Source: Dehalococcoidia bacterium (GTDB lineage Bacteria > Chloroflexota > Dehalococcoidia > Lucifugimonadales > Australimonadaceae). Taken from it: a stretch of 64,000 bases of DNA. The notes beneath the pieces were generated by a model, which did no database searches, was not told where the DNA came from, and worked only from the letters and a program-made list of their open reading frames with translations. Both the position numbers and the translations under genes were made by a program. The stretch is from assembly GCA_965248065.1 (NCBI GenBank), contig OZ252088.1, positions 1,406,368-1,470,367 on the forward strand, written 5' to 3'. Of this stretch, positions 1 to 64,000 are shown one piece after another; position 1 is the first letter of the stretch, and each line of letters begins with the position of its first letter.

Positions 1-201
1 CACCGTCTTACCCACGCCAGGCGCTCCCTCGATGAGCACATGCCCCTGCGCCAGAAGGGCCATCACCACCGACTCGACGGCTTCGTCGGCGCCGACCATG
101 ACCCGGCGGATGTTGGCCAGCACCTTGGTTGCGACCTCGTGGCTGCCCTGGGCCTTCTCGTCCAAGCTCCCCTCCCAACCACCTCGCCTATCGAACCCCA
201 T
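1..201 (-). CDS. MoxR-like AAA+ ATPase, N-terminal fragment (gene runs off the window start)
   Basis: Reverse-strand ATG at 201-199. Translation is MGFDRRGGWEGSLDEKAQGSHEVATKVLANIRRVMVGADEAVESVVMALLAQGHVLIEGAPGVGKTV, ending in a Walker A (GAPGVGKT) in the LLA.GHVL.EG context typical of MoxR ATPases. Absent from the ORF track because there is no stop inside the window. Confidence 0.6.
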   Translation of the reverse strand, partial: MGFDRRGGWEGSLDEKAQGSHEVATKVLANIRRVMVGADEAVESVVMALLAQGHVLIEGAPGVGKTV

Positions 202-310
202 GGTAGCATCGGCAGGACAGTCCGCACTTGGGGGTGTAGCTAGCGGGGCCAGGGCCGCTGTCGCGCCAGCGTTCTGCCAAGCACACTAAGCCGGGCCTGC
301 GGGTTTCCTA

Positions 311-319
311 TGCTATACT
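311..319 (+). promoter_or_regulatory. candidate extended -10 element TGCTATACT upstream of Rieske oxygenase 1
   Basis: TGCTATACT lies 66 nt upstream of the ATG at 385. The same nonamer recurs at 3568-3576. No clear -35. Confidence 0.3.
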
Positions 320-384
320 CCGCCCACTGAAAGCGTTCGTCTCAGAGATGGCGCTTCGCATGCGGACTCTGACGGAGGCTGGCC

Positions 385-1665
385 ATGCTCACTGCCGAAC
401 AGAACGAACTCCTATGTCGCATTGGACCCGGCGCCCCCATGGGCGAAGTCGTGCGACGCTATTGGGTTCCGGCGCTACTCTCATGGGAGCTCAAGCCCGA
501 TGGGGCGCCGGTTCCGTTCAGACTCCTTGGGGAGGACTTAGTCGCTTTCAAGGACACCAGCGGTCGTATAGGGGTGCTCCAGTGGTTCTGCGCCCATCGT
601 GGCACGCCGTTGTGGCTTGGCCGCAATGAGGAGGATGGTCTTCGTTGCCTTTACCACGGCTGGAAGTACGACGTCGATGGCAACTGCGTTGACCAAATGA
701 ACGAGCCTGACGAATTGCGCTTCAAGGAGAAAATCAAGATTCGGTCGTATCCGAACATAGAAGTAGGCGAGGTCGTCTGGGTGTACTTCGGCCCTCCCGA
801 CAAGCAACCCCCTCCGCCGAATTTCGAGTGGACTCAGGTTGCCGCCTCCCACCGGGACATCTCGAAAGTCGTCCAGGACTGCAACTGGGTGCAAGCGGTG
901 GAAGGGGGAATCGATCCGTCGCACGCCCCGGTTCTCCACGGCGCGATCAGCATGGACGCCGGGCCCGAAGCCGGACTGCACCCGACATACGCGACCATGC
1001 GGGCTAAGCCCGGCAAGTACGAGATACGGGTAACGGACTACGGCCACGAGTTCTGGGCTGTTCGGCCCATCCCCGCCGAGGGGAAGGACCTCGTCCTAGC
1101 GCACCATTTTGTTGCTCCGTGGACCCAAATCCGATCGCTCCAGAAGCCATACCGTTCCCCAGGCCACATGTACGTTCCGATCGATGATGAACACTGCATG
1201 GTGTGGAACTGGGAGTACAGCTTTGGGGAAGAGCCGCTCTCGGATGCAGAGAGGGAGAGTGCGGACATAGGAGCTGCCAACGGCCCCAGTGCAGTCGACC
1301 AGAAGACCTTCCGATCGAAGGTGGGGGCAGAGCAGGAATGGGGACTTGATCGGGAGTACCAGAAGACCACGTCCTACTCGGGCATTCGCGGAGTGAACCT
1401 GCAGGACCGAGCTGTTCAAGAGGCGGTGGGACCGATCGTAGACCGATCGCTGGAGCGCCTTGGACCGGCAGACCAAGCCATCATTCAGGTCCGGCAAGTG
1501 TTGTTCGACGCGGTGAAAACGGTCGCCGACGGAGGTGACCCGCCGGGCACGGGAACCTCGTACTACGGCTTGCGTGGAATCGCGAAGATTATCGATGCTG
1601 AATCCGACTATAAGGCGCGAACGCTTGATGCGATGCACCCGGCTGAGTTCGCCGGGTCGCGATAG
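385..1665 (+). CDS. Rieske (2Fe-2S) non-haem-iron oxygenase alpha subunit, paralogue 1
   Basis: Rieske motif CAHRGTPL...CLYHGWKY. Mononuclear iron motif DPSHAPVLH. GGAGG RBS 5 nt upstream. The N-terminus MLTAEQNELL.RIGPG.PMGE..RRYW.P is shared with the ORFs at 7601, 33419 and 53993. Confidence 0.85.
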   Translation: MLTAEQNELLCRIGPGAPMGEVVRRYWVPALLSWELKPDGAPVPFRLLGEDLVAFKDTSGRIGVLQWFCAHRGTPLWLGRNEEDGLRCLYHGWKYDVDGNCVDQMNEPDELRFKEKIKIRSYPNIEVGEVVWVYFGPPDKQPPPPNFEWTQVAASHRDISKVVQDCNWVQAVEGGIDPSHAPVLHGAISMDAGPEAGLHPTYATMRAKPGKYEIRVTDYGHEFWAVRPIPAEGKDLVLAHHFVAPWTQIRSLQKPYRSPGHMYVPIDDEHCMVWNWEYSFGEEPLSDAERESADIGAANGPSAVDQKTFRSKVGAEQEWGLDREYQKTTSYSGIRGVNLQDRAVQEAVGPIVDRSLERLGPADQAIIQVRQVLFDAVKTVADGGDPPGTGTSYYGLRGIAKIIDAESDYKARTLDAMHPAEFAGSR

Positions 1666-1714
1666 ACCGTGGCCGACGCTCCGGTCAAGCCTTTAGGCAG
1701 GGCCGCTACCTAGG

Positions 1715-3475
1715 ATGGCTGACGCCGCGGGTCCGGCGCACGTAGGCGCAGGTCTGCGCCTGTTGGGCGCGGCCCGCATCGGCCCGGCAACAATAATCTT
1801 CACACTGGTGCTGGGGATTGTCGCGTTCATCGCGGTCTATCCTATTCTGTTGCTGTTCCTGAACAGCCTCCAAGTGGGGCAGTTCGGCACAGACACTACG
1901 TTCGGCTTTGACAACTGGGGAGCCGTGTTCCAAGAGCGTCAGCTTCGCGATGCATTCGTGAACACTATTACGCTCACGGGGACGCGTCAGCTGATAGCAT
2001 TCTTCATAGGGGTTGTCCTCGCCTGGGTCTTCGCCAGGACGGATCTCCCTCACAAGGGCTGGTTGGAGTTTGGCTTTTGGACAGCTTTCTTCATCCCGAC
2101 GCTGCCGGTCGTCATTGCATGGTCGTTAGTGCTCGACGGGGACCGCGGCCTCTTCAATAAGCTCTTGATGCAGCTTCCCTTCGTCCACGACGCGCCGTTC
2201 CAGATTTACTCGTGGTGGGGCATCACGTTCATTCACCTGATGACCACGACAGTCGCCATAAAGGTTATGCTGCTGACCCCGGCATTTCGCAACATGGATG
2301 CCTCTTTGGAGGAGGCGTCGCGCATCGTTGGCGCAGGCACGCTCAGAACGCTGTTCCGTGTTGTCGTCCCCGTGATGGCCCCGACGATCCTCGTGATTTT
2401 CCTGCTTGGGACAATTAAGTCGATGGAGGCGTTCGAGGTCGAATTGATTCTCGGGTCGCCGGGCCAGATCAACGTCTACAGCACATTGATTTACCGTAGA
2501 GTCTTGCTCAAGGAGCCCCCGGAGTTCGGTGAGGCTATGGCCCTGAGCATGATGGTTCTCGCGCTTCTACTGCCGTTCATTGTTCTACAGCAGTGGATAA
2601 GCAGGCGGCGGAGCAGCCAGACGCTCTCCGGCAAGTACTCCGCACGGGTGCACGAGCTGGGCCGACTTCGTTGGCCGCTCTTCTCCGTTGTCGCCTTCGT
2701 GGTTCTGATGATGACCGTCTTCCCAATCATCATGGTTACGCTCGGCACGTTTATGAGGCTGTTTGGTTTCTTTGACATCCCGAATCCGTGGACGGTAAAG
2801 AACTGGTACGCAAGTCTTTCGGACCCACGAATCCTGGGAGCGCTCAAGAATACTTTCGTCATCGGCATAGGAGCGGCGCTTTTCTCGATGACCGTCTTCT
2901 CACTCATCGCCTACATCAGCGCTAGGACGAAGTTCGCAGGCCGGCACGTGCTTGACTTCTTGACTTGGTTGCCCGCGACCATTCCTGGCATCGTGATTGG
3001 ACTGGGCTTCCTCTGGCTGTTCCTTAGAACACCCGGCCTTAACCTCGCTTATGGCACGATGTTTGTTCTGGTGCTGGCTGTAAGCCTTGCCAGCATCACG
3101 TTGGGCGTCCAACTGCTCAAAACCAATATGATGCAGATTGGCTCAGAGCTCGAAGAGGCCTCCTGGGTCAGCGGGGCGTCGCACATCTATACCTTCCGAC
3201 GCATATTCCTTCCCTTGATAGCTCCTGTGCTGGTCCTCGTAGGGTTGTTGTCCTTTGTACAGGCTGCGAAGGCGATCAGCGTCGTAGCGCTGCTGTCGAC
3301 TAGGAGCTCTGAACCGCTTTCGATGCTGCAGCTCGACTATATGGCCGAGGGGAAGTTCGAGGAGGCCTCTGTCATCGGGTTACTGATCTTGCTCTTGACT
3401 CTCGGCATGGCTGCGGGCGCGCGCATCCTGGGCTTCAAGCTTCGAGGGATATCAACAACCAACCCATCCGCCTAG
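1715..3475 (+). CDS. ABC transporter permease, fused two-domain (iron(III)/polyamine-type)
   Basis: 586 aa, about 12 hydrophobic segments. Two EAA-like loops: LEEASRIVGAG..RTLFRVVVP and LEEASWVSGAS..YTFRRIFLP. Confidence 0.8.
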   Translation: MADAAGPAHVGAGLRLLGAARIGPATIIFTLVLGIVAFIAVYPILLLFLNSLQVGQFGTDTTFGFDNWGAVFQERQLRDAFVNTITLTGTRQLIAFFIGVVLAWVFARTDLPHKGWLEFGFWTAFFIPTLPVVIAWSLVLDGDRGLFNKLLMQLPFVHDAPFQIYSWWGITFIHLMTTTVAIKVMLLTPAFRNMDASLEEASRIVGAGTLRTLFRVVVPVMAPTILVIFLLGTIKSMEAFEVELILGSPGQINVYSTLIYRRVLLKEPPEFGEAMALSMMVLALLLPFIVLQQWISRRRSSQTLSGKYSARVHELGRLRWPLFSVVAFVVLMMTVFPIIMVTLGTFMRLFGFFDIPNPWTVKNWYASLSDPRILGALKNTFVIGIGAALFSMTVFSLIAYISARTKFAGRHVLDFLTWLPATIPGIVIGLGFLWLFLRTPGLNLAYGTMFVLVLAVSLASITLGVQLLKTNMMQIGSELEEASWVSGASHIYTFRRIFLPLIAPVLVLVGLLSFVQAAKAISVVALLSTRSSEPLSMLQLDYMAEGKFEEASVIGLLILLLTLGMAAGARILGFKLRGISTTNPSA

Positions 3476-3567
3476 TATGAGTGGAGGCAGGTGACGTTGG
3501 ACTGCCCCAGACGGGTGTAGTAGAGGTCGAGGCAGGCCTATCCTCAACGGAGCGCCTGGCCCGGGGG

Positions 3568-3576
3568 TGCTATACT
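3568..3576 (+). promoter_or_regulatory. candidate extended -10 element TGCTATACT; would give a near-leaderless CDF mRNA
   Basis: TGCTATACT ends 9 nt before the ATG at 3586. No SD lies between them. Confidence 0.3.
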
Positions 3577-3585
3577 GCTCTGTAA

Positions 3586-4575
3586 ATGGAAGGGCATGGC
3601 CACCATACCGGCGGCCCTGGTCACAGCCATGGAGTCGTCGACCCAGTCATCGCGACCACGAGCCGCGGAATCTGGGCAATCAAGTGGTCTTTCGCAGGCC
3701 TCGGAATCACCGCGATTGCCCAGTTCGTCGTCTTCCTGCTGTCGGGGAGCGTCGCGCTGTTCGCCGACACCATCCACAACGTCGCCGACGCTTTCACAGC
3801 GATCCCCCTTTGGATAGCGTACCTCTTTGCCCGCAAGCCCCCCAGCAAGCGGTTCGCTTACGGGCTGGGCCGGGTCGAAGACCTCGCCGGGGCGGTGATT
3901 GTCCTCGTCATATTTGGAAGCGCTCTGGTTGCGGGTTACGGGTCGATTGATCGGCTTATACACCCGCGGGATGTGCATTTCGTATGGGTCGTCGCCACTG
4001 CGGGAATCGTCGGTTTCGTTGGCAACGAAGCGGTTGCGGTATTTCGTATCAGAATCGGACGAGAAATCAACAGCGCTGCGCTGGTCGCGGATGGTTACCA
4101 CGCCCGAGTCGATGGCCTCACCTCGCTTGGCGTTTTCGGAGGCGCTATGGCTGTGTGGCTCGGATTCCCTATCGCCGATCCCATAGTCGGCCTGGTCGTT
4201 TCCATCATTATCCTCAGAATCGTCTGGGAGTCGGGGAAATCGGTGTTCACCAGGATGCTTGACGGCGTCGATCCAAGAATCGTCGACGAAATTGCGCACG
4301 AAGCGGGCCACGTTGGAGGGGTAGTCAGCGTGTCAGAGGTTCGCCCTCGCTGGTTGGGCCACCGGCTTGAAGTGGAGGCGCATATAACCGTGCGGCCCGA
4401 TGTCACCATCGAAGAGGCGCACCGGATCGGGGCCGAAGTGAGCCACCGGCTCAGCCATGCTATCCCGTACATCGGGAGCACGACCGTGCATGTTGACCCG
4501 ACTGGGATGGCTGGCATCAGCTACCATCGCGGTTTCCGCCACGAACATGACAACCTGTCCCCGCACGCTCATTGA
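3586..4575 (+). CDS. cation diffusion facilitator (CDF) family metal efflux transporter
   Basis: His-rich N-terminus MEGHGHHTGGPGHSHG. TM2/TM5 metal-site contexts ADTIHNVADAFTA and VADGYHARVDGLTS. C-terminal cytoplasmic domain is present. Confidence 0.85.
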   Translation: MEGHGHHTGGPGHSHGVVDPVIATTSRGIWAIKWSFAGLGITAIAQFVVFLLSGSVALFADTIHNVADAFTAIPLWIAYLFARKPPSKRFAYGLGRVEDLAGAVIVLVIFGSALVAGYGSIDRLIHPRDVHFVWVVATAGIVGFVGNEAVAVFRIRIGREINSAALVADGYHARVDGLTSLGVFGGAMAVWLGFPIADPIVGLVVSIIILRIVWESGKSVFTRMLDGVDPRIVDEIAHEAGHVGGVVSVSEVRPRWLGHRLEVEAHITVRPDVTIEEAHRIGAEVSHRLSHAIPYIGSTTVHVDPTGMAGISYHRGFRHEHDNLSPHAH

Positions 4576-4667
4576 GTCGGGGGACTTACTGCAGTCGTAT
4601 TCTAGGAACGCGGCGCCCTGCGAGAGCGTTCGCCCCGGCGGGGCGCAAGCGCTAGTCGCTCTCTGTC

Positions 4668-5816
4668 TCAAGCGGCAACCGCCCATACCTGAGCTTGCAG
4701 CGCATCGAAGTCTAGGAGGACGTCCTGTCCCTCTTCCCAATCGTCGGACAGAGGGAGGTAGATTTGCACGTCCTGACCCCACGGAAGACGTACGCGCGCC
4801 TCGTATCGTTCACCGACGAAGAGAATCGCAGCAATGGCGCCAACTAGCCTCGGTGCGCCGCGCTGCGGGTCAGTCATAGAGCTATCTATACGGGTTACGT
4901 CGACGACCTCTGGACGAACGGCTACGGCGCATCTCTCGCCGGCTCGAAGCGTGCTGCCGGAAGTAACGCGCGCACGAATGACAGGACCTCCCGGTTCCTC
5001 GAGCTGCACTGGAAGTGTTTCGCCGTTGCCGCCGTCGGCGACCGTCCCAGTGAACATCACGGTGCGTCCCAAGAAGTCGCGCACCGCTGGAGTCTGCGGG
5101 TTCCTGTACAGCTGCGTCGGTGTGTCGATTTGTTCTACGTTGCCATGGTCCATGACCACGATGCGGTCCGAGAGGCTGAGCGCTTCAATCTGATCGTGAG
5201 TGACGAATAGGACCGTGATGCCGAGGCGCCGCTGGAGTTCTTTCAGTTCAACCCGCATCTGCTCACGGAGCTTGGCGTCCAAGTTTGAAAAAGGCTCGTC
5301 GAGGAGGAGCAGGTTGGGCTCGAATACGAGACTGCGCGCGACCGCGACCCGTTGCTGCTGACCACCGCTCAGCATTGTCGATTGGCGGTCGCCCATACCT
5401 TTGAGACCGACTTGGTCTAGGACTTTCGCCACTCGTTCGCGAGTCTCCGACCGCCCGACCCTCCTGACGTTTAGGGGATAGGCCACGTTCTCGGCAACCG
5501 TCATGTGGGGCCAGATTGCGTAGGACTGGAACACCATGCCCATGTTCCGCTTGTTCGGGGGCACGAAGCCGCGACTGCTGCCGCTGTCGACCACCACTCC
5601 GTCGTAAACAATCTCCCCCCTCGACACACGCTCGAGGCCAATGGCCATCCGGAGCGTCGTTGTCTTGCCGCACCCGCTCGGTCCGAGCAGAGTAAGCACT
5701 TCCCCCTGGTGGACTTCGATCGACGCGTCCTTGACTGCCTCCACTTCCCCGAAGCGTTTCGAAACGTTACGGAGCTCCAATACTGTTTGGCGCTCTCTCG
5801 CAGTTGAATCGGTCAT
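4668..5816 (-). CDS. ABC transporter ATP-binding protein (PotA/FbpC/MalK-like importer ATPase)
   Basis: Walker A GPSGCGKTT, signature LSGGQQQRVAVARSL, Walker B LLLLDEPFSNLD, C-terminal TOBE-like domain. Confidence 0.9.
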   Translation of the reverse strand: MTDSTARERQTVLELRNVSKRFGEVEAVKDASIEVHQGEVLTLLGPSGCGKTTTLRMAIGLERVSRGEIVYDGVVVDSGSSRGFVPPNKRNMGMVFQSYAIWPHMTVAENVAYPLNVRRVGRSETRERVAKVLDQVGLKGMGDRQSTMLSGGQQQRVAVARSLVFEPNLLLLDEPFSNLDAKLREQMRVELKELQRRLGITVLFVTHDQIEALSLSDRIVVMDHGNVEQIDTPTQLYRNPQTPAVRDFLGRTVMFTGTVADGGNGETLPVQLEEPGGPVIRARVTSGSTLRAGERCAVAVRPEVVDVTRIDSSMTDPQRGAPRLVGAIAAILFVGERYEARVRLPWGQDVQIYLPLSDDWEEGQDVLLDFDALQAQVWAVAA

Positions 5817-6109
5817 GAAGCCATTGACCCTTATCTCCCTGGCCAGCGACGCGCTGGAAACGCCTAGGGCAACTGTGCGGCAGCTTACGGGCGCGATTAT
5901 CGAGGGTCAAGCCAGCACTCCCTTCTTGGACGGCTACAGCCGCGCATCGCCTTGGCCTGCGAGACACTGCGGTAGCAGCGCGGCGGATTGACCGAAGACT
6001 GGTATGCGCCCGGGAAGGACGCCGCGTCAGCGAGCCGACACTCTTCTCCATTTGAGCCCCGAGTGTGGAGCCGCAATGTCGTTGAACAAATCGATAGAAG
6101 GGGAGTCGC

Positions 6110-6138
6110 TTGACACACTGGCTATATGGCCCTATAAC
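6110..6138 (+). promoter_or_regulatory. near-consensus sigma-70-type promoter TTGACA-N17-TATAAC
   Basis: TTGACA at 6110-6115, a 17-nt spacer, then TATAAC at 6133-6138. It lies about 155 nt upstream of the binding-protein ATG at 6294. Confidence 0.45.
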
Positions 6139-6293
6139 GGCTGGCACGCTACAACATCGATAGCGCAGCCCTGCGGCGATTGCAGTTGCTGTTCAACGGG
6201 AGGACTGATGCGGCGAGCGATAAAGCAGACGTTGGCCGTGGGCTCTTCTCGTGAACGTCAGGCATTGGTCGCTCGTCCGAGAAAGGAAGTTGC

Positions 6294-7454
6294 ATGACCA
6301 GATTATCTAGATCAGTGGTGTTGGGAGCGTTCGCCGGAATACTGGCGCTATTGGCTGCCGCCTGTGGCTCGGATCCCACCCCGACTCCTGCGCCGACGCC
6401 CACTCCGGTGATAGTCGAGCTGGTCGTCACCGCAACCCCGACGCCTGAAGGGCCTCACGTAGCGGAATGGACCGCCGCGCAAGAGGCGGCAAAGAGCGAG
6501 AAGCTCGTCATCAACACCAAACCCGGAGACGGCGCGAACTTCCTTATAAAGGAGTTCAAGAGGACGTTCCCGGACATAGAGGTAGAGCACACCACGGCCT
6601 TCCCGAGCAGGTTCGGGCCGCGGATCATTGCCGAGCAGCAGGCCGGTCGGTACCTCTGGGACGTGATGGCCAACTTCGCCGGGAACATGACCAACGTCAT
6701 GGCGCCGGCCGGCACATTCCAAGATCTCGAACCCTTCCTGATTCTGCCCGAGGTGACGGACGACGATAACTGGTACTTAGGGTTCGACGTGTATGGAAAT
6801 GACGCGAGCGGGCTCGACCAAGTCTTCTACTTCGCCATGGACCTGCGCGGCGGCTTCTATGTAAACCGTGACTTGGAGCCCACCGGCCTGACAGACGTCG
6901 AGGAGCTGCTCGACCCCAAGTGGAAGGGGAAGATCCTTATCCATGATCCCGCGGCGAACGGCGGAGGCACCGCCGCCATTGGATCGCTCCTCGCATTCAA
7001 GGGCGAAGAGTTTGTCACCAAGCTCCTCTCGGACCAAGAGCCAATCATCATTGAAGACCCGCGCACCACAGCGGAATGGATGGTCACGGAACGCGTGCCC
7101 ATCGGCATCGGCGTGTATGACAACTTCTTGGACGAGTTCAACACTGAGGGCGTAGGCCTCGCCATCGAGCGAAGATTGGGTTGGGGACACATCAGCCCGG
7201 ACGGGTTTGCCGTGTACAAGAATGCTCCGCACCCCAATGCGACCAAGGTGTTTGTCAACTGGTTCCTCAGCGACGACGGTCAGCGCATCTGGGCCTCAAC
7301 GATGGCCAACAGCCGGCGGAAGGGGATGCCGCATCACCCGTTCCAGAATCACCCGGACTACGACCGCATCGAGAGCTACACGGTGCCTGACTTCGAGAGC
7401 AATTCGAGTCTCTTGAAGGACACCATCGCGTTGGCTGAGCGGCTCAGGAACTAG
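6294..7454 (+). CDS. ABC transporter substrate-binding lipoprotein (family 1, iron(III)-like)
   Basis: Lipobox LLAAAC-G followed by the PTPTPAPTPTP linker. Size and composition fit a periplasmic-binding-protein fold. GAAAGGAAG RBS. Confidence 0.75.
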   Translation: MTRLSRSVVLGAFAGILALLAAACGSDPTPTPAPTPTPVIVELVVTATPTPEGPHVAEWTAAQEAAKSEKLVINTKPGDGANFLIKEFKRTFPDIEVEHTTAFPSRFGPRIIAEQQAGRYLWDVMANFAGNMTNVMAPAGTFQDLEPFLILPEVTDDDNWYLGFDVYGNDASGLDQVFYFAMDLRGGFYVNRDLEPTGLTDVEELLDPKWKGKILIHDPAANGGGTAAIGSLLAFKGEEFVTKLLSDQEPIIIEDPRTTAEWMVTERVPIGIGVYDNFLDEFNTEGVGLAIERRLGWGHISPDGFAVYKNAPHPNATKVFVNWFLSDDGQRIWASTMANSRRKGMPHHPFQNHPDYDRIESYTVPDFESNSSLLKDTIALAERLRN

Positions 7455-7480
7455 CCGGGTCTCGGCCCAGAGACGCCAGA

Positions 7481-7512
7481 GAAGACGCCCCCGCGCAAGC
7501 GGGGGCGTCTTC
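7481..7512. terminator. bidirectional stem-loop terminator between convergent genes
   Basis: GAAGACGCCCCCGC-gcaa-GCGGGGGCGTCTTC, a 14-bp perfect stem. It sits between the end of the + strand gene at 7454 and the end of the - strand gene at 7601. Confidence 0.5.
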
Positions 7513-7600
7513 GGTTCTCGCAGCTTGGGAATGTGAGAGACGCCGTTACCGTATCGCCCTCCGGGCGGAACGAGGCCAGCCCACGGGCGAGAGTGGACCC

Positions 7601-8872
7601 TTAGGTGACGCTCTTCGCGGGATCCATGAGAGGCATCAGGGCGGCTCGCCAGTCCTCATCGGCCCCAAGAGTGCACTCTGCGGCTCGGAGCTCATAATAG
7701 GTAGCTGCCGTTCCCGCGGGCTCACCGCCGTCTTTGACGACGTCAACCGCTTGCTGAAGCATTTTCCGCGTCACGATTATGGCTCGGTCAGCTTGACCGA
7801 GGTGTTCCTGTTCGCGATCGACCACGCCCATTGATTCCTGCACAGCGCGGTCCTGGGTGTTGATGCCGTATATCCCAGTGAACGTGTCGGTCTTCTGGAC
7901 CTGGCGGTCAATCATCCAATCGTTCGACTTGTTGCGGTAGCTGCGGAAGCCGTTGCGGGGGTCAATGTCGGTGGTGAAGCTATTGCCGCTCACCTGAGGG
8001 TCTTGGGCTTCTTCGGCTAGAGGCGCGTCCCCGTAAGCGTAATACCAGTTGTAGACCATTACGCTCCCATCGTCGATGGGCACCCAGTGATGCCCGTGCA
8101 CCTCAGCTAACCCCAGTCCGGGCGGCCGGAGCTGAGTGAACGGCATGATGAAGTGATAGCCCCTCACGTACCGGCGGCCCTCGCCCAACTGGCGCACTCC
8201 GAAATAGCGGTAGCCGTAGTCTGTCTTGTCCAGCTCGATAAGTGGGGCGCTCCCCTGCACGAACGCGCTGCTGTAGGCGGTCCCGGGAAGCGTCACGCCT
8301 TCGCGGAGCCGGCGGTGCATTATCGGCGCGTGGGACGTGTCCACGCCTCCCTCTAGCGCCTGAAGCCAGTTGCACTCTTGGACCACTTTCGTAAGAGTCC
8401 GTTGCTCCTCGGGCACGCGAGTCCACTCAAAGTTTGGCAGCGGAGGCTTGCTCTCCGGCGGCCCCATGTAAGTCCAGGCAAGACCGCCCATCTCCTCTAC
8501 CGGATAGGACTTGGCGCGCACCTTTTGGCTGAAGTCGAACTGGCCGGGTTCGTTCATCTGGTCCACGCATTGCCCCGTCACGTCGAACTTCCAGCCGTGA
8601 TAGACGCACCGGAGCCCGTTCTCCTCGTTTCGACCTAGCCAGAGGGACGCGCGGCGGTGGGGACAGAACTCGGCCAGAAGCCCGATCCTTCCGCTGGTGT
8701 CACGAAACGCGACCAAGTCCTCTCCGAGCAGCCTAACGCGGACTGGCGGGCAATCGGGCTCCGGGAGCTCCATACTGAGCAACGCCGGAATCCAATACCG
8801 TCGCATGGCTTCTCCCATCGGGGTGCCAGGGCCCGTACGAGTAAGGCGCTCGTTCTGCTCAGCCGTCAGCAT
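7601..8872 (-). CDS. Rieske non-haem-iron oxygenase alpha subunit, paralogue 2
   Basis: CPHRRASL...CVYHGWKF Rieske motif and DTSHAPIMH iron motif. The N-terminus MLTAEQNERLTRTGPGTPMGE resembles the other paralogues. Confidence 0.85.
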   Translation of the reverse strand: MLTAEQNERLTRTGPGTPMGEAMRRYWIPALLSMELPEPDCPPVRVRLLGEDLVAFRDTSGRIGLLAEFCPHRRASLWLGRNEENGLRCVYHGWKFDVTGQCVDQMNEPGQFDFSQKVRAKSYPVEEMGGLAWTYMGPPESKPPLPNFEWTRVPEEQRTLTKVVQECNWLQALEGGVDTSHAPIMHRRLREGVTLPGTAYSSAFVQGSAPLIELDKTDYGYRYFGVRQLGEGRRYVRGYHFIMPFTQLRPPGLGLAEVHGHHWVPIDDGSVMVYNWYYAYGDAPLAEEAQDPQVSGNSFTTDIDPRNGFRSYRNKSNDWMIDRQVQKTDTFTGIYGINTQDRAVQESMGVVDREQEHLGQADRAIIVTRKMLQQAVDVVKDGGEPAGTAATYYELRAAECTLGADEDWRAALMPLMDPAKSVT

Positions 8873-8965
8873 TGGTCACCTCGCCCTGCGTGCAGTATGG
8901 GCATTGGTCCGTCCGCCCCGGACATAGCCAGCCAAAAACCATGGTAGAGACCTCCCGGAGCGCAG

Positions 8966-10387
8966 TCAACGAGTTGCTCCGCGCGTGGGGAGGCCCCACC
9001 GCGACAGCGCACCTGGAATCGCTGCAACGTCATCGAGGTCTTCGAGCCGGTCGATGAGATCAACCACCGATTCGAGCGCCGAATGCGAGAGTGGCAAGGG
9101 GGCATGAGACGCACAGTCCATGAACTTATCGATGAGTTGCTCACGGCTCAACGGCCTCTTCGGGTGCCCAAGGGGCACGTCGACGCGCTTCGCCACCGTG
9201 ACGCCTGAGCCAAGAACGACCTCCACAATGCCCGCGTGCGGCGACAGCGAGGGGTCGAGTTCGTGGCTGCCTTTCGCCGCTATCTTCAGCGCTTCCGGCT
9301 GGCCGAGGCCCCCCGGTGTGAAGTCGGACAGCGTCACGGCGCCGTTGGCCAACGCTTTGGCCGTGCCAAAGAAGATGCTGTTGGCCGCCGAGGCTGCACT
9401 ACTGGGACGGCGGCGCTCCTCCACCGGCTCGAACCAGTTTCTGGAGCTGGGGTGGCCGGTGAGCCTGAGCTCGACGATAGCCTCGGGGTCGATGCCGTCG
9501 TCGTTGCGGAGCTGGAGACCGGCCTCGATGAACGCGTGGATTAGCCCGCTCGTCGGCCAGGGTTTGAACGATGAATCGAGCGTGTAGTACGTCGTCCCCA
9601 GCCCCTCGGTGATGATGGAGGCGTCGTACACGCCGTCGTAGAACATGGCGAAGAAACCTGCTTCGCCTTCGAGTGCATCGCAGCGCGCGCCGAGGCCTTC
9701 CTGAGCGAGAAGCGCCGCCAGCACGCCTCCTTGATTGGGGAAGGCTGCGTAGATTCCCTTGGCGGGAGGGTCGCCGTAGACCACCACCTGCCGGCTTCCT
9801 GACGCCTGCATCAGCATGAGCCCAAGGGCGCTGTCGAGCTGGTCGACCGAAAGCTCGAGCACCCGGCCCGCGCTAAGCGTGGCGCCCAGATAGCTGAGGA
9901 GCTGACCCTCCAGGAAGCGGCCCTTCGTGTTCACCCCCGCGCGGAGCAGGGCTATCACGGACCGCATCTCGACCTCGACTCCGGCCACGAGGGCGTTGAT
10001 GAACTCCTTCCCGCTGACCCCTCCCCGGCGTTCGGCGACTGCGAGAGGCGCCGTGAGCGCGAATGCTCCCGGGTGTCCTCCCTCCGCGCCGATGGCGTCG
10101 TAGTTCAGCGCGTGCACCATCGCGCCGTTGGCGAGGCCCGCCATCACAGCGGACACCTTCTCGCCGTACCCTAATACCGTGCTCTCCGGTCGCCCCCCAG
10201 AGCTAATGACGACTGCCGCCGTCTCAGGTCCCCCGTCGCCGAGTGTCCCGCCGGCAAGCGCGGCGCCTAGCGAGTCCAGCGTCAGCCTCTTCGCTACCTC
10301 GATTACGTCGTCCGGAAGGTCACTGTAGCGGCTGGCGGCGACGTACTCGCAGACGGTGCGCGTGAGTCCGGGTGTGCTGGCGGTCAT
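8966..10387 (-). CDS. MmgE/PrpD family protein (2-methylcitrate dehydratase-like)
   Basis: Start trimmed to the ATG at 10387, which has a GGAGGAGGC RBS. The track ORF 8966..11218 runs on in frame through the upstream gene. N-terminus MTASTPGLTRTVCEYVAASRYSDLPDDVIEVAKRLTLDSLG is typical of PrpD/MmgE. Confidence 0.8.
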   Translation of the reverse strand: MTASTPGLTRTVCEYVAASRYSDLPDDVIEVAKRLTLDSLGAALAGGTLGDGGPETAAVVISSGGRPESTVLGYGEKVSAVMAGLANGAMVHALNYDAIGAEGGHPGAFALTAPLAVAERRGGVSGKEFINALVAGVEVEMRSVIALLRAGVNTKGRFLEGQLLSYLGATLSAGRVLELSVDQLDSALGLMLMQASGSRQVVVYGDPPAKGIYAAFPNQGGVLAALLAQEGLGARCDALEGEAGFFAMFYDGVYDASIITEGLGTTYYTLDSSFKPWPTSGLIHAFIEAGLQLRNDDGIDPEAIVELRLTGHPSSRNWFEPVEERRRPSSAASAANSIFFGTAKALANGAVTLSDFTPGGLGQPEALKIAAKGSHELDPSLSPHAGIVEVVLGSGVTVAKRVDVPLGHPKRPLSREQLIDKFMDCASHAPLPLSHSALESVVDLIDRLEDLDDVAAIPGALSRWGLPTRGATR

Positions 10388-10428
10388 GTTGCCTCCTCCA
10401 GGTCGGTAAACCGGGAGCCGTTGCCGCG

Positions 10429-11187
10429 TTAGTTCGGAGCTTGAAAGTCCGGGACGCCTTCTGCGATAGCTGAGGTCCAGCTGTCGAGGTTGGTTACCCA
10501 ACCGTAGCGTCGCTTGATGGCGAACAGCGCTTGCTCGTGGGTCTCGGGAACGATTCCCCCACAGCAGTCCTCGATGAGGATTGGAAAATACTCGTGAAAG
10601 TATGCGTCCCTGGCGGTGGCTTCCACGCAGGTGGGCGTACCGATGCCGGTGATGAAGAGGTGCCGCACTCCGAGGCGCTTCAGCACCAGGTCGAAATCCG
10701 TCCGCTGGAAGGCGCTGTAGAGGTTCTTCGCGATGACGTACTCGCCTTCCAGTGGAGTCAGATCCTCGATAATCTCCCCGCCCCAAGTGCCGTCGATGCC
10801 CACGGCGCGCTCCATTGACGGTTCGCTCAGGTCTGCTCGATAGGCGGCGCTTTTCCAGTACCAAGGCGAGTCGGCGCCGGCCCGCATCAAAGGGTCGGCG
10901 GGCAGGACCATACGGGTGAACAGGGCTGGCATGCCCGCTGCGCGGCCGTACGCCAGGGCGCGCTGGATCGGCTCGATGACACGCTTGCCGTGCTCCGTGT
11001 CCACACCCGTGAGGTCGAAGAACCCGCCCGGTTTGATGTCGTAGTTCTGCATGTCGATCACACACAGCGCGCTCTTCGACACATCGAAGCTGATCGGTTC
11101 GGGCTCGGCTCTGAGGTTCAGTTGCATCATGCACCCGCTGTCGGCAATCTCTCTCGGACGGTATAGCCGCCGCTCTGAGAATGTCAA
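10429..11187 (-). CDS. isochorismatase-family cysteine hydrolase
   Basis: CVIDMQN motif and catalytic-Cys context GIGTPTCVEATARDA. 4-nt ATGA overlap with the upstream LLM gene. Confidence 0.8.
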   Translation of the reverse strand: MTFSERRLYRPREIADSGCMMQLNLRAEPEPISFDVSKSALCVIDMQNYDIKPGGFFDLTGVDTEHGKRVIEPIQRALAYGRAAGMPALFTRMVLPADPLMRAGADSPWYWKSAAYRADLSEPSMERAVGIDGTWGGEIIEDLTPLEGEYVIAKNLYSAFQRTDFDLVLKRLGVRHLFITGIGTPTCVEATARDAYFHEYFPILIEDCCGGIVPETHEQALFAIKRRYGWVTNLDSWTSAIAEGVPDFQAPN

Positions 11188-12158
11188 TCGTCCGGACGTA
11201 GAACGTCCTGTCCGGCAAGGGCGCGCAGCGCGGAGCTGAAAATCTCGATAGCTCGAAGCGGGTCTTCGCCGGCGAACTGTACGCGCGCGATGAAATGGCG
11301 CGTCTTCGTTTGTTCCGCCAAGGAGAGGACCTTCGCAGCCGCCTCCTCAGGAACGCCCGGTATGACTATAGCGTCAACCAGATGGCGTAATTGCGCCGAC
11401 GACAGGTCGGACACTTTGGAGACGTCTGAGAGCGATGGCGCCCGTTCCCTCAAGACTCTGGAGAACACCCTGTTGCGACTCAGCAAGTTGGAGAGGGCAT
11501 ACCCGGCGGCGCTTTCGTACGCCTGTGCTTCGGACTCCGCCATGAACACCGGTAATCCGAGCGCGACAGCCACCCTGTTTGAATGTCGCCCCGCGTTGCG
11601 AGTCCCTGCTTCCACATGGTTCACCGCTGCCGCCACTACTTCTGGATCGACGCCGACCATGGCGTAAACGCCGTCGGCTACGGCCCCCGCGGCCTCCAGC
11701 ATCCTGGGGCTGCTGGCGTTGACGTAAACAGGCACGCGCGCCGACGCAAACTCGGTGGCTAAGGTCCGGAGAATCGTCTCCACAGCCCTCGTCATCTGGA
11801 GCGCCGTGGCTTGGGGTTCCCCCACGTACTGGACGGCCGCCTGCCCGCTGCCAACTACTAGGCGGGCCCGGCCTGGCGCAAGCTCCCCGAGAGTCGCCCC
11901 AAGAGTCGCCAGCATCTTGGGATTGCGTGACACCGGGTTCGTCACCGATGGAAAGAGAGTCACCCGGGCTGTCCGCTGGGCGGCGAGCGCGAGCCTCACG
12001 AACACATCCCTGCCGGTGTGGGGGTGGTCGGGCATCCCCACACCGGCGAAACCCAGCTCCTCGGCCCTTACTGCAAATCGGGACGATTCAGAAAGAGGCA
12101 GATTCGTTGGGTCGTTGACATCGATGCGCAGCCCTGGGTTCGTTGCGGGATAGGACAT
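11184..12158 (-). CDS. LLM-class (luciferase-like) flavin/F420-dependent oxidoreductase
   Basis: N-terminal EELGFAGVGMPDHPH and overall TIM-barrel LLM composition. Confidence 0.8.
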   Translation of the reverse strand: MSYPATNPGLRIDVNDPTNLPLSESSRFAVRAEELGFAGVGMPDHPHTGRDVFVRLALAAQRTARVTLFPSVTNPVSRNPKMLATLGATLGELAPGRARLVVGSGQAAVQYVGEPQATALQMTRAVETILRTLATEFASARVPVYVNASSPRMLEAAGAVADGVYAMVGVDPEVVAAAVNHVEAGTRNAGRHSNRVAVALGLPVFMAESEAQAYESAAGYALSNLLSRNRVFSRVLRERAPSLSDVSKVSDLSSAQLRHLVDAIVIPGVPEEAAAKVLSLAEQTKTRHFIARVQFAGEDPLRAIEIFSSALRALAGQDVLRPDD

Positions 12159-12441
12159 CGAGGACGCCTCTTGAAGAATCTATGATAGGCAAATCGCTCC
12201 TGCCATATTACCGGCAATCTCATGGCGCCCACCACCGGCAACGCGGATGGGACTGCCGATTGCCACTCTCGACCTAATCAAGAAGCTTCGCGCCCCTCAG
12301 GTTTGTTCTGTGGGTGGGAGGGAGCCGACGCCTGGCCGCGATGGGCGAGCGGTCCAACAAGGGGTCGTAGCGCGTCTTCACGGGCACATACGCAGCGGCT
12401 ATCGGCCCGGACCTCGCCATCTTGGAGCGCTACCGAGTTCG

Positions 12442-12807
12442 TTAGGCCTCCCCACGGCTGGGCCCGACCCTCACGTCCCTGATGTTTGGGTCGCTGCCGG
12501 CTACGTGAAGAATCTGCAAGGGTTCCGTTCCTGAGCTCTCGAACCAGTACTTGAAGCCATGGGGCATCAGGATTCCCTGGTGCACTCCCAGCTCCGCCAG
12601 CAAGACGTCGCCCTCGCCGTAGAACTTCACGGCGCCTTGCATGACCATGAAGAACCCGTCGCTTACCGTATGGCTGTGCAGCCGGTTCTCCCCGCCTTCC
12701 TTCACGAGCTGCATGTCTGCCGCCAATCGGTCCGTCTTGCAAAGGACTGTGAGGTTCTTCGCTCGGTCGTTATCGGGACGTTGGTAACTGAACTGTTGTA
12801 GTTCCAT
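12442..12807 (-). CDS. cupin-domain protein
   Basis: Start trimmed to the ATG at 12807 (MELQQF), which has a GGAGGCGGAAGGGG RBS. Cupin motif GGENRLHSHTVSDGFFMVMQGAVKFY. Confidence 0.7.
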   Translation of the reverse strand: MELQQFSYQRPDNDRAKNLTVLCKTDRLAADMQLVKEGGENRLHSHTVSDGFFMVMQGAVKFYGEGDVLLAELGVHQGILMPHGFKYWFESSGTEPLQILHVAGSDPNIRDVRVGPSRGEA

Positions 12808-13088
12808 TCCCCTTCCGCCTCCCTTTACCGCCTGTAGCCTCCCTTTACTGCCGGTGGGATGAATCCCGCGCCCCACTCCCTCATTTCCGCTGATTGTAGC
12901 GTAGGACCCAGGGCGACAAGTAAGAGATTCTGGCTCATGCGAGAGGCCGGCGAATCAGGGGCGCCGGGCCGAGGTCCATGTCGCATCTGTGACATTTGCC
13001 CGTTGCGCGAACGAACCCCCATTCCCTACCCTGTCTCCCATGGCCCAACAGACCCGCCCCCTCGCCCCTCCGATGCCCGCGAGCCGCC

Positions 13089-13159
13089 TGTCGCAAAGTG
13101 TCGCATTTGTGTCGCAAAGTGTCGCATTTGCTGTCGCAGAGTGTCGCATTACTGTCGCG
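13089..13159. repeat. array of seven TGTCGCA(/G) heptamers spaced 10-12 bp; three copies of a unit of about 21 bp
   Basis: Heptamers start at 13089, 13099, 13110, 13120, 13132, 13142 and 13153. Unit TGTCGCAAAGTGTCGCATTTG occurs twice, then CTGTCGCAGAGTGTCGCATTAC. Solitary copy at 12979-12985. Confidence 0.8.
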
Positions 13160-13371
13160 AAACGGAGCTGTACTGTCGGACCCGAAACGCGCGCTCAGGA
13201 GTGAAATAGCATGGAAAACCAGGAAAAAGCGACAGTTTCGAGAAAAACCGCGCTCACAGCGAAGGGCCTGCGGCGCTACGGGCGGGTAGGGCGGGCGCGC
13301 CGATTCCTAGGGCCTCCGCCTGCGCGGGAATGTGCGGAAGGGGGTATGCAGGGTTCCGCATACGCCGAAGC

Positions 13372-13516
13372 GTAACTGTTCAGTGTTGATGAGTTTAGGT
13401 TCGTGGTGAGCCTGTCGAACCACGCCGCCCGCCACCCCCCTCCGGTCCCCCTCCTTACCAAGGAGGGGCTAGGGGTGGTTCCGCTGGCATTCGCCTCACC
13501 AAGCCTGAACAGTTAC
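13372..13516. mobile_element. 145-bp MITE derived from the IS66-family element at 19682-21105
   Basis: Terminal inverted repeats GTAACTGTTCAG...CTGAACAGTTAC. Left end GTAACTGTTCAGTGTTGATGAG matches the IS66 right end GTAACTGTTCAGAGTTGATGAG. Flanking 8-mers GCCGAAGC and GCTGAAGC match at 7 of 8 positions. Confidence 0.65.
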
Positions 13517-13585
13517 GCTGAAGCGGGGTAAGTGCAGCCGAAGCCCTCCGGCATGTATCGTAGGCAGGCCTAGAAGCGTCCGGAT

Positions 13586-13888
13586 TTGCCGGAAGACGGC
13601 GCCTACGGCAACGTTGGCCGCGACCTGGACGAGTTCTTCGGCGGGAGCTATGAGACCGATTTGGCCAACCCTGACTTCGTCAAGTTCGCCGAGTCGTTCG
13701 GCGCGGTCGGCATGAGAGCGGAGAACCCCATGGACCTGGAGAGATTGCTGCCCCTGGCGCTGGAGACCCAGGCGCCGGTGATCATCGACGTGCCTGTCGG
13801 ACACATACCGCTGCCGCGCGCCAAGATGTTGGCGCACTTGCCTTCCGTCCCTTGGGCCGTGCCCCAAGAAGGACTGATTGGGTCCTGA
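13586..13888 (+). pseudogene. C-terminal remnant of a TPP-dependent enzyme (acetolactate synthase-like large subunit)
   Basis: Translation ...GAYGNVGRD...NPDFVKFAESFGAVGMRAENPMDLERLLPLALETQAPVIIDVPV matches only the last ~100 aa of ALS-like enzymes. An in-frame stop lies at 13571. The MITE is immediately upstream. Confidence 0.65.
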
Positions 13889-14023
13889 CCGCGGCGATTC
13901 GCGCTGAAACCTTCCGTTGACTGACCTCGAACCGTCTTCCGTTAAGCGGCACGCGGCGGCAGGGAAGGGTAGGATAGCCGCCACGGCGCCTATAACCTTG
14001 GAAACCACCCGGGGTAGCCCAGC

Positions 14024-15689
14024 ATGAGCTACGACCTCCGAACGTTCCGCGGCGACCTCTTTGGCGGCGTCACGTCGGCAGTCGTGGGGCTGCCCGTGGC
14101 CCTGGCCTTCGGCGTGGCGTCGGGTCTCCGGGCGATTGCCGGCGTCTACGGGGCGATCGCGGTGGGCTTCTTCGCGGCGGTGTTCGGCGGCACCCGGTCG
14201 CAGATATCCGGCCCCACAGGGCCGATGGCCGTGGCCATGGCGGTCATCGTCACGAGCCACACGGCCAGCCTCGCCGAGGCGTTCACCATAAGTCGTCATG
14301 GCCGGCCTGATTCAGATTCTGCTGGGCGTTCTGAGGATCGGCCGGTTCGTGGCCTACACGCCGTACTCGGTGATTTCCGGGTTCATGTCCGGCATCGGCG
14401 TCATCATCATCTTGCTGCAGACGCTGCCCTTCCTGGGGCTCCCGGCGCAGAGGGCGGCCCGATGGGGACGGTCCGCGCCTGGCCGAGCGGATCAGGGATA
14501 TCAACCTCAGCGCGTTCGCCATCGCCGCCGTCACGCTCTTGGTCGGGGTGCTCTGGCCCAACCGGCTCAAGAAGTTCCTGCCTCCTACTCTGGCGGCGTT
14601 GATTGCCGGAACGCTCCTGGGAGTCCTGTGGCTGACCAACACGCCCGTCATCGGCGACGTCCCTACTGGCCTGCCGAGGCCGCAGGCGTTGGACCTGTCC
14701 CCGGACGTGCTGGCGCGCGCCCTGCAGCCGGCGTTGATCATCGCGCTGCTCGGCTCCATCGACAGCCTGCTTACCTCCCTGATAGCCGACTCGATGACCC
14801 GCACGCGCCACAATCCGGACCGTGAGCTGGCGGGGCAGGGCATCGGGAACGCGATTGTGGGGCTCATCGGCGGCCTGCCCGGCGCGGGGGCCACTCTGGG
14901 CACGGTGGTCAACATACGCGCCGGCGGACGGTCGCGCGTCTCGGGAGTGTTGCGCGCGGCGATCCTGCTGGCGCTGGGCCTAGGGAAGTACGTCGAGGCG
15001 ATTCCCCACGCGGTCCTCGCCGGCATCCTGATGAAAGTAGGCTGGGACATCATAGATTGGCGCTTTATCACCCGGATTCGCCGCGTTCAGCGGGAGCACC
15101 TCTTGGTGATGCTCATCACGCTCATACTCACGGTGTTCCTCGACCTGGTCACCGTCGTGGCGATAGGGCTGATCGCCGCGGGCATGGCCCACGCGCGGCA
15201 GTTCGAGCGGTTGGAGCTGGACAGCGTGGTCTCCGTGCCCCTGCTGGACAGGGGCTTCCTCGTGGATCAGGAGAACGAGAACGAGGTGGACCTTTCTCCG
15301 CGCGCGTCGGCCTGGTGGCGCTCAGGGGCAGCTTTTCCGTCGCGTCCGCCAACAAGATGATCAACACGATCAGCGTGGACATCAGAGACCACGAGGTTGT
15401 GATTCTCGACTTTTCCGACACCGTCTACTTGGACGACAGCGCCGCCCTCGTCGTGGAGCAGATGATCGATGTCGCCATAGACGAGGATACGGAGTGCATC
15501 GTGATGGGTCTCGAGGGCCTGCCTGCGACCACGCTGCAGGCGCTCAACGTTCTGCGCCGTGTTCCCTCCGACCACTTTGTCTTGAATCGGGACGGCGCAA
15601 GAGAGGTCGCGAAGCGGATACTCGCAGAGCGGGAGCCGCGCGGTTTAGCGCCGGAGCTGGTCGGCTTGGCGGCGGCTGTATCGCTCTAG
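14024..15689 (+). pseudogene. SulP-family anion permease with C-terminal STAS domain, disrupted by about four frameshifts
   Basis: SulP-like sequence is spread over the track ORFs 14024.., 14298.., 14539.. and 15057... Frame changes occur near 14290, 14445, 14480 and 15297. STAS tail is VALRGSFSVASANKMINTISVD... Confidence 0.75.
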
Positions 15690-15792
15690 GCGGTGCGCTG
15701 CCGCTCGCGCTGGGTGCGTCCGGCGTTGACGGTCTGCCCGGCGCCCCATAGGATGCGCGCGCCGTGTGCTCCCGCGCGCGTTCGGAGGCTGA

Positions 15793-16680
15793 ATGGAGAT
15801 AGGGATCGCTTTTCCCAAGTTGATGCCCGCCGGCAAGGGGGACCGCATCGTGGAGTGGGCGGTCCGGGCCGAGAAGGGCCCTTTTTCGTCCCTGGCACAG
15901 ATCGACCGTCTCGTGTACGGGAACCATGACGTGCTGATCGCCATGGCCGCAGCCGCGGCTGTGACGGAGCGCATCAGGCTGATGACGACGGTGCTCATCG
16001 CGCCTCTGCGCAGCGCGGCGGTGGTGGCCAAGCAGGCGGCCAGCATCGACTCCATCTCGGGTGGGCGGTTCGTCCTCGGGCTTGGCGTGGGCTCGCGGCC
16101 CGACGATTTTACGGCGACCGGCGCCGAGATGAAGGGGCGGGGCAGAGCGTTCGAAGGCCAGATTGCGGAGATGAAGCGCATCTGGGCGGGCGCCGGGCCC
16201 AAAGACGGCGTTGGCCCCATCGGGCCGCCGCCCTCCAGGGCGAGCGGGCCGGAGCTGCTAATCGGCGGACGCTCGGAGGCGGCGCTCAAACGCTCGGGCA
16301 GACTCGGCGACGGCTATATCGCGGGAAGCGCGGGGAGCGCCCCGTCCAATCAGGCCCAAGAAGTAATGAGCTACTTCCGAGTTGTGGAGGCGGCCTGGAG
16401 AGAGGCGGCCAAGCCCGGCCGGCCGCGCCTCGTCGCGGGCCTCACCTGCGCTTGGGGGGCCTATGCAGCCGACCGGACGACGGAGTCCATCAGGTCGTAC
16501 TACGCCTTCCGCGGCGAGGCGGCGAGGACGATGGAGATCAACGTGCCGTCGACGAAGAGAGCGCTCCGCGAGGCGGTGCGCGCGTACGAAGAGATCGGCT
16601 GCGACGAGCTCGTCTTGGAGCCGGGACACGCGGACTTGGAGCAGATTGACAGACTCGCAGATTTCGTCGCGAGCCTGTAG
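15793..16680 (+). CDS. LLM-class F420-dependent oxidoreductase
   Basis: ERIRLMTTVLIAPLRSAAVVAKQAASIDSISGGRFVLGLGVG is a typical LLM core. Confidence 0.8.
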   Translation: MEIGIAFPKLMPAGKGDRIVEWAVRAEKGPFSSLAQIDRLVYGNHDVLIAMAAAAAVTERIRLMTTVLIAPLRSAAVVAKQAASIDSISGGRFVLGLGVGSRPDDFTATGAEMKGRGRAFEGQIAEMKRIWAGAGPKDGVGPIGPPPSRASGPELLIGGRSEAALKRSGRLGDGYIAGSAGSAPSNQAQEVMSYFRVVEAAWREAAKPGRPRLVAGLTCAWGAYAADRTTESIRSYYAFRGEAARTMEINVPSTKRALREAVRAYEEIGCDELVLEPGHADLEQIDRLADFVASL

Positions 16681-16708
16681 GAACAGACGAAGTGAGGAGG
16701 TGGAATCC

Positions 16709-17671
16709 TTGGGCTATCGGCTCAACAGTGACTCTACCGGAGTCACCCTTCATAGAGAGAGTTGCACATTCGCCGGCCACGCGCTGGAACCGAAGTGGAC
16801 GAGGTTCGCCACCCAAGACGAAGCACGCGCCTCAACTGAGTGGGAGGTCCGCAAGTGCGAGATCTGCCTGCCTCGGCCGGCGGAGCATCGCTTAGCGAGC
16901 GGCCAGACGGTCTGGATTTCGCGCCCGGAGTCGGATGCCCCGCGCCCCGCTGTCATGTGGCTCCACGAGCGTTATGGCGTCGTTCAGCACCCCTTGGATA
17001 TGGCCGAGCGGCTCGCCGAGGCGGGCTACGTCGGCGTCTGTCCGGACCTCTTCCACCGCTACGACGGCGACCTCGACGCGCTGCACAGAGGCGAGGCGCG
17101 GATGACGATTCGCGATGATGAGGCCGTCGCCGACTTGGACGAGGTGATTGCGTTTCTCAGGAGCGAGTCCTACGTGCAAGGCGACCGGATCGGCATCATC
17201 GGCGTGTGCCAAACGGGTCGCCAGCCGATGCTGTACGCGGCGCGCCGCAGCGACGCGGCGGCGGTGGTCGCTCTCTACGGGGGCGCGGACCGCGCTGATT
17301 GGGCGCCGACGGATGCGATGCCGGTGCCGTCCAGCGAGCTGGCCGCAAACCTGGACTGCCCGGTGCTCGGGCTGTTCGGGGAAGCCGACCACACCATTTC
17401 GGTGGACGCGGTCCTCGCGCTGCGCGCTGCGTTCGAGAAGGCGAACAAGAGCTACCGGATACGGCTCTATCGGGACGCGCCCCACGGCTGGTTCAACGAC
17501 ACCATGCCCGGCCGGTATCGCCCGGAGCAGACGGCGGCCGCTTGGAGCGAGATGCTCGCGTTCTTCGAGGAGGCGTTCGGTGCCGGATGGGACCGGAATC
17601 GCGTCGTCTGGGACTTCGCGAGCGATGTCTCAGTCGAGTACGACTACGCAAAGAATGTCAGATTAGAGTGA
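16709..17671 (+). CDS. dienelactone hydrolase family protein with ~55-aa Cys-containing N-terminal extension
   Basis: Proposed TTG start at 16709, 8 nt after a GAGGAGG RBS. The track ORF from 16382 overlaps the upstream gene. DLH nucleophile context IGIIGVCQTG. The extension contains C..GH and CEIC. Confidence 0.7.
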   Translation: MGYRLNSDSTGVTLHRESCTFAGHALEPKWTRFATQDEARASTEWEVRKCEICLPRPAEHRLASGQTVWISRPESDAPRPAVMWLHERYGVVQHPLDMAERLAEAGYVGVCPDLFHRYDGDLDALHRGEARMTIRDDEAVADLDEVIAFLRSESYVQGDRIGIIGVCQTGRQPMLYAARRSDAAAVVALYGGADRADWAPTDAMPVPSSELAANLDCPVLGLFGEADHTISVDAVLALRAAFEKANKSYRIRLYRDAPHGWFNDTMPGRYRPEQTAAAWSEMLAFFEEAFGAGWDRNRVVWDFASDVSVEYDYAKNVRLE

Positions 17672-17694
17672 CCGAGCAAGGAGGAGAGGGAGAA

Positions 17695-18405
17695 ATGGCG
17701 ACCAACCCACTGATCGGCGGGCCTGAGCCCACGGGCGCGGACATCCAGATTGAGGCGGAAGGGGCGCAGATCGCGGCCTACGAGTCGCGGCCCGCATCCG
17801 GCGGGAGCGCAGCTGCCGTCATCGTGATTCACGAGAATCGAGGTCTGGTGCCCTACCTGCGGGACGTTGCGGACGGACTCGCGAGCAACGGCTACATCGC
17901 TGTTGCGCCCGACCTGCTGTCGCGGGACGGCGGGACGGCGAGCATCGAGGATATTCCCGCGAAGCTGAGCGAGATTCCCCGTGAGCGCCACGTGAGCGAC
18001 GTGCAAGCGGTGATAGCGCACCTCAAGGCGCAGCCCGACGTTACGAGCATCGGCATCATCGGCTTCTGCTTCGGCGGCGGCGTCACCTGGCGCATTGCCA
18101 CGGAGAGCGCGGACATCGCGGCGGCTGTGCCCTTCTACGGGACGAACCCGCCCCTAGACCAGGTCCCGAACATCGCTGGCGCCGTCTACGCGGTCTACGG
18201 CGAGAACGACGAGCGCATCAACGCGGGCATCCCGGACATCACCAAGGCATTGGAGGACGCGGGAACGACGTGCGGCATGAAGGTCTACTCCAACGCCGCG
18301 CACGCGTTCCACAACCACACGAACCCCGACCGCTACGCCCCCGAGGCTGCGGAAGCCGCCTGGGCCGACGCTCTCGCCTGGTTCAACAAGCACCTAGCCG
18401 GCTGA
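17695..18405 (+). CDS. dienelactone hydrolase family protein
   Basis: ATG at 17695 with a GGAGGAGAGGGAG RBS. VIVIHENRGL and IGIIGFCFGG motifs. Confidence 0.85.
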   Translation: MATNPLIGGPEPTGADIQIEAEGAQIAAYESRPASGGSAAAVIVIHENRGLVPYLRDVADGLASNGYIAVAPDLLSRDGGTASIEDIPAKLSEIPRERHVSDVQAVIAHLKAQPDVTSIGIIGFCFGGGVTWRIATESADIAAAVPFYGTNPPLDQVPNIAGAVYAVYGENDERINAGIPDITKALEDAGTTCGMKVYSNAAHAFHNHTNPDRYAPEAAEAAWADALAWFNKHLAG

Positions 18406-18578
18406 CCGCCGCCCTGTCATTCGGCAAGCGCCTCGCGGCGAACCCCTCCTCCGTCTGCGTCTGCGGGGGGAACGTCGGGATGGCAAGCCCGCGGGAGATA
18501 CGCTGGCCTCCTCCCCCGTCTGCAGGGAAGGATTGAGGAGGAGGCCGTCCGCGGGGGAGGACCGAGGAAGTGGCCGCA

Positions 18579-18965
18579 TCACCAGAGACGGCGGACGCCG
18601 TACCGGTCGAAGTGTGTCTCAGTCGAGACCAAGACGAGGTCGCGCGTCAGCGCCTGGGCGATGAGCATACGGTCGAACGGGTCGCGGAGCGGGCCGGGCA
18701 GCCCGCCTGCACGGGCGCCCTCCGCTACGGTGACTGCCAGCTCCTCGAAGCCCTGGCGGGCGATGGCCCCGGTCATGTCGAGCGCGGCCTCTTCCGCTTC
18801 AGGGAGCTTACCGATGCGGTGTTTAGTGGCAATCTCCCAAGCCGACGCTGCGCTAATCAGTTTGTCGTTCTCTTCGTCCGCGATTGCGCCGCGGGCAGCA
18901 CTCGAGAGTTGACCGCTTCCGGCAAGCCACCAGACAAACGCGTGGGTGTCGAGCAGAAGCCGCAA
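18579..18965 (-). CDS. vapC: PIN-domain toxin (VapC family)
   Basis: MRLLLDTHAFVWW..., conserved acidic residues, DPFDRMLIAQA C-terminal motif. Lies directly downstream of the antitoxin gene. Confidence 0.85.
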   Translation of the reverse strand: MRLLLDTHAFVWWLAGSGQLSSAARGAIADEENDKLISAASAWEIATKHRIGKLPEAEEAALDMTGAIARQGFEELAVTVAEGARAGGLPGPLRDPFDRMLIAQALTRDLVLVSTETHFDRYGVRRLW

Positions 18966-18968
18966 CGA

Positions 18969-19205
18969 CTAACCGCCCTCCCAGAGGCGCAGCTCCTCTT
19001 CAGGGAGCGGGTCGAAGAAGAAGCTGTCGGGGATAGCAAGCAACTCCGGGTGGGAGCCGAATTGCGGTTTCCTCTGCGGCTGGCAGCTGACCAGCCGGGC
19101 GACGGGCTTACCGTTGCGGGCGATGATGACTTCCCCGCCCGCCTCCACCTGCGCAAGCAGCCGCGATAACTGGGACTTCGCCTCGTGGACATTCACGGTT
19201 GTCAT
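18969..19205 (-). CDS. Phd/YefM-type antitoxin
   Basis: MTTVNVHEAKSQLSRLLAQVEAGGEVIIARNGKPVARLV is a typical Phd/YefM N-terminal domain. 3-nt gap to vapC. Confidence 0.8.
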   Translation of the reverse strand: MTTVNVHEAKSQLSRLLAQVEAGGEVIIARNGKPVARLVSCQPQRKPQFGSHPELLAIPDSFFFDPLPEEELRLWEGG

Positions 19206-19278
19206 AGGGATTCACCGGAGCTTGATTAGCTAAGCGTATGACTAAGAGTGGCGCTGGGTCAAGCGTAGGCACACCCGC

Positions 19279-19527
19279 CGCCCCCGTCCAGCGGCGCGCG
19301 CGGGCACGCTCCTGGGCCGGCGACGCTTGGTACCCGTCCGTTCGCAGCGCGTTCCGCTTCAGCTCCCGAGCCACGGTCGATGCCGCGCGATCCAGAGTTG
19401 TAGCGACTTGCCGGACCGAGGAGCCCTTGGCACGTAAGCGGGCAATCTCACACCGTTCCTCAATGCAGAGCTGTCTGTATTCCATGGCAACACCCTAATC
19501 TGGTGTTGCACTTCGTTTGTGGATTCA
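19279..19527 (-). mobile_element. truncated IS30-family element (left end plus first ~70 codons of the transposase)
   Basis: Near-identical to 50973-51220 of the intact copy (MEYRQLCIEERCEIARLRAKGSSVRQVAT.LDRAASTVARELKRNALRTDGYQASPAQERARARRWTGA). Homology stops near 19279. Confidence 0.75.
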
Positions 19528-19681
19528 GGGAACCTCGCAGCGGCGCGGTAGCGACGCGATCCCTCCCCCGCCCCCCTCCGCTCCGGTCCCCTCGCCCGTC
19601 TGCTCCGGCCTCCTCTCCCGTCTGCGGGAGAGAGTTAGAGAGAGGGTCTGCGGGAGAGGGCTAGGGAGAGGGTCTGCGACA

Positions 19682-21105
19682 GTAACTGTTCAGAGTTGAG
19701 GTGAGAGGAGCAGTTGGCGGCAGGCGGCGAGGGGATTCAGGCCTTGGGCCCGCCAAGCGCCGAAGAGCGAACTCAAGGTCATCTTGGTGTCGGTCCCTTG
19801 CGCTGATCGCGTGCCCCCGCTGACCTTGCGGCTGACGACCATGTGGCGCAGGCTGCGCTCGGCGGCGTTGTTGTCCGGCGGCGCCTCCGGTTCCCCCACA
19901 AAGACGAAGAGTTCCTCGAGGTGGCGCTCGATGCGCCGGCACAGCTTGGCCTGGGCTGCCGAGCGGTCATCCAGGAAGGGACGGCAGACGGCCAGCAGGC
20001 GCTGTTCCAAGGCCCGTTGTGCGGCGCGCCGCTGCTTTTCCTTGGGATGGGTGAAGGCTTTGGCCTCGGCGTAGAGCCCGTGGACGGCCCCGGCCCACTG
20101 GGCCAGCCGGCCATCATCGGGGTAGAGACACCGCAGGTCGCGGATGTCCCGCAGCAGGTGGGCCCAGCACCGCTGTTTGGGGCCGTCGTAATGGTGGTAG
20201 GCGGCGTAGAAATCGCAGACCAGCACCCCGCGAACCCGTCGCCCAGGACTTCATCCACCACCGGCTTCCCTCGGCCACGCCGCAGGAAGTAGCGCTCGGT
20301 GGGCGTGCTGAACGTCCACACATAGCCGTTGGCGCCGTCCTCCCGCCAGCCGGTCTCATCGGCGTGGACCACGGGGCTGCCGCGGATGCGCTCCAAGATG
20401 CCCGACACCGCGGGCCGGGCCTTTTGCGCCATGCGATGGATGGCTGCGGCGATGGCGCCCACGCTGAGGCGCAACTGATGGACGGTGCGCAGACACCATT
20501 GGATGCTGCGGATGGGCAGCCTCCCCTCCTCCCGCAGGGTGGCGATCAGGCTGACCAGGTTGATCCCCAGACGCTGCTTCCCCAAGGCCGTCCCGTCCAG
20601 TTCCGCTTGGGGAAGGCAGTTGCCGCCGGCAGAGGGGGCAAACCCGGGCGATGAAGACGTGCTCGGTGACTTGCGTGGGAACCCGGGGCAGGTCGATGAC
20701 CTCCCGGGTGCGATGGGTCCAGCCGCCGGACAACGGGGTCCCGCAATCGGGGCAGCTCTCCACCGCGTGCTCCACCCGGTGGGTGGGGGCCATCCGTCGA
20801 CGGGAGAAGCCATGGGGCCGGGGCTGCTTCGGGGCCGGGGACTTCGGGCTGGACCGGGGCTTGAGGCCGGGCATCCCCGATGGACCGCCCAGTTTGGCTT
20901 TGTCCTCCAACTGGATGATGCGCCGTTCCAAGCGGCCAATGACCGTCTGCTGCTGGACGATGATGGCGATGAGCTCGTCGCGGCTGGCGGCGTCGAAGTC
21001 GATGCGGGCGTCCATGCCACCTTTATGACCCAACTGCCCCGGTCAGCGCTAGCCCCTAGGGAAACCACTTTCAGCCAATCCACCTCATCAACTCTGAACA
21101 GTTAC
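19682..21105 (-). mobile_element. IS66-family (single-ORF type) insertion sequence
   Basis: Inverted ends GTAACTGTTCAGAGTTGA (19682-19699) and TCAACTCTGAACAGTTAC (21088-21105). GTAA termini are typical of IS66. No matching target-site duplication is visible (CTGCGACA versus CCCCCGCT). Confidence 0.8.
19690..21033 (-). pseudogene. IS66-family transposase interrupted by two frameshifts
   Basis: The N-terminal part with zinc finger CPDCG is in the frame of ORF 20356..21033. The middle part (LPIRSIQWCL...VVHADETGWRE...YVWTF) is in the frame of 19779..21083. The C-terminal part (VCDFYAAYHHY...QRCWAHLLRD...NNAAERSLR) is in the frame of 19690..20226. Confidence 0.75.
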
Positions 21106-21343
21106 CCCCCGCTCCGTGCTATTGACTATCCCCGCATGTTAGGTAACAGTAGCAGCGCTTAGGGTGCTTCGGCACATTCCGCTACTGCGCCCCTGTGGCG
21201 CGGGCGGTGCTCTGCTTGGGTTCCGCGCGGGTTGGCTGGAGGGGTACACGACTGATTTCGTGTGCCCCCTGCACAGTCAACTCGTTGGTTCCGGAGCGCC
21301 CTAAGCAAGCATTCGGCCGCGTATCTGCTACAGGGGGTTCCTC

Positions 21344-21823
21344 ATGTCAGAGACTAAACGACAGTTGCAAATGACGAAAGCACTGATACTTCTATCAGTA
21401 TTGGTGCTGCTTACGGGTATTGTTGGGTGCAACCAGTCCTTTGGATCCGGGGGTTCGCCATCTAAATCCGCTGTGTTTAATGGGAAAGGCCCGGGAACAC
21501 AGATCGTGGATTTGCCTGAGGGCGAATACTTTGTAGAGATAAAGGTATCCGGCAACAAGGAGTGCATTGATAGCGCACTAGGCCCAATCTGCGAGGACAG
21601 ATTGTTCGCCGTTTCTGTGGATGGACAACAATTAGTCGACCGTTCTACCCAAGCCTGGGCAGGCGTTGTGGCATTGGAGGTCGGCAAGTTCGGTCACATT
21701 CCAGCTAGGTTTCCTTTGGTAGTGAACTCAGCACCATCCGGTTCATGGGAGTTGAAATTTACTCCTAAGTCAATCCCGACTCCTACCCCTATCCAAGATA
21801 ATTCGATAGAGGGGATATTGTGA
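21344..21823 (+). CDS. hypothetical lipoprotein (low-GC islet)
   Basis: Signal peptide plus lipobox LLTGIVGC. No recognisable family. Local G+C is clearly below its surroundings. Confidence 0.55.
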   Translation: MSETKRQLQMTKALILLSVLVLLTGIVGCNQSFGSGGSPSKSAVFNGKGPGTQIVDLPEGEYFVEIKVSGNKECIDSALGPICEDRLFAVSVDGQQLVDRSTQAWAGVVALEVGKFGHIPARFPLVVNSAPSGSWELKFTPKSIPTPTPIQDNSIEGIL

Positions 21824-22074
21824 GGGTGCCTTACTGGATTCCCATCGTTCTAGCTGGCTTGATGGTCGAAAGATATTTTGACCTGTTTCTAGAACAACTG
21901 ATGATTGAGGCTGTCCGTACGGCTTTGCGGAATGGCTGGTATGACTGGAGGCTGGATGTTCTGGAGTTCGTAGCAGCGCAGCTTAATCCCGATGGTCTAC
22001 TTTGGACAGCTCTACTCCTAGCTCTGAGCCTGTCGGGACTCGGTGGCTCCTTATCCAAACGAAGGCGATGGTAG
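21820..22074 (+). CDS. hypothetical small membrane protein
   Basis: GTG start overlaps the upstream stop by 4 nt. Two hydrophobic segments. No recognisable family. Confidence 0.4.
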   Translation: MRVPYWIPIVLAGLMVERYFDLFLEQLMIEAVRTALRNGWYDWRLDVLEFVAAQLNPDGLLWTALLLALSLSGLGGSLSKRRRW

Positions 22075-22178
22075 ACGTATACATGAAGGTCGACCAGTCC
22101 GCGACGCCTGGGGCGCGCCCGACGTACAAGCCCTGATGTCGGTCCGCTAGGCGTAGCCGTGGGTGAGGCCTGCGCTCC

Positions 22179-22628
22179 CTAGACCGGATGCGGGAGCCTT
22201 GAGGCGGCAGTGACCTCGATGACGAGGCTTTGCCCGATGGCTTGGAGCGCCTTCTCGACCTGACTGATGTGGGAGCGGTGGTCCGGGTTGGTCAGCTTCC
22301 GTACGGCCGACTCGCTGATGCCCAACCTGTTGGCAAGCTCCACCTTGGTGACGCCCTGGCCGCGCATTGCCGAGTAGAGCGCGAGCTTGGCGGCGACCAC
22401 GGTCGGCACGGCGACGAGCTCCTGTCCGTCGGCCGTCTCGCCGGGCACGGGAATATCCCACTTTTCGTGAACGTAGCCGGCCAAGGCCGTGGACAGCGCG
22501 TCTTCCGCCATCGCCAGAGCTTCGGAACGGTTGCGTCCGCCGGTGATTGCTTCCTGCACGTCGGGAAAGGCGGCCACTAGCCCCCCGTCTTCGTCGGGGG
22601 TAAGCTCGCACGGGTATGCGTAGATCAT
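22179..22628 (-). CDS. hicB: HicB-family antitoxin with C-terminal HTH
   Basis: N-terminal HicB fold signature YPCELTPDEDGGLVAAFPDV.EAITGG.N..EAL. C-terminal Xre-like VTKVELANRLGISESAVRKL. Confidence 0.85.
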   Translation of the reverse strand: MIYAYPCELTPDEDGGLVAAFPDVQEAITGGRNRSEALAMAEDALSTALAGYVHEKWDIPVPGETADGQELVAVPTVVAAKLALYSAMRGQGVTKVELANRLGISESAVRKLTNPDHRSHISQVEKALQAIGQSLVIEVTAASRLPHPV

Positions 22629-22631
22629 GAT

Positions 22632-22838
22632 TCAGAACTCCCTTCGGTCGATGTCCAGTTGACGCAGCATCGCGGCCAGTATGCCCCTCGACAACTCGCC
22701 CTGCTGCACGGTGGCGAATCGGGAGCCGAGGTAGAGCCGTCCGTGACTGCCCTTGCCGTGAGCCGGGTCGAAGCGGACCGCTTGTCCGGTCTTGCGGGCG
22801 TAGCTCCTGGCCCGCCTGATGAACTCACGACTGTTCAC
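22632..22838 (-). CDS. hicA: HicA mRNA-interferase toxin
   Basis: 68 aa with the GKGSHGRLYLG motif. GTG start. 3-nt gap to hicB. Confidence 0.85.
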   Translation of the reverse strand: MNSREFIRRARSYARKTGQAVRFDPAHGKGSHGRLYLGSRFATVQQGELSRGILAAMLRQLDIDRREF

Positions 22839-22848
22839 ACCCCTATTA

Positions 22849-22866
22849 TCGCACCTATCGGTGCGA
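22849..22866. promoter_or_regulatory. perfect 7-bp inverted repeat (candidate HicB operator) overlapping a GATAAT -10 on the minus strand
   Basis: TCGCACC-tatc-GGTGCGA lies 11 nt upstream of the hicA GTG. The reverse-strand GATAAT is at 22845-22850. Confidence 0.4.
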
Positions 22867-23105
22867 CTTATAAGCTAGTTGCCGTCCGCCAAAGGCGTAG
22901 GCTTTTATTGCATGTTCGGCCTAGCGGGTGCGCAGTCCCCCAAGTCCCCGCCTGTGACATGCAGAGGTTCCCGTTGGAGGCGAGACTTCCCGCCTTCAAG
23001 GGACGGCGAAGGGTTGGCGTTCCCGCTCCACGCCTTTGACCCGCACTGGCGCGAGCGGTTAGGGTTAGTCCTCAGACACGGTGCTGGGTCGGCGGCTCGG
23101 CGCTC

Positions 23106-24131
23106 ATGGAGGCCCACGTGAAGATAGACATCTTCAACCACATCCTGCCCAAGCCCTATTACGACAAGATGACCAGCATGAGCGAGGACGGCGCGTACAT
23201 GATGAAGCGCGTCTCCGCCATCCCGATGCTGTATGACGTCGACGCTCGTTTCGAGAAGATTGACCAGTTTGGCGAGGACTACAAGCAGGTGTTCTCGCTG
23301 AACCTTCCGCCGGTCGAAGTGGTCGCCGGCCCAGAGGACAGCCCTGAACTGGCCCAGATTGCTAACGACGGAATGGCGGAGGTTGCGAATAAGCACCCCG
23401 ACCGCTTCCCTGGCTTCGTCGCCGCGCTGCCGCTCAACAACGTCCAGGCGTCGCTCGATGAGATCGATAGGGCGGTCGGCAAGCTGGGGGCGAAGGGCGT
23501 GCAGATATTCACGAACGTGAACGGGCGGCCTCTCGACGACGAGGAGCTGATGCCCATCTTCGACAAGATGGCGGACTACGACCTGCCCATCTGGCTGCAC
23601 CCGACGCGCGCGGCCGATTTCCCTGACTACGTAACGGAGGACCGCTCCTGGTACGACATGTGGTGGGCGTTCGGCTGGCCCTACGAGACGAGCGTCGCGA
23701 TGGGCCGGATCGTGATGTCGGGGATGCTGGACAGGCGTCCCGACCTCAAGATCATCACGCACCACTTGGGAGGGCTGGTTCCGTTCTTTGAGGGGCGCGT
23801 TGGCCCCGGCCTCGACCAGCTTGGGCGGCGGAGCAACGACCCCCACGAGATCGGGACCCTGGCGCGGCTGGAGAAGCGGCCCTACGACTACTTCCGCATG
23901 TTCTACGCGGACACCGCCACGTTTGGCTCGGTGCCTGCGACCGAGTGCGGCCTCGCGTTCTTCGGCGCGGACCACGTGCTGTTCGCTTCCGACGCGCCGT
24001 TCGACCCGGAAAAGGGCTCCGGCTACATCCGGTCGACCCTCGCGGCCATGGAGGGCATCACCGCCTCCATCGAGGACAAGCAGAAGATCTTCGAGGGCAA
24101 CGCCCGCCGCCTGCTCAAGCTGGACGAGTAG
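23106..24131 (+). CDS. amidohydrolase-2 family protein (ACMSD/decarboxylase-like)
   Basis: N-terminal KIDIFNHILP metal motif, ...ITHHLGG..., C-terminal FASDAPFD. Confidence 0.85.
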   Translation: MEAHVKIDIFNHILPKPYYDKMTSMSEDGAYMMKRVSAIPMLYDVDARFEKIDQFGEDYKQVFSLNLPPVEVVAGPEDSPELAQIANDGMAEVANKHPDRFPGFVAALPLNNVQASLDEIDRAVGKLGAKGVQIFTNVNGRPLDDEELMPIFDKMADYDLPIWLHPTRAADFPDYVTEDRSWYDMWWAFGWPYETSVAMGRIVMSGMLDRRPDLKIITHHLGGLVPFFEGRVGPGLDQLGRRSNDPHEIGTLARLEKRPYDYFRMFYADTATFGSVPATECGLAFFGADHVLFASDAPFDPEKGSGYIRSTLAAMEGITASIEDKQKIFEGNARRLLKLDE

Positions 24132-24136
24132 GGCGC

Positions 24137-24562
24137 GTGTGGCTGCCCAAGGAAGAGCGGCACTTCGCCGCCACGCTCCTGATTGCCGCAGTAGGCGGTA
24201 TCGTGGGAGCGATTGGACTGTTGTCTTTGCTCTCGCCATGGACAGCGACGGAGGCCGCGCTATTGACCGCGCTGACAGTGCTGCTGTCCTGGTGGGTCTG
24301 TAAGCGACGAGGCACCGTACAGTACACCGACGAATCGCGCGCCGGTGAGTTGCCATCCACTATCCTGCTGGCGGTTGTGGGGGGTCCGCTTGCAGTGATT
24401 AGCGTAGGCCTGCTGCGGGCAGCAGTGGCTGGCGTCTCCAGCGATAGCGACCTCGGGCGTGGTTTGGGCTTTCTCGCCTTGTTCCTTGGAACAGGTCTTG
24501 CTGCGCCTAGCGTGTTGCTTTTCTACTGTGCCTGGAGGCGAAGGCCAACAAGGAAAAGGTGA
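24137..24562 (+). CDS. hypothetical membrane protein
   Basis: GTG start 6 nt after the upstream stop. Four hydrophobic segments. No family recognised. Could be a GC-rich artefact. Confidence 0.3.
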   Translation: MWLPKEERHFAATLLIAAVGGIVGAIGLLSLLSPWTATEAALLTALTVLLSWWVCKRRGTVQYTDESRAGELPSTILLAVVGGPLAVISVGLLRAAVAGVSSDSDLGRGLGFLALFLGTGLAAPSVLLFYCAWRRRPTRKR

Positions 24563-24702
24563 GACACGATACATCCGGCTGGAGCCCCTGCTCACGGCAG
24601 GCGTCAGCCCTCTGGATTCCCCCCTGGGGCGAAAGGGCACCCCTACACAGCGAAATCCCCCCCCCCCGCGTCTGGCCCCCCGCCTGCGCGGGAATGACGG
24701 AG

Positions 24703-25824
24703 CTACTCCAGCCCGTAGTACCTCGCCGGGTTGTCCGCGAGTATCTTCTCGATGATGCGCGGCTCGATGTCCTCGCGCTTGCGCATCAGGGCGACCATGC
24801 CGTTGTCCTTCGACTGGTCCTGGTGGCCGTAGTCCGAGCCCATGATGATGTTGTCCTCGCCGATGTAACCGATGAGGTAGGGGATGTCCTCATCGGTCTC
24901 GGCGGCGACGTAAAGGCGGTAGTCGCGGAAGAGGGCGGGGCCGAAGTCGAGTGAAGAGTCGGGGTTGGCCCGGCCGATGCTGCGCTCGGAGGTTCGGGTG
25001 GAGCGTCGGAGGTGGTGGACCACGTAGGGCACCCACGAGGCCGACGCTTCGATGAACCCGAAGCGCAGATTGGGGTAGCGCTCAGGAATCTTGTGGGCGA
25101 CGAGGTCGCGGAAGGCGAACAGGGGCAGCGAGCGCACGTGGGGCAGGTTGTGCGAGACGGTGCGGTCGAACACCTGCAGCATGCCGGGGGAGCCGCCGCC
25201 CGTGTGGACGCTGATCGCCATGTTGAGGCGGTTCGCCGTTTCGTAGACGGGATGGAAGTAAGACTCGGCCAGTGAGCGGTCGCCCTCGACGCCGCGGAAG
25301 AAGACGCCGACCGCGCCGTTCTCGCGGGCGAGCTCGATCTCCTTGACCGACTCCTCGATGTTGCGCAGCGGCGGCACGACGACCCAGCGCATCCGGTCGC
25401 CGGCCACGCGCCAGGCGTTGGCCATGTAGCGGTTGTAGCTGCGGCAGATGGCGACCTCGAGGTCGACGTCGTCGGTGATATAGGCGAGGAGGACGGTGGG
25501 AAAGACGACCTCGGCGTCCACGCCGCGCTTGTCCATGTCCTCGACGCGGGCCTTGGGGTCGGTGATGTAGCGCACCTCGGCGCGGATGTCGGAGCGGTTG
25601 TTCTCCGACTCGGAGCCGCCCACAGCGACGGCATAGCTGCCCTTGCCGTGCCGCTTGGGAACGGCGTTGCCGTTGATCATCCAAACGAAGTCGTGTCTTC
25701 CTCCCTCTTCAGGCGGCGCGACCGACGCCAGAAGCGGTCTGCGGTCGTACATGTCCTTGTCGAAGTGCTCCCAGACGCCTGGGTGCTCGATAATGTGGGT
25801 GTCCGCGTCGATGATGCCGGGCAT
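24703..25824 (-). CDS. amidohydrolase-2 family protein
   Basis: Start trimmed to the ATG at 25824 (MPGIIDADTHIIEH), which has a GGGGGAGGAAC RBS. C-terminal MGSDYGHQD. Confidence 0.85.
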   Translation of the reverse strand: MPGIIDADTHIIEHPGVWEHFDKDMYDRRPLLASVAPPEEGGRHDFVWMINGNAVPKRHGKGSYAVAVGGSESENNRSDIRAEVRYITDPKARVEDMDKRGVDAEVVFPTVLLAYITDDVDLEVAICRSYNRYMANAWRVAGDRMRWVVVPPLRNIEESVKEIELARENGAVGVFFRGVEGDRSLAESYFHPVYETANRLNMAISVHTGGGSPGMLQVFDRTVSHNLPHVRSLPLFAFRDLVAHKIPERYPNLRFGFIEASASWVPYVVHHLRRSTRTSERSIGRANPDSSLDFGPALFRDYRLYVAAETDEDIPYLIGYIGEDNIIMGSDYGHQDQSKDNGMVALMRKREDIEPRIIEKILADNPARYYGLE

Positions 25825-25981
25825 GGCTTGTTCCTCCCCCTGCGAATGAGCTGAAGGTCGTTTGAGGCGAGTATACCCGCGCCGCAGCCGAGCGCCCAAC
25901 AATTGCCTACCGGAGAAGGACTGCGCGGCGCTATACTCTCCCGCGCTTGGCGAGTTAGGGCAACCGGAGCGTTCTAGAGAG

Positions 25982-27100
25982 ATGGCAAGTACGAAATTCC
26001 GCGACCAGGCAGAGCGACTTCTCGCTTCCGCCGGGGTTGAGATCAACGGCAAAGAGCCCTGGGATATCCAGGTGCATGACGAACGCTTCTACGCCCGGGT
26101 GTTCGCGGAGGGGACCCTGGGCTTCGGCGAGTCGTACATGGACGGGTGGTGGGACGCGAAGCGGCTCGACGAGACGATGACGCGCATCCTCGGCGCCGGG
26201 ATTCAGCACCGCCTTCCTCGGCGTCTCAGCACGCTCAAGCTGGCGGCGGCCGCCAAGTGGACGAACCGTCAGAACAAGAAACGGGTCTGGGACGTTAGCA
26301 ATCAGCACTACAACCTAGGCAATGACCTGTTCGCCGCCACGTTCGATTCGAGGCTGACGGGCAGCTGCGGGTATTGGAAAGACGCGGTGGACCTGGATGC
26401 GGCGCAGGATGCGAAGCTCGATCTGGTCTGCCGGAAGATTGGCTTGCAAGCCGGCCAGCGCGTGTTCGACATCGGGTGTGGGTGGGGCGCGTTCATGGGC
26501 TTCGCGGCGGAGCGGTACGGCGCCAAATGCACCGGCGTAACAATCTCCCGCGAGCAGGTGAAGTACATCGGCGAGCGGTACGCGGCCTTGCCCATCGAGG
26601 CGCGGCTTATGGACTACCGGGACGCGACGGGTGCGTACGATCACGTCGTTTCCATGGGGATGTTCGAGCACGTGGGGCCCAAGAACTATCGAGCATACTT
26701 CGAGAAGGCCGAGCAGTTGCTCGGCGATGGGCTTTTCCTGCTGCACACCATCGGGTCGAACCGATCGGCGGACGCCACCGACCCCTGGATAGATAAGTAC
26801 ATCTTCGTCAACGGCGTGCTGCCGTCCATATCGCAGATAGGCAAGGCCATCGAGGGGCTTTTCGTGGTGGAGGACTGGCATAACTTCGGGCCCGATTACG
26901 ACAAGACGCTCGTCGCCTGGTACGAGAAGTTCCACAGCAACTGGGACTCGCTCAAGGACGCCTACGACGAGCGCTTCTACCGGATGTGGAAGTTCTATCT
27001 GCTGGCCTGCGCCGGAGGCTTCCGTTCCCGCAACATCCAGCTTTGGCAAATCGTGCTGTCGAAGCGAGGAGTCCCCGGCGGATACGCGACCGTCCGGTAG
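25982..27100 (+). CDS. cyclopropane-fatty-acyl-phospholipid synthase family SAM-dependent methyltransferase
   Basis: Start trimmed to MASTKF at 25982. GESYMDGWWD, SAM motif VFDIGCGWGAF, C-terminal FYLLACAGGFR. TATACT at 25932-25937 is a possible -10. Confidence 0.85.
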   Translation: MASTKFRDQAERLLASAGVEINGKEPWDIQVHDERFYARVFAEGTLGFGESYMDGWWDAKRLDETMTRILGAGIQHRLPRRLSTLKLAAAAKWTNRQNKKRVWDVSNQHYNLGNDLFAATFDSRLTGSCGYWKDAVDLDAAQDAKLDLVCRKIGLQAGQRVFDIGCGWGAFMGFAAERYGAKCTGVTISREQVKYIGERYAALPIEARLMDYRDATGAYDHVVSMGMFEHVGPKNYRAYFEKAEQLLGDGLFLLHTIGSNRSADATDPWIDKYIFVNGVLPSISQIGKAIEGLFVVEDWHNFGPDYDKTLVAWYEKFHSNWDSLKDAYDERFYRMWKFYLLACAGGFRSRNIQLWQIVLSKRGVPGGYATVR

Positions 27101-27181
27101 AGCGGTACGAGGCGCGCCACGTGTGGCAAGCAGGGTTCTACCGGCGCCTGCCACGTTCCCGAGCTAGGGCAGTCCGTATGT

Positions 27182-28468
27182 TCATGCCTGCTCGCTGCGG
27201 CGGGTCTCGTGATCGGGCTCCCGCCGCAGCGTCTCGCGCGCCAGCAATAGGAACAGCAGCCCGCACCCCATAACGATTCCGGCGAAGACGTACAGCGCGG
27301 TTTCGAGTCCCACCAGACTCGCGAGCAGACCGGTGCCCAACGGTCCGATGACCTGGCCGATGTTCATCGTGAGGTGATAGACGCCTAGAAAGACGCCGCG
27401 GCGGTCCCTCGGGGCTAAGTCCATCGCGTATGTTTGGATGGCGTTGGAGTTCACCCCCTCGGCCAGTCCGAATGCGGCGACTGCTGCGAGGGCTGTGAGG
27501 AAGCCGGCGACGCCCCCAAGCAGATAGGTGGAGGCGGCGGTCGCCGCCAAGCCGAGGATGGCCATTCGCTTTCGTCCGTAGCGGTCGATCAGGACTCCCG
27601 TAGGCAGGGCTAGCGCTATGGTAATCAGCGCTGTTATGCCCATGAGATTGCCGATCGCCGCGGGAGTAAGCGCGCCCGCCTCTTGTGCGTGGATGGGGAA
27701 GTAGGTGCGGAAGACGCCTGGGCCCACGCCGATCATCCCGAATGCCACCGTGGCGGCCACGAGGGCGGCGAACGCTCTGCTGCGGAACATGGCCAGCGCC
27801 GCGCCGCGCGGGGGCTCGGGCGCCGGATGTTCCTGCGCGGAAGGCTCCCGTCCTTTCCGGTCGGCCCGGCCGGGTCTTGTCTCGGGGATGAAGACGGGTT
27901 TTGTCTCGGGGATGAAGAATAGAGTGACGATGATTACCGGGACCTTCGTCAAAGCGATGAAGATGAACACCCATCGGAGCCCGAATGCAGTGGCGATGAG
28001 GCCTCCCACGACTGGCCCCGCCAGCATGCCCAGGCGCTGGGCGGTGTTCCTGAGCGCGACGCTGCGGCCCCGGTTGCCGACTGCCGTAACGTCGGCCACG
28101 AGCACTCCCGAGCTCACCGTCCAGAACGCGATGCCCAGGCCGGCTACGACTTCCAGGAGGGCGTATTGCAGGTAGCTCGTGCTGAAGAATTGCAGGACGA
28201 GGACCAACCCTTGCGTGATGGCTCCGGCGAAGATCATGGGCCGTCTGCCCCATCGGTCAGCGAGAAGCCCCGTTATCGGCCCCGACACCATGCGCGGGGC
28301 TGCGCTCAGCGAGGAGATGAGGCCCACGTAGACGAGGGATACGCCGAAGGAGGCGGCGAACAGCGGGCGCGTGACCCAGAGGGCCCCGGTGCCGAACCCC
28401 CAGCTGAAGAAGATGACGACGATCGGTATGGCGAGCCGGGCGATGTCCGGGGAGCGCGTCTGAGCCAT
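27182..28468 (-). CDS. MFS transporter
   Basis: 12 hydrophobic segments. Motif A-like GLLADRWGRRPM and VLIDRYGRKRM. The central loop carries a 24-bp in-frame tandem duplication. Confidence 0.85.
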   Translation of the reverse strand: MAQTRSPDIARLAIPIVVIFFSWGFGTGALWVTRPLFAASFGVSLVYVGLISSLSAAPRMVSGPITGLLADRWGRRPMIFAGAITQGLVLVLQFFSTSYLQYALLEVVAGLGIAFWTVSSGVLVADVTAVGNRGRSVALRNTAQRLGMLAGPVVGGLIATAFGLRWVFIFIALTKVPVIIVTLFFIPETKPVFIPETRPGRADRKGREPSAQEHPAPEPPRGAALAMFRSRAFAALVAATVAFGMIGVGPGVFRTYFPIHAQEAGALTPAAIGNLMGITALITIALALPTGVLIDRYGRKRMAILGLAATAASTYLLGGVAGFLTALAAVAAFGLAEGVNSNAIQTYAMDLAPRDRRGVFLGVYHLTMNIGQVIGPLGTGLLASLVGLETALYVFAGIVMGCGLLFLLLARETLRREPDHETRRSEQA

Positions 28469-28480
28469 GATTGGCCCAGC

Positions 28481-29683
28481 CTAGATGACGTCCGAAGACT
28501 GCATGACGTCCAGTTGCTCGCTGGTGTAACCCGCGACCTCCCGCAGCACTTCGCGGGTGTGCTGCCCGAGCAGCGGGGGCGGAGTGAAGCGCTCCTCATG
28601 GCCCGTCTTGATGGGGTTGCCGGAGGTCTTGATCCGGCCTGCGGCGGGGTGGTCTATCTCGACGAGCATGTTGCGATGTAAGACTTGGGGGTCCTGGAAG
28701 ACGTCGGCGATGTTATTGATGGGCGCGCCGGGGACGTCCCATTCGACGAACAGCGCTTTCCATTCGGCCTGCGTCTTGGCGCCGACGGCCTCGGCCAGCA
28801 GGTCTTCCAGCTCTCCTCGATGCTCCATGCGGCCGCTCGCGGTCCTGAATCGCGGGTCGGTGGGCAGGTCTTCGAAGCCGGGCGCGACGGCGGCCATCAT
28901 GTCGGCCGTCTTGAACCAGAAGGGCTCTGTCGAGCAATGGATCTGGACCCACCGGCCGTCCCTGGCGCGAAATGCCTTGGCCGGGATATTGCTGGGATGA
29001 CCCGAGCCGATAGGGGCAGGAGTCTCGCCCGAGGCGAGGTAGAAAGCGCCGAGGTGGGCTTGGAAGGACACCTGCATGTCCAACATGCTCACGTCTACAC
29101 GCTTGCCCTCCCCAGTGCGCGTCCGCTCGTGGAGCGCGGCGAGCACGCCGAACGCAAGACCCCACCCGCCGCCGACGTCGCCCATTGGAAAGCCCATGTA
29201 GACGGGGTCCTCGCCCGGCCTGCCCGTGACGCTCATCGCGCCGCCCAAAGCCTGGACGACGCCGTCGAATGCAGGCCGCGCCGCGTAAGGGCCATCCTGA
29301 CCGAACCCCGACAGCGACGCGGAGATGATTCGCGGATTGATGGCCTTGAGCGTCTCATGGTCGATGTGCAGGCGCTCCAGTACGCCGGGGCGGAAGTTGT
29401 CGAGGACGACATCGGACTTCGCCATGAGGGCGTAGAAGGCGTCGCGGCCTTCCTCGGAGCGGAGGTTGAGCGTGACGCTCCGTTTGTTGCGGTTGAAGCC
29501 CAGGAAATAGGCGCTTTCGCCATTGAGGAAGTAGGGGCCGAGCTTGCGGGAGGCGTCCCCTGCGCCCGGCTGCTCGATTTTGATGACGTCGGCGCCGAGG
29601 TCTGCCAGCAGTCGGCCTGCGAGCGGGCCGCCAAGGACGGAGGTGAGCTCGAGGATACGGACATCCTCTAAGGGCATGCTCAT
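28481..29683 (-). CDS. family III CoA-transferase (CaiB/BaiF-like)
   Basis: N-terminal LEDVRILELTSVLGGPLAGRLLADLGADVIKIE.PG.GD. Confidence 0.9.
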   Translation of the reverse strand: MSMPLEDVRILELTSVLGGPLAGRLLADLGADVIKIEQPGAGDASRKLGPYFLNGESAYFLGFNRNKRSVTLNLRSEEGRDAFYALMAKSDVVLDNFRPGVLERLHIDHETLKAINPRIISASLSGFGQDGPYAARPAFDGVVQALGGAMSVTGRPGEDPVYMGFPMGDVGGGWGLAFGVLAALHERTRTGEGKRVDVSMLDMQVSFQAHLGAFYLASGETPAPIGSGHPSNIPAKAFRARDGRWVQIHCSTEPFWFKTADMMAAVAPGFEDLPTDPRFRTASGRMEHRGELEDLLAEAVGAKTQAEWKALFVEWDVPGAPINNIADVFQDPQVLHRNMLVEIDHPAAGRIKTSGNPIKTGHEERFTPPPLLGQHTREVLREVAGYTSEQLDVMQSSDVI

Positions 29684-30858
29684 AGGCCCGTCTCGAAGAG
29701 AAAGTCGCCTGACGGGTAGTTCTTGAGAAGGTTGCGAGCGATGACTTGGCGCTGAATCTCGTTCGTGCCCTCGCCGATGATCATCAAGGGAGCGTCTCTG
29801 AAGTAGCGTTCGACAGGCAGGTCTTGGGTGTAGCCCACGCCGCCGTGAATGCGCATCGCTTCCGTGCTGACCGTGAGGCAGGCCTCGCTGGCGAAGAGCT
29901 TGGCCATGCCGGCTTCCAAGTCCACGCGCCGGCCCTCGTCCTTCTTCCGGGCAGCGTCCATCACCAAGAGGTGTGCCGCCTTGACCTGAGTAGCCATGTC
30001 GGCCAGTTTCTGTTGGATGGCTTGATGCTCGGCGATGGGCTTACCGAAGGTCACGCGCTGCTGGGCGTATTGGATTGCCGCTTCGAGGGCGGCGCGCGCC
30101 ACTCCTACGGCGCGGGCCGCGACGTTGATCCGGCCCAGCTCCAGCCCGCCCATCACGTGCCGAAAGCCGTGGCCTTCCTCGTCCCCGAGCAGGTTCGCTC
30201 TGGAGACGCGGTAGTCCTCGAAAGCCAGCTCGGTGGTTTCGACGCCCCGGTAGCCGAGTTTGGGGATGTCGCGCACGACCTCCAGGCCGGGGCCTTTCTC
30301 GCCGAGCAGGATGCTGATGCCGCGATGCTTGGGCTCGGCATTCATGTCAGTCTTGCAGACGATGGCGTAGATGCCGGCGTAGCGGCCGTTGGTGATGAGC
30401 ATCTTTCGACCGTTGACCACATAATCGTCGCCGTCGCGCACCGCCCTCGTTTGGACGGCCGCGACATCGGTGCCCGCGTCGGGCTCGGTGATGCACAGGG
30501 CGGCCCGCTTCTCTCCGGCGGCCATCGCGGGGAGGAAGCGTTCCTTCTGCTCCGGGACGCCGAAGGTCTCGATCATGTGGGCGACGAGCAGGTGGGTGTT
30601 GAGGACGCCGGTAAGGCTCATCCAGCCCTTGGCGAGCTCTTCGATGAGGAGGGCGTAGGTCTCTGCGCCGACGCCGCTGCCGCCGTACTCCTCGGGGATC
30701 GTAGCGCCGAAGAAGCCGAGCTCTCGCATCCGGTCGACGAGGTCCGTGGGGTACTCGTCGGCGTGTTCCAGATCGGTGGCGGCGGGCACGACTTCGCGCT
30801 TCACGAAATCGCGGACTGTCGCGACGAGGGTTTTCTGGTCTTCGGTTAGCTGCGCCAT
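29680..30858 (-). CDS. acyl-CoA dehydrogenase
   Basis: Start trimmed to MAQLTEDQK at 30858; the upstream ATG at 30939 lies inside a palindromic repeat. ALCITEPDAGTDV and GGVGYT...ERYFRDAPLMIIGEGTNEIQ motifs. 4-nt overlap with the CoA-transferase gene. Confidence 0.9.
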   Translation of the reverse strand: MAQLTEDQKTLVATVRDFVKREVVPAATDLEHADEYPTDLVDRMRELGFFGATIPEEYGGSGVGAETYALLIEELAKGWMSLTGVLNTHLLVAHMIETFGVPEQKERFLPAMAAGEKRAALCITEPDAGTDVAAVQTRAVRDGDDYVVNGRKMLITNGRYAGIYAIVCKTDMNAEPKHRGISILLGEKGPGLEVVRDIPKLGYRGVETTELAFEDYRVSRANLLGDEEGHGFRHVMGGLELGRINVAARAVGVARAALEAAIQYAQQRVTFGKPIAEHQAIQQKLADMATQVKAAHLLVMDAARKKDEGRRVDLEAGMAKLFASEACLTVSTEAMRIHGGVGYTQDLPVERYFRDAPLMIIGEGTNEIQRQVIARNLLKNYPSGDFLFETGL

Positions 30859-30937
30859 GTCCTGAAGAGACCGGAGGGTCCGGCGGTCGCGAGTATAGCG
30901 GGTTTCCCCGGCGGCCACGGGAGGGACTCCCTCCGTC

Positions 30938-30957
30938 ATTCCCGCGCAGGCGGGAAT
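30938..30957. repeat. solitary copy of the ATTCCC-N8-GGGAAT palindrome
   Basis: CCGTC-ATTCCCGCGCAGGCGGGAAT-CTCGC lies in the divergent intergenic region between the ACAD and MFS genes. Confidence 0.85.
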
Positions 30958-31031
30958 CTCGCACGGGGGAGAGCTGTCTGTGGAGGAGGCCCGGCGGCCA
31001 CGGACGGGACGTGGTATGTTGCGGCCACCCC

Positions 31032-32306
31032 ATGGCCCAGGCCCAACCCCGCATATCGCGTTTCTGGCCGTTCGACCGTCTCTACTACGGCTGGGCCATC
31101 CTGACGGCCAGCATGCTCTCCGCCGCGGCGAGCGTTCCGATGCAGGGGCCCATCATGGGCGTGTTCCAACGCCCCATTCAAGAGGACCTTGGGTGGTCTT
31201 CCGCATCGATCTCCATCGGCTTCGCGATGGGTTCGGGGATGGGTGGGCTGGGCTCGATGTGGGTGGGGCGGGTGCTCGACCGCCGGGGCCCGCGCCGCGT
31301 GAGCGTGATCGCCGGAGCAATCATCGTTGGCTGCATGATCGGCCTGGCGTCGATGACGCAGTTCTGGCACTTCTGGGGCCTGTTTGGGTTGGCGCGCGGC
31401 ACGGCGGCGGCGGGGGCCCAGCTCGCGACGATGGTGGCGCTGGCGTCCTGGTTCGTGAAGAAGCGAGGACGCGTGGTCGGGCTGTTGGGCGTTGGCCAGC
31501 GAACGGGCCAGGCCATCATGCCGATTCCCATCGGCCTCGTTATAGTGGCGCTTGGGTGGCGGGAGGCGTGGCTGGCGCTGGCGGGATTCGCGTTCCTCGC
31601 AATCGTCCTGCCCAGCGCTGCGTATATGCGGCGCCGGCCCGAGGACTACGGCCTGCTGCCCGACGGACAACCGTCGGTTGAGAAGGCGCCGAGCGACGAT
31701 GTCTCCGATGCTGCGGGCGAGGAGCTATGGACGCTGGCGGAGGCGAGGCGCACCCGCACGCTGTGGGCCCTGATTGTTGGGCAGGCGGCGGTGATCCTTG
31801 CGGTCAACGCGACGAACCTCCACATAATCGCCAGCTTTCAGGACAAAGGCCTCTCGCAAGGCTTGGCGATTTTCGTCGCGACAATCTACCTTACTGTGGC
31901 GGCGCTCTCGGTGTTCGGGTGGGGCTTGGTGATGGAGCGCGTCCACACGCGCTACCTCGCGCTGACGGCCGTCTCGTTCTACTTCGTCGCGATGGTGCTG
32001 GCGGTCGTGACCGCCTCGTTCGCGGTGGCGGTCCTCTTCAGCCTGGCCTACGGGTCCGCGTTGGGAGTGTGGACAGTGGTGAGCCGGATGCTGTTCGCCA
32101 ACTACTTCGGCAGGCGCTCTTTTGGGACCATCAGGGGCTTCGCCGCGCCCATCATGTCGGGCGTGAGCATGATTGGCCCTATCTTCGGGGGGTTTGTGCG
32201 CGACGAGACGGGAAGCTACGACCTAGCCTTCATGATCTTCGCGGGAGTGTTCGTGGTCGCGTTCGCCGCGTTTGCTTTCGCTGCGCCGGCGCGGAAGCCG
32301 GCTTAG
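31032..32306 (+). CDS. MFS transporter (oxalate/formate antiporter-like)
   Basis: Start trimmed to MAQAQPRISRFWPFDRLYYGW. About 12 hydrophobic segments. Confidence 0.8.
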   Translation: MAQAQPRISRFWPFDRLYYGWAILTASMLSAAASVPMQGPIMGVFQRPIQEDLGWSSASISIGFAMGSGMGGLGSMWVGRVLDRRGPRRVSVIAGAIIVGCMIGLASMTQFWHFWGLFGLARGTAAAGAQLATMVALASWFVKKRGRVVGLLGVGQRTGQAIMPIPIGLVIVALGWREAWLALAGFAFLAIVLPSAAYMRRRPEDYGLLPDGQPSVEKAPSDDVSDAAGEELWTLAEARRTRTLWALIVGQAAVILAVNATNLHIIASFQDKGLSQGLAIFVATIYLTVAALSVFGWGLVMERVHTRYLALTAVSFYFVAMVLAVVTASFAVAVLFSLAYGSALGVWTVVSRMLFANYFGRRSFGTIRGFAAPIMSGVSMIGPIFGGFVRDETGSYDLAFMIFAGVFVVAFAAFAFAAPARKPA

Positions 32307-32312
32307 CGCTGG

Positions 32313-32783
32313 CTACGCCTCGCCGGGCGCGAGGTCGCTGGCCCATTCGCCGATCCGTTCGGGCGCCAGGCGCGTCACACCGGGGATGCGGTCGAAGTCC
32401 GCGTCCGTAGAGATGATGCGCGACACGCCCAGCCGAAGCGCGACGGCGGTATGCACGAGGTCGCGTGCGTTGATGCTTGGATGGTCGTCCGCAAGCGTCG
32501 TCGCATGCGAGACATCCCCCGCGTAGACCGGCTCGATGCGTCCATGCATCGCTTCCGCGAAATCGTTGAATACTTCTCTCCCGAGAGGCCACCGTCTGAC
32601 TGAGATGTATCGGTGGATGATCTCTTGAAAAACCTCAGCATCCGTCAGGAACCTGTCAGGGTTCGCAGCGACCACCTGCATGACACGGATGGAGGGTTCC
32701 CGCAGTGGGTGTTCCTGACCGGCAGCGTACATGGGAACGTTGGCGTCGATGAACGCCCGCGGATTAGATCCCCCCTGGTTCAT
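32313..32783 (-). CDS. vapC: PIN-domain toxin
   Basis: Start trimmed to MNQGGSNPRAFIDANVPMYAAG. C-terminal ARDLVHTAVALRLGVSRIISTDADFD. Overlaps the 3-prime end of the RHH gene. Confidence 0.75.
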   Translation of the reverse strand: MNQGGSNPRAFIDANVPMYAAGQEHPLREPSIRVMQVVAANPDRFLTDAEVFQEIIHRYISVRRWPLGREVFNDFAEAMHGRIEPVYAGDVSHATTLADDHPSINARDLVHTAVALRLGVSRIISTDADFDRIPGVTRLAPERIGEWASDLAPGEA

Positions 32784-33015
32784 GGGCAGATTCCAACTGG
32801 CGTGAGAGTTCTTCCGGGTCGGGCATGGCCTCGCCCCTGCGGTTGATGAGCCGTTCGACTGCGCGCTTGATGCGCTCCCGCGAGGCCTCTTCATAGGCGT
32901 CGTCTATGAGGGAGCGCACGACTTCGGAGATCGATATGCCCCGTTGCTCCGCCAGCTCATCGAGCCGGGTGCGGCGCTCCGCGTCCAGACGCACGTCCAA
33001 CCGCGTAGCCGTCAT
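32764..33015 (-). CDS. ribbon-helix-helix (CopG-like) antitoxin, copy 1
   Basis: MTATRLDVRLDAERRTRLDELAEQRGISISEVVRSLIDDAYE is an RHH fold pattern. Confidence 0.8.
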   Translation of the reverse strand: MTATRLDVRLDAERRTRLDELAEQRGISISEVVRSLIDDAYEEASRERIKRAVERLINRRGEAMPDPEELSRQLESAHEPGGI

Positions 33016-33047
33016 GAGAGTCCTCCTTGTGCGGGCGTCAGCCGGCG

Positions 33048-33290
33048 CTACTCCTGTCCGTACTTGTCCCCCAGCTCGCGGCAGAGGGTTTCGGGGTCCG
33101 GCGGGGTTGGCCCGTATGCGCCCGCAATCTCACGGACGGCGCGGCGGCGTTCCAGCATAATCTGTTCGTAGGCGTCGTCTATGAGCGAGCGCACGACTTC
33201 GGAGACAGGTATGCCCCGCCGCTCCGCAAGCTCATCGAGCCGGGTGCGGCGCTCCGCGTCCAGCCGCACGTCCAACCGTGTAGCCGTCAT
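33048..33290 (-). CDS. ribbon-helix-helix protein, copy 2 (tandem paralogue without its own toxin)
   Basis: 39 of the first 42 residues are identical to copy 1. The C-terminal half has diverged. Confidence 0.7.
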   Translation of the reverse strand: MTATRLDVRLDAERRTRLDELAERRGIPVSEVVRSLIDDAYEQIMLERRRAVREIAGAYGPTPPDPETLCRELGDKYGQE

Positions 33291-33352
33291 GTTTGTTCCT
33301 CCTCTATCCTGCCGGTCCTCTCAGCGCGGAATCTCATGTACGGACAATAGCA

Positions 33353-33383
33353 TACGGCAGGGCTTTCGTATAGCCCTGCCGTA
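33353..33383. terminator. 12-bp stem-loop downstream of Rieske paralogue 3
   Basis: TACGGCAGGGCT-ttcgtat-AGCCCTGCCGTA lies 36 nt past the stop at 33419. The T-tract is weak. Confidence 0.35.
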
Positions 33384-33418
33384 CATCTTCCGCTCGTATG
33401 CCGCCCGGGGCGCGCCTT

Positions 33419-34687
33419 CTATCGGACGGCGGCCTCCGGGTACATGTCCGGCTTGAGGGCGGTCCAGTGCTGGTCGGCGGGGAGGATGCGGTCGATGGCG
33501 CGGATGCCGATGAACTCGCCCTGGCTGCCGCGCGGCGCGCCTCCGTCGCTCGCCACCTTGATTGTTTCGAGGAGCAGCTTGCGCATGGCGATGATTGCGC
33601 GGTCGCTGGTGCCGAGGCGCTCATTGCTGCGATCGGCTATGACGCCCATGGTCTCTTGGAGGGCGCGGTCCTGGGTGTTGACGCCAACGATGCCCGTGAA
33701 GTTCTGGGTGCGTTGCATCTGGCGATCGATCAGCCAGTCGTTGCCCTTGTTGCGCTTGGCGACGAAGGTCTTGCGGTCGATGTCGACGTCCCACTCGTTG
33801 CCGGTGCCGGCGAGCCGATGGGCCTTCTCGGGCAAGGGGTTCTCGTCCCAAGTGAAGGTCCAGTTGAAGACCATCGTGTTCTCGTCGTCGATGGGCACCC
33901 AGCAGTGGCCGGAGCTGCGGGGCTGCACCTGCTCGCCGCTGCCGCCGACCTGACCGGCGCGGAGCTGATGGAAGGGCAGGACGTAGTGGTAGGTGCGGAT
34001 GTAGTTGCCCTCGTCCTTGGAGAGGGGGCGGGTGGAGCTGTAGGTGTAGCCGTAGTTAGTCTGCTCGACCTCCAGGTACGGAGCGGTGGAGCGGGAGCGG
34101 AGGAGAGTCTTGTCAGCCAGGTTGTTGTTGTGCAGGAAGGAGGAATGAGAGGTGTCGATGCCTCCCTCAACGGCCTGGACCCAGTTGCAGGTCTGGACCA
34201 GCTTGGTGATGCCCCGGTGAGAATCAGGGACGGTGGTCCACTCGAACGCGGGGGGCGCCGGGACCTTGTCGGCGGGGCCGAGGTAGGCCCAGATGACGTT
34301 GCCGCCCTCCCAGGTCTTGTAGGCGCGGGTCTTCACCTTGTGCTTGAAGTTGCTCTCGGCGGGCTCGTTGGGCTGGTCGACGCAAATGCCGTCGACATCG
34401 AACTTCCAGCCGTGGTAGACGCAGCGCAGTCCCTCCTCCTCGTTCCTGCCGAAGAAGAGGCTGACGCGGCGGTGCGGGCAAGCGTTCGCCAAGAGGCCAA
34501 CGCGGCCCTTGGAGTCGCGGAAGGCGACGAGGTCCTCGCCCACCACCCGAACGCGAACGGGATCGCAGTCGGGCTCGGGCAGCTCGAAGTCCATCATAAT
34601 GGGGATCCAGTAGCGCCGAATCGCGTCGCCCATAGGGGTGCCCGGGCCGACTCGTGTGATGAGGTCGTTATTCTCAACCGAGAGCAT
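33419..34687 (-). CDS. Rieske non-haem-iron oxygenase alpha subunit, paralogue 3
   Basis: CPHRRVSL...CVYHGWKF and DTSHSSFLH motifs. Confidence 0.85.
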   Translation of the reverse strand: MLSVENNDLITRVGPGTPMGDAIRRYWIPIMMDFELPEPDCDPVRVRVVGEDLVAFRDSKGRVGLLANACPHRRVSLFFGRNEEEGLRCVYHGWKFDVDGICVDQPNEPAESNFKHKVKTRAYKTWEGGNVIWAYLGPADKVPAPPAFEWTTVPDSHRGITKLVQTCNWVQAVEGGIDTSHSSFLHNNNLADKTLLRSRSTAPYLEVEQTNYGYTYSSTRPLSKDEGNYIRTYHYVLPFHQLRAGQVGGSGEQVQPRSSGHCWVPIDDENTMVFNWTFTWDENPLPEKAHRLAGTGNEWDVDIDRKTFVAKRNKGNDWLIDRQMQRTQNFTGIVGVNTQDRALQETMGVIADRSNERLGTSDRAIIAMRKLLLETIKVASDGGAPRGSQGEFIGIRAIDRILPADQHWTALKPDMYPEAAVR

Positions 34688-34833
34688 CGCGTGTCCTCCT
34701 GTTCAGTGCATTCAAGGTATCGGAGATTCTACTACCTTTTGGTGTTGCTATGCGTCCAGCCTTGGAGGAACGCTCCGGGAACCCATGCGGACGGCTTGGC
34801 CAGGGGTCGATTGAACTGAGAGCCGTCCGTTGG

Positions 34834-35712
34834 TCAGCTCTTCCTCACCATACGGTTGAGCCAATCGGCCCCGAACGCAACGATGGTCATGATGCCGACG
34901 CCGACGACGAAGACGAGGAGGAGCGACAGGGTGCTGTCCGGGTCGAATCTGTCATCCCACCACTCTCCTATGCTCAGCAAAGTGACCCAGTGTGGGATAT
35001 TCCATTCGGCGAGCAGGAGTTGGCCGTAGATGAAGATGATGATGGCGAGGTAGAACGCGGCGGCGGGGACCGTCCAATACCACCGCACTTTCCCTAGGAT
35101 GATGAGGTAGAGGATCGTGTAGAGCGGTATGGCGACGTGAAAGCCAAGGACCCAAACGCCGAAGAGCAGTCCGGCGGTCGTGCCGAGGAGCATGACCCAG
35201 CGCAAGGCGACGACAACTGGCGAGTCCTCGGTGTCCAAGAACCCGGTGTCCATGATACTGCCCTGCTCCGAGAGGCCGGAGCGGAACAACGAGACCACTC
35301 GCCAGACCCAGAGCGGGAGGCCGAAGCTAACGGCTATCCATGGCAGGAGCTGGGCCCCCAGACCCCAGTCCCGTGATTGCGCGAGCATATAGTAGAAGAA
35401 GACGCCCGTAGCGGCGAGGAGGATGACCTCGCCCATGAACTCTATGGAGAGCAGTTGCCCCCACTTTGACCCGTCGGCTTCGTCGCCGCGCTTCTCGCGG
35501 CTATGGCCCGCGGAGGCCTGCGCAAACCAGAAGAACACGGAGGAGACGGCGAAAAGCACTATGGCTAGAGCCGAGCTGCTTGCTAGCGAGAGCTCCTCCA
35601 GAAAGCCGAATGGCAAGAATTCGAGTATCGCCCATATCCCGCCTAAGGTGAGCGCCCCGACTAGGGTGAGCGTCCCTCCTACGGTTCCCAGGAAGATTGT
35701 TCTTATGGCCAT
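34834..35712 (-). CDS. integral membrane protein in the TctB position (about twice the usual TctB length)
   Basis: 292 aa, about 8 hydrophobic segments. The start overlaps the TctA stop (TGATG). The function is assigned by position only. Confidence 0.55.
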   Translation of the reverse strand: MAIRTIFLGTVGGTLTLVGALTLGGIWAILEFLPFGFLEELSLASSSALAIVLFAVSSVFFWFAQASAGHSREKRGDEADGSKWGQLLSIEFMGEVILLAATGVFFYYMLAQSRDWGLGAQLLPWIAVSFGLPLWVWRVVSLFRSGLSEQGSIMDTGFLDTEDSPVVVALRWVMLLGTTAGLLFGVWVLGFHVAIPLYTILYLIILGKVRWYWTVPAAAFYLAIIIFIYGQLLLAEWNIPHWVTLLSIGEWWDDRFDPDSTLSLLLVFVVGVGIMTIVAFGADWLNRMVRKS

Positions 35713-37250
35713 CAGTCGACCTCTAACCGAGGCTGGGCCGCGGCGTCGTCGGGCTGGACGCCCGCAATCTTGGCAGCGCTGCGCTGGACTCTCATGCCAA
35801 TCACGGCGCCGGCGGCAACGGCGAAGAGGATCGCTATGAACTGCGGGCGCTGGAACATCCCCCAGCCGTACGTGTTTACGGATATCCAGAGATACTTCTC
35901 GACGATCTCGGCAAGGACGATTGCGATGACGATTGGCGGCCTCGGCCAGCCGTACGCCTTCATGAAGAGCCCGAGAATGCCCGCCACCGCGAACAGAACG
36001 AGGTCTCCCATCGACTGCGAGGTCTGGAACACTCCAATCGCGATGATCGCCATCACCAAGGGGAACAGGATGTTCGGAGGGATGACGGTGACTCGCGCAA
36101 TCAGCGGCGCGAACCGCAGCACGATGGGCACCACGATGATGTTCGCGAGGGCGATGGTCCAGACCAACGAGATGGTCAGGTCCAAGTGGTCGCCCAGCAT
36201 GGGCGGTCCCGGCTGGATGCCAACCAGAATGAGCATGGCGAGGATGAGCGCCATTCCGGGGCTGCCCGGAATCGAGAAGAAGAGCGTCGGCACGAGCACG
36301 CCGCCGTCGATGGCGTTGTTGGTCGCTTCAGGAGCGATAACGCCTCGTATGTCACCGGTGCCGAACGACTCCATGGCGCCCTTCTCGGTCTGCCTCGCTT
36401 GGGCGTAGGCAATCCAGTGAGCAGGCACTGCCCCCAAGCCGGGCATCATGCCGACGAAGACGCCAATCAACGAGGAGCGGACAATGAGCCATTTATGGCG
36501 CATCGCCTCCCCCATGCCCTCCTTCACGTCGTCGCCCGTACCCTGCAGCACCTCGTCGAGCCTCTCGGTTGCAATGGCGGTGTTGCTGACGACGAGGTTG
36601 GCCAACTCGGGGATGGCGAACAGACCGAGGAGCATCGGCACGAGGGGCAGACCGTCCCACAAGTAGCCGACGCCCATGTCGGCGCGCACCTGTCCGGTGA
36701 TGGGCGAGAAGCCGATGAGCGCAATCGCAAGGCCGAATGCGGCGGTGAGCAGTCCCTTGACCATCGCGCCGGTGCTCAGCAGGGCGACTGTCGCGATGCC
36801 GAGGAGTCCAAGGAGGAAGAACTCGGCCGAGCCGAAAATCTTCAACACCTCGCGCGCAACCGGCAGAACGGCCATCAGCGCCATGGCCCCGATGATTCCG
36901 CCAATCAGAGACGAGACGTAGACGGCGCCGAGCGCTTGACCGGCTCGCCCTTGGCGGGCCATGGGGTAGCCGTCGATGATCGTCGCCTGGGACCCGCGGG
37001 AGCCGGGCACGCCGATGAGAATCGAAGGGATGGGCTCGGTCGCGTCGTTCGCCGCGGAGTAGAAGACGGCGGCGGGGAGGGCGATGAAGGGGTCGAGCTG
37101 GGAGGCGAAGCTGAGCAGCAGGATGAACACGGGCACGCCGCCCGCAATCATCACGCCGTTGAACAGCGCAATCGGAGTGATGATCGCGAATGCGATGAGC
37201 GGCCCAGGACTGAACAGCTGTTGGGCCGCGCTAACCGTGGCTTCCCACAT
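35712..37250 (-). CDS. tctA: tripartite tricarboxylate transporter large permease TctA
   Basis: 512 aa polytopic protein with typical TctA blocks (GVPGSRGSQATIIDGYPMARQGRAG, GMMPGLGAVPAHWIAYA). Confidence 0.9.
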   Translation of the reverse strand: MWEATVSAAQQLFSPGPLIAFAIITPIALFNGVMIAGGVPVFILLLSFASQLDPFIALPAAVFYSAANDATEPIPSILIGVPGSRGSQATIIDGYPMARQGRAGQALGAVYVSSLIGGIIGAMALMAVLPVAREVLKIFGSAEFFLLGLLGIATVALLSTGAMVKGLLTAAFGLAIALIGFSPITGQVRADMGVGYLWDGLPLVPMLLGLFAIPELANLVVSNTAIATERLDEVLQGTGDDVKEGMGEAMRHKWLIVRSSLIGVFVGMMPGLGAVPAHWIAYAQARQTEKGAMESFGTGDIRGVIAPEATNNAIDGGVLVPTLFFSIPGSPGMALILAMLILVGIQPGPPMLGDHLDLTISLVWTIALANIIVVPIVLRFAPLIARVTVIPPNILFPLVMAIIAIGVFQTSQSMGDLVLFAVAGILGLFMKAYGWPRPPIVIAIVLAEIVEKYLWISVNTYGWGMFQRPQFIAILFAVAAGAVIGMRVQRSAAKIAGVQPDDAAAQPRLEVD

Positions 37251-37344
37251 CTACCTGGCTCCTTCCATACTGCGACCGTCCTACTTTACGTGTGCGGATT
37301 ACGCCGGACCAAGATACGCCGATCTCGGTTGGCTCCCATCTTAG

Positions 37345-38598
37345 TTAATTGACGTTCAGATCGCCGACCCCGCTGATTTCGAGGAGGATATCCTTGACGT
37401 TCTGATCGAGCGCTCGCACCCGCCTGACGATGTCGCGTATCCCCTCGGCCCTTCCGTACCCGTACGAGTTCTCGTATCCCGCGATGATAACCGACTCGAT
37501 GAAAGCGGGGTCGACCATCATCTGGTCGAACTGCGCCTGCCAGTACTGCGTGACGTCGTCGGGTATGCCTGCCGGCATGATGAAGGCCCGGGAGATATCG
37601 GTGATGAGCAGGTTGCCCTGCAGCGCCGCGAGCTGGTCCTTGTTCACGTCGAGGCCGGGCAATTCGAGGAAGGACGGCAGGGGACCGGTGTGGCCGAGCC
37701 GCGCCAGGTATTCGTCGTCGATCGGGTTCTTCACGTAGAACAGGGGCACGAGGCGGCCTTGCTCGATCCACTCCGGGAAGAGGCGCATGGCGGTCTGCTC
37801 CGTACAGCGGCTGGTCACGTCCGTCTCGCCCCGGTCGAAGGCGGCCATGATCTCGGAGCTGCCGCCGTAGCCGTAGACCATCTTGAACGGCCCGCCGTTC
37901 GCCTCCATGAACTCCACGGCGGGATCGTTGCCCGGCGCGGTGGACCCCTTGGTGAGGGGCCGGCCCAGCGCGAGGACTTCTTCCCAGGATGTGGCCACGC
38001 TGCGGTCGACGCAGGTCACGTCGCCGCTGCCGGGTAGGCTCGGCGAGCCCAGGATGTAGATCTCATCCAAGTCGAAGTTGGGGATGTCGCCCACGAGCAC
38101 CTGGCGCTGGAACCATCGAGAGTGTACGGGGCCGATCGTCAGGCCGTCCGGTTCGGAGTCCAAGACTGCCTTCAGGCCGCGGTACTGGCCTGCGCCGGGC
38201 AGGTTCTGCACGATGAATTTGGTGCTATCCGGGAAGTAGCGCTCGCCGATTGCGGCCACCAGACGGCTGAATACGTCGAACCCGCCGCCGGGACTCGTCC
38301 CCGTGATGATCCGGATCGTCTTGCCCCCGAAGTACTCCTCAGCGTCGAAGCCAACAGGAGGCGGAACGGCGGTTGGCGTTGGCGTCGCCTGCGGCGCCGG
38401 GGTCGGCGTTGGCGTTGGCTGAGGGGTGGCGCCGGGCGGGAGCGCAGTGGGTATTGGCGTCGCGGTGGCTTGCGGGGCCGGAATGGGCGTCGCCGTGGGC
38501 CGTGGGGTTGGAGTTGGGTCGCTGCCGCCGCAAGCCACAACCGCCAGAGCAACGGCGAGGGCCATCGCGCAGAATCCGAAATATCGGCTGATGCGCAT
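37345..38598 (-). CDS. tctC: TctC/Bug-family substrate-binding lipoprotein, paralogue 1
   Basis: Start trimmed to MRISRYFG, which has an AGGAGGAAAG RBS. Lipobox VVAC-GG, ~70-aa Pro/Thr linker, TctC core TGTSPGGGFDVFSRL...VQNLPGAGQYRG...PDGLTIG. Confidence 0.8.
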   Translation of the reverse strand: MRISRYFGFCAMALAVALAVVACGGSDPTPTPRPTATPIPAPQATATPIPTALPPGATPQPTPTPTPAPQATPTPTAVPPPVGFDAEEYFGGKTIRIITGTSPGGGFDVFSRLVAAIGERYFPDSTKFIVQNLPGAGQYRGLKAVLDSEPDGLTIGPVHSRWFQRQVLVGDIPNFDLDEIYILGSPSLPGSGDVTCVDRSVATSWEEVLALGRPLTKGSTAPGNDPAVEFMEANGGPFKMVYGYGGSSEIMAAFDRGETDVTSRCTEQTAMRLFPEWIEQGRLVPLFYVKNPIDDEYLARLGHTGPLPSFLELPGLDVNKDQLAALQGNLLITDISRAFIMPAGIPDDVTQYWQAQFDQMMVDPAFIESVIIAGYENSYGYGRAEGIRDIVRRVRALDQNVKDILLEISGVGDLNVN

Positions 38599-39065
38599 CG
38601 CTTTCCTCCTACGCTCCGCCGGAACGTGGCGCTGTAAGCGCGTGCAAGAAACAGACGAATCCCATTGCTGGAATGTCATGCGGCAAGGTACCGGCGCAAA
38701 GCGCACATGTCAATCATCGTTTATCGGCAACCGTAGGGGCGGACCGACTGCGGCGCCCCCTCTCCGTCATTCCCGCGGCAGGCGGGGATCTCGCATTGCT
38801 CCTCCCCCGTCTGGAGACCCTTGCGTAGACCTCGAACTGGCGCGTGGCGAGCCTGTCGAATCATGGACCGGCTTGGGATTCTCGGGAGTGCAGAGGGCTT
38901 TGCCCTCTGCCGGGGGCGTGGGGGTGTCCCCTACACCTTACGGGGCGGGAGGGTGGGAAAGTTACGCAAAGGTCTCCTCTGCGGGGGACGCCGGTAGGAT
39001 AGCCGTCATTGGAGGATCGCGAGCCGGGGCTGGCGAGATGCCGGCCCCGGCTGATACGCATGCAG
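38599..39065. repeat. intergenic repeat mosaic
   Basis: Degenerate palindrome at 38769-38789 and hairpin CCTCCCCCGTCTGGAG. The segment 38850-38935 recurs at 40740-40850 and, inverted, at 55440-55540. Confidence 0.7.
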
Positions 39066-40331
39066 CTAGTTGACGTTGAGGTCGCCGACCCCGCTGATCT
39101 CCAGGAGGATGTCCTTCACGCTCTGATCGAGCGCCTGGACCCGCCTAACGATGTCGAGAATAGCCTCGCTCCTTCCGTACCCGTAGGAGTTCTCGTATCC
39201 CGCGATGATGACCGACTCGATGAAATCGGGGTCGATCATCATCTGGTCGAACTGCGACTGCCAGTACTGCGTGACGTCGTCGGGCACGCCTACCGGCATG
39301 ATAAACGCCCGGGATATCTCGCTGATGAGCAGGTTAGCCTGCAATGCTGTGAGCTGGTCCTGGTTCACGTCGAGGCCGGGCAATTCGAGGAAGGACGGCA
39401 GAGGGCCGGTGTGGCCGAGCAGCGTCAGATACTCGTCGTTCACGGGGGTCCTCACGTAGAAGAGGGGGACGAGACGCCCGTCTTCTATCCACTCAGGGAA
39501 GAGCCGAGGAACGACGGACGGGCCGCAGCGGCTGGTCACGTCCAGCTCGCCGCCGCGGTCGAAGGCGGCCATAATCTCGGAGGTGCCGCCGTAACCGTAG
39601 ACCATCTTGAAGGGCCCGCCGTTGGCTTCCATGAACTCCACGGCGGGATCGTTGCCCGGCGCGGTGGACCCCTTCCGCATGGGCCGGCCCAACGCGAGAA
39701 CTTCTTCCCATGACGTGGCGACGCTGCGGTCGACGCAGGTCACGTCGCCGCTGCCGATGGTGAAGCTCGGCGACCCCAGGATGTAGATCGCCTCCAAGTC
39801 AAAGTTGGGGATGTCGCCGACTATCGTCTGGCGCTGGAACCATCGAGAGTGCACGGGGCCAATCGTCAGGCCGTCCGGTTCGGAGTCCAAGACTGCCCGC
39901 AGGCCGCGGTACTGGCCTGCGCCGGGCAGGTTCTGCACCACGAGCCGCGTGTCTTCAGGGAAGTAGCGATCCACCGCCGCGGCCACCAACCGGCTGAATA
40001 CGTCATATCCGCCGCCGGGGCTCGTGCCCGTGATGATCCGGATCGTCTTGCCGCCGAAGTATTCATCGGCGTCAAAACCGGGCGGAGGCGGAACAGGGGT
40101 TGGCGTCGGTGTCGCCTGCGGGGCCGGAGTTGGCGTTGGCTGAGGCGGAAGGGTGGCGCCGGGCGGGAGCGCAGTGGGCGTCGGTACTGGAGTGGCGGTG
40201 GCTTCCGGGGCCGGAATAGGCGTCGCCGTGGGCCTTGGGGTTGGCGTTGGGTCGCTGCCGCCGCAAGCCACGACCACGAGGGTAATGGCGAGGGCCATCG
40301 CGCCGGGTCCAAAGTATCGGCTGATGCGCAT
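39066..40331 (-). CDS. tctC: TctC/Bug-family substrate-binding lipoprotein, paralogue 2
   Basis: Start trimmed to MRISRYFG at 40331. High identity to paralogue 1 by eye along the whole mature domain. Confidence 0.8.
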   Translation of the reverse strand: MRISRYFGPGAMALAITLVVVACGGSDPTPTPRPTATPIPAPEATATPVPTPTALPPGATLPPQPTPTPAPQATPTPTPVPPPPGFDADEYFGGKTIRIITGTSPGGGYDVFSRLVAAAVDRYFPEDTRLVVQNLPGAGQYRGLRAVLDSEPDGLTIGPVHSRWFQRQTIVGDIPNFDLEAIYILGSPSFTIGSGDVTCVDRSVATSWEEVLALGRPMRKGSTAPGNDPAVEFMEANGGPFKMVYGYGGTSEIMAAFDRGGELDVTSRCGPSVVPRLFPEWIEDGRLVPLFYVRTPVNDEYLTLLGHTGPLPSFLELPGLDVNQDQLTALQANLLISEISRAFIMPVGVPDDVTQYWQSQFDQMMIDPDFIESVIIAGYENSYGYGRSEAILDIVRRVQALDQSVKDILLEISGVGDLNVN

Positions 40332-41020
40332 CGCTCTCCTCCTACGCTCCGCTGACATCGCTGAAACGTGGCGCTCTAAGCGCGTGCAAGGACACGAATC
40401 CCATTGCTGGAATCTTACGCGGCAAGGTACCGACGCGAGCCGCGCATGTCAATTGTGGCTTATCGGCGGTTGCCGGGCGGACGGAGCTCGGCGGCCCTTC
40501 TCCTTTCGTCATTGCTTCGAAAATAGGCCTCTCGCAGAGGTAGTCAGCCGTACCAATCCGTCATTCCCGCGGAGGCGGAAATCCAGGTGTCAGCGCTCCG
40601 CTCGCCTATTTTCGTCGGTTATGGTGTGGGCCGGCAGGCCCACATGAGGGATTCCCGCGCAGGCGGGAACCTCGCCCCCTCCCGTTCCCCTCCTTACCAA
40701 GGAGGGGCTAGGGGTGGTTCCGTCTGAGAGACCTTTTGCGTAAACCTCAAACTGGTTCGTGGTGGGCCTGTCGGACCATGAACCAGCTTGGAATATTGGG
40801 GAGCGCAGAGGGGCGCTCCCCTCTGCCGGGGGCGTGGGGGTGTCCCTCACAACACAGTGGGTGGGTGGGTGGGAAGAGTTACGCCCGCCAGAAATAGGGT
40901 TACGCAAAGGTCTCGTGTCTGCGGGGGAGAGTTAGAGAGGGGGCTCCCTGCGGAGAGACCAGAAGCCGGGGCCGGCGAGAACGCCGGCCCCGGCTCTACG
41001 AGTCCGGCTGGTCGATGCAG
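40332..41020. repeat. intergenic repeat mosaic
   Basis: Palindromes at 40563-40582 (degenerate) and 40651-40670. Hairpin CCCCTCCTTACCAAGGAGGGGCTAGGGGTGGTTCC at 40687-40721. Confidence 0.75.
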
Positions 41021-42277
41021 CTAGTTGACGTTGAGGTCGCCCACTCCGCTGATATCGAGCATGATGTCCTTCACGTTCTGCTCGAGGTTGCGGACGAGAT
41101 CGACGATTTCGAGGATGTCCTCGGACCTGCCGTACCCGTAGGAGTCCTCGTAGCCCGCGATGATGACCGAATCGATGAAATCGGGGTCGACCATCATCTG
41201 ATCGAACTGCGCCTGCCAGTACTGCTTCACGTCGTCGGATACGCCCGCCGGGAGGAGGAACGCGCGGGAGATCTCGGTGATGAGCAGATTGGCTCGCAAT
41301 GCCGCAAGCTGGTCCTGGTTCACGTCGAGGCCGGGCAGATCGAGGAAGGACGGCAGCGGGCCGGTGTGGCCGAGCAGCGCCAGGTATTCGTCGTCCACGG
41401 GCTTCGTCTCATAGAAGATCGGCACGAGGCGGCCCTCCTCGATCCACTCGGGGAAGAGGCGCGGAGCGGTGCCCGGTCCGCAGCGGTTGGTCAGGTCGAG
41501 CTCCCCGCGGTCGAAGGCGGCCATGATCTCGGAGGTGCCGCCGTAGCCGTAGACGAGCTTGAAGGGCCCGCCGTTGGCCGCCATGAACTCCACCGCAGGC
41601 TCATTGCCCGGCGCGGTGGCCCCTTGGCGCAGGATGATGCCCTTGTCCAGGACTTCCTGCCAGGAAGAGGCGACGCTGCGCTGGATGCAGAATACGTCGC
41701 CGCCGACGGTGAAGCTGGGCGACCCCAGGATGTGGACCTCGTCGAAATCGAAGTTGGGAATGTCGCCGACGAGGGTCTGGCGCTGGAACCAGCGGGAGTG
41801 CACCGGGCCGATGGTCAGCCCGTCCGGCTCAGAGTCCAAGACTGCCTTCAAGCCGCGGTACTGGCCCGCGCCTGGAAGGTTCTGCACCACGAACCGTGTG
41901 TCTTCAGGGAAGTAGCGCTCCGCCGCTGCAGCCACCAAACGGCTGAACACGTCATACCCGCCGCCGGGGCTCGTGCCCGTGATTATCCGGATCGTCTTGC
42001 CGCCGAAATACTCCTCGGCGTCGAAGCCGGCGGGAGGCGGAACAGGGGTGGGCGTCGCCGTCGCCTGGGGCGCCGGGACTGGCGTCGCCGTTGGCTGAGG
42101 AGTGGCGCCGGGCGGGAGCGGCGTGGGTGTCGGTACGGGGGTCGCGGTTGCTTCCGGGGCCGGAATGGGCGTCGCCGTAGGGCGGGGGGTCGGCGTCGGA
42201 TCTCCGCCGCAAGCGGCGGCGACGAGGGCTATGGCGAGAGCAATCGCGCCAAGGCCGAAATATCGGCTGATGCGCAT
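41021..42277 (-). CDS. tctC: TctC/Bug-family substrate-binding lipoprotein, paralogue 3
   Basis: MRISRYFGLGAIALAIALVAAAC-GG. Same architecture as the other two, more diverged. Confidence 0.8.
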   Translation of the reverse strand: MRISRYFGLGAIALAIALVAAACGGDPTPTPRPTATPIPAPEATATPVPTPTPLPPGATPQPTATPVPAPQATATPTPVPPPAGFDAEEYFGGKTIRIITGTSPGGGYDVFSRLVAAAAERYFPEDTRFVVQNLPGAGQYRGLKAVLDSEPDGLTIGPVHSRWFQRQTLVGDIPNFDFDEVHILGSPSFTVGGDVFCIQRSVASSWQEVLDKGIILRQGATAPGNEPAVEFMAANGGPFKLVYGYGGTSEIMAAFDRGELDLTNRCGPGTAPRLFPEWIEEGRLVPIFYETKPVDDEYLALLGHTGPLPSFLDLPGLDVNQDQLAALRANLLITEISRAFLLPAGVSDDVKQYWQAQFDQMMVDPDFIDSVIIAGYEDSYGYGRSEDILEIVDLVRNLEQNVKDIMLDISGVGDLNVN

Positions 42278-42709
42278 CGGTTTTTCCTCCTGGGTTTACG
42301 CTGACATTACCTGGGCATGCGATACGTTATACGCATGCAAAGCCCGTTCGGATTCATCTGGTGAAATCTCGCGCGGCAAGGTACCGGCGCAAGGCAGGAG
42401 TGTCAATTGCCCCGCCCCCACTCGTCATTCCCGCTCCCCCTCCGTCATTCCCGCGCAGGCGGGAACCTCGCGCCCAACCCCCTCCCGTCTGCGGGAGGGG
42501 ACGCGCAAGCGCAGCGAAGCGCGGGGGAGGAGAAGCGGCGGCGCGCAGACCTCCCCCCGTCATAACCCGCCGCGCCCCACGTACCTGTAGGGGCGTCCCT
42601 TGTGGGCGCCCCCGCCCAATAGGTTCGCCGTCCCCAACGCTCCCGTCCCCTCCTTGCCAAGGAGGGGCTAGGGGTGGTTCCGTCTGCGCGGGGGAGGACA
42701 CCCACCCCC
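42278..42709. repeat. intergenic repeat mosaic
   Basis: Palindrome at 42447-42466, GC-hairpin module at 42481-42540, CCCCTCCTTGCCAAGGAGGGG module at 42647-42681. Confidence 0.75.
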
Positions 42710-42739
42710 TTGACGCCATCGACAACTCTATGTCATAAT
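42710..42739 (+). promoter_or_regulatory. near-consensus promoter TTGACG-N18-CATAAT with a TG extended -10
   Basis: TTGACG at 42710-42715 and TGTCATAAT at 42731-42739, in a locally AT-richer patch. Confidence 0.45.
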
Positions 42740-42787
42740 AACGTCACACGCCAGCATACACCCGACACACCGAACCCCCGAGCGGAC

Positions 42788-42826
42788 GAGCCGCCGGAGC
42801 CACAGCAAGGCCCGGCGGCTCTTTTC
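42788..42826 (+). terminator. intrinsic terminator-like hairpin with T-tract
   Basis: GAGCCGCCGG-(14-nt loop)-CCGGCGGCTC followed by TTTTCGTT. No coding gene lies upstream on this strand. Confidence 0.5.
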
Positions 42827-42861
42827 GTTCCGCCGGGCGCCGCCCACGGAAGGAGGACCCC

Positions 42862-44394
42862 ATCAAGCTCCCACGCCCCAAGGACACCCCCATCGACCTC
42901 TCACCCTACCGCGACGACCCCCTCGGCTTCGTCAAAGACATCCTCTCCGGATCAGGGACGCCCTACGCCAAGCAGGAAGAGCTGCTCCGCGCCCTCGTCA
43001 GCGAGAAGCGCCGCGTCTCCGTTGTCGGATGCAACTCCTCCGGCAAGGACTGGGCCGCCGCTCGCGCCATACTCTGGTGGATCGAGACACGCCCCAAAGC
43101 CAAGGTCATCGTCACCGGACCCACCCTCCGGCAGGTCAAGGAGATCGTCTGGGAGGAGCTCCGCGCCGCCCACGCCGCCGCCAAACACCGGCTCTCCGGC
43201 GCCGTCCGCGTCGGCGAGTACCGCGCCGGCCCCGACCGCGTCGGCCTCTGCATCACCTCCAACAACCAGCACAACCTCCAGGGCTTCCACTCACCCGAGC
43301 TCCTCGTCATCGTCACCGAGGCCCAGGGCGTCAAGCAGCCCTACTTCGAAGCGCTCAAACGCCTCAACCCCAAGAAGATGCTCCTGTTGGGCAACCCCCT
43401 CAGCCTCACCGGCGAGTTCTACGACTCCCATCACGGCAAGAGCCCCCTGTACGAGCGCGTCTCCATCTCGGCCTACGACTCCCCCAACGTCCAAGAGGGC
43501 CGCCTCGACGCCCTCCCCGGCCTCGTCACGCCCGAGGACATGGAGGAGCGCCGCCAGGAGTGGGGCCCGGACTCCCCCCTCTACATCGCGTCGATCCTCG
43601 GCCAGTTCCCCGAAGCCCTCGAAGACTCCCTCACCTCCCGCCCCCACGTGGACGCCGCCATCGAGCGCTGGCGCCGCGAGTCCCCTTCCGTCATTCCCGC
43701 TCTCTCTTCCGTCATTCCCGCGCAGGCGGGAACCTCGCAGCCCATCCCCCTCCTTACCAAGGAGGGGCTAGGGGTGGTTCCGTCTGCGGGAGGGGACGCG
43801 CGAGCGCAGCGAAGCGCGGGGGAGGCGGCCCCCCTCATCCCGCCCAGCGACGGCCCCCACCTCAACCAGCCCTGGCGCATGGGCGTCGATGTCGCCCGGT
43901 TCGGCAACGACAAGTCTGTCATCTGCCTCCGGCGCGGCGACCGCGTCGAGCGCATCATCGCCTTCGAGCGCAAGGACACCATGCGCCTCGCCGACGAGGT
44001 CCGCGAGCTCGCCGAGACCCTGCGCGTCCCCGCCGTCTTCGTCGACGAGACCGGTGTCGGCGGAGGCGTGGTCGACCGCCTGAAGCAGCTCCGCGTCCCC
44101 GTCATCGGCGTCGAGGGGGGAGGCAGGGCCTACCGCCCCGCCCAGTTCGCCGACATGCGGGCCGAGACGTTCTGGGAGGTGGCCCGCCGCCTCCGCGAGG
44201 GCCAGATGTCCCTCCCGCCCGACGACGACCTTGCGGGCCAGCTCCTCGCCCAGCGCTACGACATCTCGTCGGCGGGGCGCATCCACCTCGAAAGCAAGGC
44301 GACCCTCCGCCGCCAAGGCGTCCCCTCCCCCGACAAAGCCGACGCCCTAGCCCTCGCCTTCATGGAGCCCCCCAACATGAACGTATGGTTCTAA
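42862..44394 (+). CDS. phage terminase large subunit (orphan; no canonical start codon; carries a repeat insertion)
   Basis: The continuous frame runs from the stop at 42739-42741 to 44394. ATPase part has Walker A-like VVGCNSSGKD and Walker B-like LLVIVTEAQG. Nuclease part has MGVDVARFGNDKSV, VFVDETGVGGGV and SPDKADALALAF. No in-frame ATG, GTG or TTG occurs before 43378. GGAAGGAGGA lies 4 nt upstream of an in-frame ATC at 42862. Confidence 0.65.
   Translation: MKLPRPKDTPIDLSPYRDDPLGFVKDILSGSGTPYAKQEELLRALVSEKRRVSVVGCNSSGKDWAAARAILWWIETRPKAKVIVTGPTLRQVKEIVWEELRAAHAAAKHRLSGAVRVGEYRAGPDRVGLCITSNNQHNLQGFHSPELLVIVTEAQGVKQPYFEALKRLNPKKMLLLGNPLSLTGEFYDSHHGKSPLYERVSISAYDSPNVQEGRLDALPGLVTPEDMEERRQEWGPDSPLYIASILGQFPEALEDSLTSRPHVDAAIERWRRESPSVIPALSSVIPAQAGTSQPIPLLTKEGLGVVPSAGGDARAQRSAGEAAPLIPPSDGPHLNQPWRMGVDVARFGNDKSVICLRRGDRVERIIAFERKDTMRLADEVRELAETLRVPAVFVDETGVGGGVVDRLKQLRVPVIGVEGGGRAYRPAQFADMRAETFWEVARRLREGQMSLPPDDDLAGQLLAQRYDISSAGRIHLESKATLRRQGVPSPDKADALALAFMEPPNMNVWF
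43684..43830. repeat. repeat mosaic of about 147 bp inserted in frame inside the terminase gene
   Basis: Contains the half palindrome GTCATTCCCGC, the full palindrome at 43714-43733, the CCCCTCCTTACCAAGGAGGGGCTAGGGGTGGTTCC module at 43747-43781 and the GC-hairpin module at 43783-43830. It is translated as PSVIPALSSVIPAQAGTSQPIPLLTKEGLGVVPSAGGDARAQRSAGEA. Confidence 0.75.
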
Positions 44395-44637
44395 CCATGC
44401 CCCGCCGTTGCTTAACCCTCCGTCATTCCCGCGCCCTCATCCGTCATTCCCGCGCAGGCGGGAACCTCGCAGCGGCGCGACAGCGCCGCGGTCCCTCCCC
44501 CTCTCCCGTCTGCGGGGAAGAGCTAGAGAGGGCACCCCAACGAGACGGTTGCCCGGCGCAAGGTCCGCGCCTATCCTGCCAATCTCCTCTCCCTGCAATG
44601 GAGAAGAGGGCTAACGTGAGACCCAAGGAGGTCCGCA
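44395..44637. repeat. intergenic repeat mosaic
   Basis: Half palindrome at 44421-44432, full palindrome at 44446-44465, hairpin CTCCCGTCTGCGGGGAAGAG. Confidence 0.7.
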
Positions 44638-45660
44638 ATGACGACTACGGCGACGGCGTGCATCGATGCGGACGGCCACGTCCGCGACACGGACGAGGAC
44701 ATCCGGCGCTACTTGCGGGCGCCCTACAACGAGCGGCCCCGCCTGAGCGCGAACTCGCCGCGCGACGGATTCGACAACACCCTCGGCAACCGGCTCGGCA
44801 CGAGAGAAGTCGATACGTCCGTCTGGCTGGACGCGCTGGAGCGCGGGAGGCTCGATTTCGCCGCGCTCTACCCCACGGGGAGCCTCGGCGCGGGGTGGCT
44901 GCGCGAGCCCGGCTTCGCCGATGCGCGGGCGGCCGCCTACAACGATTGGCTGTTCCATACCTACCTGGAAGCGGACCCGCGCTTCAAGGGAGTCGCGATG
45001 CTGCCGGTCCAGGACCCCGCGCTGGCGGCGGCGGAGCTTCGGCGGGCCGTGGCCGAGCTGGGAATGGTCGGGGGGATGCTCCCCGAAGGGCCGTACCTGT
45101 TCGGCAAGCCGGAGTTCGACATCGTCTATGAGGAGGCGCAACGCTTGGGCGTGCCCCTCGCCATCCACGCGAGCGGCCGAATCACGGGGAGCTACGACGA
45201 GTTCCTGTTCGACAACCTGGCGCAGGTCCATTCGCTCGGGCACGCGTTCGTGCAGATGAAGCAGTTCGTGAGCATCGTGCTATCGGGCGTGCCGGAGAAG
45301 TTCCCCGATCTCAAGCTGGCGTTCTTGGAAGCCGGGTGCGGCTGGGTCCCGTACATGCTGGACCGAATGGACGAGCGCTATCACCTCAGAGGCCGGGAGG
45401 ACGCTCCGGTGCTGACCAAGTACCCGAGCGAGTACATGACATCCGGCAACATATTCGTATCCTGTGAGGCGGAGGAGCGTTTGCTGCCCGAGACGCTCCG
45501 CATCATCGGCGAGGACGTGGTGATCTACGCGTCCGACTTCCCGCATTGGGACGCCGAGTTCCCGGCGAACATCCAGCATCTGCTCGCGCGGGAGGACCTC
45601 ACGGAGGGCCAGCGGGCAAAGGTCGCCGGACAGAACGCCAAGCGGCTGTACAACCTCTAA
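44638..45660 (+). CDS. amidohydrolase-2 family protein
   Basis: N-terminal CIDADGHVRD and C-terminal YASDFPHWD. AAGGAGG RBS. Confidence 0.85.
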   Translation: MTTTATACIDADGHVRDTDEDIRRYLRAPYNERPRLSANSPRDGFDNTLGNRLGTREVDTSVWLDALERGRLDFAALYPTGSLGAGWLREPGFADARAAAYNDWLFHTYLEADPRFKGVAMLPVQDPALAAAELRRAVAELGMVGGMLPEGPYLFGKPEFDIVYEEAQRLGVPLAIHASGRITGSYDEFLFDNLAQVHSLGHAFVQMKQFVSIVLSGVPEKFPDLKLAFLEAGCGWVPYMLDRMDERYHLRGREDAPVLTKYPSEYMTSGNIFVSCEAEERLLPETLRIIGEDVVIYASDFPHWDAEFPANIQHLLAREDLTEGQRAKVAGQNAKRLYNL

Positions 45661-45709
45661 TCCCCTTCTCCCGTCTGCGGGGGAGGGCTAGAGGTGGGAG
45701 AGAAGCACG

Positions 45710-46543
45710 ATGTACGACCTGACGGGGAAGGTTGCGATGGTCACCGGGGCCGGGGGCGAGCGCGGGTTCGGCCGCGCGATCGCGAACCGCCTCGCGGACG
45801 AGGGAGCGGATGTCGTCGTGAACGACGTGACGTTGAACCCGTACGGAGACGCGGGCGGGTGGCATGGGCTGGAGGCGGTGGCGTCCGAGATAGCGGAGAA
45901 GGGACGCGGCTCGCTGGCTGTCGTCGGCGATGTCTCCGACAGCGCTCAGGTGGACCGTATGGTGGCCGATGCTATCGAGCGCTTTGGGCGGATCGACATA
46001 TTGGTCAACAACGCCGGCTCCCGCCCCGGCCCGGACCGCGTGCCGCTCATCGAGCTTACCGAGGAAGCGTTCGACGAGGTGCAGCGTGTGAACGTCCGGG
46101 GAACGTTCCTATGCACGCGGGCGGTCGCGCGGCACATGGTGGAGCGCGGCGGCGGGGGCAAGATTATCATCATCGCGTCCACCGCGGGGAAGCGCGGCAT
46201 GCCCCGGTATGCGGCGTATACGGCCTCGAAGTTCGCCTTGGTCGGGTTTACGCAATCGGTCGCCCATGAGCTTGGGCCGCACGGGGTGAACGTCAACGCA
46301 ATCTGCCCTGGGCTGGCGGAGACGGAGCGCGTCATCCACATAGCGGACGCGGTGCGGCCAAGCGGGAAAAGCGCGGATGAGCAGTTGCGGGACATGGTCC
46401 GCGAGCGATCTGCGGCGAATCCGATGGGGCGCATCACGGAGACGCGGGACATCGCGCGGATGGCGGCGTTCTTCGCGTCATCGGAGTCGGACTATATGAC
46501 GGGCCTGGCGGTGTCGGTCTCGGGCGGGGACGTGATGTACTAG
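45710..46543 (+). CDS. SDR-family oxidoreductase
   Basis: Cofactor-binding motif VTGAGGERGFG, NNAG, catalytic YAAYTASK. Confidence 0.9.
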   Translation: MYDLTGKVAMVTGAGGERGFGRAIANRLADEGADVVVNDVTLNPYGDAGGWHGLEAVASEIAEKGRGSLAVVGDVSDSAQVDRMVADAIERFGRIDILVNNAGSRPGPDRVPLIELTEEAFDEVQRVNVRGTFLCTRAVARHMVERGGGGKIIIIASTAGKRGMPRYAAYTASKFALVGFTQSVAHELGPHGVNVNAICPGLAETERVIHIADAVRPSGKSADEQLRDMVRERSAANPMGRITETRDIARMAAFFASSESDYMTGLAVSVSGGDVMY

Positions 46544-46578
46544 CGCGGGGAGGCCCGGCGCGGCCGGGCCTCCCCGCG
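46544..46578. terminator. bidirectional GC-rich stem-loop between convergent genes
   Basis: CGCGGGGAGGCCCGG-cgcgg-CCGGGCCTCCCCGCG, a 15-bp perfect stem. Confidence 0.5.
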
Positions 46579-46595
46579 CGGAGTGTTCGCGGCCG

Positions 46596-46751
46596 CTAGC
46601 CCATCTGGGCGACGGTCTTGCCGATGATGTTCATCCCGGTGCCGCAGACGGAGCACTTGCCCTTGATGATGGGCTTGCCGTTCTTCGTGGTCTCGTCGCC
46701 GGGGTTGTTCATCTCGCGCTTCTCACGACACTTGACGCAGTATGCCTGCAT
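46596..46751 (-). CDS. small zinc-ribbon protein (DUF5679-like), 51 aa, below the ORF-track size cut-off
   Basis: Reverse translation is MQAYCVKCREKREMNNPGDETTKNGKPIIKGKCSVCGTGMNIIGKTVAQMG, with CxxC...CxxC. GGAGGA RBS 4 nt upstream. Confidence 0.6.
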   Translation of the reverse strand: MQAYCVKCREKREMNNPGDETTKNGKPIIKGKCSVCGTGMNIIGKTVAQMG

Positions 46752-47044
46752 GCATTCCTCCTTCGGGGCCCCTCAGCCCTTGCTGCCTCCATCCTTTCCG
46801 AACGTGAATCGGTACTACAACACCTTTGCGGGTGTATTTTCGGCCAATTCTCGTTACTCCCAACCCGCGCCTGGGCGTGGATTCCGCCTCGATGACCCCC
46901 TGGGGGTGCTTGCGCAGCCGTCCGTGCGGTCGCTACGGCAGGGCTGGCGCTGCGACGCGCGGGGCTTCCGCAAGGGTCTGGTGAGGCCGTTTGCCCCGTG
47001 ACAAAGAGAGCCGTGATGAGCCCCCGCCCGGCGATCAGCCGTCT

Positions 47045-47446
47045 CTAGGCTGATTCCCCGGCAAGCCCTGCGTAGGCGATTGCCTCATCGTCGTTCGGGT
47101 CTGTCGCGCCGGATACGCCGACCGCGCCCACGAACGAGTCGCCATCCATGATGGGGACGCCGCCCTGGGCGAAGATGAAGCCTTGATGGATGGCTTGATA
47201 CATGAAGACGGGACGTGAAGCTCGCTCCGCGACCTCGACCGTGGGGCGGCGCGCGCCCGCGCAGGCCTTCGCCTTTCCCTGGGCTACCTCGACGGTCGTG
47301 AAGCGCGCGCCGTCCATGCGCAGGAAGCCTTGGAGCAGTCCATTCTCGTCGACGACCGCCGTTGTCGTCTTCAGCCCTAGCTCGGCGGACTTCGCCCTGG
47401 CCTGGCTGAGTATATCGAGGACGCGCTCTTCGCTGATGGCCATCAT
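47045..47446 (-). CDS. GlcG/HbpS-like (DUF336) haem-binding family protein
   Basis: 133 aa, ...AVVDENG.L..F.RMDGA....VEVAQGKA... and GGVPI..G...GAVGVSGA motifs. Confidence 0.8.
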   Translation of the reverse strand: MMAISEERVLDILSQARAKSAELGLKTTTAVVDENGLLQGFLRMDGARFTTVEVAQGKAKACAGARRPTVEVAERASRPVFMYQAIHQGFIFAQGGVPIMDGDSFVGAVGVSGATDPNDDEAIAYAGLAGESA

Positions 47447-47466
47447 TCTTCCTCTACGGCTGGGCT

Positions 47467-48342
47467 CTACGGGCGGACGCCGGAGCGCGCCGCTGCGGCT
47501 TCCAGGGCCCGCTTCGCAATCACCCGGGTCAGATGCTCCCGGTACTCCTCGGAGCCGTGGATGTCCGCCAGAAACTCCATGCCGTCGCTGGCCCTGCGCG
47601 ACGCCTTCTCGATGGACTCGGCATCGAGCGGCTTGCCGACCAGCACCCGCTCGCTTGCCTTGGCCCGCACCGGGGCTGGGCCCGCTCCGGTCACCGCAAT
47701 CCTGGCCCGCTCGCAGACGCCCCGCCGGTTGATCGTCACGGACGCCGCGACTCCCACGATGGCGAATCGCGACGCCTTGTTGGCGAACTTCACGTAGGCT
47801 GACCCTGTGCGCGGCGGGGCTTTGGCAAAGCGGACTTCGGTCAATATCTCCGTCGGTCCGAGGGTCGTTTCGTACGCATCGACAAAGAATCGCTCCGCCG
47901 AAATCGTCCTTGGCCTCGACCCGCCGACGATTCGCATTCTGGCGTCGAGGGCGAGGAGCGCAGCCGGGATGTCGGCCGCGGGGTCCGCGTGGGCCGCCGA
48001 GCCGCCGATCGTCCCCCGATTCCGCACTTGGAGATCGCCGACCACCCCCGCCGTCTCGACCAGCAGCGGTGCGGCGCCGGCCAGGATGTGCGACCTCTCG
48101 ATTTCGCAGTAGGTCGTTCCCGCGCCTATCGCGATGCCGTCGTCCAATCGGCGGATGTACGAAAGCTCCCCCAGCCGTCCGATGTCCACGACGTGCTCCG
48201 GCTGAACGAGCCGCAGCTTCATCGCCGGGACGAGACTCATCCCACCGGAGATTACCCGCGCATCGCCCTCGTGTTCGCGCATGAGCCGCACCGCCTGGCG
48301 CAGCGAAGCGGGCGCGTGGTAGGTGAATGCGGCGGGAATCAC
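47467..48342 (-). CDS. molybdopterin-dehydrogenase FAD-binding medium subunit (CoxM/CutM-like)
   Basis: GTG start. [42 protein letters not shown]. Confidence 0.85.
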
Positions 48343-48908
48343 GGACCCCCTCCCTGACCCTCCCCCTGGAAGGTGGAGGGGTTTATGTGGCTCTCCCCCC
48401 GGACGGAGGAGGCGAGGTTCCCGCCTACGCGGGAATGACGGATTGGGCGCATCGTCTCAGCCGCGGCGAGGGCAGAGGCGACGATGTTCTGGTATCCGGT
48501 GCACCGGCACATGTTTCCGCTCAACGCGGCCCGCACCTCCGGGTCGGTGGGGTCGGGGTTGCGCCGTAGGAACTCGTGCAGCGTCATCACCATCCCCGGC
48601 GTACAGAAGCCGCACTGGAGGCCGTGCTGCTCGTGGAACGCCTGCTGAATCGGGTGCAGCCGGTCGCCCTTCGCCAGCCCTTCGATGGTCGTGACCCTTG
48701 CCCCCTCGGCCTGGGCCGCGAACATTGCGCACGACTTCACCGCCGCGCCGTTCAGCAGCACCGTGCACGCTCCGCACTGGCTCGTATCACAGCCGATGTG
48801 CGTGCCGGTCAGCCGCAGTCTCTCGCGAATCAGGTCGACGAGCAGCTCGCGGTCTTCGACCTCAGCGGTGCGCCGTCTGCCGTTGACGGTGAGCGTTACC
48901 TCAATCAT
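48339..48908 (-). CDS. (2Fe-2S)-binding small subunit (CoxS/CutS-like) with a repeat-derived C-terminal tail
   Basis: [11 protein letters not shown] and CGFCTPGM...CRCTGY motifs. The last ~35 aa ([34 protein letters not shown]) are encoded by a repeat module containing the palindrome at 48417-48436. Confidence 0.85.
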
Positions 48909-48948
48909 CTTTAAGCATCGCTACTGGCATCTCTAACCCTAATCATTT

Positions 48949-50040
48949 CTACTGGAACGTAATCACGCCGCGTCCCACGACGCCGCGGTCGAGCTCCTCG
49001 TATGCCTCGTTTATCTGGTCGAGCTTGTACGTCCGCGTGATGAGCCCGTCGACGTCGATCTGTCCGCTGCCATACAGGTCCACCATCCGGTAGAAGTCCA
49101 GCGCGGGCCGGGACGTCCCGTAGTACGAGCCCTTCAGCGTCTTCTCCATCCGGACGAGCGCGACCGGGTCGATTCCCGCGACCTCGCCGACCGGCGCAAG
49201 GCCGACGACGACCGCCGTCCCGCCCTTCCTCACGGAGTCGAACGCCAGCGTCACCGTCTCCGGCGAGCCGAACACCTCGAACGCGTAGTCCACGCCGCCG
49301 TCGGTCAGGTCGCGGACCGCCTTCACCGCGTCCGTATCCTTCGAGTTGACGGTCTCCGTCGCGCCGAACTTAGTCGCGAACTCCAACGCCGCGTCGTTCA
49401 CGTCGACCGCGATGATCTTGCCGGCTCCCGCGAGCCGCGCGCCCTGCACGACGTTCAGGCCGACGCCGCCGCATCCCACGACCGCGACTGTGCTGCCCGG
49501 CTCGACCCTCGCGTTGAAGAGCACCGCGCCGACGCCCGTCGTCACGCTGCAGCCGATGAGCGCGGCCTGGGGGAGCGGAAAGGCAGGGTCGATCTTCACG
49601 CACCCCGTCTCCGGCACGACCGCCTCCTCCGCGAAGCACGCAACCTTGCCCATGTGTGCGAGGCGCTGTCCGTTCAGGTGCAGCCGGCGTGTGCCGTCGA
49701 ACATGTTGGGGCCGGTGGCCATGTGAGTGTCGCAGGTATTCGGGCGGCCGCTGAGGCAGGAGCGGCAGTGGCCGCAGAAGGGTGCGAACGCCAGGATGAC
49801 GTGGTCGCCCGGCGCGACTCGCGTAACCCCCTCGCCGATCTCCTCGACGATGGCCGAGCCTTCGTGGCCTAGCACCGCCGGGGTTGGGATAATGGCTTCG
49901 CCCCGCATGAAATGGAGGTCGCTGCGGCAGACCCCAGCAGCGGCGATGCGCACCCGCACCTCGTGCGCCTTCGGCGGGTCGAGCTCCACGTCCTCTATGG
50001 CGAGCGGCTTGTTGGTTTCTACGAGAACGGCTGCCTTCAT
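48949..50040 (-). CDS. zinc-dependent alcohol dehydrogenase
   Basis: GVCRSDLH, GHEGSAIVEEIG, structural zinc CGHCRSCLSGRPNTC, NAD motif VVGCGGVG. Confidence 0.9.
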   Translation of the reverse strand: MKAAVLVETNKPLAIEDVELDPPKAHEVRVRIAAAGVCRSDLHFMRGEAIIPTPAVLGHEGSAIVEEIGEGVTRVAPGDHVILAFAPFCGHCRSCLSGRPNTCDTHMATGPNMFDGTRRLHLNGQRLAHMGKVACFAEEAVVPETGCVKIDPAFPLPQAALIGCSVTTGVGAVLFNARVEPGSTVAVVGCGGVGLNVVQGARLAGAGKIIAVDVNDAALEFATKFGATETVNSKDTDAVKAVRDLTDGGVDYAFEVFGSPETVTLAFDSVRKGGTAVVVGLAPVGEVAGIDPVALVRMEKTLKGSYYGTSRPALDFYRMVDLYGSGQIDVDGLITRTYKLDQINEAYEELDRGVVGRGVITFQ

Positions 50041-50168
50041 AGGGTGCTCCGGAGGAGTTGGGTTGGCGGTCGGGGGGAGCTTAGCACGGCTTGGGGGGGT
50101 GGTGGGGGACAGTCATGCTAAGACGGCGTTAGTGGTGATGTGGGGCGTGGGAATGGCGTGGGCGTTCT

Positions 50169-50579
50169 CCTCCCGTAGACGACGCGTGATGCAAATTGAC
50201 GCGGGGGAGTGGGGGTCGATGAGGTCGAATCGACTCCCGTCGGCGCATCGCACGACCGCAATGGCTCGTTTTGATCCAAAGATGTCTCATCCATCTCACT
50301 CGTAACTTTCCCCGGCCTACGAGTGCGCGGGGGCTGTCTTACCGCTTCGGGTGCGCCACTAAGGTCTCATTTGGTCTCATTTGGTCTCATTTTACTCCTG
50401 AGCACGAGCCCGGGCGCCTTCGGCAGCGGGGTCTCGTGCGGAACCACCCCTAGCCCCTCCTTGGTAAGGAGGGGGACGGCGCGTAAACCAGTGTAGGGAG
50501 AGCGGGGGTGTTCGGGGAAGGGGCAAGTGTCAGTCTCCGCCGCGTCAGCAATTTCGCATCACGCGTCGTAGACGGGAGG
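50169..50579. mobile_element. non-autonomous TIR-bounded element (~0.4 kb), copy A
   Basis: Left end CCTCCCGTAGACGACGCGTGATGCAAATTGACGCGG (50169-50204). The complement of the right end is CCTCCCGTCTACGACGCGTGATGCGAAATTGCTGACGCGG (50540-50579). Internal GGTCTCATTT x3 at 50363-50392. No conserved ORF. Confidence 0.6.
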
Positions 50580-50580
50580 G

Positions 50581-50972
50581 GATTTTCGAGGCAATCCCTC
50601 ATGTGGGGCTCGCCTCACACCGCAACCGACGAAAATAGGGTGGCCGATACCTGGATTCCCGCCTGCGCGGGAATGACGGGGGAAGGACCGCGCCGCTGTC
50701 GCGCCGCTGCGAGGTTCCCGCCTGCGCGGGAATGACGGAAGGGGGCGCGGGGTGACGGGGGAAGTCTGCGCGTCGCCTCCCCCGCGCTTCGCTGCGCTTG
50801 CGCGCGTCCCCTCCCGTCTGTGCGGAAGGGGGATTTTCGAGGCAATCCCTCATGTGGGGCTCGCCTCACACCGCAACCGACGAAAATAGGGGGGCCGATA
50901 CCTGGATTCCCGCCTGCGCGGGAATGACGGGGGAGAGGGATCGCTGCGCTGTCGCGCCGCTGCGAGGTTCCC
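50581..50972. repeat. tandem copies of a ~250-bp composite repeat unit (second copy interrupted by IS30)
   Basis: Units start at 50581 and 50831 (GATTTTCGAGGCAATCCCTCATGTGGGGCTCGCCTCACACCGCAACCGACGAAAATAGG...). Palindromes at 50655-50674, 50714-50733 and 50906-50925. Confidence 0.8.
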
Positions 50973-51996
50973 TGAATCCACAAACGAAGTGCAACACCAG
51001 ATTAGGGTGTTGCCATGGAATACAGACAGCTCTGCATTGAGGAACGGTGTGAGATTGCCCGCTTACGCGCCAAGGGCTCCTCGGTCCGGCAAGTCGCTAC
51101 AGCTCTGGATCGCGCGGCATCGACCGTGGCTCGGGAGCTGAAGCGGAACGCGCTGCGAACGGACGGGTACCAAGCGTCGCCGGCCCAGGAGCGTGCCCGC
51201 GCGCGGCGCTGGACGGGGGCGCGGCTGGAACGGGACGAGGGGTTGCGGGAGCGGGTCTTGGCGGGCCTGAAGTGGGGGTGGTCGCCGGAGCAGGTCGCCC
51301 ATGAGATGCGCAGAGAGGAGGGCCGGACGGTGACCTCGGACGAGAGCATCTACCGGTTCGTCTACGCCCAGGCCGCGCGGCACAAGGACCATGATTGGCG
51401 GCGCTACTTGCCGAGGGCGAAGTGGAAGCGGGGAAGGCGGGGCCGCAGGGGGGGAAGCTCGGTTTCCTTCATCCCCCTCCGGAGGGCGCTCTCGGAGCGG
51501 CCGGCGGTGGCGGCCGACCGGCGGACCTTCGGGCACTGGGAGGCGGACACGATGCAGTTCGGGAGGTCGGGAGAGGTGGTGTTGGCCCTGCAGGAACGCT
51601 CCTCGCGCCTCTTGCTTCTCGCGCGTGCGCCGTCGAAGGAGGCGGGGCCGATCGCGGAGTCCATCGCCCGGATGCTGGGGCCGTTGCCGCCGGAGTTTCG
51701 CCAGACGGTGACCTTCGACAATGGGACCGAGTTCACCCGTCACTACGAGCTCCACCGGTTGGGCATCGAGACGTTCTTCTGCGACACGTACTCGCCGTGG
51801 CAGAAGGGGGGAGTGGAGAACGCGATCGGCCGGCTGCGGCGGTTCCTGCCGCGGGGGACGAATCTGGGGGAGGTGTCGGATGAGCGGTTTGCGCTGATCG
51901 GGCAGGCGTACAACAATACGCCGCGCAAGTGCCTGGGCTACCGGACACCGGCGGGGGTCGTCGAGGAGCAGGTGTTGCACTTCAAATGTGGATTCA
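50973..51996 (+). mobile_element. intact IS30-family insertion sequence
   Basis: IRL TGAATCCACAAACGAAGTGCAACACC at 50973-50998. The IRR complement TGAATCCACATTTGAAGTGCAACACC at 51971-51996 matches at 23 of 26 positions. Single transposase ORF. Confidence 0.85.
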
Positions 51997-52019
51997 CCTT
52001 CCCGCCTGCGCGGGAATGA
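51015..52019 (+). CDS. IS30-family DDE transposase
   Basis: N-terminal HTH (RAKGSSVRQVATALDRAASTVAREL), HWEADT, TFDNGTEF, YSPWQKGGVEN catalytic blocks. The ORF reads through IRR, and its TGA (52017-52019) lies in the flanking palindrome GGGAATGA. Confidence 0.85.
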   Translation: MEYRQLCIEERCEIARLRAKGSSVRQVATALDRAASTVARELKRNALRTDGYQASPAQERARARRWTGARLERDEGLRERVLAGLKWGWSPEQVAHEMRREEGRTVTSDESIYRFVYAQAARHKDHDWRRYLPRAKWKRGRRGRRGGSSVSFIPLRRALSERPAVAADRRTFGHWEADTMQFGRSGEVVLALQERSSRLLLLARAPSKEAGPIAESIARMLGPLPPEFRQTVTFDNGTEFTRHYELHRLGIETFFCDTYSPWQKGGVENAIGRLRRFLPRGTNLGEVSDERFALIGQAYNNTPRKCLGYRTPAGVVEEQVLHFKCGFTFPPARE

Positions 52020-52217
52020 CGGAGGGGAGGCGCGGGAATGACGGGGGAAGTCTGCGCGCCGCCGCCTCTCCTCCCCCGCGCTTCGCTGCGCTTGCGCGTC
52101 CCCTCCCGCAGACGGGAGTGGGATTGGGACCGCTGCGCTGCCGCGCCGCTGCGAGGTTCCCGCCTGCGCGGGAATGACGGAAGGAGTCGGAAACGACGGG
52201 GAAGGGCTGCGAGGTTC
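51997..52217. repeat. continuation of the interrupted repeat unit plus further mosaic
   Basis: Palindromes at 51998-52017 and 52156-52175. GC-hairpin module at 52047-52117, colinear with 50761-50822. Confidence 0.8.
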
Positions 52218-53057
52218 CTACGTTGCGCCGAGGCCTCCGTGCTGCTGCTGGCCTAGGCGGTTGTAGGTGACGGGCGTCGTAACGAGGAGGCCGGCGTCCA
52301 CGGGCAGGACGACTCCTGTGATCCAGCGGGCCTCGTCGCTCGCCAGGAAGACCGCCGCCCACGCCACATCCCATGCCGTGCCCTCGGTGCGGAGAGGGGC
52401 CGCGTTCTTGCGCACCTGGCGCAGGTCGTCGTCCATGCGGGGGGCGACCATCGGGGTGTAGACCAAGCCCGGCGCGATGCAGTTCACCCGGACGCCGTCC
52501 GGCCCGTGGTCGCCGGCCATCGACTGGGTAAGGCCGACCACGGCCGCCTTGGACGTGGTGTAGGGGGTGCTGCTATTGGCGCGCAGGCCCGCTATCGACG
52601 CGATGGTGATGATTGAGCCGCCGCCGACCTTGACCATTTCCGGTATGGCGTACTTGGACGCGAGGACGATGCTCTTGACGTTGACGGCCATGATGTGGTC
52701 CCACTGCGCTTCCGTGACCTCGATCACGTCGGCGCGAGTCGAGATGCCCACGTTGTTGTGGAGGATGTCGACTCGCCCGTAGCGTTCGACCGCGGCGCTC
52801 ACCATCGCCTCGCAGTCAGCCGCGTTCGTAACGTCGGCGGCGACGGCGGAGGCTGTCCCGCCCTCGGCTTGGATCTGGGCGAGCGTCTCTTGGGCGCGCT
52901 CCAGCTCCATGTCCGCGAGCAGGACGCTCGCGCCCTCGCGGGCAAACAGGATGGACGCCGCCTTGCCGTTCCCAACTCCGGGGCCGCTCGATCCGGCGCC
53001 CGTTACGATCGCCACTTTGCCTTCGAGCCTTCCCGCCACGCTATCCTCCCCCTTCAT
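52218..53057 (-). CDS. SDR-family oxidoreductase
   Basis: VTGAGSSGPGVG, NNVG, catalytic YTTSKAAV. Confidence 0.85.
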   Translation of the reverse strand: MKGEDSVAGRLEGKVAIVTGAGSSGPGVGNGKAASILFAREGASVLLADMELERAQETLAQIQAEGGTASAVAADVTNAADCEAMVSAAVERYGRVDILHNNVGISTRADVIEVTEAQWDHIMAVNVKSIVLASKYAIPEMVKVGGGSIITIASIAGLRANSSTPYTTSKAAVVGLTQSMAGDHGPDGVRVNCIAPGLVYTPMVAPRMDDDLRQVRKNAAPLRTEGTAWDVAWAAVFLASDEARWITGVVLPVDAGLLVTTPVTYNRLGQQQHGGLGAT

Positions 53058-53374
53058 AGTCTTGTTCGGTCATGCCGCTGACCGTGGAATGACCCGCCAG
53101 CAGGTCCGACATCTCCGCCACCGGCCCCTCGAATATCTTCCCTTCAATGGACGATTCGACGTTCGCGCGCCAGCCGTCCTCGAGCTTGAGGAGCCTGATG
53201 GTGAGGTGACCGTCGTGGACGACGATTTCGTCTGCTGATTCGGGCCAACGCATGGCCGCCATCATGCGCCACTGGAGGCTTCGGCGCAAGAAATAGGGGG
53301 AAGGGGGCGCCCGCTATGTGTACCTCATATGTTGGCATTACATGTTGATTATGTATGTGGTAGAGTGATGCAGT

Positions 53375-53599
53375 ATGAAGGCAATACAAATATCTATTGA
53401 CGAGAATCTGCTGGAGCGCTTGGACAGCTACCCCGAGGCCGGCCGCCGGGGACGGTCAGCGGTGATCCGGGAAGCAGTAGCCGCCTACCTCGCCCGGAAG
53501 GAGTCGGAGGCGATTGACCGCGCCTACCAGGAAGCTTACGGCCCCAATCCGCCGGAGTTCGACAGCGACTGGGAAAAGGAGGCGGTGTGGCTGGAATGA
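53375..53599 (+). CDS. ribbon-helix-helix antitoxin (MazE/CopG-like)
   Basis: MKAIQISIDENLLERLD...GRSAVIREAVAAYL is an RHH pattern. Overlaps the toxin gene. The AT-rich upstream region contains TGGTAGAGT. Confidence 0.75.
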   Translation: MKAIQISIDENLLERLDSYPEAGRRGRSAVIREAVAAYLARKESEAIDRAYQEAYGPNPPEFDSDWEKEAVWLE

Positions 53600-53919
53600 T
53601 TGGCCTGCAGCGAGGCGAATTATGGCTCCACCAGTTCGCCTCGCCTGACAAGCGCCGCCCTGTCGTGGTGCTGTCGCGTCCCCAGGCCTTGCGGTTTCTG
53701 CGCACCGTTGTCGTCGCTCAGGTAACGTCCACAATCCACGGTTCACCGTCCGAAGTGATTATCGGCGTCGAGGAGGGGCTCAAGGCTTCCTCCGCGATTA
53801 ACCTTGACAATGTGCATACTGTCGACCGGCACAGTCTGCGGCGCTACGTCGGCGCTCTGAGCGAGGAGAAGATGCGGCAAGTCTGCCGCGCTCTCGCCAT
53901 AGCCACCGGCTGCGCTTAA
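53587..53919 (+). CDS. mazF: MazF/PemK-family endoribonuclease toxin
   Basis: RGELWLHQFASPDKRRPVVVLS...VVVAQVTS...INLDNVHTVD is the typical MazF/PemK block order. Confidence 0.8.
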   Translation: MAGMIGLQRGELWLHQFASPDKRRPVVVLSRPQALRFLRTVVVAQVTSTIHGSPSEVIIGVEEGLKASSAINLDNVHTVDRHSLRRYVGALSEEKMRQVCRALAIATGCA

Positions 53920-53992
53920 CTCATCCTCCAACCTCTTCCCTTGCGCAGAGAGGTTGGAGGCGGCGCGGGCAAAGGCATAGCGGACGTCCCGG

Positions 53993-55258
53993 CTATGCGA
54001 AGTTGGCGTCCAACTCCGGGGCGAGCTGGGCCTCCACGAGCGGCCTGAGGTTCGGCTTGTCGCGGAATGGGCCGCCGGTCACCTCGAAGCCGGGGTAGTA
54101 GGAATGCTCTTGGGGGAGGACGATGACGCCCTTGTCCTCGCGGTGGACGTTCATCGGCTCGCCGCCGTCCTCGACGATCTGCATCTGCTCTTCGAGAATC
54201 TTGCGGTAGAGGATGATGCCGACGTCGGTGACGCCGAGCTTCTCGGTCGTGCGGTCGGAGATGGGGCCCTGCATGATCCAGGCGGCCTGGTCCTGGCCGA
54301 GCACCCAATCGGCGCGGATGCGTCCATTGTCTTTGAACACTTGCTCGTACGTGTAGGGAATCTCGGTCTGCTCGATGACCGTGCCGGGTTCGGGGACGCG
54401 GACGCGGAGGACGATGTGGTAGGTGTGGGTATCGTCCATCGGCACGCGCATCTGGAAGCCGTGGTTGCGCTGCTGGCCGACGCGCAGGATGTTGGGGAAG
54501 AGCACCGGGTGGCCGATGCGCCACCACTCGTTCTCCTGGGTGTCGCCCTGCATGAGACGGCGCTTGATGACGCCGTAGTCGAAGCGGTCGAACCCGACTC
54601 TTACCTCGTGCCGTCCGCGGGCGCCGTCGCCCTGCATCTGCTTCTTCCACGCCTCGCGCTCGTCGGGGGGCTTCTCCATGCCGAGGACGTAGGAGCCCCA
54701 GTAGTTGTGGAGCCATTCGAAGTGGACGGGGTCGAGGGAGTTGTCCATGCACTGGAGCCAGTTGCAGGGCAGCTCCATAGCGACGACCCAGCGCTCGACG
54801 TTGTCCCACTCCAGGAGGTCCCACCGGGGGAGCATTGGGGCGGGCTGGGGCCCCATGTAGGCGAAGACGATGCCGGCCTTCTCCTGGACGGGGTAGGCCT
54901 TGATGCGGACCTTGTCCTTGAACTTGGAGCCCTCCGGCTCCGACGGCTGGTCGACGCACTGGCCGGTCTCGTTGAATATCCAGCCGTGGTAGGCGCAGCG
55001 AAGCCCGTTCTCTTCGGGGACGCCGTAGGAGAGGTTGGCCTTGCGGTGCGCGCAAGACGGCTCGACGAGTCCGAGCGTTCCCTTGGCGTCGCGGTAGAGG
55101 ATGAGGTCCTCGCCGAGGAGACGCATCTCCTTGGTGGGGTTGTCGGCGTTGAGCTCCGCGCTTGGGGCGATGGGGTGCCAGTAGCGGCGCATCAGCTCGC
55201 CCATTGGCGTACCGGGGCCTACCTGGGTGAGACGTTGGTTCTGGGCGGCGGTCAGCAT
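53993..55258 (-). CDS. Rieske non-haem-iron oxygenase alpha subunit, paralogue 4
   Basis: CAHRKANL...CAYHGWIF Rieske motif and DPVHFEWLH iron motif. Confidence 0.85.
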   Translation of the reverse strand: MLTAAQNQRLTQVGPGTPMGELMRRYWHPIAPSAELNADNPTKEMRLLGEDLILYRDAKGTLGLVEPSCAHRKANLSYGVPEENGLRCAYHGWIFNETGQCVDQPSEPEGSKFKDKVRIKAYPVQEKAGIVFAYMGPQPAPMLPRWDLLEWDNVERWVVAMELPCNWLQCMDNSLDPVHFEWLHNYWGSYVLGMEKPPDEREAWKKQMQGDGARGRHEVRVGFDRFDYGVIKRRLMQGDTQENEWWRIGHPVLFPNILRVGQQRNHGFQMRVPMDDTHTYHIVLRVRVPEPGTVIEQTEIPYTYEQVFKDNGRIRADWVLGQDQAAWIMQGPISDRTTEKLGVTDVGIILYRKILEEQMQIVEDGGEPMNVHREDKGVIVLPQEHSYYPGFEVTGGPFRDKPNLRPLVEAQLAPELDANFA

Positions 55259-55715
55259 CTGCGCACCTCCGATTCGAGGCTATTGGGTCTTTTCCGGCCC
55301 ATCATACTCCTACGCGGCAAGAGGCGGGCGCTGCGAGGCTCCCCGCCTTCGCGGGGAATATCTCACGTTGGCCTCCCCGCAGACGAGACCTTTGCATGGC
55401 CCTATTATCCGGCGGGCGTAACTCTTCCCACCCACCCGCCCATCATGTTGTGGAGGACACCCCCACGCCCCCGGCAGAGGGGCGTCGCCCCTCTTCGCTC
55501 CCCAGTATTCCAAAGCCGGTCCATGGTCCGACAGGCTCACCGCGAACCTACGGGATGCCTGGATTCCCGCCTGCGCGGGAATGACGGGGCGGGGCTGACG
55601 GCGGGCGGGGCGTTCTCCTCCCCCGCGCTCGCTGCGCTTGCGCGTCCCCTCCCGCAGACGGGAGGGGGTTAGGCGCGAGGTTCCCGCCTGCGCGGGAATG
55701 ACGGAGGGGGCTAGC
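55259..55715. repeat. intergenic repeat mosaic
   Basis: Palindromes at 55563-55582 and 55680-55699, a degenerate one near 55338-55360. GC-hairpin module at 55611-55668. Confidence 0.75.
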
Positions 55716-56954
55716 CTACGCGCCGTAGTCGGGGGCCATCGGGACTTGGTGGGTGAGTTGGGTGTCTTTGCCCGTGCGCGAGGACTCCATGATTCCGGTG
55801 ATGAGCTCCAGGGTGGCCATGCCCCACCGGCCATCGTGGTAGACCGGAGCGTCGTTGCGGATGGCGTTGTACAGCTCCATCAGGTCCTCGCGGCCCGCCT
55901 GGTAGCGCGAGATGCTCAGCGCCCGGTCCTCGATGCCGCCGTCCTTGTAGACGTACAGCCCGTAGCGGGACTGGCGCAGGTCGCCCCGCTCGCACGTCGC
56001 CACGAGTATGCCGAGGTTGGCGGGGCGCCAGGGGGGCGCCTCCTTGGGCGCTTCGCGCCAGAACCGCCGCTCGTGGTCCGAGCCGATGCGCAGCGAGTCC
56101 TTTGCCTCGAATTCGTCCCGCGTCCCGGCCTTGAGCTCGGCGCGTATGCGGACGCGGTCGTCGTGGGTGTAGCCCTCGATCAGGCCCCGTCCTTGCTCGT
56201 CGCTCCACGGGGTGAGGTCGGCGGTCATGGAGTAGCCGTAGCCGTTGTTCGTCACGTTCGCCGTGACGCCGTTTTCGAACTCCATGAGCGCGGAGTAGTA
56301 GCCGACGGCGTGGCGCTCAGGCCACCACTTGCCCGTCGTACCGCGGATGGTCTTGACCATCCCGCCGCCGAGGAGGCGCAGGCTGTCGAGCTGATGCGGC
56401 CCCTGGCGGTAGAGCACGCCGCCGCCGACGCTCTCATCGAGCTCCTCCGGCTGACGGGCTTGGAGCATCCAGTCCGTGAACGCCCAGTTGTTGAGCGCCA
56501 TGAGCGGGCCGAGCTCGCCGGACTGGATGATGCGGCGCATCTCCATGACCGGCGGGCTGAACCCGAGGGTGTGTCCACAGAGGAGCTTGACGTTGTTCTT
56601 GGCCGCCGCGTCGACCATCGCTTCGGCCTCGGCCATGCTGAGGGCCATCGGCTTCTCGGACACGACGTGCTTTCCCGCATTCGCCGCCAGGACGGTATGG
56701 GGGCTATGCCAGTTATTGGGGGTCGCGACCCAGACCGCCTCGACGTCAGGGTCGGCGCAGAGCCCTTCGGCGCTGTCGTAGACGCGGGCACCGGGGAAGC
56801 GGGCCTGGAACGCCTCACGGACGCGCGGGTTGGTGTCCGCCGCCGCCATGAGGTCGATCTTGTCCAAGCTCTCCATGTTCGGCATGATCTGCGTCGCGCC
56901 GACGCCGACCCCGATGACGCCCATCTTCAGCGGCTTGGCTTCAGCCATCGTCAC
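55716..56954 (-). CDS. Gfo/Idh/MocA-family oxidoreductase
   Basis: Rossmann N-terminus LKMGVIGVGVGA and the EKP motif VVSEKPMA. Confidence 0.85.
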   Translation of the reverse strand: MTMAEAKPLKMGVIGVGVGATQIMPNMESLDKIDLMAAADTNPRVREAFQARFPGARVYDSAEGLCADPDVEAVWVATPNNWHSPHTVLAANAGKHVVSEKPMALSMAEAEAMVDAAAKNNVKLLCGHTLGFSPPVMEMRRIIQSGELGPLMALNNWAFTDWMLQARQPEELDESVGGGVLYRQGPHQLDSLRLLGGGMVKTIRGTTGKWWPERHAVGYYSALMEFENGVTANVTNNGYGYSMTADLTPWSDEQGRGLIEGYTHDDRVRIRAELKAGTRDEFEAKDSLRIGSDHERRFWREAPKEAPPWRPANLGILVATCERGDLRQSRYGLYVYKDGGIEDRALSISRYQAGREDLMELYNAIRNDAPVYHDGRWGMATLELITGIMESSRTGKDTQLTHQVPMAPDYGA

Positions 56955-57367
56955 CCTCCCCGGTTGGTTCGGAGACCAACGCCCTCGATGTTTGCCGCCA
57001 CAGCGAGGTTCTTGTCCAACGTGGCGAGCACAGCCCCGCGACGGATTGCGGTTTCCAAGTAGGCGGCGTCGTACACGGTAAGGCGATGGCGGCGAGCTAG
57101 TTCGAGGGTCTCTGTTTCGACGTGGTCGGCATAGACCTCAATATCCAGTTCGCCGAGACGCTCCAAGAAGCGCATCGTTCCTTCACTGTTGATGCGCCCT
57201 CTCCGCTCGGAGTTGACCAGCACATTACGAATTTCGTACCAGAAGACCCCCGTGGTTATGCCGGGTTCGCTGATGAGACGCTCAGCGATAGCGCTCGCCT
57301 CGGCCGCTCCTTCTTCATCGGGAAAACACCACGCAATTGCCACGGAAGCGTCCAAGACGATAGCCAT
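56951..57367 (-). CDS. vapC: PIN-domain toxin (VapC family)
   Basis: MAIVLDASVAIAW...YEIRN...TVYDAAYLETA...LATLD. The stop overlaps the oxidoreductase start by 4 nt. Confidence 0.85.
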   Translation of the reverse strand: MAIVLDASVAIAWCFPDEEGAAEASAIAERLISEPGITTGVFWYEIRNVLVNSERRGRINSEGTMRFLERLGELDIEVYADHVETETLELARRHRLTVYDAAYLETAIRRGAVLATLDKNLAVAANIEGVGLRTNRGG

Positions 57368-57522
57368 CAGCGTCGACCCTCGTCTCGCATCTTCCGAATC
57401 TCCTCCCTCGACATCCGCTGCCGCTTGTCACGTTCTGCAAGCATCAGGGTTATCACCTGCCTGCGCCGCGTCTGCTCGTGCGCGGGGATGCCTTTGGGGG
57501 CCGCATTCCTTTTCGTAGCCAT
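57367..57522 (-). CDS. putative cognate antitoxin (short, basic)
   Basis: Start trimmed to MATKRNAAPKG at 57522. 1-nt overlap with the PIN gene. Family not recognised. Confidence 0.45.
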   Translation of the reverse strand: MATKRNAAPKGIPAHEQTRRRQVITLMLAERDKRQRMSREEIRKMRDEGRR

Positions 57523-57538
57523 GGCGTAATTGTACCGC

Positions 57539-58594
57539 TTACGCGATAACGCCCACGACTTTCTGCGAAACGACCTCCTCCTCACGATACAGCCCCATCG
57601 CTTCGACGATGGGCAGGTCGCTCATCGAGAACAGCACCGCGTCGTCGGACGAGTCGGTCCCGTGCTCGTGGGGCAGCCACGACGGCAGGACGAAGGTGTC
57701 GCCCTTCGACCATTCGAGGCGCTTGCCGTCGATGACCGAGTAGCCTTCGCCCTTGGCGGCGTGATAGACGACGCTCGACGTGTGCCGGTGGGCGGCGGTG
57801 CGGGACCCCGGCGCGAGCCGCTGGAGCTTGAGCGCCAGCGTCGGCATGCTGTGGCCGCCGGTGACGGGGTTCGAGTACTCCATGATGACGCCGTCGAAGG
57901 GGTCTTCCTCGCCGTAGCCGAGCAGGGCGCCGTAGGCCTCGTTCCACTTGTACGTGATGGGGAGCGTCCCGCCGACCACGTCCTTCGGGTTCGCGCGCAT
58001 CAGCCCGTTGCCGATGGCCGCGTTCGTGTAGCCGATGGGCTTGGTGATGGGCTGCACGTCCTCGGGGAAGGGCTCCTGGAACATGGCGTCGAAGTAGCCG
58101 ACCATCGGGGCGTCGAGACAGTCGAGCCAGATAACCGGCTTGTCCTCGGGGTTGTTGTGGTCGTGCCATGCCCAGCTTGGGGTGAGAACGAGGTCGCCCT
58201 CCTCCATCCGGAAGCGCTCGCCGTCCTGCACCGTGAAGGCGCCTTCGCCCTGGATGACGAACCGGATGGCGGCTGCCGTATGACGGTGCGCTTCCGCGAT
58301 TTCGCCCGGCCAGACGATCTGGACCGCCGCCGACATGGTCTTGGTCGCGCCGGCCTGGGGATTCTTGAGGCCGGGGTTGCGCATGGTGAGCGCGCGGCGG
58401 AAGCCCTGGCCCCTCAGGCTGGGCAGGTCGCCGGCGTGCATCGCCAGCTCGCGCATCTTCTCCCATCGCCAGACGTGGGGGGCGAGCTTGGGTCGCTCGG
58501 GCGGGTTGGCGTGCATCACCCAGAGGGGGTTGATGTTCTCGTCGTCGAGCTCTTGGTGGAACGCTCGTTCGCTCTCAGGCATCGTCCAGGCCAT
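57539..58594 (-). CDS. gentisate 1,2-dioxygenase (bicupin)
   Basis: Two cupin modules, AHRHTAAAIRFVIQGEG and AHRHTSSVVYHAAKGEG. N-terminal INPLW context. Confidence 0.8.
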   Translation of the reverse strand: MAWTMPESERAFHQELDDENINPLWVMHANPPERPKLAPHVWRWEKMRELAMHAGDLPSLRGQGFRRALTMRNPGLKNPQAGATKTMSAAVQIVWPGEIAEAHRHTAAAIRFVIQGEGAFTVQDGERFRMEEGDLVLTPSWAWHDHNNPEDKPVIWLDCLDAPMVGYFDAMFQEPFPEDVQPITKPIGYTNAAIGNGLMRANPKDVVGGTLPITYKWNEAYGALLGYGEEDPFDGVIMEYSNPVTGGHSMPTLALKLQRLAPGSRTAAHRHTSSVVYHAAKGEGYSVIDGKRLEWSKGDTFVLPSWLPHEHGTDSSDDAVLFSMSDLPIVEAMGLYREEEVVSQKVVGVIA

Positions 58595-58614
58595 GATGTT
58601 TCTCCTTCGCTTCG

Positions 58615-59313
58615 CTATGCGGGGCAGGCGTTACGGTACAACTCGGCAACTCGCTCTGCTAGAGCGTCCATTATCTTGGTTCCTACACGAGTCAGCGGCA
58701 GGTTCCAGCCGATGAAGCGCCTCCCTAACACGTCTCCACAGAATACGCGCATGCTGCGTTCGTATTCGGGGACCTCAATCGGGCCAACCTCGTCGATGTG
58801 CGCGTCTGTGCGCTTCACCTCGCGGACTACTGTCATGCCGTTCCCAAGCAACAACTGGATGTTTGGGTTTATCCCCAAGACTTCAGTAAAGAATGGCAGG
58901 CCATCGTCGAGCAACTTATCCTGAGCATTCGGGGGCACGTCTCCCCAGAGCGGGTCCGTCGCCCATTGGACGAGGTCTAATGAAGCCGCTTTGTGAGGGT
59001 AATCGGCGTTACGGAAGGAAGCGCCACAAGCGTTAAGTATCTTCTCCAAGGGGCCATGATAGGGGCGATGCCACTTCTTACGCTCCTCAAAGTACCCTCT
59101 CTTGTCCTTCCACGCTAGCTCTGCGCCTCCTGCGTCCATGGGCGGGTACAAGGCACGGCTTGCTCCGCTACGCGGATTGATGCCGACGGTGGCGGCTCCG
59201 GCTTTTTCGAGGTAGCCCGTACCGACTTGGGGTAGTGTGTCGTGTTGGACGCAACAGCCTTGAGGCGGCTGTGCGTTCAACTGCTCTCGTATGTACTCAG
59301 GAATCTCGCTCAT
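58615..59313 (-). CDS. hypothetical protein (GINP motif; possible uracil-DNA-glycosylase-superfamily fold)
   Basis: Start trimmed to MSEIPEY. ATVGINPRSG resembles the GINP motif of MUG/TDG-type glycosylases, but no other motif is secure. Lower G+C than its neighbours by eye. Confidence 0.45.
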   Translation of the reverse strand: MSEIPEYIREQLNAQPPQGCCVQHDTLPQVGTGYLEKAGAATVGINPRSGASRALYPPMDAGGAELAWKDKRGYFEERKKWHRPYHGPLEKILNACGASFRNADYPHKAASLDLVQWATDPLWGDVPPNAQDKLLDDGLPFFTEVLGINPNIQLLLGNGMTVVREVKRTDAHIDEVGPIEVPEYERSMRVFCGDVLGRRFIGWNLPLTRVGTKIMDALAERVAELYRNACPA

Positions 59314-59359
59314 CGCTGCTTCCGCATTATTGCCTACCACTCCGCCAAGGGCATTCTGG

Positions 59360-59379
59360 GTTCCCGCCTGCGCGGGAAT
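59360..59379. repeat. solitary palindrome copy between FAH and hypothetical genes
   Basis: GTTCCCGCCTGCGCGGGAAT followed by GACG. Confidence 0.8.
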
Positions 59380-59391
59380 GACGATATAGGG

Positions 59392-60246
59392 CTAGTACCG
59401 CGCCTCGGCCCGCGCCGATAGCTCGCCTACCTCGGTGATGTTGATCGTGACCAGGTCGCCGGGGGCGACGGGGCCGACGCCCTCGGGCGTGCCGGTGAAG
59501 ACGAGGTCGCCCGGCTCCATGCGGGCGACCCACGACATGTTGGCTATCTGGTTCTTGCAGTCGATGATCATGTCCTTGGTGAACGCGTGCTGCCGGAGCT
59601 CCTCGTTCACCCACAGGTTGATCTCCAAGTCTTGCGGGTCCGCGACCTCGTCGGCGGTAACGATGCAGGAGCCGATGGGTGCGAAGGTGTCGAACGACTT
59701 CCGCTTGCTGCGGTCCTCCGGCCCGCGAACGGTGATGTCCAGCCCGCAGGTGTAGCCGAAGACGTGGCCCAACGCCTCCTCGACGGGAATCGAGCTTCCG
59801 CCCTTGCCGATGACCATGACCAGCTCGGACTCGTGGTGGATGACGCGGTCCGCGTAGGGGAGCTGTATCGCGTCATTCGGCCCGGAGACTGAGCTCGACG
59901 CCTTGAGGAACATGCCCTGGTCCGACGCCACCTGCGGGGCCGTTCCGCTCCACGGGCTGTCCTGCATCTCGTCGTGGTGCGCTTTGTAGTTCACCGGCTG
60001 GGCGTAGACCTTGCGCGGCGCCGGGACGGGAGCGATGAGGCGCACGGAGTCGAGGGCTGCGCCTCCTCCGTCCGCGGCCATCCGCTCCGCCCCGGCCCGC
60101 AGGCCGTCCCACCGCTCGATCAGCAGGACCATGCGGAGCGGCTTGAACTCTTCCGGCAACTCGGGGAGGAGTCCTGTGATGTTGACGACGTTGTCGTCCG
60201 AGGTCAGGACTCCTATCTGGTAGTCATCAAAGCTGACGAGACGCAT
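59392..60246 (-). CDS. fumarylacetoacetate hydrolase (FAH) family protein (fumaryl/maleylpyruvate hydrolase-like)
   Basis: Start trimmed to MRLVSFDD, which has a GAGGAGAG RBS. HHESELVMVIGKGG, GYTCGLDITVR, DLVFTGTPEGVGPV. Confidence 0.85.
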   Translation of the reverse strand: MRLVSFDDYQIGVLTSDDNVVNITGLLPELPEEFKPLRMVLLIERWDGLRAGAERMAADGGGAALDSVRLIAPVPAPRKVYAQPVNYKAHHDEMQDSPWSGTAPQVASDQGMFLKASSSVSGPNDAIQLPYADRVIHHESELVMVIGKGGSSIPVEEALGHVFGYTCGLDITVRGPEDRSKRKSFDTFAPIGSCIVTADEVADPQDLEINLWVNEELRQHAFTKDMIIDCKNQIANMSWVARMEPGDLVFTGTPEGVGPVAPGDLVTINITEVGELSARAEARY

Positions 60247-60352
60247 CAATCTCTCCTCTACCTCTTGTCGATGCGGCGACGGTACCACCGGCCTGGGAGG
60301 CGGTCAACGGCCCCTCCCTCTCCCTAGCCTCTCCCGCAGACGGGCGAGGGAA

Positions 60353-60725
60353 CCTCCCCCGTAGAAGACGCATGATGCGAAATGACACGGTGGGGGCAGC
60401 GGGGGCGGCGCCCGGTGAGCCGGAAATGGCTCCCGTCCGGCGCATCGCACGACCGCAAGGGCTTGGTTTTGTCCGAAGATGCCTCGTCCATCTCACTCGT
60501 AACTTTCCCCGGCCTCCGAGTGGGCGGGGCTGCTCGACCGAGGCGAAGGGTCATTTTGGTCTCATTTGGTCTCATTAAGTCTCATTTACTCCTGAGCACG
60601 AGCCCGGCGCCGTAGGCAGCGGGACCCCTGTGGGACCACCCCTAGCCCCTCCTTACCAAGGAGGGGGACAGCGCGTAAACCAGTGTAGGGAGAGCGGGGA
60701 TGTTTGGGGAAGGGGCAAATGTCAG
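60353..60725. mobile_element. copy B of the ~0.4-kb non-autonomous element (right terminus missing)
   Basis: Colinear with 50169-50535 at roughly 80-85% identity by eye. Left end is CCTCCCCCGTAGAAGACGCATGATGCGAAATGACACGG. The 10-bp repeats lie at 60548-60587. Similarity ends after GGGGCAAATGTCAG. Confidence 0.6.
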
Positions 60726-61097
60726 GGACGGGGGTTCGGAGAGGGCGAGGGGTTGGTTGGCCGGCAGACGCGCAGACCCTCTTTCTAGCTCTCTCCCGTA
60801 GACGGGAGAGAGGACCGGAGGAGACGGGGGAGAGGGGCGAGGTTCCCGCCTTCGCGGGAATGACGGATAGGGGGCGCGGGAATGACGGATAGGGGGTTTG
60901 GAGGGGGGCGAGGGCTATGACGAGGGGAAGTCTGCGCGGACGAGGGGAAGTCTGCGCGCCGCCGCCTCTCCTCCCCCGCGCTTCGCTGCGCTTGCGCGTC
61001 CCCTCCCGCAGACGGGAGGGGGGTTCCTGGGTTCCCGCTTTCGCGGGAATGACGGAGAGAGGCGGAGCGCCTATTTTCGAGGGAATGGCGGGAGGGG
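60726..61097. repeat. intergenic repeat mosaic
   Basis: Intact hairpin CTCCCGTAGACGGGAG at about 60793-60808. Palindromes at 60842-60861 and 61031-61050. GC-hairpin module at 60955-61028. Confidence 0.75.
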
Positions 61098-61712
61098 CTA
61101 GTGCAGCGGAGAGAACGACGCCGGCAGCATGTGCCTGACCAGCTGGTGGACGGGGCGCTCCTCGGTGTGCGGCGGCCAGATTCCCTGGGGGATGTAGATC
61201 TTCCGGAGCTCGTCACGGTGCGCCCAGTTCTTGTAGGGCCAGAGCTGGTAGAAGCGGTTGAGCTGCCCGAGGTCGCTTGCGAAGAAGCATCCCGGCGATA
61301 GCTCCAGCCGCTTCGGGGCCTGCTCGGTGAACGACTGCATGACCGACCGGATTGCGCCCGACGGGTAGGTGTACATGCGCAGCTCGTACAGCCCGCCCCA
61401 TTCGCGCGGGCCGTCGAGCGGGTCGTTGATGGGCGACGGCGTGAGGATGTCGCTCTCCATGGACACGATGAACTCGGTGATGTCGGGCGGCCATACGCGG
61501 CTTTCGAGGGCCTTGGCCCGCACGTCGGCCCGCTGCTGCAGCGACTCATAGGCCCACATGTGCAATATCTGGTTGAGCGGACCGATGTCCGTATGCCAGA
61601 ACCCCACGAGGGGCGAGAGCTGGGTGCGCGCCTCGATCTTCTCCGCAAACCGCCGCTCCACCTCCGGGACGGAGTTGGCCGTCAGGTTGTACGTTCTCAG
61701 TTCATAAAGCAT
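61098..61712 (-). CDS. NIPSNAP-family protein (two NIPSNAP domains)
   Basis: MLYELRTY...ILHMWAYESL... and a second LYELRMYTY...YQLWPYKNW repeat. Confidence 0.8.
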   Translation of the reverse strand: MLYELRTYNLTANSVPEVERRFAEKIEARTQLSPLVGFWHTDIGPLNQILHMWAYESLQQRADVRAKALESRVWPPDITEFIVSMESDILTPSPINDPLDGPREWGGLYELRMYTYPSGAIRSVMQSFTEQAPKRLELSPGCFFASDLGQLNRFYQLWPYKNWAHRDELRKIYIPQGIWPPHTEERPVHQLVRHMLPASFSPLH

Positions 61713-61895
61713 GCCTGCCTCCTCTGCTTCGGTCCTCTACTCGCACGGAGTCTAACCGTTCCATTATTCACGCGCAGGCGGGAACCTGGTCTCCTCTGCT
61801 GGGGCGGATTTCAGACCCGCCTGCTGTCCCAACGTGGGATTACGCAAGGGTTCCGCAGACGGAGAGGAGGCTTCGGAGCAGACGGGGGAAGGGGG

Positions 61896-62285
61896 TTATT
61901 GCTTGGAGGAGCCGGGAGGAGAGAGGCGCTTCAGCGAGGTGAGCAGTTCCTCCATGAAGCCAAGGCGGTAGCGGATCTCCTCAGTATCCAGGAAGTCTTC
62001 GTAGAAGTTCTGGTGGAGCCGCGTCGCGGCGTCATAGAGCAAACGCAGCCGGTTGTCCTGGGTCTCTTGGGCGAGCCGCGCCGCTACGTCGGACAGGTCC
62101 CTGTGGGAGCCATGCTTCCACCCATGCCCCTGAGCAATCCGCTTGATTTCGTGGGCGGCGGCGCCCCATCCCTTCTCCGATGCTTGCAGCCGGTCGCCTT
62201 TGTCGAGTTCTTCGAAGGCGTGCGCAATGAACCTGTCCCTGTGGGTTGCGTGGTCCTCGCGGGGTTCTCCAAAGTTTGTAGTCAT
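61896..62285 (-). CDS. hypothetical helical protein, PaREP1/HEPN-like
   Basis: The EKGWGAAAHEIKRIAQGHGWKHGSHRDL pattern resembles PaREP1-type four-helix proteins. Weak assignment. Confidence 0.4.
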   Translation of the reverse strand: MTTNFGEPREDHATHRDRFIAHAFEELDKGDRLQASEKGWGAAAHEIKRIAQGHGWKHGSHRDLSDVAARLAQETQDNRLRLLYDAATRLHQNFYEDFLDTEEIRYRLGFMEELLTSLKRLSPPGSSKQ

Positions 62286-62392
62286 GGGGATTCTCTCGTT
62301 CCGATCGCGCCACTTTGGGCGCGGCTCTCCTCAGTGTTACGCGGGCGGGGGCGCCTGTCAATCAATCCGACGCGGCCGACCGACGCGCGCCC

Positions 62393-64000
62393 TTACGCGA
62401 GGGAGTCGGCCCCTATCATCGAGGCGAACTGCTCCCGGCAGAGCTCGGCGTAGCGCTGGTCCAGGGCCATCAGCTCGGCGTGGGTCCCGCGCTCGACCAC
62501 CCTTCCCTCGTCGATGTAGAGGATCACGTCCGCGGCCAGTACGGTCGACAGGCGGTGCGCGATGACGATGGTCGTGCGCCCCTCGGTGAGTCTGGCCAGC
62601 GCCGTCTGCACCGCCCGCTCCGAGTGGGAATCGAGGGACGACGTGGCCTCGTCGAGTATCAGGATGCGAGGGTCCTTGAGCAGCATCCGCGCAATGGCCA
62701 GCCGCTGCTTTTCGCCCCCGGAAAGCCGGTAACCCCGTTCCCCGACGACGGTGTCGAACCCGTCCGGCAGGTTCTCAACGACCTCCAGCACGGACGCGGC
62801 GCGGCAGGCCTCGATCATCTCGGCGTGGGTGGCGTCCGGGCGCGCGATCCGCATGTTGACGCCCACCGTGTCGTGGAAGAGGAACGTCTCCTGGGAGACG
62901 TACCCGATTTGCCCCCGCAGCGACTCCAACGTCAGTTCCTTGATGTCCACGCCGTCGAGCAGCACTCGTCCCTCGGTGGGGTCGTACAAGCGTGGAATGA
63001 GGTAGGTGATGGTCGTCTTTCCCGCCCCGCTGGGCCCGACCAGCGCCGCCATCTCGCCCGGCTTGATCGCGAGGTCCAGGGCGTCCAGCGCCTTCCGGCC
63101 CGGCGTGTACTCCATGGCGACGTTCTCGAAGGCGAGAGCGCCCGCGGCGTTCTCTATGTCCACGGCGCCGGGCGCGTCCGCGATGTCAGGCTCGAGGTCC
63201 AGGTACTCGAAGATGCGCTCGAAGTAGGCGGCGGACGTGACCACGTCCACGTGCAGCGACATCAGGTCCGTCGCCGGCGTGTAGAGGCGGCTGAGGAGCG
63301 CGACGAAGGCCACGATCGTCCCGATGGTCAGCGAGCCGGAGATGACCTGGCCGCCGCCGAACCAATAGATGACCGCCGGGCCGCCGGTCGTCACGATGAA
63401 CAGGAGCATGAAGTACCAGCGCCCCACGAGCGCCTCGCGGACCTGGAGCTGCATCAGGTCCCAGTTCTCGCGTTGGAACCGGTCCAGCACCTCCCGCTCG
63501 CGAGTGAACGTCTTGATGAGCATGAGGCCGCTGATGCCCAGGCTCTCCGCCATCAGCGAGTTGACCGACGCGCTGCGCTGCTGCCGCTCCGTGCGGAGAC
63601 GGCGTCGCAGCTTCCCCACGGTCAGCGTCGGTACGATCAGCCAGGGCAGGACCATCAGCGAGACGATTGTCAGCCGCCAATCGAGAGCGATCATCGTCAC
63701 GAGGGTCGTCGTCAGGATCAGCGCGTTCTGCGAGATGGTCACGAGGGTGCCGGAGATGATGGTGTCGATGCCGGCGATGTCGCTCGTCAGCCGCGACATG
63801 AGCTCGCCGGTGCGGGCCTCGGTGTAGAACCGCAGGGAGAGGGACTGGAGCCGCGTGAACATACGCAGCTTGAGGTCGTACATGATGCGCTGGCTGACGA
63901 CGGTGTTCAGGTAACTCCGGAGCACGCCGATCAGCCCGAGCGCCACCGCCGCCCCGAACAAGCTGACGGAGAGCCATAGCAGCAGCGACCTGTCGGCGCC
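62393..64000 (-). CDS. ABC exporter, fused permease-ATPase (MsbA-like), N-terminus beyond the window
   Basis: Walker A GPSGAGKTT, signature LSGGEKQRLAIARML, Walker B ILILDEATSSLD. The TMD is upstream. The frame stays open to the window end. Confidence 0.85.
   Translation of the reverse strand, partial: GADRSLLLWLSVSLFGAAVALGLIGVLRSYLNTVVSQRIMYDLKLRMFTRLQSLSLRFYTEARTGELMSRLTSDIAGIDTIISGTLVTISQNALILTTTLVTMIALDWRLTIVSLMVLPWLIVPTLTVGKLRRRLRTERQQRSASVNSLMAESLGISGLMLIKTFTREREVLDRFQRENWDLMQLQVREALVGRWYFMLLFIVTTGGPAVIYWFGGGQVISGSLTIGTIVAFVALLSRLYTPATDLMSLHVDVVTSAAYFERIFEYLDLEPDIADAPGAVDIENAAGALAFENVAMEYTPGRKALDALDLAIKPGEMAALVGPSGAGKTTITYLIPRLYDPTEGRVLLDGVDIKELTLESLRGQIGYVSQETFLFHDTVGVNMRIARPDATHAEMIEACRAASVLEVVENLPDGFDTVVGERGYRLSGGEKQRLAIARMLLKDPRILILDEATSSLDSHSERAVQTALARLTEGRTTIVIAHRLSTVLAADVILYIDEGRVVERGTHAELMALDQRYAELCREQFASMIGADSLA

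Follow-up and report, generated by a model that had tools for sequence, protein, structure and literature searches.

A mosaic of the genome's own short repeats lies in frame in a gene encoding a protein that resembles the large subunit of phage terminase (TerL). It probably fills a permissive hinge of a protein that is under selection. Specifically, the open frame at 42862-44391 (+) contains, at 43684-43830, 147 bp that are translated as PSVIPALSSVIPAQAGTSQPIPLLTKEGLGVVPSAGGDARAQRSAGEAA, namely 49 codons with no stop and no frame shift, between ...AAIERWRRES on the N-terminal side and PLIPPSDGPHLNQPWRMGVDVARFG on the C-terminal side. Judged from sequence, the mosaic is made of short GC-rich palindromic repeats of the same genome. 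Its parts are a CGTC-tagged repetitive extragenic palindrome (REP) whose 5' half is duplicated, a hairpin module of 31-36 nt, and the beginning of a GC-hairpin module. Events of this kind are on record for other bacteria and best known from Rickettsia; in the present case one hinge has been colonized repeatedly across a whole gene family. The family is a well-resolved natural experiment, in which one hinge is filled, emptied, and refilled with different mosaics while the frame is always kept and the domains are under selection. It is direct evidence, from comparison, that selfish repeats of intergenic origin can create disordered linkers and variation in protein length.

Modules of the mosaic and their other copies

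The first module is a half REP (43689-43700, +), which consists of the CGTC tag and the 5' stem arm, CGTCATTCCCGC, and belongs to a 21-bp unit that is missing in P0013, the closest relative. A full CGTC-tagged REP (43710-43736, +) follows and reads CGTC / ATTCCCGC / GCAG / GCGGGAAC / CTC, with the tag at 43710-43713 and the palindrome at 43714-43733; it is assigned by a zero-mismatch match at 43711-43734 and by the definition of the family (PMC3733652). Two direct copies of a 16-mer, CTTCCGTCATTCCCGC, lie at 43685 and 43706, with a spacing of 21 nt. Module C (43746-43779, +), located by pattern match, is a hairpin, CCCCTCCTT-ACC-AAGGAGGGG, followed by CTAGGGGTGGTT. Its 31-mer CCTCCTTACCAAGGAGGGGCTAGGGGTGGTT occupies 43749-43779 and the module carries AAGGAGG, with an in-frame GTG (43774) 8 nt further on. 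The last module is the 5' part of a GC-hairpin module (43780-43825, +), CCGTCTGCGGGAGGGGACGCGCGAGCGCAGCGAAGCGCGGGGGAGG; most paralogues share a variant of it. From 43831 (+) the translation continues with the remaining hinge residues, PLIPPSDGPHLNQ, and then with the nuclease domain; the predicted translation of the hinge includes the stretch ...WRRESPSVIPALSSVIPAQAGTSQPIPLLTK.

Homology to the paralogues breaks off at 43683-43700. It restarts at 43830-43833 in some of them and at 43780 in others, because the latter have their own version of the GC module. These break and restart points argue that the lineage-specific segment is 43684-43779 only, and that the GC module is an older occupant of the hinge, common to paralogues. 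No inverted repeat joins the ends of 43684-43830, and no direct repeat or target-site duplication is found at the junctions. A miniature inverted-repeat transposable element (MITE) was rejected, as terminal inverted repeats (15-30 bp) and target-site duplication are both absent at 43684-43830; the same absence was counted against the explanation preferred here. An intein or intron was rejected as well, as there is no Rfam ribozyme match and no folded domain, the 49 residues are of low complexity, and the frame is strictly maintained. Forty-nine residues are also far below the size of an intein.

The same modules recur in the window, by which we mean the whole 64,000-nt stretch of DNA analyzed. 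The 24-mer GTCATTCCCGCGCAGGCGGGAACC has 19 matches in the window (at most 3 mismatches), the module C 31-mer has 5, and a 33-mer of the GC module has 4, with none in shuffled sequence in each case. The in-gene modules have 0 mismatches to the commonest window versions. Together with the translation, these counts against an expectation of 0 bear out the preliminary description, which had reported about 147 bp of intergenic modules in the terminase frame with no stop or frame change. Nearly all other window copies lie in intergenic arrays, including two that adjoin the gene. The upstream array (42423-42690, +), defined by pattern matches, contains the half and full CGTC REP, a full-length GC-hairpin module, and module C with 1 mismatch, while the downstream array (44419-44540, +), defined likewise, contains the half and full CGTC REP and further modules. 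The order of modules varies among 42423-42690, 43684-43830, 44419-44540, 50400-51010, and elsewhere.

Beyond the window, the 60-nt composite of half and full REP is 96.7% identical to arrays directly 3' of paralogous genes, and the exact module C 31-mer is present in other phyla, namely in Thiomargarita, Ignavibacteria, and Gracilibacteria metagenome-assembled genomes (MAGs). Rfam, at gathering and permissive thresholds, gave no match to the repeats or to the leader of the gene, and a literature search on module C found no report. A REP is also read in frame, from the reverse strand, in a second host gene (aspartate carbamoyltransferase, in L017). Of the internal in-frame cases in 446 kb of related DNA, all but one fall in TerL-like genes, the sample being centered on those genes and hence biased. 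A protein-database search with the 49-residue insert peptide returned one candidate and nothing significant.

The distribution bears on the reading that the segment is original to the terminase and that the intergenic copies are fragments of the gene, for which it can be said that the gene is multi-copy and some of its copies are fragmentary. However, the repeats far outnumber the gene copies, those in other phyla are not seen with a TerL-like gene, the REP core is the Neisseria master sequence, and the segment is absent from viral and basal homologues. By these distribution data the reading seems effectively refuted already, and we give it almost no weight. An assembly artefact, in which a collapsed or chimeric repeat was joined into the gene, is just as improbable, even though high-copy repeats are a classic cause of mis-joins. 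In P0013, whose protein is 96% identical and comes from an independent assembly (a 3.17-Mb contig), the same mosaic is found at the same place, differing by one 21-bp unit, a half palindrome of 7 codons that P0013 lacks. Analogous in-frame arrays occur in 16 copies that come from three other MAGs, one of them assembled as a single chromosome record, and preservation of the frame is unexpected from an artefact.

The host protein and its hinge

The mosaic separates two domains. The TerL-like ATPase domain (residues 1-274; 42862-43683, +), with Walker A ...SGKD and Walker B ...VTEA, is assigned from PHROG_2 (E = 4.8e-37), the AlphaFold2 model, Foldseek, and motifs. The TerL-like nuclease domain of RNase-H fold (catalytic D343, D395, D491/D494) lies with the stop codon in 43831-44394 (+), after the hinge remainder, and is assigned from the model, Foldseek, and motifs. 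The AlphaFold2 model has a pLDDT of 87.4 and a pTM of 0.82. Foldseek matches it to the large terminases Sf6 gp2 (best PDB match, E = 4e-21), HK97, D6E, and T4 gp17. The predicted structure thus argues for a genuine TerL fold. Pfam gives Terminase_6N (13.5 bits, below the cut-off) and AAA_19, both sub-threshold, and PADLOC and NCBIfam give no match for the host protein.

As in phage TerL, a P-loop ATPase is joined to an RNase-H-fold nuclease with conserved acidic residues, and D343, D395, D491, and D494 are invariant in the family, consistent with a two-domain TerL. Unlike in phage TerL, Walker A is GKD and Walker B is TE: SGKD and VVTEA are invariant in the family, whereas viral relatives have the canonical GK[ST] and DE.

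In the model, the insert (residues 275-323) comes after helix 260-273 and before the first strand of the nuclease, 338-343. Values of pLDDT below 50 are confined to the two termini and, internally, to the insert (residues 281-283 and 286-321), so the hinge at 43684-43830 (+), as translated and modeled, is predicted to be disordered. The model and the Foldseek matches agree with the preliminary description, which had placed the repeats at the linker between ATPase and nuclease domains and had proposed structure prediction as a check.

The spacing from R269 to G341 is 13-18 residues in 27 of 106 family members, compared with 71 here. The stretch from V262 to D343 is 21-31 residues in 41 of the 42 relatives on IMG/VR viral contigs and 52 in the other one, compared with 82 here, and a long hinge, predicted to be disordered, is a further difference from phage TerLs. 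These values support the earlier suggestion of a lineage-specific insertion, and, judged by their hinge lengths, these homologues do not contain the equivalent segment that would have refuted it. Hinges of at least 40 residues occur in ~48 of the 106 homologues, with peptides from several repeat families. The REP is read in several frames and in both orientations, giving VIPAQAGT, RHSRESGNP, and SFPR, and AGMT/AGTT from the reverse strand. Annotators have reason to treat VIPAQAGT, RHSRESGNP, and PLLTKEGLGVV peptides as repeat-derived.

Variation in length in the family alignment is restricted to the N-terminus, the hinge, and the C-terminal tail. The hinges of positional orthologues (the window copy, L008, and L013) differ considerably. 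The REP peptide V[IV]PA[EQ]AGTSQP hardly varies between clades whose overall identity is only 50-60%, which requires recent independent insertions or ongoing homogenization. The length of the hinge is divisible by 3 in 16 of 16 DNA copies (the window copy, L001-L013, L015, and L016), with 13 distinct lengths of 105-276 nt. In both domains dN/dS is 0.07-0.19, and the window copy, with a GC3 of 0.89, retains 59 of 59 invariant family residues. In-frame hinge lengths and purifying selection on the domains together indicate that a gene under selection tolerates in-frame repeats. The in-frame state of a single copy is in itself unremarkable, as the 147 bp can be read without a stop in three of six frames, and random strings of 49 codons with the same composition lack a stop in 28% of cases; it is the comparative pattern that is remarkable. 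The preliminary description had suggested that the repeats are mobile and tolerated in linkers. Different in-frame mosaics in paralogues and orthologues, between domains under purifying selection, support the view that the repeats are dispersed and tolerated; mobility goes further and is a reading of that distribution.

The explanation we prefer, and consider probable, is an in-frame repeat mosaic in a permissive hinge of a selected TerL-like gene. The array would be transcribed and translated with the gene, adding an unstructured spacer of ~49 residues, which the protein would tolerate because its two folded domains are left untouched. Purifying selection on the gene would allow only stop-free hinge variants with lengths in multiples of three to persist, and the hinge would be a permissive site occupied many times in the family. 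Turnover of the hinge may proceed by insertion of modules, by gain or loss of the 21-bp half-REP unit, and by deletion, and also by gene conversion or ectopic recombination that involves paralogous copies and repeat arrays elsewhere. The modules presumably arrive by transposition or recombination, and the spacer itself would be neutral. Tolerance alone fails to explain the enrichment in TerL-like genes, which was counted against this explanation.

We think it unlikely that the hinge array is exploited and not merely tolerated, whether as a tether of variable length, as an internal ribosome-binding site and start for the nuclease alone, or as a recombination hot spot for swapping between paralogues. 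In its favor, the hinge is repeat-filled in every copy of four related genomes, and the in-frame cases are nearly all in the TerL-like family; according to a published survey, intragenic REPs are common in genes for ATPases and nucleases of DNA repair (PMC3733652). Hinge content, length (35-92 residues in close copies), and the frame and orientation of the repeats are nevertheless unconserved, and viral and basal homologues manage without an array. The AAGGAGG of module C and the GTG that follows it would suit an internal start, but the Shine-Dalgarno-like sequence is buried in the module's own hairpin and module C is wholly absent from most paralogues. Similarly, the pairs L006/L007 (99.7% identity in the 5' half, 92.5% in the 3' half) and L004/L013 (94.4% and 99.6%, respectively), split at the hinge, would suit recombination there, but such breaks in similarity may just mark failure of the alignment.

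Gene unit and chromosomal context

The gene is a lone unit with 5-6 copies per genome. Its neighbors encode Rieske oxygenases, TctA, solute-binding proteins, an amidohydrolase, and SDRs, and no further phage gene lies within 10 kb. A prophage context was rejected: the neighbors are metabolic, and the portal, capsid, and small terminase of a packaging module are absent. Instead of a prophage terminase, this is a multi-copy TerL-like gene that stands alone in a metabolic neighborhood, a chromosomal setting that also distinguishes it from phage TerL. A basal relative, P0075, does adjoin a portal gene. Homology among paralogues is limited to 42698-44400, with the 5' start at 42698-42709. No tRNA gene that could serve as integration site is near any copy, and a search for an 'empty site' of the unit, with the gene upstream of L009 as probe, led only to members of a repetitive gene family whose contexts are not syntenic. 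A literature search on lone or orphan multi-copy terminases found nothing.

The unit has its own putative expression signals. The 5' edge of the unit that all paralogous copies share is marked by a promoter-like site (42710-42739, +), TTGACG, an 18-nt spacer, and TG-n-CATAAT, with 10 of 12 matches plus the TG. A terminator-like leader hairpin (42788-42829, +), GAGCCGCCGG/CCGGCGGCTC followed by TTTTCGTT, has a z-score of -3.6; the leader stem is kept in 15 of 15 aligned copies, with a compensatory change in L031. The Shine-Dalgarno sequence is paired by the downstream stem. From sequence and conservation, a Shine-Dalgarno sequence, AAGGAGGA, is followed by CCCC and an in-frame ATC taken as the start (42850-42864, +), and no in-frame ATG, GTG, or TTG occurs before 43378. 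The ATC start (ATT in L013) and its spacing are kept in 14 of the 15 aligned copies, L003 being the exception, and in three of those copies a 30-nt deletion recreates the same start context. The protein is therefore inferred to start, probably, at this ATC. Counted against expression were the non-canonical start, the repressive look of the leader, and the degraded state of some paralogues.

The same features bear on the reading that the gene is a decaying phage remnant, with repeats piling up in dead DNA and in frame by luck. The absence of an ATG, GTG, or TTG start before 43378 and of other phage genes within 10 kb is what such decay would leave, as is the state of L012, L014, L016, L017, and, upstream of the hinge, L013 and L015, which are truncated, internally deleted, or frameshifted; half of the insert frames are stop-free anyway. 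However, the low dN/dS with all invariant residues kept, hinges that stay in frame at 13 distinct lengths, an ATC/ATT start that keeps a strong Shine-Dalgarno sequence at a constant distance across copies, and a confident two-domain model make this reading very improbable.

A more speculative reading, to which we assign little probability, is that the gene is not a phage leftover but the sole gene of an undescribed, long-lived, multi-copy element in the chromosomes of Dehalococcoidia, comprising the promoter, the terminator-like leader, the ATC start, and the TerL-like ATPase-nuclease with swapped Walker residues, and that the repeat arrays, in the hinge and flanking most copies, are functionally tied to its protein. 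The tie would be one of three: the arrays could be DNA substrates or recognition sites of the protein, a built-in recombination site that shuffles domains, or a device for making a separate nuclease. That CGTC REPs have no known dedicated enzyme was cited for the first of these.

Relation to known repeat systems

By sequence, the palindrome appears to be of CGTC-1 type, to which Neisseria dRS3 and R. conorii RPE-6 also belong. REPs of this class have a CGTC tag, an 8-bp stem starting with AT, a 4-nt loop, and a short unpaired tail of 3 nt with the consensus CCA, and occur predominantly as head-to-head dimers (PMC3733652). The tag lies directly 5' of the stem in the in-gene copy and in other window copies. 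Four window copies have a perfect 8-bp stem with the 4-nt loop, ATTCCCGC / GCAG / GCGGGAAT, while the 3' arm of the in-gene copy, GCGGGAAC, has a mismatch at the first stem pair. Three window copies (50654, 50905, and 55562; GGGAATCCAGG) have a CCA tail, and the in-gene copy, the other GGGAAC variants, and a GGGAAT copy at 30935 have CTC. Instead of head-to-head dimers, window copies are mostly singletons or direct pairs of half and full REP 20-21 nt apart, and inverted pairs are few (e.g. 40560/40648). CGTC repeats have been reported in five phyla, Chloroflexi not among them (PMC3733652), and the present copies extend them to Dehalococcoidia (Chloroflexota).

The exact 21-mer of the N. meningitidis master sequence, ATTCCCGCGCAGGCGGGAATC, is found in four window copies, three of which continue to the CCA tail. 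As with Neisseria dRS3/REPIN, copies here cluster with other repeat families in mosaic intergenic regions (PMC3733652; bioRxiv 10.1101/2021.07.10.451892), and clustered arrangements have been reported for both Neisseria and Wolbachia CGTC elements (PMC3733652). Unlike the Neisseria master, the in-gene copy ends in ...GGGAAC CTC, with one stem mismatch and another tail. A REPIN-RAYT system has two inverted REPs less than 130 bp apart and a cognate RAYT (an IS200-like Y1 transposase), whereas the in-gene array has one complete REP; CGTC REPs have been reported without a dedicated transposase (PMC3733652).

The analogy to Rickettsia palindromic elements (RPEs), drawn in the preliminary description, is closer than was claimed there, as the CGTC-1 class includes RPE-6, and RPE-4 and RPE-6 both have a CGTC-tagged REP at their core (PMC3733652). 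RPEs are inserted in frame in protein-coding genes and translated (Ogata et al. 2000, reviewed in PMC10969869). Like the mosaic, they are also intergenic, lie in frame in functional genes, and are thought to occupy surface or linker regions. However, an RPE is a single unit of ~100-150 bp with its own conserved peptide, whereas the mosaic consists of at least three unrelated modules, and one site here is filled by many different mosaics across a gene family. RPE families are restricted to Rickettsia, and the host here is a member of the Dehalococcoidia. Although in-frame, translated insertion is shared with RPEs, the element is not classified as one, the documented likeness being to the CGTC-REP core only.

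A further parallel is that of intragenic REPs in replication and repair genes. GTAG and CGTC REPs, as singles, dimers, or clusters, encode 20-82 residues wholly inside the open reading frames of known proteins (PMC3733652), and were argued to be neutral because of their position in flexible linker or loop regions (Di Nocera et al. 2013, PMC3733652). The present host differs from those of that study in being a TerL-like ATPase-nuclease and not a Uvr/Rec protein. The comparison is also deeper, with dozens of paralogues and orthologues that display repeated occupation and turnover of one hinge with the frame kept.

In architecture, the arrays resemble the BIMEs of E. coli and the NIMEs of Neisseria, both of which are extragenic by definition. 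REPs are combined there with other short motifs in variable order (PMC3733652), as they are upstream of, inside, and downstream of the present gene. Unlike BIMEs and NIMEs, the array described here sits within an open reading frame under selection and is read as translated.

Composition of the in-frame mosaic

The forward-strand reading frame across 43684–43830 extends without interruption from 42739 to its stop codon at 44392–44394. The 147 bases between the ATPase and nuclease domains of the TerL-like gene translate as PSVIPALSSVIPAQAGTSQPIPLLTKEGLGVVPSAGGDARAQRSAGEAA, 49 codons with no stop, flanked by ...DAAIERWRRES before and PLIPPSDGPHLNQPWRMGVDVARFG after. The modules and the translation thus agree with the preliminary description of a stop-free repeat mosaic within a terminase frame, with these flanks. 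The mosaic opens with a 16-nt direct repeat, CTTCCGTCATTCCCGC (43685 and 43706, + strand, 21 nt apart). Specifically, its first copy is a 'half' REP, consisting of CGTC and the 5' stem arm, and its second copy continues into the full palindrome ATTCCCGC-GCAG-GCGGGAAC (43714–43733, +). The hairpin module CCTCCTTACCAAGGAGGGGCTAGGGGTGGTT, called module C (43749–43779, +), and a GC-rich module, CCGTCTGCGGGAGGGGACGCGCGAGCGCAGCGAAGCGCGGGGGAGG (43780–43825, +), follow.

A pattern search of the 64 kb, allowing up to 3 mismatches, returns 19 copies of the palindrome, 5 of module C and 4 of the GC module, and shuffled sequence returns 0 for each. The other copies lie in intergenic mosaic arrays with varying module order, and such arrays adjoin the TerL-like gene on both sides (42423–42690 and 44419–44540). 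A variant of the GC module is present in most paralogues, so only 43684–43779 is lineage-specific; it went in upstream of an older occupant, the GC module. The insert as a whole has neither terminal inverted repeats nor a target-site duplication, which rules out its assignment as a MITE. An Rfam search gave 0 matches, so a known RNA was likewise rejected as its identity.

Hinge position and length variation in the TerL-like family

The product of the window copy has 510 residues and matches the large-terminase family phrog_2 (E = 4.8e-37); its Pfam scores are all sub-threshold. The AlphaFold2 model, computed from a 106-sequence family alignment, has a mean pLDDT of 87.4 and a pTM of 0.82, and Foldseek ranks the Sf6, HK97, D6E and T4 large terminases highest (E down to 4e-21). 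Apart from the termini, only residues 281–283 and 286–321 have low confidence, and these fall within the insert (residues 275–323). In the model the insert follows the final ATPase-domain helix (260–273) and precedes the first nuclease strand, which carries the catalytic Asp343. The earlier placement of the insert at the inter-domain linker holds, because the residues of predicted disorder lie between these two elements.

Hinge length was defined as the number of residues between anchors R269 and G341 of the window protein in the family alignment (n = 106). The window protein has 71 residues, and the maximum elsewhere is 122. The empty state is a short hinge of 13–18 residues, e.g. WKASAPESGEPWVM, found in 27 of the 106 sequences. 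Similarly, among 42 relatives on IMG/VR viral contigs (25–33% identity), 21–31 residues separate V262 from the catalytic Asp in 41 and 52 in the remaining one, compared with 82 in the window protein. These short hinges support the earlier proposal of a lineage-specific insertion. An equivalent segment in homologous terminases, as an ancestral origin would imply, is missing from these 27 homologues and from the viral relatives, and the ancestral reading is weak.

Hinges of at least 40 residues occur in about 48 of the 106 homologues, and their peptides look like translations of repeats from several families. One and the same REP is translated in three forward frames (VIPAQAGT or VVPAEAGT, RHSRESGNP, SFPR) and in reverse orientation (AGMT, AGTT); further families are CHSERSAAEPRNL...SPRDVSTSLNMT and PSAGGERERSDARGG. 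Across 16 anchored DNA copies there are 13 distinct hinge lengths, from 105 to 276 nt, all divisible by 3. The positional orthologues of the window copy, L008 and L013, have wholly different hinge mosaics. The closest database protein, P0013 (96% identical), comes from another assembly and has the identical mosaic less exactly one 7-codon half-palindrome unit; mis-assembly of the insert is an improbable explanation. Elsewhere in the family alignment, length varies only at the N-terminus and in the C-terminal tail.

Several relatives differ at their termini. One clade (e.g. P0089, P0098 and P0120) has an acidic, proline-rich C-terminal extension of 40–70 residues in the family alignment (A1), at whose end the C-terminal ...[LF]G[IV]W motif appears a second time. 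P0077 carries the REP peptide VVPAEAGTS inside its C-terminal tail, and in P0064, P0066 and P0071 an N-terminal HTH_3 domain is fused to TerL.

All 106 chromosomal family members have a Walker A motif ending in SGKD and a Walker B motif ending in VVTEA (residues 61–63 and 152–153; 43042–43050 and 43315–43320). In viral relatives the motifs are the canonical GK[ST] and DE, and one viral contig has GKD/SE. The GKD/TE pair in place of GK[ST]/DE looks like a coordinated swap of Mg-binding residues.

A lone terminase-like gene in several copies per genome

The gene is not a prophage terminase, as its neighbours show: within about 10 kb these are metabolic, namely Rieske/LigXa oxygenases, a TctA transporter, an amidohydrolase, short-chain dehydrogenases and CoxS/CoxM-like proteins, together with three tandem solute-binding-protein paralogues and one IS30-like transposase. 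The three tandem genes (37343–42291, −) encode putative lipoproteins of ~420–460 residues with ~80% nucleotide identity and no Pfam match. They lie directly upstream of the TerL-like unit and are kept in the syntenic loci L008 and L013. Scanning species-representative genomes gave 17 related loci, which belong to three Dehalococcoidia MAGs with 5–6 copies each. Nucleotide homology among the paralogues is limited to 42698–44400 and ends at the stop codon, and the conserved unit is a single gene.

A few bases into the homology lies a promoter-like site, TTGACG, an 18-nt spacer and TG-n-CATAAT (42710–42739, +). A leader with a terminator-like hairpin and U-tract follows (42788–42829, +), and its second stem pairs with the Shine-Dalgarno sequence (z = −3.6). 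More distant relatives also have a hairpin at the leader position, with compensatory changes in L031. The Shine-Dalgarno sequence AAGGAGGA (42850–42857, +), a strong one, is followed by four bases and an in-frame ATC at 42862, and there is no in-frame ATG, GTG or TTG before 43378. The SD-CCCC-ATC context is found in 14 of 15 aligned copies (ATT in L013; L003 is the exception), and in three of these a 30-nt deletion restores identical SD-to-ATC spacing. Translation probably starts at the ATC. In layout, the 5' region (42710–42864) is reminiscent of a phage late promoter/terminator or of the way insertion sequences control their expression.

Synteny places the window copy with L008 and L013, L005 with L011, L006 with L012, L003 with L004 and L010, and L007 with L016. 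The copies are old, most of them lying at syntenic positions between genomes. Between L006 and L007, identity is 99.7% over the 5' half and 92.5% over the 3' half, and L004 and L013 show the reverse pattern; paralogues within a genome probably exchange sequence by gene conversion. Truncation, internal deletion or a frameshift affects some copies. Intact copies, including the window copy, have dN/dS of 0.07–0.19 in both domains, and the window copy keeps 59/59 invariant family residues. The gene is under selection, with some copies decaying, and the reading of the host gene as a pseudogene is weak.

A basal chromosomal homologue, P0075, has a 14-residue hinge and is the TerL of a phage-like cluster of ~8 kb (L030, 8343–16666), which also holds an M78 peptidase, an HTH repressor, a short portal adjoining P0075 and two Laminin_G_3 proteins. 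The lone copies may stem from a cluster of this kind. We found no description of a lone multi-copy terminase-like unit in the searchable literature. With 5–6 copies per genome, a conserved promoter-like site, an ATC start, a repressive-looking leader and the Walker swap, the host is a more unusual object than the insert.

Repeat turnover in the hinge and relation to known elements

We consider tolerated, in-frame turnover of repeats in the hinge of a selected gene to be the likely explanation. The hinge would tolerate extra unstructured residues between the domains, and we infer that this spacer is neutral. In a genome rich in small repeat modules that accumulate side by side, modules may land in the hinge or be copied there from other arrays by ectopic recombination, and would persist only when they leave the frame intact and introduce no stop. 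This filter is easily passed: the insert has three open frames out of six, and among random 49-codon strings of matching composition, 28% lack a stop. Arrays immediately 3' of paralogous genes match the 60-nt half-plus-full REP composite of the hinge at 96.7% identity, and close relatives differ by whole 21-bp units; therefore recombination and slippage probably contribute to turnover, alongside any true transposition.

In 446 kb of related Dehalococcoidia DNA, a sample centred on TerL loci and so biased, repeat peptides within long ORFs, flanked on either side by sequence of coding-type composition, were found only in TerL-like genes and one other. The latter, an aspartate carbamoyltransferase (OTCace_N + OTCace; L017, 11576–12805), has a reverse-strand REP in frame between Pfam-matched segments, within the Asp/Orn-binding domain region, and is a second host gene of translated REPs in these genomes. 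Even in this biased sample, tolerance alone is not an obvious explanation for the TerL enrichment. Furthermore, the REP peptide is almost identical across clades of only 50–60% overall identity, which points to recent independent insertions or continuing homogenisation. Both observations would also suit a functional hinge, as would the SD-like AAGGAGG that module C carries eight bases upstream of an in-frame GTG (43774; 43759–43776 in all), from which a nuclease-domain-only product of ~206 residues could start. However, AAGGAGG is one arm of the hairpin of module C and hence buried, and we regard a functional hinge as unlikely.

Repeats also reach the ends of other window ORFs. A CoxS-like [2Fe-2S] subunit ORF (48342–48473, −) has a ~35-residue C-terminal tail ending GEGQGGGP, composed of REP and another module; translation seems to run on into the repeats that separate the coxS-like and coxM-like genes, giving a C-terminal extension. 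The IS30-like transposase (51006–52019; HTH_38 and a weak rve match) lies amid repeat arrays, and its end (FPPARE, then stop) is a reverse-frame REP.

By the published definition (Di Nocera et al. 2013, PMC3733652), a CGTC-tagged REP has CGTC, an 8-bp stem starting AT, a 4-nt loop and a short tail, and the palindrome fits it. Three window copies are exactly CGTC-ATTCCCGC-GCAG-GCGGGAAT-CCA, and a fourth (30935) has the same stem with a CTC tail. The in-gene copy conforms to the sequence definition of a CGTC-1 REP except in its tail, and the palindrome also departs from the usual dimer arrangement. According to the 2013 paper, dRS3 of Neisseria is a CGTC-1 element, and RPE-6 and RPE-4 of R. conorii correspond to CGTC-1 and CGTC-4; CGTC repeats have no dedicated transposase and were reported from five phyla, Chloroflexi not among them (PMC3733652). 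The N. meningitidis master REPIN sequence, the 21-mer ATTCCCGCGCAGGCGGGAATC (241 copies there; bioRxiv 10.1101/2021.07.10.451892), occurs exactly in this Chloroflexota genome, in the window copies at 30935, 50654, 50905 and 55562.

Module C lies in the window at 13450, 40689, 42649, 43749 and 50442. Its exact 31-mer is also present in Thiomargarita (5 contigs) and in Ignavibacteria, Gracilibacteria, deltaproteobacterial and gammaproteobacterial MAGs (loci L018–L029), where it forms an isolated GC-rich island amid AT-rich unique DNA. Module C, of which we found no description in the literature, appears to be a tiny cross-phylum element.

Intragenic REPs encode 20–30 residues, or 43–82 as clusters, have been suggested to be neutral because of their place in flexible linkers or loops, and in many cases lie in replication and repair genes (PMC3733652). 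The insert behaves like these REPs and like Rickettsia palindromic elements. We do not file it as one of the latter, because the organism differs, its structure is mosaic, and the comparison was one of mode of action. The array is built like BIMEs and NIMEs and, unlike them, is translated. The kind of element is thus already known; notable here are the phylum, the host gene and the clarity with which the compared copies show one hinge being occupied repeatedly, always in frame.

Follow-up and report, generated by a model that had tools for sequence, protein, structure and literature searches.

A CGTC-tagged hairpin repeat of the dRS3/NTS kind and its mosaics in a Dehalococcoidia genome, with an Ssn nuclease as the probable reader

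The window analyzed here, the whole 64,000-nt stretch of contig OZ252088.1 from a Dehalococcoidia bacterium, contains short repeat modules of several kinds, a terminase-like multicopy gene and an IS30-family insertion sequence (Table 1). Its central element is a strand-asymmetric hairpin repeat of 28 nt, with 17 strand-specific matches where 0 are expected by chance. The consensus in the window is CGTC-ATTCCCGC-GMAV-GCGGGAAY-CYRG, which consists, in order, of an unpaired CGTC, an 8-bp stem ATTCCCGC, a 4-nt loop G(A/C)A(A/C/G), the arm GCGGGAA(T/C), and C(Y)(R/C)G. The initial annotation had likened the palindrome to the dRS3 of Neisseria, a likeness that is right and stronger than was supposed, as it extends to the full published 28-nt consensus of the Neisseria NTS, CGTCATTCCCGCGMAVGCGGGAATCYRG; this has 17 matches in the window at three or fewer mismatches, each on one strand, against 0 expected, and three copies are exact, three have one mismatch, and seven have two, six of these seven being of the subtype designated a-type (GGGAAC-CTCG). 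The palindromic core RTTCCCGC-N4-GCGGGAAY, sought on both strands at up to two mismatches, occurs at 18 sites compared with 0.06 expected from shuffles, so the enrichment is genuine; all 17 positions originally listed as good copies are included, and the 18th, 40563, had been counted among five degenerate copies (13313, 24676, 38769, 40563, and 55338), all of which are visible in the sequence. The strict pattern ATTCCC-N8-GGGAAT has four exact sites in the window, with 0 expected, and most copies miss it by one base because their arm ends in GGGAAC. Sixteen of the 18 sites fall within 40.5–61.8 kb, and besides the degenerate copies the window has five half-sites of the NTS. Judged by its sequence, the palindrome supplies the stem and loop of the known dRS3/NTS repeat, which is also the CGTC-1 REP and the Ssn-related motif.

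The flanks of the repeat were studied in 228 palindromes chosen by the stem alone from the window and related loci. Of these, 205 bear CGTC on a single side and none bears it on both, and the first base 3' of the stem, a position not used for selection, is C in 202 of the 205 tagged copies. The tail after the stem is CTCG or CCAG (CTC in the a-type, CCA in the b-type), and conserved flanks, as initially described, are thus borne out; the loops among stem-selected palindromes of the lineage are GCAG, GAAA, GAAG, and GAAC, equivalent to GMAV. The a-type is the commonest local subtype and differs from the consensus at two positions, with a stem of 7 bp, whereas the b-type, with its CCAG tail, includes an exact match to the 28-nt consensus at 50651..50678. 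Chenal et al. (2025, PMC11893778) have shown that SsnA, a GIY-YIG nuclease of 94 residues, binds and cleaves the NTS, which contains dRS3, as ssDNA. One NTS strand, as hairpin-folded ssDNA, is cut on the 5' side of the CGTC tag, a few nucleotides away; dsDNA is not cut, the RNA form is not bound, and the GTC/CGTC tag and the C 3' of the stem are critical to binding and cleavage. These critical positions, the GTC that precedes the stem and the C that directly follows it, are near-invariant in the present copies, and recognition of the a-type subtype by an Ssn protein is putative. Because binding and cleavage have been demonstrated in Neisseria, the function of the repeat is no longer fully open, as it had been taken to be.

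Table 1. Repeat copies, associated modules and the insertion sequence in the window, by position (L151 is an orthologous locus of the lineage)
Position	Strand	Feature	Details
13312..13333	-	NTS, degenerate/partial	decayed 3' arm
13448..13482	+	module B	
19615..19630	+	hairpin D	CTCCCG-TCTG-CGGGAG
24672..24699	-	NTS	3 mismatches, decayed 3' arm; 4 bp past 3' end of gene 24703-26052(-)
30934..30961	+	NTS	1 mismatch to 28-nt consensus
38765..38789	+	NTS, degenerate	1-nt insertion at loop, GGGGAT arm
40559..40586	+	NTS	2 mismatches; CCAG tail, then E-like tail module
40651..40670	+	palindrome without CGTC tag	AGGG in place of tag; CTCG tail
40687..40721	+	module B	
42423..42434	+	half-site	CGTCATTCCCGC; 20 nt upstream of next full NTS
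42443..42470	+	NTS, a-type	GGGAAC-CTCG
42482..42497	+	hairpin D	
42496..42530	+	module C	GC-rich hairpin block
42647..42681	+	module B	
43689..43700	+	half-site	21 nt upstream of full NTS
43710..43737	+	NTS, a-type	within in-frame mosaic insert of terminase-like ORF
43747..43781	+	module B	inside terminase-like ORF insert
43777..43792	+	hairpin D	2 mismatches
43792..43825	+	module C	
44421..44432	+	half-site	21 nt upstream of full NTS
44442..44469	+	NTS, a-type	48 bp past stop of terminase-like ORF
44503..44518	+	hairpin D	
45668..45683	+	hairpin D	
48413..48440	-	NTS, a-type	loop GTAG; in 3' extension of [2Fe-2S] subunit ORF 48339-48908(-)
50440..50474	-	module B	
50579..50654	-	module E	76-nt extended tail of b-type NTS at 50651
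50651..50678	-	NTS, b-type	exact 28-nt consensus, CCAG tail
50710..50737	-	NTS, a-type	
50776..50810	-	module C	
50830..50905	-	module E, second copy	tail of NTS at 50902
50902..50929	-	NTS	exact consensus match
50958..50972	-	part of IS-split a-type NTS	tail and distal arm (rc: GGGAACCTCGCAGCG)
50973..51996	+	IS30-family insertion sequence	within an a-type NTS
51999..52021	-	part of IS-split NTS	CGTC and hairpin remainder
52032..52043	-	half-site	22 nt upstream (NTS sense) of full NTS
52070..52104	-	module C	
52103..52118	-	hairpin D	
52152..52179	-	NTS, a-type	39 bp past 3' end of SDR gene 52218-53057(-)
55333..55358	-	degenerate untagged copy	GCTCCCCGCCTTCGCGGGGAAT
55559..55586	-	NTS	exact consensus; distal member of 117-bp direct pair, absent at L151 orthologous site
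55617..55649	-	module C	1-nt deletion
55649..55664	-	hairpin D	
55676..55703	-	NTS, a-type	13 bp past 3' end of gene 55716-56954(-); orthologous L151 copy present
59356..59383	-	NTS	1 mismatch; 9 bp past 3' end of gene 59392-60288(-)
60331..60346	-	hairpin D	
60632..60666	-	module B, diverged	4 mismatches
60793..60808	-	hairpin D	
60838..60865	-	NTS, a-type	loop GAAG
60876..60887	-	half-site	22 nt upstream of full NTS
60970..61004	-	module C	
61003..61018	-	hairpin D	
61027..61054	-	NTS	1 mismatch, loop GAAA; 44 bp past 3' end of gene 61098-61712(-); L151 ortholog copy
61762..61785	+	NTS, degenerate	CATT-ATTCACGC...

The palindromes bracket further repeat modules, and in this respect the reported resemblance to the NIMEs of Neisseria is apt. 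Module B, a hairpin CCCCTCCTT-ACC-AAGGAGGGG followed by CTAGGGGTGGTTCC, has five copies at up to three mismatches (13448, 40687, 42647, 43747, and 50440) and a sixth at 60632 that is diverged, six having been reported initially. Six copies had also been reported of module C, of which five are found in the window together with one at 55617 that has a 1-nt deletion; the earlier coordinates were ~15–20 nt off because the preceding hairpin had been included. The short hairpin module, D (CTCCCGTCTGCGGGAG), which had likewise been recorded, has 10 copies in the window against 0.19 expected. Modules B, C, D, and F were found in this Dehalococcoidia lineage only. The terminase-like gene carries an in-frame insertion of NTS mosaic in its ORF in the window; a 1.8-kb unit of a promoter plus this gene is present in 15 of the 66 lineage loci and window, always embedded in NTS mosaics, and the gene is the sole enriched non-metabolic family in the 66 loci.

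The IS30-family element that splits one a-type NTS has inverted repeats TGAATCCACA...GAAGTGCAACAC and an ambiguous target duplication (TTCCC or CC), and its transposase ORF, 51015-52019, contains HTH_38 and rve domains. A truncated second copy in the window abuts another copy of the repeat and is the only further one, none being found in relatives; since so few IS copies were found, specificity of the element for the repeat is a matter of one or two events. These insertions, with the literature, in which phages integrate at dRS3 in Neisseria and IS elements insert into REPs, are in keeping with a repeat that serves as the site of a recombinase (PivNM/Irg-type), IS or prophage, or that is mobilized by a RAYT, but such an origin is very improbable. 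Pfam identified no Y1/RAYT transposase among ~60 window ORFs and no recombinase beyond the IS30- and IS66-family transposases, and the neighborhood of the repeat shows no enrichment of any recombinase or transposase family in 119 diverse loci, where all-against-all clustering of ORFs gave housekeeping families only, or in the 66 lineage loci. The tag is CGTC and not GTAG, and in the work of Di Nocera et al. (2013, PMC3733652) CGTC units were never seen to flank a RAYT; the copies are arranged head-to-tail and not as REPIN-type inverted doublets, and use as a target would explain a handful, but not hundreds, of copies. In place of the shared recombinase or transposase proposed initially, the protein concerned is the GIY-YIG nuclease Ssn.

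The window is syntenic with the MAG CBDHDB01 at about 90–94% identity, and its host is a Dehalococcoidia relative of CBDHDB01, in which at least 178 copies of the repeat are distributed in 42 blocks across both contigs. A lineage-specific 32-mer is present in 65 8-kb blocks of four Dehalococcoidia MAGs, so the repeat is not confined to the window, and the exact 24-mer core occurs at at least 119 loci in many phyla (ten). A chance or convergent origin, for which the GC-rich host genome could be cited, or an assembly artifact is scarcely credible: 17–18 copies are observed against 0–0.06 in shuffles, ~0.1 exact 24-mer is expected in 596 Gb by our own calculation against the at least 119 loci, and homologous ssn genes accompany the repeat across many phyla. 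Its presence at orthologous sites of an independent MAG and on both contigs excludes an assembly chimera. Between the two origins initially offered, a horizontally spread repeat system is favored, and convergence is refuted by the number of loci and the linkage to ssn.

Comparison within the lineage indicates how the mosaics change. Gene-proximal copies are kept at orthologous sites, and extra cassettes are present in the window only; at fixed junctions the NTS subtype has been swapped or the terminase-like gene insert replaced, and at one locus (L165) a 183-bp unit is found in tandem. The mosaics turn over fast, faster than neighboring genes. Neighboring copies in the lineage form 172 head-to-tail and 7 inverted pairs, compared with 14 and 79, respectively, in other taxa, a pattern that differs from that around ssn genes or elsewhere.

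As ssDNA the repeat folds with energies of −8.4 to −11 kcal/mol (z-scores of −2.2 to −3.4), and among 413 sequences picked solely by CGTCATTCC the stem covaries (CCGGC/GCCGG in 97, CCCGC/GCGGG in 90, CCTGC/GCAGG in 11, CCAGC/GCTGG in 7, and CCCGT/ACGGG in 9); compensatory stem variants are also seen across Ssn loci. A CRISPR array was considered and rejected, as the "spacers" are repeated modules at irregular spacing and no cas genes were found among the Pfam-scanned window ORFs. With respect to genes, the copies are largely intergenic and oriented: 228 of 257 (89%) lie outside heuristically called genes, and of those flanked by co-directional genes 71 have the sense and 23 the antisense orientation. 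Several lie 4–50 bp past stop codons, and many others are in arrays distant from gene ends. A bias due to the replication strand was dropped because copies in CBDHDB01 contig_2 share an orientation locally but are mixed over the contig as a whole and the GC skew of the window does not switch where orientation changes; a transcription-related orientation bias is therefore preferred. This distribution would be expected of hairpins that are primarily RNA elements, act as 3'-end stabilizers or terminators of upstream genes and are selected gene by gene, a role for which Di Nocera et al. (PMC3733652) argue for REPs generally, but the idea appears doubtful here. Downstream of the hairpins come C-rich tails and no T-tract, an anatomy (a GC-rich hairpin lacking a T/U tract) on which an intrinsic terminator was rejected; no terminator-like site was called at them in the one stretch scanned, 42250-44700, and the whole window gave no Rfam match at gathering thresholds. 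Furthermore, a terminator needs a stem, but not the same 24–28 nt across ten phyla or an invariant CGTC and +1 C; about one-quarter of the copies are antisense, and the RNA form is not a ligand of SsnA. A transcript-end role could exist as a side effect.

Ssn proteins are described in the literature as single-domain GIY-YIG (cd10448) proteins of ~95 residues whose genes usually lie between two repeats and move between phyla. A search with phmmer and jackhmmer, using a GIY-YIG probe with Pfam confirmation of matches, recovered such loci; the ssn-linked proteins are single-domain GIY-YIG proteins by Pfam and putative homologues of N. meningitidis SsnA. Among the best 80 Ssn loci listed from one sample, the repeat is within 300 bp in 61 and on both sides in 40; it accompanies 30 of the 35 Chloroflexota loci among the matches listed (both sides in 15) and 54 of the 80 metagenomic loci among those listed. 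The exact stem of the window recurs at five Chloroflexota Ssn loci (L287, L290, L309, L319, and L339), and L071 and L185 represent an NTS-ssn-NTS unit carrying its exact core. The Ssn proteins share up to 84% identity between Dehalococcoidia and Betaproteobacteria, and ssn genes are ~11 GC points lower than their flanks; movement of the repeat–ssn pair between phyla is suggested by these sequences. The ~240 loci analyzed here provide independent support for the published linkage of repeat and ssn.

The lineage itself was searched by tblastn with 80 Ssn proteins, and Ssn loci belonging to it were sought in two genome-collection scans and in one metagenome scan filtered for lineage modules, each covering up to 600 candidates. 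Neither the window nor 520 kb from the closest genomes yielded an ssn gene or a remnant of one, in a sample that covers ~8% of CBDHDB01 and is biased to one subtype; the four lineage MAGs are not among the best 80 Ssn loci listed, and in the filtered scan no lineage modules were seen at the metagenomic Ssn loci listed. The cognate nuclease in this lineage is therefore a predicted one. A lesser possibility is that the repeats are orphans of an Ssn/NTS pair that has lost its nuclease and are now shuffled solely by homologous recombination, slippage, and unequal crossing-over among their many identical copies. The 584 kb sampled without an ssn would agree with this, as would the lack of an SsnA homologue in 19% of those genomes that exceed 200 motifs (PMC11893778), the tandem 183-bp units and within-repeat junctions, which need recombination alone, and a dominant a-type that is off consensus. 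However, the CGTC tag and +1 C are near-invariant in more than 200 copies, so that long survival without a reading protein is unexpected, and the part of CBDHDB01 sampled is small and biased.

The repeat is thus dRS3/NTS, known also as the CGTC-1 REP and the Ssn-related motif, and we consider it probable that an Ssn homologue encoded elsewhere in the genome reads it and would thereby drive the mosaics. This homologue would recognize the repeats; breaks made at them at an ssDNA stage and repaired from other copies would swap, gain, and lose modules; and whole segments between repeats would likewise be exchanged, giving NIME-like mosaics, with the repeats being used secondarily as insertion targets, for example by the IS30-family element. 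GIY-YIG nucleases cut and do not ligate, and a role of Ssn in building the mosaics would therefore depend on host repair, a step reached purely by inference; the insertion junctions fit a break at an Ssn site and homologous exchange within the repeat equally well. A more far-reaching proposal, which seems rather unlikely, is that of a cassette system in which DNA between same-strand NTS copies is copied to other NTS sites after Ssn-type cuts. Its cargo may range from 100-bp hairpin modules to the 1.8-kb promoter-plus-terminase-like gene, and the head-to-tail arrays, tandem 183-bp units, subtype swaps, and terminase-like units within NTS mosaics are compatible with it. If true, it would make Ssn/NTS a mobilization system with a GIY-YIG "transposase" and more than a modulator of transformation, and would answer the question, left open in PMC3733652, of what moves CGTC repeats.

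The preferred explanation, recognition by an Ssn homologue, implies a known kind of repeat and nuclease in a new host, Chloroflexota/Dehalococcoidia, and not a new system. It extends NTS–Ssn to free-living, high-GC Dehalococcoidia, outside the taxa of the original description, and the one-strand head-to-tail arrays offer a test bed for a question that PMC11893778 leaves: does cleavage by Ssn act solely against incoming ssDNA, or does it build and spread the repeats as well? Annotators of Chloroflexota MAGs should expect spurious ORFs (SFPRRRE, VIPAQAG, RLRGNDG, and AFAGMT peptides) and in-frame inserts that arise from the repeats.

Among known systems, REP/BIME elements and REPIN-RAYT (TnpA-REP) share extragenic hairpins with an unpaired 5' tetranucleotide, clustered into mosaics, and ssDNA that is read by a small dedicated nuclease whose gene the repeats bracket, but they have a GTAG tag and an HUH/Y1 enzyme, whereas CGTC and GIY-YIG apply here, with neither RAYT nor inverted doublets. 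Rickettsia RPE-6 and the Wolbachia CGTC repeats, set beside the present ones by description, are members of the CGTC superfamily that sometimes occur in-frame in proteins, as in the terminase-like ORF insert, and differ in hosts and stem variants. The dRS3 and NIMEs of Neisseria have the same ATTCCC-N8-GGGAAT palindrome bracketing modules into mosaics, but the architecture is only analogous, since the fillers here, B, C, D, E, and F, are found in this lineage alone and take the place that RS modules have in Neisseria. The CGTC-1 REPs of Di Nocera et al. (PMC3733652) agree in the CGTC tag, the 8-bp stem starting with AT, the 4-nt loop, the short tail (CCA in the b-type), and a location mostly downstream of genes with occasional intragenic copies; they were reported from five phyla, Chloroflexi not among them, mostly as head-to-head dimers with negligible head-to-tail pairs, in contrast to the excess of head-to-tail pairs here. 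The NTS/Ssn-related motif of PMC11893778, where symbiont-enriched taxa are stressed and Ssn is tied to natural transformation, differs in that the present host is a free-living member of the Chloroflexota and the dominant form is GGGAAC-CTCG in head-to-tail arrays, not pairs bracketing a gene, but it shares with the present repeat the 28-nt sequence, strand asymmetry, hairpin, loop set, C after the stem, and extragenic clustering, and the same type of hairpin flanks ssn genes in other Dehalococcoidia.

The exact palindrome ATTCCC-N8-GGGAAT occurs at 4 sites in the window against 0 expected, and the degenerate 20-mer, with up to two mismatches allowed, at 18 against 0.06 expected. All 17 of the good copies listed in the initial annotation are among these 18, its five degenerate copies can be seen on inspection of the sequence, and the six copies that it claimed for each of modules B and C, two of the repeat blocks between the palindromes, were recovered as five plus one diverged and five plus one with a deletion, respectively; the short hairpin CTCCCGTCTGCGGGAG (module D) is present in 10 copies against 0.19 expected. 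The feature is real and strongly non-random. The annotation had named Neisseria dRS3 as a relative, and correctly so. Prokaryotic REPs are divided into GTAG- and CGTC-tagged super-families, and dRS3 is CGTC-1 in Neisseria; the CGTC-1 stem is 8 bp long and starts with AT, the loop has 4 nt and the tail is short (Di Nocera et al. 2013, PMC3733652). The Neisseria element has been redefined as the 28-nt NTS, CGTCATTCCCGCGMAVGCGGGAATCYRG, which is bound by SsnA, a 94-aa single-domain GIY-YIG protein (cd10448), and cut a few nucleotides 5' of the NTS, on the tagged strand only and as ssDNA only; binding depends critically on the C 3' of the palindrome, and cleavage on the three bases that precede the palindrome (Chenal et al. 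2025, PMC11893778). The NTS consensus has 17 strand-specific matches in the window, 3 of them exact and 3 with one mismatch, the a-type copies having two.

The repeat unit is asymmetric and consists of a C-rich flank, CGTC, ATTCCCGC, a 4-nt loop, GCGGGAA(T/C), C and a tail. Among 228 copies chosen by the stem alone in the window and 65 related loci, CGTC is on exactly one side in 205 and on both sides in none; in these 205 copies, the base directly 3' of the stem is C in 202 and the fourth base 3' of the stem is G in 201. No unpaired positions in the window and related loci are more conserved than those critical for SsnA. The loops are GCAG (n = 120), GAAA (n = 48), GAAG (n = 15) and GAAC (n = 9), and the unit has either a b-type end, GGGAA(T/C)-CCAG, or the commoner a-type end, GGGAAC-CTCGCAGCGGCGCG, which runs into a second small hairpin. 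As ssDNA, the core is predicted to form a hairpin of 7-8 bp (z-scores of −2.2 to −3.4 relative to shuffles). A half-site, CGTCATTCCCGC, lies 20-22 nt upstream of five full copies, and this layout is found in other taxa too.

In a collection of species-representative genomes, the a-type 32-mer is limited to four Dehalococcoidia MAGs, where it occurs in 65 8-kb blocks on both contigs of CBDHDB01 (2.89 and 1.34 Mb) and many contigs of CBDFLP01. The window is syntenic with CBDHDB010000002.1 at 90-94% identity, which makes its source closely related to the MAG CBDHDB01. The 42 blocks fetched from that MAG, 8% of the assembly, hold at least 178 NTS copies with up to two mismatches, and the exact 24-mer is found at 119 or more loci in many phyla, against about 0.1 expected by chance on our own calculation. 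The motif is neither confined to one contig nor unenriched, the two outcomes that the annotation gave as refuting it, and it is scarcely conceivable that it represents chance or an artefact.

It is typical of ssn genes to have the repeat on their flanks, and 81% of genomes with >200 motifs have ssn (Chenal et al. 2025, PMC11893778). Small GIY-YIG ORFs are present in 3 of the first 119 cross-phylum loci, and one of these three, a Hyphomicrobiaceae locus (L071), contains a clean NTS-ssn-NTS unit with a core identical to that of the window. For the best 80 Ssn loci retrieved with a profile of small GIY-YIG proteins, the repeat is ≤300 bp away in 61 and on both sides in 40; it is found in 54 of the best 80 metagenomic Ssn loci. 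A Chloroflexota-centred profile identified ssn in at least 35 Chloroflexota/Dehalococcoidia MAGs, SAR202 included, and, among the matches listed, a hairpin lies within 300 bp in 30 of 35 and on both sides in 15 of 35. The retrieved Ssn proteins are single-domain GIY-YIG. Stem position 6 covaries across the Chloroflexota loci (C-G, G-C, T-A and A-T), five of which have the exact stem of the window. In L245/L265 (2870-3000) and L267-L344, Chloroflexota ssn genes are flanked by the stem variants ATTCCGGC, ATTCCTGC and ATTCCAGC, each self-complementary, suggesting that nuclease/site pairs may co-evolve inside one class. Dehalococcoidia and betaproteobacterial Ssn proteins are up to 84% identical, and the mean GC content of ssn genes is 52% compared with 63% in their flanks; this cross-phylum identity and difference in composition would fit horizontal spread of the repeat/ssn pair.

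Strand-specific binding and cleavage of ssDNA by Ssn are established in other organisms. In this genome we can only infer a cognate nuclease, because searches of the window and 520 kb of lineage genomes found no ssn gene or remnant and none of the four lineage MAGs is among the best Ssn matches listed. These negative results would also suit orphan repeats kept by recombination alone; we consider this reading unlikely, if worth serious consideration. The copies have intact recognition features, and in related classes the repeat is linked to ssn.

Gene context was assigned with a simple GC3-based caller, which makes the figures approximate, and neighbouring copies are not independent. Of 257 NTS copies, 228 are outside called genes; of those between co-directional genes, 71 are in sense and 23 in antisense orientation to these genes. 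Seven window copies follow a stop codon at a distance of 4-50 bp, every one of them in the sense orientation. Such positions are consistent with RNA-level 3'-end elements. What comes after the hairpins is C-rich and has no T-runs, a terminator scan that covered the single stretch 42250-44700 called no terminator-like sites at its hairpins, and the repeat has no match in Rfam; an RNA-level function seems improbable as the main explanation, possibly a side role.

NTS copies are preferentially spaced either 17-20 bp apart, with the a-type first and the b-type second, or about 95-150 bp apart, and one related locus (L165) contains three tandem 183-bp units, each with an a-type copy, a b-type copy, a D hairpin, a C module and a half-site. 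The NTS is universal, and the filler modules B, C, D and F are found in this lineage only. Unlike modules B, C and D, module G, a repeat family of about 100-200 nt with GTGAGCCTGTCGAACCA (window 13405, 38850, 40760 and 55520), is not lineage-restricted, since it is present in other Dehalococcoidia loci and also in one Nitrospirales locus. The NTS nearest to the gene is kept at orthologous intergenic sites, where the window additionally has a 117-bp cassette (C module plus NTS; 55.56-55.68 kb) and a further 700 bp or so of mosaic (60.3-61.0 kb). In the region 5' of the terminase-like gene (see table), the NTS subtype is swapped from GCAG/CTCG to GAAA/CCAG between otherwise conserved modules, and the inner insert of that gene is swapped wholesale with its junctions fixed. 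The 117-bp insertion does not discriminate between routes: its structure is the one expected if cleavage on the 5' side of one NTS released a fragment that then entered a second NTS at its own 5' cut site, and homologous exchange inside the 24-nt core accounts for it equally well. In the mechanism that we favour, an Ssn homologue would act on the NTS copies of the lineage, DNA that is transiently single-stranded would break at hairpins and be mended from other copies, and such repair could produce shuffled, one-strand mosaics. A separate repeat of about 370 bp (50170-50560 and 60355-60730) lies 5' of two different minus-strand catabolic genes, at distances of about 130 and 70 bp, reaching 520 and 440 bp. 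It holds three 10-bp tandem units (GGTCTCATTT), a motif with seven further copies in related loci, and a module B hairpin, and may represent either a regulatory region common to both genes or a promoter module that is mobile.

Features of the window and orthologous loci
Feature	Position	Strand	Remarks
IS30-family IS, truncated 254-bp left end (second copy)	19272-19527		Adjoins same position of another NTS tail
IS66-family transposase	19690-21083	-	Two overlapping ORFs (frameshift); beside truncated IS30 fragment
Orthologous locus L131 (CBDHDB01)	36-44.5 kb
Three tandem paralogous genes, ~420-450 aa	37345-42277	-	Internal Gly/Val-rich 77-nt repeats
Terminase-large-subunit-like gene, solitary	42700-44504; ORF 42853-44394	+	PHROG phrog_2, E=1.5e-39
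Repeat interval	50581-52217		Interval named in annotation; intergenic, dehydrogenase gene on either side (both minus strand); filled by palindromes (5), 76-nt tail modules (2), C modules (2) and IS30-family IS
IS30-family IS, 1,024 bp	50973-51996		HTH_38 + rve transposase; inside a-type NTS
Orthologous locus L151 (CBDHDB01)	52-62 kb
RHH antitoxin + MazF/PemK toxin pair	53375-53919	+	Within 53260-53990 insertion
PaREP1/PaREP8-family ORF	61896-62285	-	Archaeal family; E=3.6e-15

The terminase-like ORF has no match in Pfam; it is preceded by a promoter-like site, TTGACG-18-CATAAT, at 42710, and lacks a canonical start codon upstream of 43378; an ATC after GGAAGGAGG is a possible start. Between its ATPase half and its nuclease half, an in-frame insertion of mosaic (half-site, NTS and modules B and C) adds about 60 aa. 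The 1.8-kb unit occurs in multiple copies: 15 of 66 loci (lineage loci plus the window) have members of its family, which falls into two subfamilies with about 90% identity within and about 75% between them; the flanks of the units differ, and they are always inside NTS mosaics. There are at least 1,758 homologues in the protein collection, and those named are from Chloroflexi. The target duplication of the IS30-family element is ambiguous (TTCCC or CC), and no copies were found in related MAG loci. CGTC-1 "apparently lacks a dedicated transposase" (PMC3733652). We regard it as very unlikely that the repeats are primarily targets of a recombinase, IS or RAYT. Sequence about 91% identical to the IS66-family region is present in another locus (L174). 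Insertions at 53260-53990 and 56940-57560 are both absent from the CBDHDB01 ortholog; the latter, of about 620 bp, has minus-strand ORFs of 138 and 73 aa and is suspected to be another toxin-antitoxin pair. The three tandem paralogs, between which there are antisense NTS mosaics, have no clear Pfam domain and one weak TctC match. The PaREP1/PaREP8 match is unusual for a bacterial genome.

These loci are of value mainly for testing whether repeat mosaics are built by Ssn, and the multicopy terminase-like cassettes raise that value. In N. meningitidis, the SsnA/NTS pair reduces transformation by NTS-containing DNA, and the main text of the same study mentions neither Chloroflexota nor tandem arrays (PMC11893778). 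CGTC-1 was found in five phyla, Chloroflexi not among them, and its copies are mostly head-to-head dimers (PMC3733652), whereas in the present lineage 172 neighbouring pairs are head-to-tail and 7 are inverted; the corresponding numbers in the cross-phylum sample are 14 and 79. The feature is a known repeat/nuclease system in a new host and in a variant organisation, as opposed to a new kind of element.

Follow-up and report, generated by a model that had tools for sequence, protein, structure and literature searches.

An IS30-family insertion sequence of Dehalococcoidia found at one position and in one orientation of NTS/SRM-type repeats, with a stop codon supplied by the target

That insertion sequences (ISs) of other families target REPs is already known, and so is the preference of IS30 for palindromic hot spots. 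Such a preference is reportedly also described for IS1655 of N. meningitidis, another IS30-family element, by Kiss et al. in 2007. The IS30 element of E. coli prefers nearly palindromic hot spots of about 20-24 bp (PMC9333248). Specific insertion into REPs has been described for IS1397/ISKpn1 and ISPsy8 (IS3), IS621/ISPpu9/ISPpu10/ISPa11 (IS110) and ISRm22 (IS4), and nearly all copies of these ISs lie in repeats (PMC1525189). The families in that survey are IS3, IS110, IS4, IS256 and IS5, while the IS30-family member IS1655 showed a weak association, 2/13 and 2/6 (PMC1525189). Experiments on IS1397 and IS621 place target specificity in the transposase. The IS110 members use a different recombinase, guided by a bridge RNA (PMC11208160).

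The host repeat family that concerns us is likewise already described, as NTS/SRM, alias dRS3 or CGTC-REP, which a preliminary description of this DNA had missed. The NTS motif of Neisseria is 28 nt long; it is a dRS3-like CGTC-tagged REP and the substrate of Ssn nucleases (PMC11893778). CGTC-1 REPs, described by Di Nocera et al. (2013, PMC3733652), are marked by a CGTC tag and a CCA tail, between which an 8-bp stem, beginning with AT, encloses a 4-nt loop. As to names, dRS3 is the 20-bp core of NTS/SRM, and the repeat is also called CGTC-tagged REP. Of the partners known for NTS/dRS3, one is the ssDNA nuclease Ssn and another a phage recombinase, IS110-like, with dRS3 as its integration site, whereas the partner described here is an IS30-type DDE transposase. 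Chloroflexota are not listed for this repeat class in the CGTC-REP survey (PMC3733652) or in the main text of the Ssn paper (PMC11893778).

The window, by which we mean the whole stretch of DNA analysed, is 64 kb long. One repeat in it is split by an IS: the left flank ends ...GCTGCGAGGTTC and the right flank restarts with TTCCCGCCTGCGCGGGAATGACGG. The pieces of the split repeat, its neighbours and a second site are these.

50962..50970, + strand: GCGAGG+TTC, the part of the split NTS-type repeat on the left of the IS; uninterrupted copies that share this left context are at 50710-50738, 52152-52180 and 44441-44469
51999..52022, + strand: right piece of the split repeat, which retains the hairpin and the GACG tag and provides a stop codon at 52017-52019
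50578..50816, + strand: neighbouring uninterrupted composite unit, a paralogous 'empty site', 91% identical over 251 bp to the rebuilt site
50902..50929, - strand: intact repeat, an exact match to the 28-nt Neisseria NTS motif (motif scan)
50651-50678 and 55559-55586: further exact NTS matches (motif scan)
19279..19529, - strand: truncated second copy, IS nucleotides 1-251, with 3 mismatches to the full copy (98.8%)
19530..19538, - strand: left half of another NTS-type repeat (GCGAGG+TTC), abutting the truncated copy at the same junction

Our reading, which we hold with considerable confidence, is that this is an active-looking IS30-family IS and that its DDE transposase steers it into a host repeat, at one defined position and in one orientation. 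As far as sequences can tell, the repeat is chosen as the landing site by the element, as it is at about 70 independent sites in MAGs of Dehalococcoidia and Nitrospirales.

With the IS removed, the window site is a canonical repeat, and the alignment of the rebuilt site to the composite unit at 50578 spans the junction. Insertion into a pre-existing palindromic repeat, with the composite unit running on colinearly behind the IS, had been proposed in the preliminary description and stands. The host palindrome is the 28-bp NTS/SRM hairpin CGTC-ATTCCCGC-loop-GCGGGAAT-CCAG. When it is compared with the description of CGTC-1 REPs (PMC3733652), every part is found, in the form CGTC-ATTCCCGC-GCAG-GCGGGAAT-CCA. 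The NTS motif CGTCATTCCCGCGMAVGCGGGAATCYRG has 3 exact matches in the window and 11 with 1-2 mismatches, and copies of the palindrome with up to 3 mismatches number 18 in the 64 kb, against 0 expected. The repeats form mosaic intergenic arrays, as do NTS/SRM, the dRS3/NIME arrays of Neisseria and CGTC-1 REPs (PMC11893778, PMC3733652, PMC1797815). Folded, the repeat gives a hairpin of -8.7 kcal/mol (z -3.3) whose stem is 8 bp long. Only one of its sides carries the GACG tag, which gives the repeat an orientation.

The truncated copy has the junction ...CCGCTGCGAGGTTC|CCTGAATCC, as in the full copy. A second copy on the opposite strand with the same junction had been noticed before, and only its extent changes, from 19279-19527 to the coordinates above. 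Its 42-bp flank shares only about 88% identity with the flank of the full copy, and beyond these 42 bp the two sites are unrelated in sequence, so this copy lies in a different copy of the repeat.

The element itself has the following parts.

50971..51998, + strand: complete IS30-family IS of 1028 bp, 5'-CCTGAATCCACAAACG...GTGGATTCACC-3', delimited by the 3-bp direct repeats of its relatives
50971..50998, + strand: left inverted repeat (IRL), 28 bp, 23/28 positions being the reverse complement of IRR
51971..51998, + strand: right inverted repeat (IRR), 28 bp, read through by the transposase ORF
50968..50970, + strand: left copy of the target-site duplication TTC, from perfect 3-bp flanks in relatives
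51999..52001, + strand: right copy of the target-site duplication TTC, on the same grounds
50991..51013, + strand: 8-bp stem-loop GCAACACC-AGATTAG-GGTGTTGC in the 5' leader, its 3' end 1 nt before the ATG
51015..52019, + strand: transposase ORF of 334 aa, with HTH_38 at residues 3-45 and the triad D178, D235, E268; its last 7 codons, including the TGA, come from the target repeat

Related copies settle where the element ends. Perfect 3-bp duplications flank 61/73 of them, and the triplets are diverse (tgc, tac, ggt, atg, ggg, cgg, ctc, agg, att, atc, tcc). Because identical 3-bp flanks of so many kinds recur, the ends and the duplication length given in the preliminary description have to be corrected. 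The IS does not span 50973-51996 but is 2 bp longer at each end, the terminal CC on both sides belonging to it, and the flanks do not overlap by TTCCC or CC but by the 3 bp TTC. A duplication of 5 bp (TTCCC) or 2 bp (CC) is ruled out by GGT/GGT and ATG/ATG sites, which fit 3 bp only, and also by lineages whose first two IS bases are TC or GC. We also considered the outer CC as carried-over junction spacers and rejected this, as lineages have, throughout their copies, one dinucleotide on the left (GC, TC) and a different one on the right (CC). The mismatches between IRL and IRR fall on positions 13-15 and on the two bases of the tip; tip bases (CC...CC) that are not inverted repeats are unusual. 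A Sphingobium IS30 relative has a similar inverted repeat, starting GGTGGATTC. In public data a Logan unitig break falls exactly at 51998, the right end of the IS. The stem-loop in the 5' leader may occlude translation initiation.

Assignment to the IS30 family, already made in the preliminary description, is confirmed by the transposase. It matches the NCBIfam model NF033563 (IS30 family transposase) at E 3e-70 and 237 bits against a cut-off of 80, over residues 36-305, and HTH_38 at E 3.9e-15; its match to Pfam rve is sub-threshold (23.6 vs 32.6 bits). A DD(33)E triad was assigned by motif, with D178 in HWEAD, D235 in TFDNG and E268 in GGVEN, 33 residues separating the second D from the E. 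Like IS30 and IS1655, the element has a single-ORF DDE transposase with an N-terminal HTH, 20-30-bp inverted repeats and a 2-3-bp duplication, and as expected of the family a single long ORF fills an element within the 1.0-1.7-kb range. It differs from them in that a repeat family spread over the host genome (NTS/SRM) serves as the hot spot, in that orientation is strict and the cut asymmetric, in one arm rather than at the centre of symmetry, and in that it brings no stop codon for its ORF. Annotated IS30-family elements borne on plasmids reach about 46% protein identity at most. With the REP-targeting ISs it shares insertion into extragenic palindromes and a repeat that is restored when the IS is removed; transposase family, repeat class (CGTC/NTS vs GTAG) and host phyla (Chloroflexota, Nitrospirota) are different. 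Our literature searches did not find a strict, oriented, NTS-specific IS30 clade.

There is no stop codon within the IS. As the preliminary description had it, the ORF crosses IRR and ends at a TGA of the host repeat, which lies at 52017-52019, 19-21 nt past the end of the IS. A precedent is IS870 of Agrobacterium, the transposase ORF of which lacks an internal stop and is closed by its short CTAG target. IS870 differs from the present element in family and in target, the stop here coming from the tag of a 28-bp repeat at a distance from the element. The same arrangement, 6 target codons and then a stop, is found in 51/73 related copies. When the top 120 cluster representatives of the protein were inspected, 90 had a recognisable C-terminus; the repeat-encoded tail (e.g. 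FPPxRE, FLPxQE) was present in 78 of these 90, and in 56 the ORF ended exactly at it. The window transposase is identical to P0127, which is encoded on a 3.17-Mb contig. On that one contig the source genome has at least 61 distinct transposase variants, most of them with repeat-encoded tails, and the tails FPPARE, FPPSRE, FPLSRE and FPPTRE match different repeat loops. Exact-protein look-ups of the window transposase, of its 99% relatives P0001 and P0002 and of two flanking genes found no contigs.

For comparison we used 73 full copies from about 20 MAGs, mostly Dehalococcoidia with a few Nitrospirales, at 59-91% protein identity. The ATGACG repeat tag stands at +17..+26 on the right side in 63/73 and mirrored on the left in 1/73, and a perfect stem of at least 5 bp is present at the insertion point in 51/73. 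In 38/73 an NTS is rebuilt with no more than 3 mismatches, and the offset is identical in 38/38 of these. Given a background of 5.8e-5 per position and orientation, the binomial probability of this coincidence is about 7e-141; the background density, taken from the flanks, is 56 NTS per 485 kb, about 0.1 per kb. The published SRM regular expression recognises 33/73 of the rebuilt sites and misses longer loops, and looser criteria were added for that reason. A further independent copy, on an ENA contig (L083), has the same junctions. These counts bear out the earlier suggestion that the hot spot is the host repeat family itself, and the converse expectation, that other copies would sit in unrelated flanks, is not borne out. 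Specificity is strong but not absolute, since a perfect duplication is absent in 12/73 copies and about 8-10 copies lie in sequence that barely resembles the repeat. Of the alphaproteobacterial plasmid relatives, at about 40% identity, the one whose ends were read (Sphingobium, L080) has its own stop codon and non-NTS flanks; judged by the ends of this one relative, NTS targeting looks confined to the closer clade.

We regard as established the anatomy of the element, the rule of position and orientation, the 3-bp duplication and the closing of the ORF by the target. Insertion is strictly orientation-specific, which means that the target is read as an asymmetric site and not as a simple palindrome; this had been overlooked. 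Since most sites are in repeats, the logo of the targets largely mirrors conservation of the repeat. A perfect palindrome is missing at 14 sites, each of which has a perfect duplication; in these, +18 is A in 14/14 and +19 a pyrimidine in 14/14, and the bases that follow are G (+20, 13 sites), A (+21, 12 sites), C (+22, 11 sites) and G (+23, 11 sites). These degenerate sites suggest that the tag may be the main determinant.

Several other readings of the junctions have to be weighed. The conserved flanks could belong to a longer element, with the half-palindromes as its termini and the true ends further out, and nearly all copies do have in common some 5 bp of left flank and some 24 bp of right flank. 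Yet the joined flanks rebuild a repeat that is found intact without the IS at many sites, and the 3 bp next to the IS track the local repeat variant (TGC with TGCCCGC..GCGGGCA, TAC with TACCCGC..GCGGGTA). The information content of the rebuilt targets is high from -4 to +24 only and at background beyond. Copies at non-repeat sites (L017, L027, L028, L051, L052) have perfect 3-bp duplications right at the 1028/1034-bp core, together with a tag-like AYGACG, so the flanks are target and not element. We find a longer element, which the preliminary description had named as a possible refutation, scarcely credible. That copies are not independent, a repeat-IS-repeat segment having spread by duplication or by recombination between repeats, would suit the position of the window site within a tandemly duplicated composite unit, and the 12/73 copies that lack matching duplications are consistent with IS-IS recombination. 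It is nevertheless extremely unlikely: the surroundings of 73/73 sites all differ, homology outside the IS amounts to 5 + 24 bp, too short for homologous exchange, and the two window copies are 98.8% identical in the IS against about 88% in the flanks.

Near-random insertion, with purifying selection alone leaving survivors in harmless intergenic repeats, has in its favour that an insertion into these repeats, which lie between genes, should be close to neutral; the safe haven would then be the work of selection. Selection of this kind would permit any intergenic position and both orientations, whereas we see a single nucleotide position and one orientation (63 to 1), the offset common to all NTS-class sites, in flanking DNA in which NTS are sparse; we consider it very improbable. 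The dependence might also run in reverse, the repeats being products of the IS (footprints, solo ends or miniature derivatives) or being mobilised by its transposase. CGTC-type REPs have no known dedicated transposase (PMC3733652), and the tail side of the repeat, CTGGATTC, resembles the right-end tip of the majority lineage (reverse complement GGTGGATTC). But Neisseria, Wolbachia and sphingomonads have this repeat too, in association with ssn GIY-YIG genes and not with this IS (PMC11893778), the likeness of the tip is missing in the window's own lineage (TGAATCC), the repeat is unlike the conserved inner IR block GAAGTGCAAC, and one related MAG has an Ssn-like gene with an adjacent repeat. 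A reversed dependence is thus very unlikely in our view. The idea that the target mimics the end of the IS was also unsupported: CTGGATTC resembles GGTGGATTC in the majority lineage and not in the window lineage, and comparison of the inner IR block with the tag region by hand gave about 7/24 positions, which is not beyond chance.

We return to insertion directed by the transposase. The target is cut with a stagger of 3 bp at TTC, in the hairpin arm distant from the CGTC tag, and the 3' end of the transposase gene always points toward hairpin and tag. The fixed position and orientation point to the transposase as the probable seat of target specificity. Recognition would depend mainly on the stretch 13-24 bp from the cut, which comprises the AYGACG tag and the arm next to it and is still conserved where the site is degenerate or no repeat at all. 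An N-terminal helix-turn-helix domain is the probable reader of the tag, by analogy with hot-spot targeting by IS30, and transposition would be of the copy-out-paste-in kind that other IS30 members use, by way of an IR-IR junction (minicircle or dimer). In public runs, assembled as short Logan contigs, depth over the IS is about 520 against about 10 for the unique flanks; a joint of 51998 to 50971, the IR-IR junction, was not among the joints listed, which in these short contigs are dominated by cross-matches of the repeat. Exact-match scans of JGI metagenome contigs gave 0 hits for the rebuilt empty site and 0 for the left end of the IS. For the element, the gain could lie in a neutral intergenic landing site, in a ready stop codon and in a hairpin at the 3' end of the transposase mRNA. 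The data show site-specific targeting, and the 'safe haven' suggested earlier would be such a benefit.

REP-targeted transposition is widened by these observations to the IS30 family, to CGTC/NTS repeats and to Chloroflexota and Nitrospirota. NTS/SRM, tied only recently to Ssn ssDNA nucleases and without a known transposase, gains a mobile element as a partner, and the element depends on its target in that an open-ended transposase gene is closed by it. The roughly 70 independent insertions form a large natural dataset, which defines where the cut is made, how the element is oriented and which bases are likely to be recognised. For annotation, a simple rule (IS end ...CACC, a 3-bp duplicate, then NTS) gives correct IS boundaries and accounts for many 334/336-aa 'transposases' with FPPxRE ends.

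A more speculative suggestion, which we think rather unlikely, is that the IS and the NTS/Ssn repeat system are functionally coupled, the CGTC tag and hairpin read by Ssn being read also by the transposase and the element being complete only in an NTS. If so, an NTS would provide the element with the stop codon and the FPPxRE tail at the C-terminus as well as with a 3' hairpin, and NTS arrays would be dedicated docking sites, or traps, for a whole IS30 clade across phyla. An oriented site of about 24-28 bp, read by a protein-only DDE transposase, would also offer a tractable model of site-specific transposition without a guide RNA. A motif scan of the 64-kb window for a single-domain GIY-YIG protein of the Ssn kind gave no candidate. 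In a related MAG (L030), a 95-aa GIY-YIG protein (PF01541, E 2.5e-13) is encoded about 250 bp from an IS copy, with an SRM-like repeat adjoining.

The window element was compared with 79 related loci fetched from GTDB representative genomes, both ends being found in 72 of them; with the window this gives 73 full copies, the related proteins being 59-91% identical to that of the window element. If the element is defined as 5'-(C/G/T)C-T.A..(T/C)CACAAACG ... GT.GA(A/T)T(C/T)CACC-3', the 3 bp flanking each end are identical in 61/73 copies, and the duplicated triplet varies by site (ttc, tgc, tac, ggt, atg, ggg, cgg, ctc, agg, att, atc, tcc). Some lineages start with TC or GC, not CC, consistently across all their copies, so the outer dinucleotides are part of the element. 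The preliminary description rightly placed an IS30 element here, but the ends lie 2 bp further out on each side, and what it took for an overlap of TTCCC or CC is a 3-bp duplication, TTC. These ends have two independent lines of support: in public runs Logan unitigs stop exactly at 51998, and the inverted repeat of a Sphingobium IS30 relative starts GGTGGATTC.

Features of the window element
50971-51998, + strand: complete insertion sequence, 1028 bp, ends fixed by 3-bp duplications in relatives
50968-70 and 51999-52001, + strand: TTC duplication, from 3-bp flank identity in relatives
51015-52019, + strand: transposase ORF, 334 aa, the sole ORF of the IS, matching NF033563
IS left end; IS right end (inverted, 3 mismatches); 19502-19527, - strand: TGAATCCACAAACGAAGTGCAACACC, by sequence search of the window

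The transposase matches the NCBIfam IS30-family model NF033563 (E 3e-70, 237 bits, cut-off 80); Pfam adds HTH_38 (residues 3-45) and a weak match to rve. Residues D178, D235 and E268, located via the motifs HWEAD, TFDNG and GGVEN, are placed with the DD(33)E spacing usual in the IS30 family. The left-end sequence occurs three times in the window. The 28-bp inverted repeats match at 23 of the 26 positions inside the tips, whose two bases are not inverted (CC...CC). A perfect 8-bp stem-loop in the leader (50991-51013) ends 1 nt before the ATG, and in its 3' arm the inner part of IRR (GGTGTTGC) recurs; the stem-loop may regulate translation or act as an additional transposase binding site.

Joining the window flanks minus one TTC restores the canonical GCGAGG-TTCCCGCCTGCGCGGGAATGACGG. 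The 497-bp rebuilt site is 91% identical over 251 bp, spanning the junction, to the neighbouring intact composite unit 50578-50816, so that insertion into an existing repeat, colinear past the IS, holds as first proposed; loci L056, L060 and L070 give the same pattern. Exact scans of JGI metagenome contigs for the rebuilt site found no orthologous empty site. By BLAST, the only other copy in the window is the fragment 19529-19279, which equals IS nt 1-251 with 98.8% identity (3/251 differ). As had been noticed, it borders ...CCGCTGCGAGGTTC, the same junction as in the full copy. Its 42-bp flank has 5 differences to the full-copy flank and the sequence beyond is unrelated; given only 3/251 differences within the IS, the IS inserted twice, each time into a different repeat copy.

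Could the shared flanks belong to the element itself? This is ruled out: intact IS-free repeats are common, the duplicated triplet changes together with the local repeat variant, and copies in non-repeat DNA (L017, L027, L028, L051, L052) have perfect 3-bp duplications right at the 1028/1034-bp core. The flanks are thus target.

The target is the already known NTS/SRM family. There are 18 copies of TTCCCGCCTGCGCGGGAATGACGG in 64 kb at up to 3 mismatches, against 0 expected. Read on the opposite strand with its tail, the repeat is CGTC-ATTCCCGC-GCAG-GCGGGAAT-CCAG, which fits the description of CGTC-1 REPs: a CGTC tag, an 8-bp stem that begins with AT, a 4-nt loop and a CCA tail (PMC3733652). 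When folded it forms an 8-bp hairpin (-8.7 kcal/mol, z -3.3). The exact 28-nt Neisseria Transformation Sequence motif CGTCATTCCCGCGMAVGCGGGAATCYRG, taken from PMC11893778, is present at 3 window sites, and at 11 more with 1-2 mismatches. Such repeats are widespread, and the small GIY-YIG nucleases called Ssn cleave them in single-stranded form (PMC11893778). In the window they form mosaic intergenic arrays with other modules, much like neisserial NIME arrays (PMC1797815).

A second module, GCGTCCCCTCCCGCAGACGGGAG, has a small hairpin of its own (CTCCCG-CAGA-CGGGAG); all five copies (42482-42504, 43777-43799, 52096-52118, 55642-55664, 60996-61018) lie near NTS copies, and with the module CGAAAATAGG it builds NIME-like arrays. 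In locus L030, a gene for an Ssn-like 95-aa single-domain GIY-YIG protein (2405-2695, - strand; PF01541, E 2.5e-13) adjoins an SRM-like repeat, CGTCACTCCCGCGAAGGCGGGAGAC (2822-2848), and an IS copy sits in a further repeat about 250 bp away.

Surroundings differ among all 73 sites, found in about 20 MAGs labelled Dehalococcoidia and in Nitrospirales (L058, L065, L066). The information content of the rebuilt target is high from -4 to +24 relative to the insertion point and at background outside.

Rebuilt targets of the 73 copies
ATGACG tag with at most 1 mismatch, right side, +17..+26: 63/73
ATGACG tag mirrored, left side: 1/73
Right flank opening with a perfect stem of 5 bp or more: 51/73
NTS rebuilt with at most 3 mismatches, one offset throughout: 38/73
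NTS exact after rebuilding: 6/73

The 485 kb of flanking DNA holds 56 NTS on both strands, or 5.8e-5 per position and orientation, giving a binomial P of ~7e-141 for NTS at the insertion point. The suggestion that the repeat family is an insertion hot spot is supported. The accompanying idea of a palindrome preference holds in that the repeat is targeted, but the site is read with orientation: targeting is exact in position and oriented, beyond mere palindrome preference. An ENA contig (L083) carries a further copy of the window's own lineage with the same junctions. On Nitrospirales contig OZ242026.1, two copies (L065, L066) lie ~6 kb apart beside the record start, with identical right and different left flanks; the IS may have been duplicated together with its right flank.

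What the transposase probably recognizes was analyzed at 14 sites with a perfect duplication and without a perfect palindrome.

Best-conserved target positions at these 14 sites
+18: A, 14/14
+19: pyrimidine, 14/14
+20: G, 13/14
+21: A, 12/14
+22: C, 11/14
+23: G, 11/14
-1: G, 11/14
+13: C, 11/14

From these sequences the asymmetric tag and the neighbouring arm look like the main determinant, which would account for the single insertion orientation. The N-terminal HTH would read the tag segment and set the active site ~18-20 bp away, which parallels the HTH-dependent hot-spot targeting of IS30 (PMC9333248, PMC1525189).

The hairpin and tag stay whole on the right side of the insertion. In every lineage the right end is free of in-frame stops; 51/73 ORFs extend through six target codons (TTC CCG CCT xCG CGG GAA) and end at the tag TGA, directly 3' of the stem-loop's 3' arm. 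The window ORF ends in the repeat at 52019, so a stop supplied by the target was correctly read. As an independent check, a protein search gave 5867 proteins at E <= 1e-60. Among the best 120 cluster representatives, the most frequent lengths are 336 aa (51) and 334 aa (14), and the repeat-encoded tail is found in 78 of the 90 with a recognisable C-terminus, 56 ending exactly there.

REP-targeted insertion is established (IS1397/ISKpn1, IS621, ISPpu9/10, ISPa11, ISRm22 and others), and a survey found it in five families, IS3, IS110, IS4, IS256 and IS5, with a weak association for IS1655 of the IS30 family (PMC1525189). IS30 favours near-palindromic hot spots and its own inverted repeats (PMC9333248); dRS3/NTS repeats are targeted by an IS110-like phage recombinase and by Ssn nucleases (PMC1797815, PMC11893778), and no dedicated transposase is reported for CGTC REPs (PMC3733652). 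A full-text literature search, with many subscription papers outside its reach, returned no IS30-family element specific to NTS, dRS3 or CGTC repeats. Among annotated IS30 elements on plasmids, the nearest reach no more than ~46% identity to the window element, and the one whose ends were examined has its own stop codon and different flanks. The preliminary observation is real and its interpretation is supported, with changes in the ends and duplication, the identity of the repeat and the oriented targeting.

The window protein is exactly P0127 of the protein search, encoded on a 3,168,340-bp contig from which come at least 61 distinct transposase variants, in three 90% clusters. Most full-length variants have the tail FPPARE, FPPSRE, FPLSRE or FPPTRE, which reflect different loops of the repeat; a few tails are unrelated. 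Internally deleted transposases (P0004, P0158, P0159, P0121-P0123) lack 47 aa (YAQAAR joined to RTFGHWEAD) or 8 aa (FGRSGEVV), each with several target-encoded tails, so defective copies have multiplied too, presumably through mobilisation in trans. Of the public runs, those that match best give a k-mer depth of ~520 for the IS versus ~10 for unique flanks. Within 50436-52190, repeat modules reach depths of 700 to 15,000 (runs X1-X3), and a second IS sub-lineage (TTC followed by CCTAAACT...) appears at loose ends in the same samples.

The truncated copy ends exactly at IS nt 251 (window 19279). The tail of P0142, ...CGFT followed by ARLERDEG, shows that a further copy in the source genome is nested within an IS, at nt 249-251 (GCG); the truncation point thus falls on a weak target inside the IS (CGGGA..GACGA, with the usual spacing). 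A transposase-mediated rearrangement is hinted at, though the breakpoint has no IS end. Two ORFs, judged by their sequences alone to be Phd/YefM-like and PIN/VapC-like, directly adjoin the truncated IS.

Neighbours of the truncated copy
18969-19205, - strand: Phd/YefM-like antitoxin ORF, 78 aa
18579-18965, - strand: PIN/VapC-like ORF, 128 aa
19690-21083, - strand: IS66-family transposase-like ORFs, motif ...RCWAHLLRD...

The IS66-like ORFs are seemingly split over two frames, and IS remnants seem to cluster in the region 19.3-21 kb.
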